In this document: piece after piece, positions 1-32,000 of the stretch
How positions within the stretch are numbered: position 1 is the first letter of the stretch
Layout of the letters: the number at the start of each line of letters is the position of its first letter
Source: Ruminococcus sp.
GTDB taxonomy: Bacteria > Bacillota > Clostridia > Oscillospirales > Ruminococcaceae
Assembly: GCA_045539715.1 (NCBI GenBank)
Contig: JAZQFV010000036.1
Span: forward strand, 41,992-73,991
Direction: 5' to 3'
Length of the DNA stretch: 32,000 nt
Program-made: the position numbers and the translations under genes
The notes under the pieces: model-generated
The model's database searches: none
What the model was told of the DNA's origin: nothing
Seen by the model: only the letters and a program-made list of their open reading frames with translations

Positions 1-7763: not shown

Positions 7764-9107
7764 TCAATCCTCATCAACGATTGATTTGTAGTTTTCTTCC
7801 GCTTCCTTTTCCTTAGCCTGCTTATCGGCTTTTTTTGCGGCAAGTGAAGCACTTTTTGAGCCTTTTTTCATAAGCACAACTGCAACCACAACTGCTGCAA
7901 GAATAAGTCCAACAGCTATAATTGCAAAGGCAATGCCCTTGATATTCTTATCGGTATAGGAATATTCAAGCTTGTTATCCTTGGCATAATCAGCACCTGC
8001 TGAGCTTGAAAATACGCTTAATGAGAAGTTATCCGCAGGAGCATATGCACCCTCGGCATTGATATTATAGCCGAAAGCATTTGCACCGATTTCGGTAATG
8101 CTCTTTGGAATATTTATCTGTGAAAGGCTTTTGCAATCTACAAATGCACCCTCACCTACGGTAAGTGTACCCTCGGGAATAACCGCACGGGTAAGTGCTG
8201 TGCAGTTATAAAATGCACCGTCACCGATTTCCTTTAAAGTTGTTGGTAAATCAACTGTCTGCAATGCTGTACAGCATTTGAATGCAACGGGAGCAATCGT
8301 TTCAAGTCCCTCGGAAAAGTCAATATTTTTCAGCTTTACGCAATAACCGAAAGCGTCATCGCCGATATATGTGACAGAGGGCGGAATGAAAAGATTTTCA
8401 ATTCCTGCACAGACTGAGAAGGAGCCTGCCTCAATTGTTGTTACGCTGTCGGGAATACGCATATCCCCTGTAAGCTTTGTGGAGGCACGGACAATATTTG
8501 TCTTGCTCTTATTCATAAGAAGTCCGTCCTCAAAAATATAGCTTGCACATTTGCTTGCGTCAATATTTTCAATTGAACTGCACTCTGAAAAAGCCATAGG
8601 CTCAATTGCTGCAAGCTGTCCCGGAAGAACAACTTCTTTCAGGAATGAGCAGTTGTAGAATGCGTAGGATTCGATTGTATCAACAGCATCGGGAATTTCA
8701 ACCTTTTCAAGCTTTGTACAACCCATCAGCAAACCCTCGCTGATTGTCTTGATTTTCTTCGGCAAGGTAATTTCTGTAAGACCTGTACAGCCTGCAAAGG
8801 CACTATCACCGATTGAAGTTACCGTGTCGGGAATGTGCAGAGTTTTGATGTTGGGGCAGTTTGACAATGCCTTGTCGGCAATAGCTGTAATTGCATAGCC
8901 GTTGCGGAGTTCGGGAATTTCCTCAACAATAGCGTCCTGATTACAGCTTATGATTGTGTATGAGCCGTTTACCAACTCATAGCCGAAAGTACCGTCGGTA
9001 AGTGCCTCTCCGCCGTTATTCACACCAACAGCCAAAACGCTTGACGCTGTAATTGTAAGCAGAGAAAGACCTGCTGTTACAGCGGAAATAAGCTTATTAA
9101 TCTTCAT
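7764..9107 (-). CDS. BspA-type leucine-rich-repeat surface protein with C-terminal membrane anchor
   Basis: The track ORF starts at TTG 9128. ATG 9107 has GGAGG 9 nt upstream and gives MKINKLISAVTAGLSLLTITASSVLA (signal peptide). About 23-aa repeats follow the pattern IP.SVT.IG..AF..C..L..I. The C-terminal TM is IAFAIIAVGLILAAVVVAVVL, followed by a Lys/Glu tail ending ENYKSIVDED. Confidence 0.8.
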   Translation of the reverse strand: MKINKLISAVTAGLSLLTITASSVLAVGVNNGGEALTDGTFGYELVNGSYTIISCNQDAIVEEIPELRNGYAITAIADKALSNCPNIKTLHIPDTVTSIGDSAFAGCTGLTEITLPKKIKTISEGLLMGCTKLEKVEIPDAVDTIESYAFYNCSFLKEVVLPGQLAAIEPMAFSECSSIENIDASKCASYIFEDGLLMNKSKTNIVRASTKLTGDMRIPDSVTTIEAGSFSVCAGIENLFIPPSVTYIGDDAFGYCVKLKNIDFSEGLETIAPVAFKCCTALQTVDLPTTLKEIGDGAFYNCTALTRAVIPEGTLTVGEGAFVDCKSLSQINIPKSITEIGANAFGYNINAEGAYAPADNFSLSVFSSSAGADYAKDNKLEYSYTDKNIKGIAFAIIAVGLILAAVVVAVVLMKKGSKSASLAAKKADKQAKEKEAEENYKSIVDED

Positions 9108-11322
9108 CAGCTGAGTCCTCCGTTTCAATTATGCTTTCGTAATTTTCGGTTTTTTCAGCTTCTTTTTCGGCATCTTTTTTAGCCTTGATTTTTTCAGCAG
9201 CGGCAGCCTTACGCTTTTCGGAATCCTTTTCCTTTTTGCCTGCCTTGATTTTCTTGCCTGTGATAATTCCCACGATAAGAAGAATTACAGCGGCAGCTGC
9301 TCCGATAATTGCATATATAAAGTTCTTGTCAACATTTTTTCCTGCAACATATACCGTATCAAGAACAACGGGAATTCCGCAGTCTTTAGCGTACCGATGA
9401 GCAAGTGAATCTTTCTCAACGTACATCTTGAATCCCTCAATAACAGTATACGGCATAATAACATCTTCGCCAAGTTCAGCGTATGATTCCATATTAGCCT
9501 GAATGTCGTTGGCAAGTTCTTCGTCATAGTCATAACCGAAAGCGTATGCGGCAATTTCGTCAACGCTGTCGGGAACACGTATTCCCATCATACTTGAACA
9601 GCCGAGGAATGCATTTTTGTCAACCTTTTTAAGGGTATCGGGAAGAATAGTTTCCTCCAACGCTGTACAGCCCTCAAAGGCATATTCGCCGATAGTTTCA
9701 ACAGCTGTCAGCTTAACTTTTTTCAGATTTATGTTATAGTTGAAGCCCGATTTTGCAATTTCCTTGACGCTTTCGGGAGTTGTGAATTCCTCTCCGAGTT
9801 TCATTGCAGGATATGCAATAAGGCAGGTTTTATCCTTGTTATAGAGAACACCGTCAAGGGAGGAATATGCACCGTCACCCTCTGTTACGGTAATGCTCTG
9901 GAGATATGGCTGCATAAGGAACGGTTCTTCGCCCTTAATTTCCGTACAATTGCCCGAAATTGTGAGATGTTCCAGATGCTCGGGGAAAACATTCTCATCA
10001 ATTTTTGTAACTGTATCGGGGAGAACGATACTCTTTGACGAACAGCTTAAAAATGCACCATAGTAAATTGACGTAATCTTTACACCGTCAATTTCAGCAG
10101 GAACTTCTGCAACATCGGCAACCTCGTTGCAAATCGTAATCATTCCCTCGCCGTCAACAAGGGCATATTCATAAAAGCCTGAGAATTTTCTGTCAAGAGC
10201 CTCGTATGCCTTCTGCTTTTCGTATACACTTAATGTAACAAAAGTGAAGTCATTTGCAACGTCATATTCAGCGTCGGAGTCTGTTGCATAAGTTTCGGCA
10301 GCAGAACCGGGCTTACCTACAATAACAGTTCCGGGAATAACATTTTCTTTCTCGTCATAACCGATTGCACTGTAGTTGATTTTTGTAACCGACTCAGGAA
10401 TTACGATTTCGGTAATAGCTGTACCCTGAAAAGCACTCTGACCGATATAGTCGAGATTTTCGGGGAGAGTTACATTTTCAAGGGCGGAGCAGTTCATAAA
10501 TGCACCGAGTTCGATATTTATGGTATCGGGTGAAAATGCAACCTCGGTTAAAGCACGACATTCTGCAAAGCACATTGGCGGAATATCTGTAAGCTTTGTA
10601 TTGCTCATATCAATCTTTTCAAGCTTTTCATTGAAACTGAAACAATGACGATTGAGCGTTTTAATACTTTCGGGAATTTTGATTTCCTTTAATTGTGTGG
10701 AATAAATCGACGCAATACCGAGAGTTTCAACGCTATTGGGGATTTTGAAAACATCACCTTTTTTCATCATAGGATAGCAGATGAGAGTTTTCATATCCTT
10801 TGTATAAAGAACGCCGTCCTCTACCACATAGTTCTTATTATCCTCGCTTACAACAATTTCTTCAAGGAAAAGCAGAGCCGCAAATGGATTTGATTCGGGA
10901 ATATCTTTAATAGTTGCAGGAATTGTGATTTTCTTCAGATTTTTCTCGCTGAAAATATAATCGCTTATACCTGTAACAGTAATTCCGTCAATGCTTTCGG
11001 GAATTTCCATTTCCTCACTCTGGTCTTCATATTTGAGAATTGTAGCTGTACCGTCCTCACCTACAATATAGGTAAATCCGCCCGACTCAATCTCCTGTGG
11101 TTCTTCATCGGTTTCTTCTACAGTTTCATCCGCAGTTTCCTCTGTGGCTTCTTCCGTAACTTCCTCAGCTTCGCTTTCTTCCGACTCGTTCTCCGCAGTC
11201 AGAACTGTGACATCGCCGTTTTCTCCCTCATTTTCGGCAAATGCACAGATATTTGGAGCAGCAGTTGACGCTGCTATAAGCAAGCCCATAAGGGCTGCTG
11301 ATATTTTCTTATAATTTCTCAT
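9097..11322 (-). CDS. BspA-type leucine-rich-repeat surface protein with acidic N-terminal region and C-terminal membrane anchor
   Basis: The track ORF extends to 11406, which is upstream of the predicted promoter. ATG 11322 has GAGGGAA upstream and gives MRNYKKISAALMGLLIAASTAAPNICAFA (signal peptide). An acidic stretch ENESEESEAEEVTEEATEETADE precedes many LRR_5-like repeats. The TM is YAIIGAAAAVILLIVGIITG and the tail contains ENYESII. It overlaps the next gene by 11 nt. Confidence 0.8.
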   Translation of the reverse strand: MRNYKKISAALMGLLIAASTAAPNICAFAENEGENGDVTVLTAENESEESEAEEVTEEATEETADETVEETDEEPQEIESGGFTYIVGEDGTATILKYEDQSEEMEIPESIDGITVTGISDYIFSEKNLKKITIPATIKDIPESNPFAALLFLEEIVVSEDNKNYVVEDGVLYTKDMKTLICYPMMKKGDVFKIPNSVETLGIASIYSTQLKEIKIPESIKTLNRHCFSFNEKLEKIDMSNTKLTDIPPMCFAECRALTEVAFSPDTINIELGAFMNCSALENVTLPENLDYIGQSAFQGTAITEIVIPESVTKINYSAIGYDEKENVIPGTVIVGKPGSAAETYATDSDAEYDVANDFTFVTLSVYEKQKAYEALDRKFSGFYEYALVDGEGMITICNEVADVAEVPAEIDGVKITSIYYGAFLSCSSKSIVLPDTVTKIDENVFPEHLEHLTISGNCTEIKGEEPFLMQPYLQSITVTEGDGAYSSLDGVLYNKDKTCLIAYPAMKLGEEFTTPESVKEIAKSGFNYNINLKKVKLTAVETIGEYAFEGCTALEETILPDTLKKVDKNAFLGCSSMMGIRVPDSVDEIAAYAFGYDYDEELANDIQANMESYAELGEDVIMPYTVIEGFKMYVEKDSLAHRYAKDCGIPVVLDTVYVAGKNVDKNFIYAIIGAAAAVILLIVGIITGKKIKAGKKEKDSEKRKAAAAEKIKAKKDAEKEAEKTENYESIIETEDSADED

Positions 11323-11367
11323 TTTTCTATTCCCTCGTTTCAGAGTATACTTACTCAATTTTATTCT

Positions 11368-11396
11368 ATTATACCATATTCCCGTTGTAATTGCAA
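11368..11396 (-). promoter_or_regulatory. SigA-type promoter with extended -10 for the LRR operon
   Basis: The - strand reads TTGCAA (11396-11391), 17 nt ending in TGG, then TATAAT (11373-11368). Confidence 0.6.
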
Positions 11397-11470
11397 TAAA
11401 TTTCACTAATTTTTCATTGAAATGCCAACGTCTTTCGGCTCTTTGAAATTATTACAACACGTTAAAAATA

Positions 11471-11499
11471 TATCAATCTTTTTGTGCTTTTGGCATAAT
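11471..11499 (+). promoter_or_regulatory. candidate promoter of the phage-derived operon
   Basis: TATCAA, 17 nt ending in TGG, then CATAAT (11494-11499). The -35 is weak but the -10 is of the extended type. This is the best candidate I can see in the divergent intergenic region. Confidence 0.3.
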
Positions 11500-11552
11500 T
11501 TCGCCTGTTGACGATTGGTTAAAAAGGAGAAAATAAAAATTATTTTTCAATA

Positions 11553-11572
11553 TTCAACCATTTTTGGTTGAA
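11553..11572 (+). promoter_or_regulatory. perfect 8-bp inverted repeat (possible operator or leader hairpin) ahead of terS
   Basis: TTCAACCA-TTTT-TGGTTGAA lies between the candidate promoter and the terS RBS (GAGGAGG at about 11599-11605). Confidence 0.3.
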
Positions 11573-11616
11573 AAATGCCCCGATTCTGCCCATTAGTGAG
11601 AGGAGGTGTAACGCCA

Positions 11617-12102
11617 ATGGCTGAAAAAATTGATAAAAGGAGGTACGAATTCTGTTGTCAGTATGCCCTGTTAGGTAATGCCGAGGAGGCTGCCGTAAAA
11701 GCAGGCTATCCAAAATCTACGGCTCTGAAAAATGCTGCCGACTGCCTCAGCGACAATAACTGCCGTGAACTTATAGCCGATATGACAAATAAGCTTTCAC
11801 ACACTTCGGCTGTAAAGGCAGGTTTAAGACGCTTGGCTTTCGGTGAATGCAGCGACGCTGTCACTCTTGCCTTTGCTGATGAACTGCCGCCCCCCGAAAC
11901 AATCAGAAAAATGAATTTATTCAATGTTTCCGAAATCAAGCGGCTTAAAGGCGGCGGTATGGAAATCAAATTCTTTGACCGCCTAAAGGCTCTCGAAAAG
12001 CTCTATGAGCTTGAAACATCGGAAAATGGCAGTAATACGGCGGCAGGACTTATTGAAGCGCTGACAGCTTCTGCCCAAGGCGGTGACTATGAGGATAACT
12101 GA
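11617..12102 (+). CDS. terS: phage terminase small subunit
   Basis: The track ORF starts at 11575. ATG 11617 follows GAGGAGGTG. The N-terminus KRRYEFCCQYALLGNAEEAAVKAGYPKSTALKNAADCL is the helix-turn-helix pattern typical of Terminase_2-type small subunits. It lies directly upstream of and overlaps terL. Confidence 0.7.
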   Translation: MAEKIDKRRYEFCCQYALLGNAEEAAVKAGYPKSTALKNAADCLSDNNCRELIADMTNKLSHTSAVKAGLRRLAFGECSDAVTLAFADELPPPETIRKMNLFNVSEIKRLKGGGMEIKFFDRLKALEKLYELETSENGSNTAAGLIEALTASAQGGDYEDN

Positions 12103-13333
12103 ACTTTCCCCGAAACAAAGGCTTACGATAAACTGGTGGCTGACTGAAAAATATTCCCGTTACGATGCAATAATATGCGACGGTGCGGTGCGAAGCGGCA
12201 AAACTCTGTCAATGTCAATAGGCTTCGTCCTGTGGGCAATGAACAGCTTCAACGGAAGTGCATTTGCGGTTTGCGGTAAGACCGTGACTTCCCTGAGAAG
12301 GAATGTTATAACGCCCCTTTTGCCTGTGCTTGGCGGAATGGGAATGATATGCGAGGAAAAAGTCAGCCGCAATTACCTCGACATAAGCTTTAACGGCAGA
12401 AAAAACCGATTTTATTTTTTCGGCGGACGTGATGAAAGCTCGGCGGCACTCATTCAGGGTATCACTCTTTCGGGAGTATTCCTTGACGAGGTGGCACTTA
12501 TGCCACGTTCCTTTGTGGAACAGGCACTTGCACGATGCTCTGTAAACGGCTCGAAAATGTGGTTCAACTGCAATCCCGACAATCCCTCCCACTGGTTTTA
12601 CAATGAATGGATCAGAAAGACGGAGAGCAAAAATGCGTTGTATATCCATTTCACAATGGACGATAATCCGTCGTTGTCGGAGGAGTTGAAAAATCGCTAT
12701 AAAAGGCTGTATTCAGGGGCATTCTATGACCGCTATGTACTGGGGAAATGGACGGTATCAGACGGAACTGTTTATCCTATGTTTTCACGGGAAAAGCACA
12801 TCTTCTCAACTGCTCCCCATTGCGAAAAATACGTAATATCCTGCGATTACGGCACGGTCAATCCCTCCTCATTCGGATTATGGGGATATAGCGGCGGTGT
12901 GTGGTATCGGCTTCGGGAATATTATTACGATTCACGGAAAGAGGGACAGTCACGGACAGATGAGGAGCATTATGCGGCACTTGAAAGGCTTGCGGAGGGA
13001 TACAAAATCGAAAAGGTAATAATTGACCCGTCGGCGGCAAGCTTTATCGAATGTATCAAGCGGCACGGAAAATTTCACACGGAAAAGGCAGATAATGACG
13101 TAGTTGCAGGAATACGGCGAGTTGCGGCGGCTCTCAAAGAGGGCAGGCTGAAATTTCACGAATCCTGCGGCGATATAATCCGTGAATTCTCCCTCTATCG
13201 CTGGTCTGCAAAAGCAGGCACAGATGCTCCCATTAAGGAAAATGACCACGCTATGGACGATATGCGGTATTTTGTAACGGCTGTGACAAAGGAAAAATCC
13301 GATGATTTCTTTGTTATATCCATGAAAAGATGA
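12083..13333 (+). CDS. terL: phage terminase large subunit (PBSX-like type)
   Basis: 416-aa ORF starting at GTG 12083 or ATG 12089. Walker A is CDGAVRSGKT and Walker B is LSGVFLDEVALM. The C-terminal nuclease-like region ends in HAMDDMRY. It overlaps the terS stop codon. Confidence 0.85.
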   Translation: MTMRITELSPKQRLTINWWLTEKYSRYDAIICDGAVRSGKTLSMSIGFVLWAMNSFNGSAFAVCGKTVTSLRRNVITPLLPVLGGMGMICEEKVSRNYLDISFNGRKNRFYFFGGRDESSAALIQGITLSGVFLDEVALMPRSFVEQALARCSVNGSKMWFNCNPDNPSHWFYNEWIRKTESKNALYIHFTMDDNPSLSEELKNRYKRLYSGAFYDRYVLGKWTVSDGTVYPMFSREKHIFSTAPHCEKYVISCDYGTVNPSSFGLWGYSGGVWYRLREYYYDSRKEGQSRTDEEHYAALERLAEGYKIEKVIIDPSAASFIECIKRHGKFHTEKADNDVVAGIRRVAAALKEGRLKFHESCGDIIREFSLYRWSAKAGTDAPIKENDHAMDDMRYFVTAVTKEKSDDFFVISMKR

Positions 13334-13355
13334 AAAGGAGGTAATAACCGAAGTC

Positions 13356-14480
13356 ATGAAGCTATTCAAGAAAAAGACACCGAGAGCCGCCCCTGAATTA
13401 TACCATGCTTCAAGGGAAACAGGCACAATGCTAACCCTGCCCAATAACGCTTCACCCTTTGAAAAGGAGCTTTTCGACAGGCTGAGATATGCCGTACCTG
13501 TCATTGATGCGGCAATTATGAAAATTGTCCGACTTGCAGGCGGTTTCCACCTTGTATGCTCCGAAAAAGGTCATCAGAGGGAACTGGACAGCTTTTGCGA
13601 AAATGTTCCCGTGGGACTTCACGGCAAATCCATAAACTGCTTTGCGGACACATTTCTTGACAGCCTGCTCACCTACGGCAACGCTGTGGGGGAAATTGTA
13701 TTAAGCGAAAAAGACAGGGAAATTGCAGGGCTGTGGAATGGCGACAGCACACGGGTTATGGTAAGTGCAGGAGTAAATCCCTTTGACAGGCGGTATGCGG
13801 TGAGGTGCAATGACAACACCTGCAAGACAGTTCAGCACCCCGAAAGAATTGTATATGCCTCACTTACAGGGGGAAATTCACTTCTGAGGGGACTTCCTGC
13901 AATAAGCAGCATACTTCTGAGAATTTACCAATGTATCGGGCAGAATTATGACCGTGTGGGCAATGTGAGGTATGCGGTTACATACAAGCCCACAGAGGGT
14001 TCAGGGGAATTTATGCACTCCAAGGAAAGGGCTATGCAGATAGCCCGTGAGTGGTCTGACGGTATGAATTCCGCAAAATACGGACAGGTCAAGGACTTTA
14101 TTGCTGTGGGCGATGTGGATATTAAGGTAATCGGTGCTGAAAATCAGCTTATTGATACGGAAATCCCCGTCCGTCAGCTTTTGGAACAAATAGTTGCAAA
14201 GCTGTCAATTCCACCCTTTCTGCTTGGACTCAACTGGAGTTCAACGGAGCGAATGTCATCACAGCAGGCGGATATTCTCACATCAGAACTTGAATATTAC
14301 CGTCGGCTTCTCACCCCTGTTTTATGCGATATAGGAAATGCCTATCTGAAATCAAGGGGATTTGACGGCTACTGCTCTGTGGAGTGGGATAATATTAACT
14401 TACAGGACGAATCCGTGCTTGCGGAAACAAGACTTAACAACGCAAGGGCGGCAGAAATCGAAGCGAGATTAAACAATTGA
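13356..14480 (+). CDS. phage portal protein (small, 374 aa)
   Basis: It occupies the position right after terL. The size and composition fit a portal, as do the motif KLSIPPFLLGL and a C-terminal helical region. The assignment rests on context and general resemblance only. Confidence 0.6.
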   Translation: MKLFKKKTPRAAPELYHASRETGTMLTLPNNASPFEKELFDRLRYAVPVIDAAIMKIVRLAGGFHLVCSEKGHQRELDSFCENVPVGLHGKSINCFADTFLDSLLTYGNAVGEIVLSEKDREIAGLWNGDSTRVMVSAGVNPFDRRYAVRCNDNTCKTVQHPERIVYASLTGGNSLLRGLPAISSILLRIYQCIGQNYDRVGNVRYAVTYKPTEGSGEFMHSKERAMQIAREWSDGMNSAKYGQVKDFIAVGDVDIKVIGAENQLIDTEIPVRQLLEQIVAKLSIPPFLLGLNWSSTERMSSQQADILTSELEYYRRLLTPVLCDIGNAYLKSRGFDGYCSVEWDNINLQDESVLAETRLNNARAAEIEARLNN

Positions 14481-14497
14481 TTATGGAGGAAATTTAT

Positions 14498-15454
14498 ATG
14501 TATAATGATGTTAAACTTGAAAAGGGTATGTACAATTTCAGCGGAAAAAGCTTTACAGCGGCTCTGGAGGAACTTGACCCCTCCTCTGCATATGTGGGAA
14601 CGGAACTTGAGTCCCTTGACGCTTTTGAAAGACAGCTGAAACGATTCAATATCAGAGTAAGCGGCACAGACTGCGACTGCGTTGAAAAGTTCTTCACATC
14701 GGGAGAAACAGCTGTTCTTTTCCCCGAATTTGTAAAGAGATGTATTGCAAAGGGATTTGACGGAACTGTACTTTCATCTGTAACCGCTGTAAAAACCGTA
14801 TGCGAAAGCGGTCAGTATCTTGGCTGTATTCTTGATGATACGGCAGATTATGTATCAACTGCACAGACGGTAAAACTCCCCGAATCTGTTGTTACTGAGG
14901 GGGAAACTGCGGTTGTACTTGAAAAGTATGGCAGACTTATCAACGCATCTTATGAGGCGGTGAGAAAGCAGCGACTTGATGTATTCGGCGTTATGCTCCG
15001 TGGAATCGGCGTAAAGCTTGCGGTATCGGTTGTTAAAAAGGCTATGACAGTTCTTGCGGAATCTGCACAGTCAATCTCTGCTACATCTCTCACCTATGCT
15101 AAGCTTGCGGAACTTTACGGCAGCTTTGACTGCTTTGATATGACAACGGTTGTGGCAAATCCTGCTGACGCTTCAAAGATTGCGGCAATGGAACAGCTTT
15201 CAGATACAAAGGTATCAGCTGAGGGAAAAATGCTGCTTCCATTCGGCTCTGAACTTGTCAAGACTTCTGCACTTCCACAGAATACAATTCTCGGACTTGA
15301 CAAGAATTTTGCCCTTGAATTTATCACAAGTTCAGGACTTGTAATGGAAACTGACAAGCTCATTGACAGACAGCTTGACAGCATTACTGTGTCAATTACC
15401 TGCGGATTCAGAAAGATTATGCCCGAAGCTGTAAGAAAAATTGTAATTTCATAA
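14498..15454 (+). CDS. major capsid protein (HK97-fold type)
   Basis: ATG 14498 has GGAGGA 7 nt upstream; the track starts at TTG 14477. The 318-aa product has capsid-like segments LFPEFV, LEKYGRLINASYEAVRKQRLDV and a C-terminal DSITVSITCGFRKIMPEAV. It is followed by a strong terminator-like structure, as expected for the most abundant product. Confidence 0.6.
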   Translation: MYNDVKLEKGMYNFSGKSFTAALEELDPSSAYVGTELESLDAFERQLKRFNIRVSGTDCDCVEKFFTSGETAVLFPEFVKRCIAKGFDGTVLSSVTAVKTVCESGQYLGCILDDTADYVSTAQTVKLPESVVTEGETAVVLEKYGRLINASYEAVRKQRLDVFGVMLRGIGVKLAVSVVKKAMTVLAESAQSISATSLTYAKLAELYGSFDCFDMTTVVANPADASKIAAMEQLSDTKVSAEGKMLLPFGSELVKTSALPQNTILGLDKNFALEFITSSGLVMETDKLIDRQLDSITVSITCGFRKIMPEAVRKIVIS

Positions 15455-15456
15455 TC

Positions 15457-15541
15457 AGCCGTCAGCCATTAGCCGTTAGCCCATAGCTAAAGGCTGAAAG
15501 CTGACGGCTAATGGCTCTGTTTTAGGCTAATGGCTCTGTTT
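15457..15541 (+). terminator. branched hairpin / partial terminator with duplicated 3' arm between capsid and protease genes
   Basis: AGCCGTCAGC (15457-66) pairs with GCTGACGGCT (15500-09). Alternatively GCCATTAGCC (15465-74) pairs with GGCTAATGGC (15506-15), followed by TCTGTTTT. There is an inner hairpin at 15472-15494. The unit GGCTAATGGCTCTGTTT occurs twice (15506-22 and 15525-41). Confidence 0.5.
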
Positions 15542-15557
15542 AAAAAAAGGAGGAAAA

Positions 15558-16382
15558 ATGGATAAAACTACCCTTGAAAAAATCAATAAATTCACCCGAC
15601 GTGAACTCAAAGAGGAGGAACTCTACACCTTTTCCGTTATCCTCTGCGATAACGAAATTGACCGTGATTGTGAACGCTTTTCCGATGCTGCACTCGAAAC
15701 GCTGAAATCAATGTTCATCGGCAAAACAGGTATTTTCGACCACAAGCCCAGCACATCAAATCAGACTGCAAGAATTTTCGATACGGAAATTATTACCGAT
15801 GAAAGCCGCACCACTAAAAATAATGAGCCGTATAAATACCTGAAAGCCTCCGCCTATATGGTTCGCACAGAGGATAACAAAAATCTCATTGCGGAAATTG
15901 ACGGCGGAATTAAAAAAGAAGTCAGCATTTCCTGCTCGGCGGCAAAAAGAATCTGCTCCCTCTGCGGCAGAGAAAAATCACAGGGCAGCTGCGGTCATAT
16001 AAACGGTAAAAGCTATGGCGGACGAATTTGCCACACAATTCTCGATGATGTTTCAGATGCCTATGAATGGAGCTTTGTAGCAGTTCCTGCACAAGTAAAT
16101 GCAGGAGTTACAAAAAAATACAGCGAAAACGGCTGTGAGAAAATGCCCTCGGCGGCGGAATTGCCCGATGTGGAAAAGCTTTGCCGTGAAATCCGTCAGC
16201 TTGCATTTTTCAGCGGTGGTGTAAAGGCGGCTGAAAAGGCTGAATTATCAATTGAGGGCAAATCCTTAACCGAACTTGAAGCGTTAAAAAAAGGCTATGA
16301 AGCTACCGCCCACAGCAAGGAATTGGAAGTTCAGCTTTCGGCAGATACACAGAAAGAGGATATGTCACGTTTCAGAATATAG
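15558..16382 (+). CDS. prohead protease (HK97 gp4-like) with inserted Cys4 motif and C-terminal coiled-coil (scaffold-like) tail
   Basis: AGGAGG sits 5 nt upstream of the ATG. The motifs EIDRDCERFS..AL, GKTGIFDHKPS, EVSISCS and EWSFVAVPAQ follow the S78 prohead protease pattern with His/Ser candidates. There is a CSLCG..GSCGH insertion. The tail AEKAELSIEGKSLTELEALKKGYE looks like a coiled coil. Confidence 0.6.
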   Translation: MDKTTLEKINKFTRRELKEEELYTFSVILCDNEIDRDCERFSDAALETLKSMFIGKTGIFDHKPSTSNQTARIFDTEIITDESRTTKNNEPYKYLKASAYMVRTEDNKNLIAEIDGGIKKEVSISCSAAKRICSLCGREKSQGSCGHINGKSYGGRICHTILDDVSDAYEWSFVAVPAQVNAGVTKKYSENGCEKMPSAAELPDVEKLCREIRQLAFFSGGVKAAEKAELSIEGKSLTELEALKKGYEATAHSKELEVQLSADTQKEDMSRFRI

Positions 16383-16394
16383 GAGATGATTATT

Positions 16395-16745
16395 ATGAAT
16401 ATGACTAAGGTAAAATCACTTTTCAAGCTTTTTTCGGGAGATATCTGCACAGCGGAGCACGAACCTTTAATTGACCTTGCAGTATTTGAAGTCGAAAGAA
16501 TGATTTCCGAAACTGCCGACAGAGAGGACCCACGGCTTGATTTTCTCTGTGCTGCAATTGCAAACTACCGCTATTATCAGGCATTGACCGCACAGGACCG
16601 CTCTGAATTTACATACAGCGGAAAGGTCATAAAGGACAACGGCGGAAAAATCCTCTCCTTTGCCGAAGGTCTTTTAAGGGGATATTACCGCCTTTGCAGC
16701 GATATTATCAAGGATTCGGATTTGATTTTCCTCGTCGTTGTGTAA
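16395..16745 (+). CDS. putative head-tail connector/adaptor protein
   Basis: ATG 16395 is 9 nt after AGGAG; the track starts at 16386. The 116-aa helical protein sits in the position and has the size of gp6/gp15-type adaptors. This is a weak, context-based call. Confidence 0.4.
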   Translation: MNMTKVKSLFKLFSGDICTAEHEPLIDLAVFEVERMISETADREDPRLDFLCAAIANYRYYQALTAQDRSEFTYSGKVIKDNGGKILSFAEGLLRGYYRLCSDIIKDSDLIFLVVV

Positions 16746-16757
16746 AGGAGGCAGGTT

Positions 16758-17165
16758 ATGATTGAGATACTCAGACAGATAAGACAGGCTCTCGATGATA
16801 AGGGGGTAGTCAATGTCTGTCCCTCCTATGACGCTATGCCTGTCCGTGATAAAGGGGATTATTTTGTTGTAATAGGTGCAGGTGAATATGAAGCCCTTTC
16901 CCCTATCCATTCCGAAACGAAAATTTATATCCCTGTGAAATGCGACGTGAAATTCACAGTATACGCTCCTCCGCAGCTGTCACAGGAACAGCTTTACGGT
17001 TATTACCGCAGCAGCCTTGAAAGCACAATTGACAGCCTATGCGGATTGAACAGCCGTCTGAAAAGCATTACCACATCTTATGACGCTAAACTGCGGAAAC
17101 AGACTCTTACGGCAGTTCTGAAAATAAGCTGTATGAAAACAATTGAAAAGGAGGCGGCGGAATAA
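16758..17165 (+). CDS. putative neck / tail-terminator-like protein
   Basis: AGGAGG is upstream. The 135-aa product has an N-terminal helix followed by beta-rich segments (MIEILRQIRQALDDKGVVNV..YFVVIG). This resembles DUF3168/gpU-type neck proteins by pattern only. Confidence 0.3.
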   Translation: MIEILRQIRQALDDKGVVNVCPSYDAMPVRDKGDYFVVIGAGEYEALSPIHSETKIYIPVKCDVKFTVYAPPQLSQEQLYGYYRSSLESTIDSLCGLNSRLKSITTSYDAKLRKQTLTAVLKISCMKTIEKEAAE

Positions 17166-17552
17166 ATGGAAATCAGCATAAAAAAACCATTTCCTGTAAA
17201 AATCGGAGCAATTATATTGTACTGCGAAAAAATGACATTGCAGACAAAAACTGATATTTCAACAACTCCCACAGTTACAGGAACTCCCTATTATACAAAC
17301 AAATGCCGCAAGCCCACACGAATCTCTTTCACAGGCAGGATTTACGACAAGGAAAATCCAATGATGTATGCGGCTCTTGCAAACAATATCAACGGCACAG
17401 AAAATTATCAGATTATCTATAAAAAATATAAATTCATCAACTGCATAATAACGGGAATAAACGTAATCGACAGCGGCGAGGACTTCATTGAACTTACCAT
17501 AGAAGCCACTACTCTTAATATTTCGTATTTTGTTAGTGAGGTAGAAGAATGA
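17166..17552 (+). CDS. phage structural protein, possibly P2 GpU-like (hub-associated)
   Basis: The ATG abuts the preceding TAA. The product is 128 aa. The segment ISFTGRIYDKENPMMYAALANNINGTENYQIIYKKYKFINCIITGINV..IELTIEATT parallels the F.L.G...L..L...G....I.....G.FVI.S...I.F.L.L layout I recall for about 130-aa GpU-family proteins. Confidence 0.3.
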   Translation: MEISIKKPFPVKIGAIILYCEKMTLQTKTDISTTPTVTGTPYYTNKCRKPTRISFTGRIYDKENPMMYAALANNINGTENYQIIYKKYKFINCIITGINVIDSGEDFIELTIEATTLNISYFVSEVEE

Positions 17553-18472
17553 ATACTTACTGGCTTAAATTTAAATTAAGGGACGGCACGGAACAATATT
17601 ACAACAAGTGCGTTTCCTTTTCCTATGTAAAAGAAGCCTTTACACCCTATACAACGCTGAAAGCTATAGTGTACGGTGATGATATTCCCGACGATATAAC
17701 CGCTGTCAGGTTAGGCGTCGGCGGCTATAATGTACATTACGGTTTCGTGGACAGCTATAAGGTGACGAAAAGAAACGGCGTAACCTGCGGAGTTGCTATA
17801 TCAAGAGGTTTTACTGCCCTGCTTACAGAAAATCAATTGCCGCCGGGAATGTATTCCAATATTACTTTCAACAAGCTTTTTGACGAGTATATAACTTTCC
17901 CCGATATTGAACACGAAAAAAACACACAGAACAGCTATATCTATGTGAAAAAGGGTGCGTCTATGTGGGACGGCATAGCAAACCTCTCATATAAGATTGC
18001 AGGAGTTCATCCGTATATTTCGGGGAATAACTTAGTTAAGATAAGTATGCCGTCAAACCCGAAGAAAATACAATGCAGCAAGCAGCAAGTCATTTCTATC
18101 GGTACGGAAATTATGACAAGGCGAATGGTAAGCAAGTACAATATGGCTGATATTGAAGGGGAATACGGCACATTTTCCGCTGAATCGGAAAAAGCCATTG
18201 AAAGAGGCATTATACGACAGCGGCATTTTGACCTTGACGAAAGATTTCTCAACAATCCCGATTTGGCTTGTCAATACAGAATGATGATGTCGGAGAGGGA
18301 TTACAAACGATATTTCATCACTATTCTTAATTATTTCGGACAGGATATTAATGATATTCTCATAAGTGATGAATTCGGCAGCCGAAGAATAAACGCAATC
18401 AGAATTAACGGCAGCAAAAACGGAATATCTGTTGAAATGAGTATGTATGACAGTTTCCCTCCTGTTGAGTAA
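17549..18472 (+). CDS. phage structural protein, possibly gpD/XkdQ-like baseplate hub
   Basis: It has an ATGA start/stop overlap with the previous gene and encodes 307 aa. The N-terminal beta region contains HYGFVDSY. The C-terminal YFITILNYFGQDINDILISDEFGSRRINAIRINGSKNGISVEMSMY resembles the C-terminal layout of XkdQ/late-control-D-type hub proteins, from memory and not verified. Confidence 0.3.
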   Translation: MNTYWLKFKLRDGTEQYYNKCVSFSYVKEAFTPYTTLKAIVYGDDIPDDITAVRLGVGGYNVHYGFVDSYKVTKRNGVTCGVAISRGFTALLTENQLPPGMYSNITFNKLFDEYITFPDIEHEKNTQNSYIYVKKGASMWDGIANLSYKIAGVHPYISGNNLVKISMPSNPKKIQCSKQQVISIGTEIMTRRMVSKYNMADIEGEYGTFSAESEKAIERGIIRQRHFDLDERFLNNPDLACQYRMMMSERDYKRYFITILNYFGQDINDILISDEFGSRRINAIRINGSKNGISVEMSMYDSFPPVE

Positions 18473-18500
18473 ACCAATGATTTTCTTTGGAATATAATAT

Positions 18501-18534
18501 AAGGGCATCTCTAAATGGTTTTTGAGATGCCCTT
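18501..18534 (+). terminator. 11-bp hairpin closing the phage-derived operon (no U-run)
   Basis: AAGGGCATCTC-taaatggttttt-GAGATGCCCTT lies 29 nt after the last phage ORF and 17 nt before the feoA start codon. Without a 3' U-tract, read-through into feoA is plausible. Confidence 0.4.
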
Positions 18535-18551
18535 AATACAAGGAGGAGATT

Positions 18552-18782
18552 ATGAAATCCGAAAGAAAGCTCAATGATTTAAATGAGGGCGAAAAGGGAA
18601 TTATAGTTTCTGTTATGCCCTCTGATATATCGGAAAGGCTGAAAGAACTTGGATTTACAGCAGGCACATTGGTGGAATGCCGATGCCGCAGTTTTTCAGG
18701 TGACCCCTCGGCTTATTCCGTCAAGGGAACTGTTATAGCCTTACGCAAAAATGACGCTGAAAGCGTCGTTATTAATGCGTAA
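18552..18782 (+). CDS. feoA: FeoA-domain protein (orphan; no feoB in the window)
   Basis: 76-aa ORF with AGGAGG upstream. The pattern L.DL..GEKG.I..V......RL.ELGF..G..V......GDP....V.G..IALR...A..V.I is typical of FeoA/SH3-like domains. Confidence 0.8.
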   Translation: MKSERKLNDLNEGEKGIIVSVMPSDISERLKELGFTAGTLVECRCRSFSGDPSAYSVKGTVIALRKNDAESVVINA

Positions 18783-18807
18783 TTGAATTAAGAATTAAGA
18801 ATTAAAA

Positions 18808-18841
18808 GAACGGTGGAATTTTTTTCTGCCGTTCATTTTTT
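18808..18841 (+). terminator. rho-independent terminator after feoA
   Basis: GAACGGTGG (18808-16) pairs with CTGCCGTTC (18826-34), including two G.U pairs. The loop is 9 nt and ATTTTTT follows. Confidence 0.7.
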
Positions 18842-18884
18842 GTACAATGATATTTTGTAGCCCGTTTTAAATATATCAGCACAC

Positions 18885-18917
18885 AAAAGAAAAGACGGTA
18901 ATCGTTAAGACTACCGC
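18885..18917 (-). terminator. weak terminator after the CPCC gene
   Basis: The - strand reads CGGTA-gtcttaacgat-TACCG followed by TCTTTTCTTTT. The stem is short. Confidence 0.35.
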
Positions 18918-18933
18918 CCACATTTCTTAATTC

Positions 18934-19191
18934 TTAATTAACCTTCTCATCTTCAAGAGGTTCACGGACAAAGGGAAGAAATTCTTCCATACAAGCTCCG
19001 TATTTCTTGTAATTCTCCCTCGCCTCATTAAGGGAAACTCTGTTCGCTCCGTCAGCTAAATCAGGGTCACGATACATTGCTTTATCGTCCTCCCAAAAGC
19101 ATACAGGGCATATGTCATAGCTGCCCTCCTCCCCTAATGTGCGGTTTCCGCAGCAGGGGCAGATGTATTTCTCAATAATTTCCATATCCAT
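18934..19191 (-). CDS. CPCC-family cysteine-rich small protein
   Basis: The 85-aa product has CPCCG..T and CPVCFWEDD motifs characteristic of the Cys-rich CPCC family. Confidence 0.75.
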   Translation of the reverse strand: MDMEIIEKYICPCCGNRTLGEEGSYDICPVCFWEDDKAMYRDPDLADGANRVSLNEARENYKKYGACMEEFLPFVREPLEDEKVN

Positions 19192-19198
19192 TTTTCAC

Positions 19199-19936
19199 CT
19201 ACTTTTTCTGTAAAAATTCTTCGTATCTATCACAGATTTCCTCTGTTTCACCAAAGGCAATCTGTTTTCCCTTTTCAATCCACAGCACCTTTGTCGCCAT
19301 TCGTCTTATCTGTGCAAGGCTGTGTGAAACGAGAAGTGTAGTCGTTCCGCTGTTAATTACTTCAAGCATCTTTGTTTCGCTTTTTACACGGAACGCTCCG
19401 TCACCTACGGAAAGCACCTCGTCAAGTATGAGTATTTCGGGATTTACAAGACAGGCAATTGAAAAAGCAAGTCTTGACCTCATTCCCGAAGAAAGATGAC
19501 TGAATTTTCTTTCCTGAAATTCTTTAAGCTCAGCAAATTCAATTATGCTGTCGTATGTCTGATTCATAAATTTCCTTGTATATCCAAGCAATGCACCACG
19601 GAGAAATGTGTTTTCCCTTACCGTCAAATCTGGGTCAAAGCCTGTTCCAAGTTCAAGAAGTGAGGCAATACTGCCATTTACCGCCATTGTTCCCTTTGTA
19701 GGCCGCATAATTCCCGATATTACCTTGCAGAGAGTGGATTTTCCTGCACCGTTAGTGCCGATAATTCCAAGCAAATCCCCCTCCTCAATAGAAAAGGTAA
19801 TGCCGTCCAATGCCATAAATTCCTTTTGTTCGTATGTGCCTTTAAGCTTTTGAATTATTACATCTTTCAGCCCTGTGGTAGAAAAATCTCCCGTTATATA
19901 AGATACGGAAATATTATTAAGTTCAATTTTCTTCAT
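19199..19936 (-). CDS. tagH: ABC transporter ATP-binding protein, teichoic-acid/polysaccharide export type
   Basis: Walker A is GTNGAGKST, the signature is LSSGMRSRLAF and Walker B is ILILDEVLSVGD. It is paired with an ABC-2 permease and a TagF-like transferase. Confidence 0.8.
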   Translation of the reverse strand: MKKIELNNISVSYITGDFSTTGLKDVIIQKLKGTYEQKEFMALDGITFSIEEGDLLGIIGTNGAGKSTLCKVISGIMRPTKGTMAVNGSIASLLELGTGFDPDLTVRENTFLRGALLGYTRKFMNQTYDSIIEFAELKEFQERKFSHLSSGMRSRLAFSIACLVNPEILILDEVLSVGDGAFRVKSETKMLEVINSGTTTLLVSHSLAQIRRMATKVLWIEKGKQIAFGETEEICDRYEEFLQKK

Positions 19937-19950
19937 TTTTTACCTCCGCA

Positions 19951-20739
19951 TCAGATGTAATACATAAATTTATAATTGTACTTCTTGTAAATCGCCATTC
20001 CGGTTATCAGCATAATCACAGCATAGCCGAAACAAAGAAGGTGATGCCACGCAGGAGGAATTGTTCCCTCAAGTACAATGCTTCGGAAATAAGCTATATA
20101 GCTGTAAACGGGATTTGCAAAAAATAACAGCTGAATTTTTTCGGGATATACGCTTGTTGTATAGAATATTGCTGAAACGTACATAAGCAGCTGTGTGAAA
20201 ATATCATAGAGATACTGCACGTCCTTGAATATTACAAACAATGCCGACAAAATAAATCCCACACCGATATTGAACAAAACAAGACATATAACGGGATAAA
20301 TCAGCAGCAGGAAACTCCACGAAAAGGTTATTCCGTCAATCGCCACGAAAAGGAAATAGATTATCAGCGTCAGCCCGAAATTTATACAGGCTGACACTTC
20401 CTTTGAAATCATAAACAGATATTTAGGCACGTTGATATTCTTGATTATCTCCGCATTCTGCATAAGTGCGTGCATACCGCCGATTGTAGCATCTTTGTAA
20501 AAGGAGAAAATGAGGTTTCCCGAAAACAGATAGATGATATAATGCTCCATATCACTTCCGAAAAATCTCGTAAATACAACCGCCATAACCGCAAGCTGCA
20601 TAAGGGGCGACAGAACACTCCAGAACATACCCAAAACTGTACGCTTATATTTCTTCTTAAAATCACGTTTTACCAGTTCCGAAAAAAGGAACTGATATTT
20701 TTTTATCTGATGAATTTTTTCTTTTATACTTTCTAACAT
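19951..20739 (-). CDS. tagG: ABC-2 type permease, teichoic-acid/polysaccharide export type
   Basis: The 262-aa product has about six hydrophobic spans. The N-terminal LVKRDFKKKYKRTVLGMFWSVLSPL is typical of ABC-2/TagG/Wzm permeases. It lies 14 nt upstream of the ATPase gene. Confidence 0.8.
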   Translation of the reverse strand: MLESIKEKIHQIKKYQFLFSELVKRDFKKKYKRTVLGMFWSVLSPLMQLAVMAVVFTRFFGSDMEHYIIYLFSGNLIFSFYKDATIGGMHALMQNAEIIKNINVPKYLFMISKEVSACINFGLTLIIYFLFVAIDGITFSWSFLLLIYPVICLVLFNIGVGFILSALFVIFKDVQYLYDIFTQLLMYVSAIFYTTSVYPEKIQLLFFANPVYSYIAYFRSIVLEGTIPPAWHHLLCFGYAVIMLITGMAIYKKYNYKFMYYI

Positions 20740-20749
20740 TCTCTGCTCC

Positions 20750-22450
20750 TTAACTTTTATTTTCTCGGACAGAACGGAGATTTTTCAGCGTATCTTCCGA
20801 TTTGTCAGATTTTTCGTAAATATCCATATCAATAAGACGCAGGGAACGATATTGCGGGTCATCGGGATAATCCGCATTGTTTTTATTGCGGCGGTAAACT
20901 CCTGAAATTCTGAAACCTATTTCAAGCTTTCCGTCAGAACCTATATACTCCGCAGGTACGTCAAAAATGAAATGTTTCTTTTTAGTGTCGGTGATTTCAG
21001 CATTGCAGACAGTTCTGCCGTTTGCAAGAACTTTCACGCTGAGTTTTTGCTGTTTTCCTTCAAGAAGCGGCTCATAGTAAAGCTGCATTGAAAATCCCTT
21101 ATCCCACTTAGGCACAAAAAATCTGAGAAAGGCTTTTTTTCGGACAATCCAGCGTCCCTCAAACGTGGGCATTTCAACGCTGTAAACCTCAACTTCGGGA
21201 TACCTCGCAAGGCTTACCGTAGTATTAATCGGCATCTGATAAAGCTTTTTCACATCATTTTTTGCCGCCGAAAGATATTCCAGAAAGCGTTTGCGGAAAT
21301 CTCCGTTATAGTAGAAAAATGCGTCACGTTTTTCCTTTTCATCGGGTTTTAGCTTAAAGCCTGTATTGTGGTAATCCTCCAGCTTATCCACACACTGTTC
21401 AACGGTATCAACAACATTGAAAATATACTTCCTCTTTGAACCGTATGGGTCTGCAAGGTCAGTTTTATGACCGTATTTTATGCAGTCCTCGCCGTCGGGA
21501 ATATTGAGGAATATCGAGGGTTTGTGCTGAAACCACATTTCAAAGCACATTGAGGAATAGTCCGTAATGAGAATTGCCGAACTCTTTTTTGCATCGGCAA
21601 TTTCTTCTTCTTTAAGGATTTTTACGCCCTCAAGAAGTCCGCTTCCGCAAGCCTGCAAAACGCTGTGATGAAGTGCAACTTTCAACGTATAACCGTTTTC
21701 CTCAACGAAATTTTTAAATCGGGGATTTTCAAGAAGTCCCCGTATTGCCTTTACATAAACCGATTCTTTAAGCTCCGATTCCTCCATATAGGCGAGATAA
21801 CGGCGGTGGGTGATATATATGAAAATTGACTTTTCGGAAATGGCATTGTCAGCACTCAGCAAATCCCAGCGGAAAAGACCGTTTATAATGAGATTTTTCT
21901 CCTCATAACAGCCACGTTCCATAAAAATCCGCTTTTCAAAATCGTTGGAAATCATAAGCTTATCAAAGAGAAAAGAGCTGTATGACTCCTGCGAAATGAA
22001 ATCGTCCTTAAAAAAAGTTATGCCGTGCTGGGTGAAAACGGAAAAAACATAGGGACTGCGTTTTACAGCCTCGGTTATTCCAAGACGCAGAGAATGAAGC
22101 ACCTGAAATCCACCGCATATGAATTTCACCGTTTTGAAAAGTTCTTTCAGCACAAGTGCGAATTCTCTGATATTTTCGGGAGAATAAGCAATGATGTTTT
22201 CGCCGTATTCCGCCTTTATTTTTTCATAATCCGCACACTTTTCGTTGATTATATAATAAGGCTCGAAATGCTCTCTGCCGTTTTCGTAAATATACTTGAA
22301 CAACTCAAATTCGTCCTGCGGAGATGTATCCTCCTCTATAATAAAGTCACAGCAGATGACCTTATTCCTCTGCGTTTCAAGCTGCATTGCCATTGCATAG
22401 TCGTGGGCGATAAAACGTCTGAAAATACTGTCAGTTATTTTGCTCAGCAT
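20750..22450 (-). CDS. CDP-glycerol glycerophosphotransferase family protein (TagB/TagF-like) with about 170-aa C-terminal extension
   Basis: The track ORF starts at TTG 22531 with no RBS. ATG 22450 follows GAAAGGAA. The motif LITDYSSMCFEMWFQHKPSIF is the Glyphos_transf signature region. The C-terminal about 170 aa is beta-rich and unassigned. Confidence 0.75.
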   Translation of the reverse strand: MLSKITDSIFRRFIAHDYAMAMQLETQRNKVICCDFIIEEDTSPQDEFELFKYIYENGREHFEPYYIINEKCADYEKIKAEYGENIIAYSPENIREFALVLKELFKTVKFICGGFQVLHSLRLGITEAVKRSPYVFSVFTQHGITFFKDDFISQESYSSFLFDKLMISNDFEKRIFMERGCYEEKNLIINGLFRWDLLSADNAISEKSIFIYITHRRYLAYMEESELKESVYVKAIRGLLENPRFKNFVEENGYTLKVALHHSVLQACGSGLLEGVKILKEEEIADAKKSSAILITDYSSMCFEMWFQHKPSIFLNIPDGEDCIKYGHKTDLADPYGSKRKYIFNVVDTVEQCVDKLEDYHNTGFKLKPDEKEKRDAFFYYNGDFRKRFLEYLSAAKNDVKKLYQMPINTTVSLARYPEVEVYSVEMPTFEGRWIVRKKAFLRFFVPKWDKGFSMQLYYEPLLEGKQQKLSVKVLANGRTVCNAEITDTKKKHFIFDVPAEYIGSDGKLEIGFRISGVYRRNKNNADYPDDPQYRSLRLIDMDIYEKSDKSEDTLKNLRSVRENKS

Positions 22451-22578
22451 TGTCAATTTCCTTTCTATTGCACCGCCAATTATACCTTGCAAAAAAACAA
22501 AAGCAGAAAAATTTACTTTGCTTGACGGCAAGGTTCAGTCGGTTGAGCAATAAATCATTTACCATTATTATCTTCAAT

Positions 22579-22607
22579 ATTATAGCATATATGTGAACTT
22601 ATGTCAA
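22579..22607 (-). promoter_or_regulatory. consensus SigA promoter of the tagF-like/tagGH operon
   Basis: The - strand reads TTGACA (22607-22602), 17 nt, TATAAT (22584-22579). Confidence 0.65.
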
Positions 22608-22672
22608 TATTCATACATATTGAGCATTCTTTTCAAATGATAAGGCAGCCTCCACAATAGGGGCTTATACGC

Positions 22673-22702
22673 AAAAAAGGACGGCAGAATAATCCACCGC
22701 CC
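22673..22702 (-). terminator. rho-independent terminator after the purD-membrane protein unit
   Basis: The - strand reads GGGCGGTGG-attatt-CTGCCGTCC followed by TTTTTT, 13 nt past the stop at 22715. Confidence 0.7.
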
Positions 22703-22714
22703 TTAACTGAAATA

Positions 22715-23467
22715 TCAGTCCTTGATTTTGCCTTTCGCTTTAAGCTTTTCATACTCGGCAAGCATTTCAGCATCTTCCGCTGCCTGCTCCTCTCTTGCCT
22801 TTTCAAGGTCAGCTTCGGTAAATACTTTGTTATCCTCGTCGTTATCATTGAAAAGAGTACTTCCCGAGAACACCATTTCCGATGCCCTGTCGCCGTAGCA
22901 GTCTATTTCAAGCTGACTGCGGTCACGTAAAAATTTCATCATTGCAAATAGAACTGAAAATCCTATCGCACTTGTGATAATACTGAAATAAACTCGTACA
23001 CCGTAAAGGTTGCCCACCATACCTGCAACTATAAGAGTAAAACATGCTCCTATGACAATTTCCCATTTCACATTATCGGGGTCAAGCTGTAAAAATGCAA
23101 ATGCCGCAAATCCCGATACAGCAGCGTGTACAATTGCAAGAGCCAATGAATGGGGCTGATACGCTTCAATTCTGTATGCATTAAGTTCCAGAAACATCAT
23201 TATTACTTCAAGGAATATGTAAATCGTGAAGCTTATTTTCAGCATCCGCCTTAAACGTATGCTCTTTATAAAAAGCCAGTCAGCATAAAGCAGCAGACCA
23301 AATCCTGCAAACTCCGCAGCATATGCCACAGCTTCAAGCAATTTTGAAAAAAAGCTTTCGGGATTGTATGTTTTATAATACAACAGACATATCAGACCAA
23401 AGGCAACAAAAAGCAGATTACCTATAAGTCCGAAAAATATGCCCTTAGTCAGTTTTTCCTGCTGCAT
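22715..23467 (-). CDS. multi-pass membrane protein of unknown function with acidic/Lys-rich C-terminal tail
   Basis: The 250-aa product has about six hydrophobic segments and the tail EADLEKAREEQAAEDAEMLAEYEKLKAKGKIKD. Its start lies 9 nt downstream of the purD stop. Confidence 0.6.
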   Translation of the reverse strand: MQQEKLTKGIFFGLIGNLLFVAFGLICLLYYKTYNPESFFSKLLEAVAYAAEFAGFGLLLYADWLFIKSIRLRRMLKISFTIYIFLEVIMMFLELNAYRIEAYQPHSLALAIVHAAVSGFAAFAFLQLDPDNVKWEIVIGACFTLIVAGMVGNLYGVRVYFSIITSAIGFSVLFAMMKFLRDRSQLEIDCYGDRASEMVFSGSTLFNDNDEDNKVFTEADLEKAREEQAAEDAEMLAEYEKLKAKGKIKD

Positions 23468-23476
23468 AAGCCCTCC

Positions 23477-24757
23477 TTAGCTGTTGAGAGCCTTATGACC
23501 AATGTCCTTGCGGTAATGAGCACCCTCGAAGCTGATGCCCTCAACGCCCTTGTAAGCAATGTCAAGAGCCTCACGGAGGTCATTGCCCTTTGCAGTTACA
23601 CCGATAACTCTGCCGCCGTTGGTGAGGAATTCGCCATTGTCAGAAAGCTTAGTTCCTGCGTGATATACAAAGCAGTTTTCAACCTGTCCCATATCGTCAA
23701 AGCCGTTCATTACAATGCCCTTGGGGTAGCTTTCGGGATAGCCGCCGCTTGCCATAACTACGCAGGCACAAGCACCATTGTGCCACTTTACATCAACCTT
23801 ATCAAGTTCGTGGTTGTAAATAGCCTCGAAAATCTCGTAAAGGTCAGCGTCAAGCATAGGAAGAACAACCTGTGTTTCTGGGTCACCGAATCGGCAGTTG
23901 TACTCGATTACCTTTGGTCCCTTTGGAGTAATCATAAGTCCGAAGTAAAGACAGCCCTCGAATGTGCGTCCCTCGGAGTTCATAGCGTTCATTGTGGGAA
24001 TGAAAATCTTCTCCATGCACTCCTTTGCAAGTTCCTCTGTATAGCAGGGATTGGGAGAAATTGTACCCATACCGCCTGTGTTAAGTCCCTTATCGCCGTC
24101 CAATGCACGTTTGTGGTCCATTGAGGAAATCATAGGAATCATTGTCTTGCCGTCTGTGAATGAGAGAACTGAAACCTCGGGACCTGTGAGGTATTCTTCA
24201 ATAACAATTCTTGCGGAACTCTTGCCGAATTTCAAATCGTCAATCATATCGTGAACAGCCTGTACAGCTTCTTCCTCGTTCTGAGCGATAATAACGCCCT
24301 TTCCGAGAGCAAGTCCGTCAGCCTTGATAACTGCGGGGTAGCTGTTCTGCTCTTTGAGATATGCAATAGCCTTGTCGGACTCTGTGAATACCTCATAGAA
24401 AGCTGTGGGGATATTGTACTTCTTCATAAGCTCCTTTGAGAATACCTTTGAACCCTCGATAATAGCAGCATTTGCCTTTGGACCAAATGTCATAAAGCCC
24501 TCAGCCTGCAATGCGTCAACCATTCCGAGAACAAGTGGGTCATCGGGAGCAACTACTACCATATCGGGTTTAAGCTCCTTAGCAAGAGCAACTACGCCCT
24601 CAATATCGGTTGCACCTACGTTGAAGCACTCCGCATATTTAGATATACCGCCATTGCCTGGGGTACAGTAAATCTTGTCTACCTGCTTGCTCTCTGCAAG
24701 CTTCATAATAATTGCGTGTTCACGACCGCCGCCGCCAATTACAAGTACATTCTTCAT
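23477..24757 (-). CDS. purD: phosphoribosylamine-glycine ligase
   Basis: 426 aa. The N-terminus MKNVLVIGGGGREHAI and ATP-grasp segments such as VIKADGLALGKGV and EEYL.GPE.S match PurD throughout. Confidence 0.92.
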   Translation of the reverse strand: MKNVLVIGGGGREHAIIMKLAESKQVDKIYCTPGNGGISKYAECFNVGATDIEGVVALAKELKPDMVVVAPDDPLVLGMVDALQAEGFMTFGPKANAAIIEGSKVFSKELMKKYNIPTAFYEVFTESDKAIAYLKEQNSYPAVIKADGLALGKGVIIAQNEEEAVQAVHDMIDDLKFGKSSARIVIEEYLTGPEVSVLSFTDGKTMIPMISSMDHKRALDGDKGLNTGGMGTISPNPCYTEELAKECMEKIFIPTMNAMNSEGRTFEGCLYFGLMITPKGPKVIEYNCRFGDPETQVVLPMLDADLYEIFEAIYNHELDKVDVKWHNGACACVVMASGGYPESYPKGIVMNGFDDMGQVENCFVYHAGTKLSDNGEFLTNGGRVIGVTAKGNDLREALDIAYKGVEGISFEGAHYRKDIGHKALNS

Positions 24758-24778
24758 TGGTTTTTCCTCCTTTTGGGG

Positions 24779-25714
24779 TTATTTTATAACAAAATCATAT
24801 TCTAATACAACTTCAAAATCAGCAGATGCCAAAACTGAACCGTCTTCATTACCAACACAAATTAAAATGCTGTAAATTACTCCGTCTTTATCAAAGGCAT
24901 ATTTTGTTCTCCCTCGTATTTCGTCTATGTTGCAATATCCGTCATAGCCAAGGATTTGCACTTCTTCAATTTCAGCGTCCCATTCGGCTTTGACATATTC
25001 TTCGGCTGATTTATATTCTGAATCAGGTATAGCTTCAACGGTAAGGCGAGAGTTCAACATTGCTTTTTTAAAAATTTCATAATAATCTATACCTACACTA
25101 TTATCATTTGCATAACTGATATTCAAATAATCAAGATAATCAGGGAATTTTACTGAGAAATAATCGCACTCATACTCGGTTTTTCTCAGTTCTTCTGCCT
25201 CTCCGATAAACTCTGCACTTTCGATTATTTCAAGAGCAAGCTCACGCACAAGTTCTTCGTTTTCCTTGACAGGGTGTTCTGCCCATACAGAAAATCCACT
25301 AAGTCTATTGCCTTCTTTATAAGCCGCAAATAACGAATTTTGTACGTTATCGCTGTCAATATAGGTAATTGCTACTACTTCATAATCACCGCAATTTATA
25401 ATTTCCTGAGAATAATTTTCATAATATTCAGAATTGTCATTACAAAGATCTATATAGACATCTCTGCTTATTCTATATGCAATGTACTGATAATCAATTG
25501 TAAATTCTGTGTCATTGCCGTAAGAATAAGTTAGCGGAAAATTCTCGGTTTCTTCAAAGTCGCTTCTTACATTGAATCTGAAACCATCTGATTCAACCGT
25601 TTCATAGCTTATAGCCTCTTTCAGATTACCGTCCTTGTCAATGTCTGAACAGCCTATGAATGTGCATACAGCCATAGATAAAGCCGTAAATGCGGATAAA
25701 AATTTCTTAGTCAC
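24779..25714 (-). CDS. lipoprotein of unknown function (tandem paralog 1)
   Basis: Starts at GTG 25714. The product begins MTKKFLSAFTALSMAVCTFIGCSD (lipobox). It is paralogous to 25746..26822, sharing GYDGYC, YAFDKDGVIYSI and ADFE. Confidence 0.7.
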   Translation of the reverse strand: MTKKFLSAFTALSMAVCTFIGCSDIDKDGNLKEAISYETVESDGFRFNVRSDFEETENFPLTYSYGNDTEFTIDYQYIAYRISRDVYIDLCNDNSEYYENYSQEIINCGDYEVVAITYIDSDNVQNSLFAAYKEGNRLSGFSVWAEHPVKENEELVRELALEIIESAEFIGEAEELRKTEYECDYFSVKFPDYLDYLNISYANDNSVGIDYYEIFKKAMLNSRLTVEAIPDSEYKSAEEYVKAEWDAEIEEVQILGYDGYCNIDEIRGRTKYAFDKDGVIYSILICVGNEDGSVLASADFEVVLEYDFVIK

Positions 25715-25745
25715 AATAAAATTCCCCTTTTTAATAACAATCCCT

Positions 25746-26822
25746 TTATTTTATTTTTATGCAATCTATCAGCTTTTCAAAATCGGCTTTTACCTGTTCG
25801 TGACCGTCCAAATCAACAGCAACAATTGAAATGCTGTAAATAACACCGTCTTTTTCAAATGCATAGTGTGTATTTTTACGAATGGGATAACCGTCAAAAG
25901 CAGCTCTTTCATATATCGCACAATAACCATCATATCCGAGTATTTCTGTTTCAGATACTTCTTCAATCATTTTACGCTCAACATCTGATTCTTTATTTAT
26001 ATATTCATCACAGGTATCTTTGAGATATTCCTCTGCCGATGTATATTCTGAATCAGTTAATGCTTCTATTGTAATACCACTCATATATTGAGCAAGATTC
26101 TCGCTGTAACTATATTTTATACCTTGTTTATTCTTTTCAATCGCGTAAAATTCGGAGAACTTGAATTTATACTCATCAGACGGAAGTTCTATCGAAAAAT
26201 AATCGCAGTCAAAGTTCAAAACAGGCTCTGTTGTTGATTCTTCACCGATATATTCAACACTTCTGAGCATTTCAAGACCGAGTTCACGCATAAGCTTTTC
26301 ATCCTTGTCCTTGGCAAAAGTAGCTCGTACCATGAAATTATCAAGCGGATGCTCCTGACTGCTTATAATAAAATCCATAAACCTAACAGGCATTTCTTCG
26401 CTGTTTTCGTGATCTTCTTCTGGATGATCTGCTGCAAAAATTATAATATCGTATTCCTCATCCTCAATTATTTCAGTTGCAATGTTCTCATATTCAAAAA
26501 ACGCATTCTTACGCCAGTCAATCTTTGTCTGGGTATTCATCTTCATTCCTGCCATCCAAAGTGGAATTGAAAAAATCACATCACCTTGAAAATCATAAAC
26601 ATACATATCACCGGTAGTTATATCTTCAGCATCCTTTGAAATTAATTCAGAATCAAGGAAATCACTTCTCACCTTGTAGCTTACACCAATTTCTTCATCT
26701 GTTACCGTTCTGTAGCTGAAAGCCTCTTTCAGATTACCGTTTTTGTCAAGGTCTGAACAGCCTGTGAATGTGCATACAGCCATAGATAAAGCCGTAAATG
26801 CGGATAAAAATTTCTTAGTCAT
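25746..26822 (-). CDS. lipoprotein of unknown function (tandem paralog 2)
   Basis: Starts at an ATG. The product begins MTKKFLSAFTALSMAVCTFTGCSD. The first roughly 90 nt and the RBS region are nearly identical to the downstream paralog. Confidence 0.7.
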   Translation of the reverse strand: MTKKFLSAFTALSMAVCTFTGCSDLDKNGNLKEAFSYRTVTDEEIGVSYKVRSDFLDSELISKDAEDITTGDMYVYDFQGDVIFSIPLWMAGMKMNTQTKIDWRKNAFFEYENIATEIIEDEEYDIIIFAADHPEEDHENSEEMPVRFMDFIISSQEHPLDNFMVRATFAKDKDEKLMRELGLEMLRSVEYIGEESTTEPVLNFDCDYFSIELPSDEYKFKFSEFYAIEKNKQGIKYSYSENLAQYMSGITIEALTDSEYTSAEEYLKDTCDEYINKESDVERKMIEEVSETEILGYDGYCAIYERAAFDGYPIRKNTHYAFEKDGVIYSISIVAVDLDGHEQVKADFEKLIDCIKIK

Positions 26823-27035
26823 AATAAAATTCCCCTTATATCATTAAAATTTGTCTGCGGTGTACTTACACCCCTTATTTTGCAGGCGGATAATATCCGC
26901 CCCTACATAAATAATACACCGCCGAACACTAAAAAGTTGCATTAAATTAATGCGGAAATAACTTATTCCGATTAACAGCAATACCGCATAGGCAGATTTC
27001 CTTTAAAAAGGCTCTGCCCGTGCGGTGATACCCGT

Positions 27036-27199
27036 GGGAACCTCTAAAAAACTCCCTCACGGCGAACTTCCTATGACAAATATCATTTACTGCGTTGACA
27101 AACCTTGCAATACACAAAGTATTACTGCGGTTTGCCGCCTTGTAACTGACATTTGTCATGTACGAAATTTCGCTCGTGTTCCGTTTTTTAGAGAACCCC
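27036..27199 (-). repeat. 164-nt rod-like repeat element, copy 2 (inverted relative to copy 1)
   Basis: Its reverse complement aligns base-for-base with 4797-4960, with 14 substitutions and no indels. The terminal arms are GGGGTTCTCTAAAAAAC and GTTTTTTAGAGGTTCCC. It starts 18 nt after the purH stop codon. Confidence 0.8.
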
Positions 27200-27216
27200 A
27201 TTATATTATATTTTTA

Positions 27217-28398
27217 TTAGTGGTGGAAAAGTCTGATTCCTGTGAATGCCATAGCAATGTTGTACTTATTGCAGGTTTCGATAACATTATCATCACGGAT
27301 AGAACCGCCGGGTTCTGCAATATACTCAACGCCTGACTTCTTTGCACGCTCGATATTATCGCCGAATGGGAAGAATGCGTCAGAACCAAGACATACACCT
27401 GTATTCTTAGCAAGCCATGCCTTTTTCTCCTCAGCTGTGAATACAGCAGGCTTTACCTTGAAGATATTCTGCCATGTACCCTCTGCAAGTACGTCCTCGT
27501 ACTCGTCGCCGATGTATACATCAATTGCATTGTCACGGTCTGCACGGCGGATATCGTCAACAAACTGGAGTCCCATAACCTGTGGTGACTGTCTTAACCA
27601 CCAGTTATCAGCCTTCTGTCCTGCAAGACGTGTACAATGAATTCTTGACTGCTGACCTGCACCGATACCGATTGCCTGTCCGTCCTTTACGTAGCATACA
27701 GAGTTGGACTGTGTGTATTTGAGAGTGATAAGAGAGATAAGGAGGTCATCTTTCTTATCCTCGGGAATTTCCTTGTTATCTGTTACGATATTTGCAAGAA
27801 GGTCACGGTTGATGTCAAGCTCGTTTCTTCCCTGCTCGAAAGATACACCGTAAACCTGTTTTGTTTCGATTGGTGCAGGCTTGTAATTCTCGTCAATTTT
27901 AAGAACGCAGTAAGTTCCCTTTCTCTTTGACTTGAGAATTTCAAGAGCCTCGGGGTCATAATCGGGAGCAATTACACCGTCGGAAACTTCACGCTGAATC
28001 ATCTTAGCTGTGCATACGTCAACCTTATCTGAAAGTGCGATGAAATCGCCGTAAGAGGACATTCTGTCAGCACCTCTTGCTCTTGCATATGCGCTTGCAA
28101 GGGGTGAAAGTTCGCCTAAATCGTCTACCCAGTAGATTTTCTTTAAATCGTCGGAAAGAGGTCTGCCGATAGCTGCACCTGCGGGTGAAACATGCTTGAA
28201 TGAAGTTGCTGCACATACACCTGTAGCTGCTTTAAGCTCCTTTACAAGCTGCCAGCCGTTGAGAGCGTCAAGAAGATTGATATAACCTGGGCGTCCGCAG
28301 AGTACCTCGATAGGAAGCTCGCTGCCGTCAGTCATATAAACTCTTGAAGGCTTCTGATTTGGGTTACAACCATACTTTAACTGCATTTCATTTGACAT
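27217..28398 (-). CDS. purH: AICAR transformylase (PurH transformylase domain only, no MGS-like IMP cyclohydrolase domain)
   Basis: 393 aa. LKYGCNPNQ corresponds to the LRYGENPHQ motif. The C-terminus EPGGSIRDDNVIETCNKYNIAMAFTGIRLFHH matches the PurH C-terminus. AGGAGG is upstream. Confidence 0.85.
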   Translation of the reverse strand: MSNEMQLKYGCNPNQKPSRVYMTDGSELPIEVLCGRPGYINLLDALNGWQLVKELKAATGVCAATSFKHVSPAGAAIGRPLSDDLKKIYWVDDLGELSPLASAYARARGADRMSSYGDFIALSDKVDVCTAKMIQREVSDGVIAPDYDPEALEILKSKRKGTYCVLKIDENYKPAPIETKQVYGVSFEQGRNELDINRDLLANIVTDNKEIPEDKKDDLLISLITLKYTQSNSVCYVKDGQAIGIGAGQQSRIHCTRLAGQKADNWWLRQSPQVMGLQFVDDIRRADRDNAIDVYIGDEYEDVLAEGTWQNIFKVKPAVFTAEEKKAWLAKNTGVCLGSDAFFPFGDNIERAKKSGVEYIAEPGGSIRDDNVIETCNKYNIAMAFTGIRLFHH

Positions 28399-28429
28399 AA
28401 TAATGTCCTCCTTGAATTTAAAATTCTAT

Positions 28430-29632
28430 TTATGACAATTCCTCATAAACATATAATGTGAAACTGTCCTCAGAGTCTGAACTCTGATTATAATGTTTTG
28501 TTGGTCTGCCCTTTGCATCATACTCGTAATAATCAACATAAGCGTAATTTGAACCGCTTACCACTTCGCAAAGGCAGTTATTATTTCCGTCATAGAGATA
28601 TTCTGTTATTGTTGCGTTTTCAACATCACCAGAATGATAATTTTTCTCGTAAATACAATTGTTGTTGCTGTCATATGCAAGCTCTCTGTGGGTATCTGCT
28701 GCCTTATTGCATTTTCCTACAAACTCAATCATATTTCCTCTGTCGTCAAATCTCTGTCTGAATTCATTAAATGACCATGGATTTGTAACATCGCCCTTGC
28801 CGTAAACTGCGTTGCCGTTTGCGTCATATTCGTATGTATATGTATTCTTGAATTCACCGTCAAGAGCATTTATGCCCTCGCTGACAAGAACATTGCCCTT
28901 TTGGTCATATGTATTTGTGGTATGGAAATTTGTGCCTGCTTCCGCATTATAACTCTCTGAATATGTAACATTTCCATTTGCGTCATATGTAAATATTTCC
29001 TCATTAGTAAGGACACCTGCATCATAATGGCTGATTACTGTAGGATTTCCCTTTGCGTCATACTCATAATCCGTATAATAAGGAGCCGACCAGATTGCAT
29101 CATTAACGTCAATGTTGTAAACAGCACTGAAAACTTCATCATCATGGCTGTTATGCAATGTCAGAACACAGCTTGTAAGCGTTTTTCCTGTGTAGTTATA
29201 GGCAATAGCCTGATACTCGTAATCAAGATAATCGGGAATTCCAAAAAGGCTTAAATCTGTGTTGAGTTCGGGAAATGCATCATAGTTTTCGGGTAATGCA
29301 GGCATTTGTGAATTTTCGCTTGTGAGAGTCTTTGTATACACGGGAGGTTCAGATGAAAGCTCTGCCATTTTATTTGGGTCAGCTTTTTCTGTTGCCTGAA
29401 CTGCTGCTGTTGTTTCAGCTGAATTGTTATTTCCGCCTGCTGCATTTTCAACAGCAGAATCAACTGCTGTCGTTGTTGTTTCAGCATCAGCTGTTGTTGT
29501 TTCGGCTTCAACATTGGCAGTTGTTGTCTTTTCAGATGTTTCGGGTAACTGTGCGGATTCCTCAACTACTGGACCGCAAGCTGTCATAACCATTGTGCAT
29601 ACTGCGAGAATTGCAAAAATCTTCTTGTTCAT
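28430..29632 (-). CDS. lipoprotein with YD (RHS-type) repeats and no recognisable toxin domain
   Basis: The product begins MNKKIFAILAVCTMVMTACGP (lipobox), followed by a Thr/Ala/Glu-rich spacer. Repeats follow: YEYDAKGNPT, FTYDANGNVTY, TYDQKGNVLV, YEYDANGNAVYG, YDSNNNCIYEK, YEYDAKGRPT. Confidence 0.7.
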   Translation of the reverse strand: MNKKIFAILAVCTMVMTACGPVVEESAQLPETSEKTTTANVEAETTTADAETTTTAVDSAVENAAGGNNNSAETTAAVQATEKADPNKMAELSSEPPVYTKTLTSENSQMPALPENYDAFPELNTDLSLFGIPDYLDYEYQAIAYNYTGKTLTSCVLTLHNSHDDEVFSAVYNIDVNDAIWSAPYYTDYEYDAKGNPTVISHYDAGVLTNEEIFTYDANGNVTYSESYNAEAGTNFHTTNTYDQKGNVLVSEGINALDGEFKNTYTYEYDANGNAVYGKGDVTNPWSFNEFRQRFDDRGNMIEFVGKCNKAADTHRELAYDSNNNCIYEKNYHSGDVENATITEYLYDGNNNCLCEVVSGSNYAYVDYYEYDAKGRPTKHYNQSSDSEDSFTLYVYEELS

Positions 29633-29782
29633 AATAATTTCCTCTTTCTGTAATTAAATATTTCCGATGTATTTCACATCTCATAACATATACTCACTTC
29701 AAAATTTCAAAGTGTTACAGAAATCGAAAAATTTTTTTGCAGGAGATTTTTTGACAGAAAAAACTGCAATTCCAAATTTTGG

Positions 29783-30130
29783 TTAATCCCATTCTATTTC
29801 ATCACCATACGAACTAACAAATTCTATAAGCTCATCTTCATTTTCGATTAATCTTACAATAATATCAGCCATAGCCTCTGCTTCTTCTTTGTTTTCAAAG
29901 TAAGCAGCATACATACCTGCTTCGGGGTCAGCTTCGTAGGAATCCATAAGCTGAGGTGCTTTATTCTCAATATAGCAATTGAGAACAGCCTCCCAGTTAT
30001 AGCCGTTCATATAGGCATTTTCATTGATTTCCTGTAATTTTTCGCCGATTGCCATTACTTTGTCGTTTTCGATATAAAAAGCAAGGGATATACTATCTTC
30101 AAATTCTTCTATTGATATATATTCAGGCAT
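29783..30130 (-). CDS. small acidic cytoplasmic protein (immunity-protein-like, unassigned)
   Basis: 115 aa, very acidic, with AGGAGG upstream. It contains the motifs NGYNWEAVLNCY and DPEAGMYAAYF. The immunity-like label is only an impression from size, charge and context. Confidence 0.4.
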   Translation of the reverse strand: MPEYISIEEFEDSISLAFYIENDKVMAIGEKLQEINENAYMNGYNWEAVLNCYIENKAPQLMDSYEADPEAGMYAAYFENKEEAEAMADIIVRLIENEDELIEFVSSYGDEIEWD

Positions 30131-30192
30131 AATAATGTCCTCCTTTTTTATAATTCGTAGTGGGTAGCACCCGCTGGCAATTTATTCTGATT

Positions 30193-30660
30193 TTAACTGT
30201 TTTGTCTTTTTATTTTCTGTATCTCTCTGCGAATGTTATCCGCCCACTCCAAATCATCATTTGTTATATGATAAACTCTGAAACCGTAGGCGATACCGTT
30301 TTCATAAACGGATTTTTCATCGTCAACGTGCAAATCAATGCGGTATACTGACGGATATTTTGACGGAAAATTCAGTCTTTCCCGTGAAACTTCCCTTTCG
30401 TGACGTTCAGCATTGACAATGCTGTCAATTCTGATACCATAGCGGCGGAATAATCTGCGGATATATCCTTGACTTCGGTTTGAAGTAGTGTATATCCACA
30501 ACTCGCAGTCAGATTTATTTATTTCCTGTAAAAGCTCCACAGAACCTTTCCTCAACTTATCCTTATATATTTTATTATAGGGAAATTTAAGTTCAGGTTC
30601 TATGGGAACTTTCTCGGGATTTACAAATAATGTTTCATCAAGGTCGAATGAAATTCTCAC
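30193..30660 (-). CDS. HAD-superfamily hydrolase (phosphatase-like)
   Basis: Begins MRISFDLDETLF (DxDxT motif I), with later WIYTTS (motif II-like) and DLHVDDE (motif IV-like). Its start overlaps the purO-type gene stop by 4 nt. Confidence 0.65.
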   Translation of the reverse strand: MRISFDLDETLFVNPEKVPIEPELKFPYNKIYKDKLRKGSVELLQEINKSDCELWIYTTSNRSQGYIRRLFRRYGIRIDSIVNAERHEREVSRERLNFPSKYPSVYRIDLHVDDEKSVYENGIAYGFRVYHITNDDLEWADNIRREIQKIKRQNS

Positions 30661-31370
30661 TTATTTTTATTGATAATTCTTGTTTCAACAGAACCGTCCT
30701 CAAGATTTACAAAGCGAACAAAGAGAGATACCTTGTTATCCTCGTTGAGGTTGTTCCAGAGCATATCTGTGAACTCGTCAATATTTCCGCTGATACCTAC
30801 AAGCTTAGGCTCACCCTCAAAGCTTGGGAGAGGATTGCCGTCACCCATATATGTGTGAATGAAGCGTCCCTCGCCGTTGATTGGGTCATTGTAGCTGAAT
30901 GTGTATCTCTGGCAGGAATCGGGATTTCCGTTTGCGCTCTTGAGAATTGACATAGCATAGTTGAAGCCGTCCTCCTCAAAGCGGAGAATACCTGAAATAC
31001 GAGGTGTGTAGTTGGGAGCGTCGTCCTCGAACTCACGTGTACGGAGTGCCTGCTCAAATGTGAACTGCTTGTCCATAAGCTCGTAAATTGTATCCGTCTG
31101 GTCGCCGTTTGTTACGATAAGCTTATTGCCGAGAACTCTTACAGGTGCGTATATAATAAGGTGTGGGTCAGTAAGCTTTGAGGGGTCAAATGCCTGTGTG
31201 CGGATTCCCTCGCCGTCCTCTACGAATACACGGTTACGGCTGTTTTCGCTTCTGCCCATAATGAAATAGCCTGTTACAGCATATTTTCCGCAATCGGATT
31301 TACCGATAACGATACCTCTGCCGGGGTATGCGTTTGAGTTTAATTCCTTTGCTAAATCAAGTTTAATCAT
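30657..31370 (-). CDS. purO: IMP cyclohydrolase, archaeal PurO-like type
   Basis: 237 aa. NAYPGRGIVIGKS..GYFIMGRSENSRNR.F and the length match the stand-alone IMP cyclohydrolase family that accompanies transformylase-only PurH. Confidence 0.7.
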   Translation of the reverse strand: MIKLDLAKELNSNAYPGRGIVIGKSDCGKYAVTGYFIMGRSENSRNRVFVEDGEGIRTQAFDPSKLTDPHLIIYAPVRVLGNKLIVTNGDQTDTIYELMDKQFTFEQALRTREFEDDAPNYTPRISGILRFEEDGFNYAMSILKSANGNPDSCQRYTFSYNDPINGEGRFIHTYMGDGNPLPSFEGEPKLVGISGNIDEFTDMLWNNLNEDNKVSLFVRFVNLEDGSVETRIINKNK

Positions 31371-31384
31371 AATAATTTACTCCT

Positions 31385-31879
31385 TTATATTTTATTTATA
31401 TAATTTAACTTGTCGTCGGGACTAAATTCACGCCATGGTGAATGACCTCCGAACACACCAAGATATACGGCATTGCCATTGAATATGACAATTTCCATAC
31501 TGTGTTCTATTTCCCAGTCAGTCCGACATTCAAGCTGATAGCAGATACTTTCTTCATCTTCAGGCTTTTTTACTATAAGTACAGTCGGCTTAAAGCATTT
31601 CAGCATTTCAAGGGGGGCAGTTTCGGGAGTAACAGAAATTTTCATTTTACCGTAAAAATCGCCGCCTGTTTCCTCCAGAAATTCCAGACAATAAGCCTTA
31701 GCAGCACTGCAAATAGTTTCAACAACCTCGCTGTCAAGGGAGTTAAATTCGTCCACGCACTGCATAACATAATCAAGACATATTTTGCGGTCTATCATTA
31801 CCGCCATATCGGTTTTGAAAATCTCGGAATAAATCTTTCCCTCAAAACCGTATGAATTATCAAAAATATCTGTAATCAT
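31385..31879 (-). CDS. hypothetical cytoplasmic protein
   Basis: 164-aa ORF located 14 nt upstream of the purO-type gene. An in-frame TAA just upstream fixes the ATG. I recognise no motif. Confidence 0.5.
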   Translation of the reverse strand: MITDIFDNSYGFEGKIYSEIFKTDMAVMIDRKICLDYVMQCVDEFNSLDSEVVETICSAAKAYCLEFLEETGGDFYGKMKISVTPETAPLEMLKCFKPTVLIVKKPEDEESICYQLECRTDWEIEHSMEIVIFNGNAVYLGVFGGHSPWREFSPDDKLNYINKI

Positions 31880-31972
31880 TTCTTTATATAAGCCTTTCTC
31901 AAATTCAGTTTAACTGCTCCTTACTTGATAATAAATGTGTATATACAGTCACATAAGACTATTAATGCAACG

Positions 31973-32000
31973 AACGCTGTGATTATATTCAGCGTTTTTT
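31973..32000 (+). terminator. hairpin plus T-run oriented on the + strand at the window edge
   Basis: AACGCTG-tgattatatt-CAGCGTT followed by TTTT up to the window end. No + strand gene is visible upstream, so its role is unclear. Confidence 0.3.

Follow-up and report, generated by a model that had tools for sequence, protein, structure and literature searches.

A run of nine phage-derived genes, lying among host genes in the chromosome of a Ruminococcus sp., raises the question of what such a unit could still do. The genes occupy positions 11617–18472 of the window (the whole 32,000-nt stretch of DNA analysed) and all lie on the + strand, as an earlier note on this DNA had recognised. That note had also taken them for the only + strand block; the remaining credible genes of the window are indeed on the − strand, with the sole exception of feoA. 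Within 6.9 kb the operon encodes, in order, the small and large terminase subunits (terS, terL), portal, capsid protein, prohead protease, two neck proteins, a tube-fold protein and a hub, and the identities of seven of the nine genes are established. Computed on the longest ORFs, the junctions from ORF1 to ORF9 measure −20, 22, −4, 103, 3, 12, 0 and −4 nt, in line with the earlier description of gaps of 0–22 nt or overlaps and one 103-nt structured gap. The GGAGG-type RBSs described there are found ahead of terS, portal, ORF5, ORF7 and ORF8, and also before the genes for the major capsid protein (MCP) and ORF6 once their starts are corrected: gene calls of a near-identical strain (L170) back starts at 12089 for terL, 14498 for MCP and 16395 for ORF6, with probable products of 414, 318 and 116 aa, respectively.

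DNA packaging is represented by both terminase subunits. The terS product (11617–12102, +; 161 aa) matches PF03592 Terminase_2 (1.7e-12) and phrog_51, and the same 161-aa gene call is present in L170 and L005. The terL product (12083–13333, +) belongs to the PBSX family (TIGR01547, 5.9e-66; 223 bits against a cutoff of 105), with further matches to PF03237, PF04466, PF17289 and phrog_2 (1.4e-52); it carries the Walker A (GAVRSGKT) and Walker B (VFLDEV) motifs already picked out from the sequence and a C-terminal RNaseH-like nuclease. The portal protein (13356–14480, +; 374 aa) matches phrog_30703 (4.8e-128) and, under the gathering score, PF04860 (7.2e-07). MCP (14477–15454, +) falls into an HK97-fold family (phrog_3922, 3.9e-62; PF25209, 7.9e-10), and a sequence search of the PDB gave no relative for it.

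ORF5 (15558–16382, +) matches a family of unannotated function (phrog_16951, 1.6e-91), and there is moderate support for reading it as the prohead protease: it shares 40% identity with the annotated protease of Flavonifractor phage Cormatin (hhalign probability 99.9%) and 41% over 63 aa with the protease/scaffold of 0305phi8-36, and in distant relatives its counterpart fills the slot between portal and capsid. Pfam XkdF matched only 1 of 31 members (E 0.047). The sequence of ORF5 includes a Cys/His insert (CSLC...C.H...C.H), and its C-terminal part is helical and scaffold-like. The order portal-capsid-protease had been called atypical, and it is: since more distant relatives keep portal-protease-capsid, the placing of capsid before protease is a derived swap within the Ruminococcus clade.

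The neck genes are recognised by hhalign and gene position. ORF6 (16386–16745, +) resembles the first gene 3′ of the capsid gene in tailed relatives (L152, L157 and L165; hhalign probability 97–98%), its searches against Pfam, PHROG and the PDB giving no match, and by position it is probably a head-tail adaptor. ORF7 (16758–17165, +; 135 aa), likewise without a match in family and PDB searches, resembles the gene immediately 5′ of the sheath gene in two relatives (L152, L154) and its positional equivalent in a third (L130; hhalign probability 76–90%); its position suggests a neck protein, possibly of tail-terminator or completion type.

The last two genes belong to the tail, so that the earlier label of a capsid/neck-only operon has to be given up, although its assignments of terS, terL, portal and capsid are borne out by profiles and that of the protease is moderately supported. 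For ORF8 (17166–17552, +; 128 aa), the top Foldseek matches of the AF2 model in the PDB are all tail tube, Hcp, initiator or Dit proteins (E 2e-4, TM 0.55). The best PDB match of its sequence profile is weak ('tube initiator gp018', E 0.11), as is the profile-profile match to the LysM/DNA_circ_N proteins of the relatives (probability 43%, E 2.5e-4). Taken with a model of pLDDT 69.7, these weak profile matches make a tube initiator the probable identity of ORF8, of the XkdP / Mu gp43 N-domain type but lacking LysM. The AF2 model of ORF9 (17549–18472, +; 307 aa) has a pLDDT of 89.7 and a pTM of 0.85, and its Foldseek matches in the PDB are 3d37, 3cdd, 1wru and the pyocin R2 hub (E 5e-19, TM 0.72); BFVD matches are Mu gpP / protein D. 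The genes at the hub position in relatives with sheath and baseplate are 25–31% identical to ORF9, which is a tail/baseplate hub of the Mu gp44 / P2 gpD / T4 gp27 / XkdQ type. A search of the window found no integrase, repressor, replication, lysis, sheath, tape-measure or fibre gene, as had been noted; the further statement that a tail tube is missing does not hold for the tube fold of ORF8.

The tail has been cut down, since more distant relatives keep sheath and baseplate: they retain the sheath, LysM initiator, hub, spike, sheath initiator, Baseplate_J and gp48, and there are intermediates. The window clade has none of sheath, tube, tape measure, spike or baseplate wedge. Gene comparison shows that the operon descends from a sheath- and baseplate-bearing type of ancestor.

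The unit is widespread. A portal relative is encoded in at least 579 species-representative genomes, and the nine-gene unit is colinear in the best 80 of these at least 579 species-level genomes (Ruminococcus, Oscillospiraceae), ending there with a hub of ∼305 aa; carriers among the best 80 include R. flavefaciens FD-1, YAD2003 and Porcipelethomonas. Comparison of ∼10 kb of sequence around each locus shows intact genes for portal (82/82, full-length and stop-free), terL (76/78), MCP (75/78) and ORF9 (68/71). The flanks in 65 species, as in the window, are host housekeeping genes, and within 5 kb of the unit these species have no integrase, regulator, replication, lysis or fibre gene. Local synteny, which the earlier note had proposed to compare among relatives together with dN/dS, is kept across species. 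The unsaturated comparison with L170 gives a dS of 0.073 and a dN/dS of 0.064 for the block, against 0.0745 and 0.045 for the host flanks; dN/dS is 0.06–0.15 for all nine genes against L003, again well below 1. TerS, TerL and portal are under constraint equal to that on the capsid protein, and block divergence correlates with that of purD (Spearman rho 0.86). The unit is therefore under purifying selection and co-diverges with its host, with no mobility or lysis genes nearby. Constraint of this strength shows that the unit has a function and says nothing of which.

The upstream region (11500–11616, +) is conserved in blocks across an alignment of 45 distinct loci and would serve as promoter and leader. 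It contains a −35-like TTGACG (11508–11513), an A/T tract, a −10-like box (CAATAT, 11548–11553), an inverted repeat (TTCAACC-N6-GGTTGAA, 11553–11572) and the GGAGG RBS; no Rfam family matched. Pairing in the repeat stands at 84%, and it shows 22 double-sided changes where shuffles give 10.2±2.2. The 103-nt gap 3′ of the capsid gene (15455–15557, +) holds a long hairpin and a direct repeat of GGCTAATGGCTCTGTTT (two copies), followed by the ORF5 RBS; it folds at an MFE of −42.2 kcal/mol (z = −4.67), equalled by 0 of 200 shuffles. This strong hairpin may raise the ratio of capsid to minor proteins and so set their stoichiometry.

The hairpin between ORF9 and feoA (18501–18534, +; MFE −29 kcal/mol, z = −5.85) had been taken for the end of the block. 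It is present, with a 12-bp stem, but lacks a U tract and was not picked up by the terminator scan, and is not a canonical terminator. The only canonical one, an 11-bp stem followed by a T run (18808–18844, +; −15.8 kcal/mol, z = −3.5), lies 3′ of feoA and is the likely transcript end, so that feoA is probably co-transcribed as a tenth gene. This stand-alone feoA-like gene (18552–18782, +; 76 aa; PF04023, 4.1e-15) has its own GGAGG RBS and shares the strand of the operon, and feoB is absent from the window. It is the sole recurrent neighbour of the unit, adjoining the 3′ end in 21 of 65 loci by strict clustering and lying directly downstream in 35 of 87 by tblastn (87 including the duplicate places L003/L004 and L005–L007).

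These properties are best explained, and probably so, by a domesticated, vertically inherited phage-derived operon that forms the core module of a candidate particle like a gene transfer agent (GTA), the first of the options raised earlier. In Ruminococcus and its relatives the operon is a fixed part of the chromosome, and it would encode a DNA-packaging capsid and a tail stump; that particles form, contain DNA and transfer it, and that ORF6 and ORF7 act in the neck, is what we infer from this gene set. The transcript would start at the conserved promoter/leader, span all nine genes and probably feoA as well, and stop at the terminator. A procapsid would be assembled from portal, capsid protein and the protease/scaffold ORF5; TerS and the PBSX-family TerL would load it with DNA, and ORF6 and ORF7 would close the portal. 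The tail would consist of two end pieces, a tube-fold ring of ORF8 and a hub trimer of ORF9, with no sheath, tube polymer, tape measure or baseplate wedge. Receptor binding, spike and cell lysis would be supplied by unlinked loci, as in RcGTA and FpGTA. Particles would carry mostly host DNA because the unit has no replication or excision genes, and we assume a capsid 'too small to carry itself'. The operon is a candidate for producing the small particles with DNA inside that are reported from gut bacteria of this group: random packaging of 4.6–8.9 kb of host DNA in Ruminococcaceae and Oscillospiraceae, including a 4.6-kb 'very short GTA' of Ruminococcus_C callidus whose underlying genes were not identified (PMC12946183), and GTA-type coverage in Pelethomonas with no gene cluster assigned (10.64898/2026.07.08.737213).

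A considerably less probable reading, still to be taken seriously, is that the unit is domesticated and makes particles selected for something other than gene transfer: programmed DNA release (for biofilm or nutrients), interference with incoming phages, whose DNA would be mis-packaged or competed for, or a role tied to the FeoA-like protein, whose linkage recurs. Constraint and vertical inheritance tell only that some function persists, and a tail pared down to a hub, with neither spike nor fibre genes in its vicinity, makes delivery doubtful; PBSX, whose TerL family the unit shares, packages DNA with no known delivery (PMC12946183). Selection nevertheless holds TerS, TerL and portal as tightly as the capsid protein, so DNA packaging itself has been retained; to kill as PBSX does, the particles would need the contractile sheath, which is missing from the clade, and the analysis supports no specific alternative.

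Equal dS, low dN/dS and co-divergence with purD speak against both a mobile satellite and a decaying remnant, the other two options raised at the outset. A helper-dependent element of the capsid-forming PICI (cf-PICI) type, which would make heads and neck itself and depend on a myovirus, resident or infecting, for distal tail, fibres and lysis, is improbable. The set of terS, terL, portal, protease, capsid and connectors does resemble such satellites, a Pelethomonas preprint reports a capsid-forming-satellite-like element of unknown kind (10.64898/2026.07.08.737213), and 181 IMG/VR contigs with the unit are flagged by viral predictors. Integrase, regulator and primase-replicase are nevertheless absent, within 5 kb in the 65 species and 10 kb in the window, and synteny is conserved. 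Cf-PICIs take whole tails, whereas the unit has its own tube-fold protein and hub. Least probable is an inert remnant of a PBSX-like prophage that lost its tail and lysis genes and has yet to decay. Relatives with fuller tails show that deletions did occur, and no partner loci are known from the ∼10 kb covered around each unit; but the nine genes remain intact and colinear while capsid and portal have diverged to 55–90% identity across species, dN/dS is on a par with the housekeeping flanks, and promoter/leader, translational coupling and RBSs are all kept. Recent horizontal spread as a source of artefact is countered by the equal dS of block and flanks.

Among known systems, the GTA of Faecalibacterium prausnitzii (FpGTA) is likewise a compact Ruminococcaceae operon that opens with terS, terL and portal, continues with a maturation/scaffold gene, a capsid gene and a few structural genes, and lies among host genes without integration or replication functions; a second locus holds other structural and lysis genes, and the particles look tail-less or short-tailed and contain short random host DNA (PMC12946183). 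In FpGTA the capsid protein is of the 'N4-gp56 family', the protease of the Prp type and TerL of the 'Terminase-like family' (PMC12946183), whereas the window unit combines a PF25209/phrog_3922 capsid protein, matched by no NCBIfam N4 capsid model, with an HK97-like protease and a PBSX-family TerL. The two are not homologous, the window unit representing a separate phage lineage. It is also smaller (nine genes in 6.9 kb against ten in 10.5 kb) and ends, unlike FpGTA, in a myovirus-type hub.

With the RcGTA type of Alphaproteobacteria the unit shares a phage-derived head-to-hub cluster that is chromosomally fixed, vertically inherited and under purifying selection, with the remaining functions expected at other loci. 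No sequence relationship is detectable, MCP and portal having no relatives in the PDB, RcGTA included, and the RcGTA cluster keeps tube, tape measure, Dit, hub and megatron where the window unit has only its tube-fold protein and hub. The cf-PICIs carry head and connector genes similar in number and composition, but the unit, with a hub of its own, lacks integrase, AlpA, primase-replicase and signs of mobility. PBSX, the defective prophage of Bacillus subtilis, shares its TerL family and, the capsid–protease swap aside, its gene order (xtmA/xtmB-portal-protease-capsid-neck...XkdP-like-XkdQ-like) with the unit, whose distant relatives keep a PBSX/Mu-type tail; both are chromosomal elements without means of self-propagation. 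Of the PBSX tail parts, sheath, tube, tape measure, spike and baseplate wedge are gone from the window clade, which therefore cannot work as a contractile tailocin. The xre/xpf regulators and lysis genes are not adjacent, and where PBSX represents a narrow group, the window unit is conserved over hundreds of species.

The window carries ten + strand genes in series at 11617-18782, in surroundings that otherwise lie on the - strand. The first nine, at 11617-18472, form the phage-derived unit (terS, terL, portal, MCP and ORF5 to ORF9); the tenth, feoA (18552-18782), encodes a FeoA-like protein of 76 aa. Re-reading of the sequence bears out the gene junctions, ribosome-binding sites and Walker motifs described in the earlier note, and the gene calls of the near-identical strain L170 back slightly later starts, at 12089 for terL, 14498 for the capsid gene and 16395 for ORF6. 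Four of the nine phage-derived genes belong to recognised families: the small terminase terS (PF03592), the PBSX-family large terminase terL (TIGR01547, 223 bits versus a cutoff of 105), the portal (phrog_30703, 4.8e-128) and the HK97-fold capsid protein MCP (phrog_3922, PF25209).

The protein following the capsid protein, ORF5, has an unannotated PHROG as its sole family match in Pfam, NCBIfam and PHROGs. It shares 40% identity with the annotated protease of the Flavonifractor phage Cormatin (hhalign probability 99.9%) and 41% identity over 63 aa with the protease/scaffold protein of 0305phi8-36, and its counterpart in distant relatives takes the place usual for the protease, between portal and capsid. 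These similarities and the gene position point, with moderate confidence, to a prohead protease with a scaffold-like tail. An assignment to Pfam XkdF was discarded as evidence: a single sequence matched (E 0.047) in a set of 31 made up of ORF5 and 30 relatives from a protein search. The order of capsid before protease, which the earlier note had called atypical, is real and reflects a later swap limited to the Ruminococcus clade. The gap 3' of the capsid gene is the site of this swap; it varies from ∼20 to 290 nt in relatives, and in the window (15455-15557) a long hairpin occurs in it along with the 17-nt direct repeat GGCTAATGGCTCTGTTT, present twice.

The last four proteins, ORF6 to ORF9, have no match in Pfam, NCBIfam or PHROGs. 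ORF6 and ORF7 are assigned as neck proteins by position only: ORF6 matches the gene that comes first after the capsid gene in tailed relatives (probability 97-98%) and ORF7 the gene directly before the sheath gene in those relatives (76-90%). Neither belongs to a family; 44-47 orthologues gave only single-member noise when compared with PHROGs. Profiles of ORF5 to ORF8 produced nothing significant among PDB sequences, and hhalign comparison of ORF6 to ORF8 with the neck, tube and Dit proteins of SPP1 and Cormatin gave no signal.

The identity of the last protein, ORF9, comes from its structure. Its AlphaFold model, for which 26 homologues were used, has high confidence (pLDDT 89.7) and superposes on the 43-kDa tail proteins of Neisseria and MuSo2 and on Mu gp44, as well as on the pyocin R2 hub, T4 gp27, VgrG and 80alpha Tal (E 5e-19, TM 0.72); in a viral structure library its matches are Mu gpP and P2 protein D. 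ORF9 is accordingly a tail hub. The model of ORF8 is of moderate quality (pLDDT 69.7), and its structural matches are all tail tube, Hcp, tube-initiator or Dit proteins. In the profile search of PDB sequences, ‘tube initiator’ ranked first for ORF8 at a non-significant E of 0.11, treated as concordant only, and a weak alignment (probability 43%, E 2.5e-4) links ORF8 to the N-domain of LysM/DNA_circ_N proteins found ahead of the hub in relatives. Predicted model and weak profile matches together indicate a tail-tube fold and a probable tube initiator. Because of this tube fold and the hub, the unit comprises head, neck, one tube-fold protein and hub, and the description of the operon as capsid and neck only does not hold.

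The origin of this reduced tail is seen in relatives that grade from a full tail to a hub alone; IMG/VR holds 181 related contigs. In the distant tailed relative L152 (10753-17394), the head genes are followed by a sheath (PF04984/PF17482), a LysM and DNA_circ_N protein and a hub, with further genes for a Mu gp45-like spike, a sheath initiator, Baseplate_J and Mu gp48. The relatives L165, L166 and L156 and the faecal contig L002 have no sheath, but LysM initiator, hub and baseplate are retained. In L130-type contigs and the whole Ruminococcus clade the gene set ends at the hub. None of these graded relatives has a long tape-measure gene, and sheath, tube, tape measure and baseplate wedge are all absent from the window and from the best 80 of at least 579 genome loci. 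Because of this gradation, the unit is placed in a PBSX/Mu myovirus-type lineage with a tail trimmed stepwise, and gene content suggests that the trimming took place within one lineage. The series from full contractile tail, through a sheath-less form with baseplate, to hub only is an unusually clear record of phage domestication.

In a scan with one genome per species, a relative of the portal is encoded in at least 579 genomes. The best 80 of these are Ruminococcus, Porcipelethomonas and other Oscillospiraceae, the top loci being Ruminococcus MAGs and R. flavefaciens strains; carriers include the cultivable R. flavefaciens FD-1 and YAD2003, and complete genomes with the unit also exist for Ruminococcus sp. 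YRD2003 and Porcipelethomonas ammoniilytica. By tblastn and ORF maps, practically all of the best 80 loci have the same colinear unit, the last gene of which is always the ∼305-aa hub; beyond it, host genes usually follow on the opposite strand. Portal and capsid proteins of the type found in Porcipelethomonas ammoniilytica (L063) occur on at least 1000 assembled contigs in a cluster look-up, so that sequenced gut samples carry the unit very often. Among the matches listed in the portal cluster there are no R. callidus or Pelethomonas names; one member is labelled ‘serine/threonine protein phosphatase’, an obvious misannotation. A related unit also occurs in six human faecal records, L001 (MT835508.1) and five other MT83xxxx entries, deposited in GenBank as ‘UNVERIFIED: Bacteriophage sp.’. 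Their units have ordinary bacterial genes on either side (Rnf, ApbE, ABC exporters, MarR, oleate hydratase), and the records are bacterial chromosome rather than phage genomes. They would fit host DNA in VLP preparations, but such contigs are selected for viral hallmark genes and were given no weight.

The surroundings of the unit are those of a host chromosome. The window flanks hold a GH5 cellulase with dockerin, two BspA-type LRR surface proteins, an ABC exporter, a glycerophosphotransferase, purD, purH and an IMP cyclohydrolase, and an RHS/Imm51 pair, a gene set that points to a cellulolytic Ruminococcus. A PHROG scan found no phage functions among the unannotated ORFs of the window. The synteny comparison that had been proposed came out in favour of a fixed locus: the window order (purD, membrane protein, feoA, CPCC, ABC exporter) is kept in close relatives bar an inversion. 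Comparison of 1-11400 and 18900-24800 with the more distant species L003 shows an inversion running from the operon to the glycerophosphotransferase gene, so that purD and the adjoining membrane-protein gene lie 3' of the operon here and 5' in L003. Between purD and purH (24779-26822), two ORFs of 311 and 358 aa have a GC content of 0.34-0.36 and no family matches; L170 has only a 103-aa gene in this interval, and the pair looks like a recent insertion. At 28430-30130, an RHS-repeat protein followed by an Imm51 immunity protein is likely a polymorphic toxin-immunity pair without relation to the operon.

The only recurrent neighbour of the unit is feoA, directly 3' of it in 21 of 65 loci by strict clustering (genes within 5 kb, 65 species) and in 35 of 87 by tblastn, the 87 including duplicate places of two contigs. 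That clustering of the flanks yielded no second conserved gene set beside the unit and no recurring integrase, replication, lysis or fibre gene; the other neighbours are housekeeping genes. The stand-alone FeoA-domain gene lies on the same strand as the hub gene, with no feoB nearby, in L003, L005, L039, L070 and others, and evolves about as fast as ORF6 to ORF9 (69-70% identity to L003). It is possibly a tenth gene recruited to the unit, or simply a neighbour. There is no terminator between ORF9 and feoA. The structured 103-nt gap 3' of the capsid gene, claimed from sequence alone, stood up against shuffled sequences (z = -4.67), but the hairpin 3' of ORF9 cannot be taken as the end of the block: it folds strongly (z = -5.85 versus shuffles), yet has no U tract. 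The sole canonical terminator, at 18808-18844, sits 3' of feoA, and feoA is therefore probably part of the operon transcript. For the leader, the MCP-ORF5 gap and the ORF9-feoA hairpin, Rfam returned no family, only sub-threshold ‘drum’ and L20-leader matches.

Upstream of terS, an anchored alignment of 45 distinct loci (A10; window 11500-11616) shows ∼110 nt of conserved sequence. At the -35 position most loci have an imperfect inverted repeat, TTTGTGCA-N4-TACAAA, and the region also holds an A/T tract and a CAATAT box. A 7-bp inverted repeat lies at 11553-11572, and a second repeat lies around TTATGAACGG in most of the 45 loci. The 7-bp repeat is 84% paired, with double-sided changes exceeding all 500 shuffles; since one pair is mismatched in 13 of the 45 loci, an RNA hairpin and a palindromic operator are indistinguishable here. 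The region may mark a dedicated regulator, and its motif, TTTGTGCA-N4-TACAAA ... CAATAT ... TCAAYG-N6-CRTTGA, could serve to locate partner loci.

Three readings of the locus had been put forward: a remnant, a mobile satellite and a GTA-like head locus. Against L170, the block has a dS of 0.073 and a dN/dS of 0.064 (102 synonymous and 24 non-synonymous differences), and six flanking host genes have 0.0745 and 0.045. As dS is equal in block and flanks, the two are of the same age in this lineage. Against L003, where dS is near saturation, each of the nine genes has a dN/dS of 0.06-0.15, inside the range of the flanks. Where purD is still close by (12 loci), its identity correlates with that of terL, portal and capsid (Spearman 0.86). 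The portal is full-length without stops in 82 of 82 loci, terL in 76 of 78, capsid in 75 of 78 and hub in 68 of 71, and the few non-intact cases are alignments extending over an upstream stop codon. A decaying remnant is contradicted by this intactness, the low dN/dS and the co-divergence with purD. A mobile satellite is contradicted by the equal dS of block and flanks and by the same co-divergence.

The GTA-like option is the best supported, and the original observation was largely correct. As regards the features that define a GTA or viriform, the chromosome holds phage-derived genes for structure and packaging as fixed, vertically inherited parts (best 80 of at least 579 species-level loci, synteny, dS, rho 0.86); the cluster is without replication, integration and excision genes, both in the window and within 5 kb in 65 species; and all its genes are under purifying selection. 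For random host DNA packaged into particles in lengths too small to hold the cluster, another such feature, support is confined to indirect literature on related taxa (PMC12946183). The unit is very probably a functional head-plus-hub module that has been domesticated and passes down with the chromosome. Production of DNA-carrying, GTA-like particles by the unit is somewhat favoured, and gene transfer by such particles is held with less assurance. A literature search found no published description of the nine-gene unit. It is a concrete, knock-out-ready candidate for GTA genes, with at least 579 species-level genomes, strong constraint and cultivable carriers. If active, it would represent a second, independent GTA lineage in Ruminococcaceae/Oscillospiraceae and one of the main ways in which cellulose degraders of the rumen and gut exchange genes.

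Capsids randomly filled with 4.6-8.9 kb of host DNA are reported to be common among Ruminococcaceae and Oscillospiraceae (2026; PMC12946183), and in these families the genes for GTA-type packaging are known only for Faecalibacterium (PMC12946183; 10.64898/2026.07.08.737213). Ruminococcus_C callidus has a 4.6-kb ‘very short GTA’ with genes not identified there (PMC12946183), and GTA production in Pelethomonas was inferred without a gene cluster (July 2026 preprint, 10.64898/2026.07.08.737213). Tentatively, the nine-gene unit could be the genetic basis of the ∼4.6 kb packaging in gut Ruminococcus and of similar Oscillospiraceae signals. It would then define a new particle type, with a myovirus-derived capsid and a contractile tail reduced to terminator, tube-initiator ring and hub, kept by selection in hundreds of rumen and gut fibre-degrader species.

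The FpGTA of Faecalibacterium has a ten-gene, 10.5-kb head operon and a separate second operon of 5.5 kb for baseplate, fibre and lysis, and its 40 nm particles have no visible tails (PMC12946183). Its annotation gives an N4-gp56 family capsid and a Prp-type protease between portal and capsid (PMC12946183, supplement file 4), whereas the capsid of the window unit belongs to PF25209/phrog_3922 with no NCBIfam match, and ORF5 is related to an HK97-type phage protease. Homology was rejected, the two being set apart by the published annotations of FpGTA, not by sequence comparison; the window unit is alike in logic, but not a member. There is likewise no sequence link to RcGTA: the MCP and portal profiles match no PDB sequence, though the PDB holds RcGTA virion structures. 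Capsid-forming PICIs have an integrase, an AlpA-type regulator, a primase-replicase and att-site mobility and take their whole tail from a helper; the window unit fails every one of their defining features, has no replication, integration or excision genes in the window, and has its own hub (ORF9) and tube fold (ORF8). With PBSX it has the terminase family in common; the contractile tail of PBSX-like myoviruses and tailocins is missing from it and present in its distant relative L152. The window unit forms a lineage of its own, in which the myovirus tail is vestigial.
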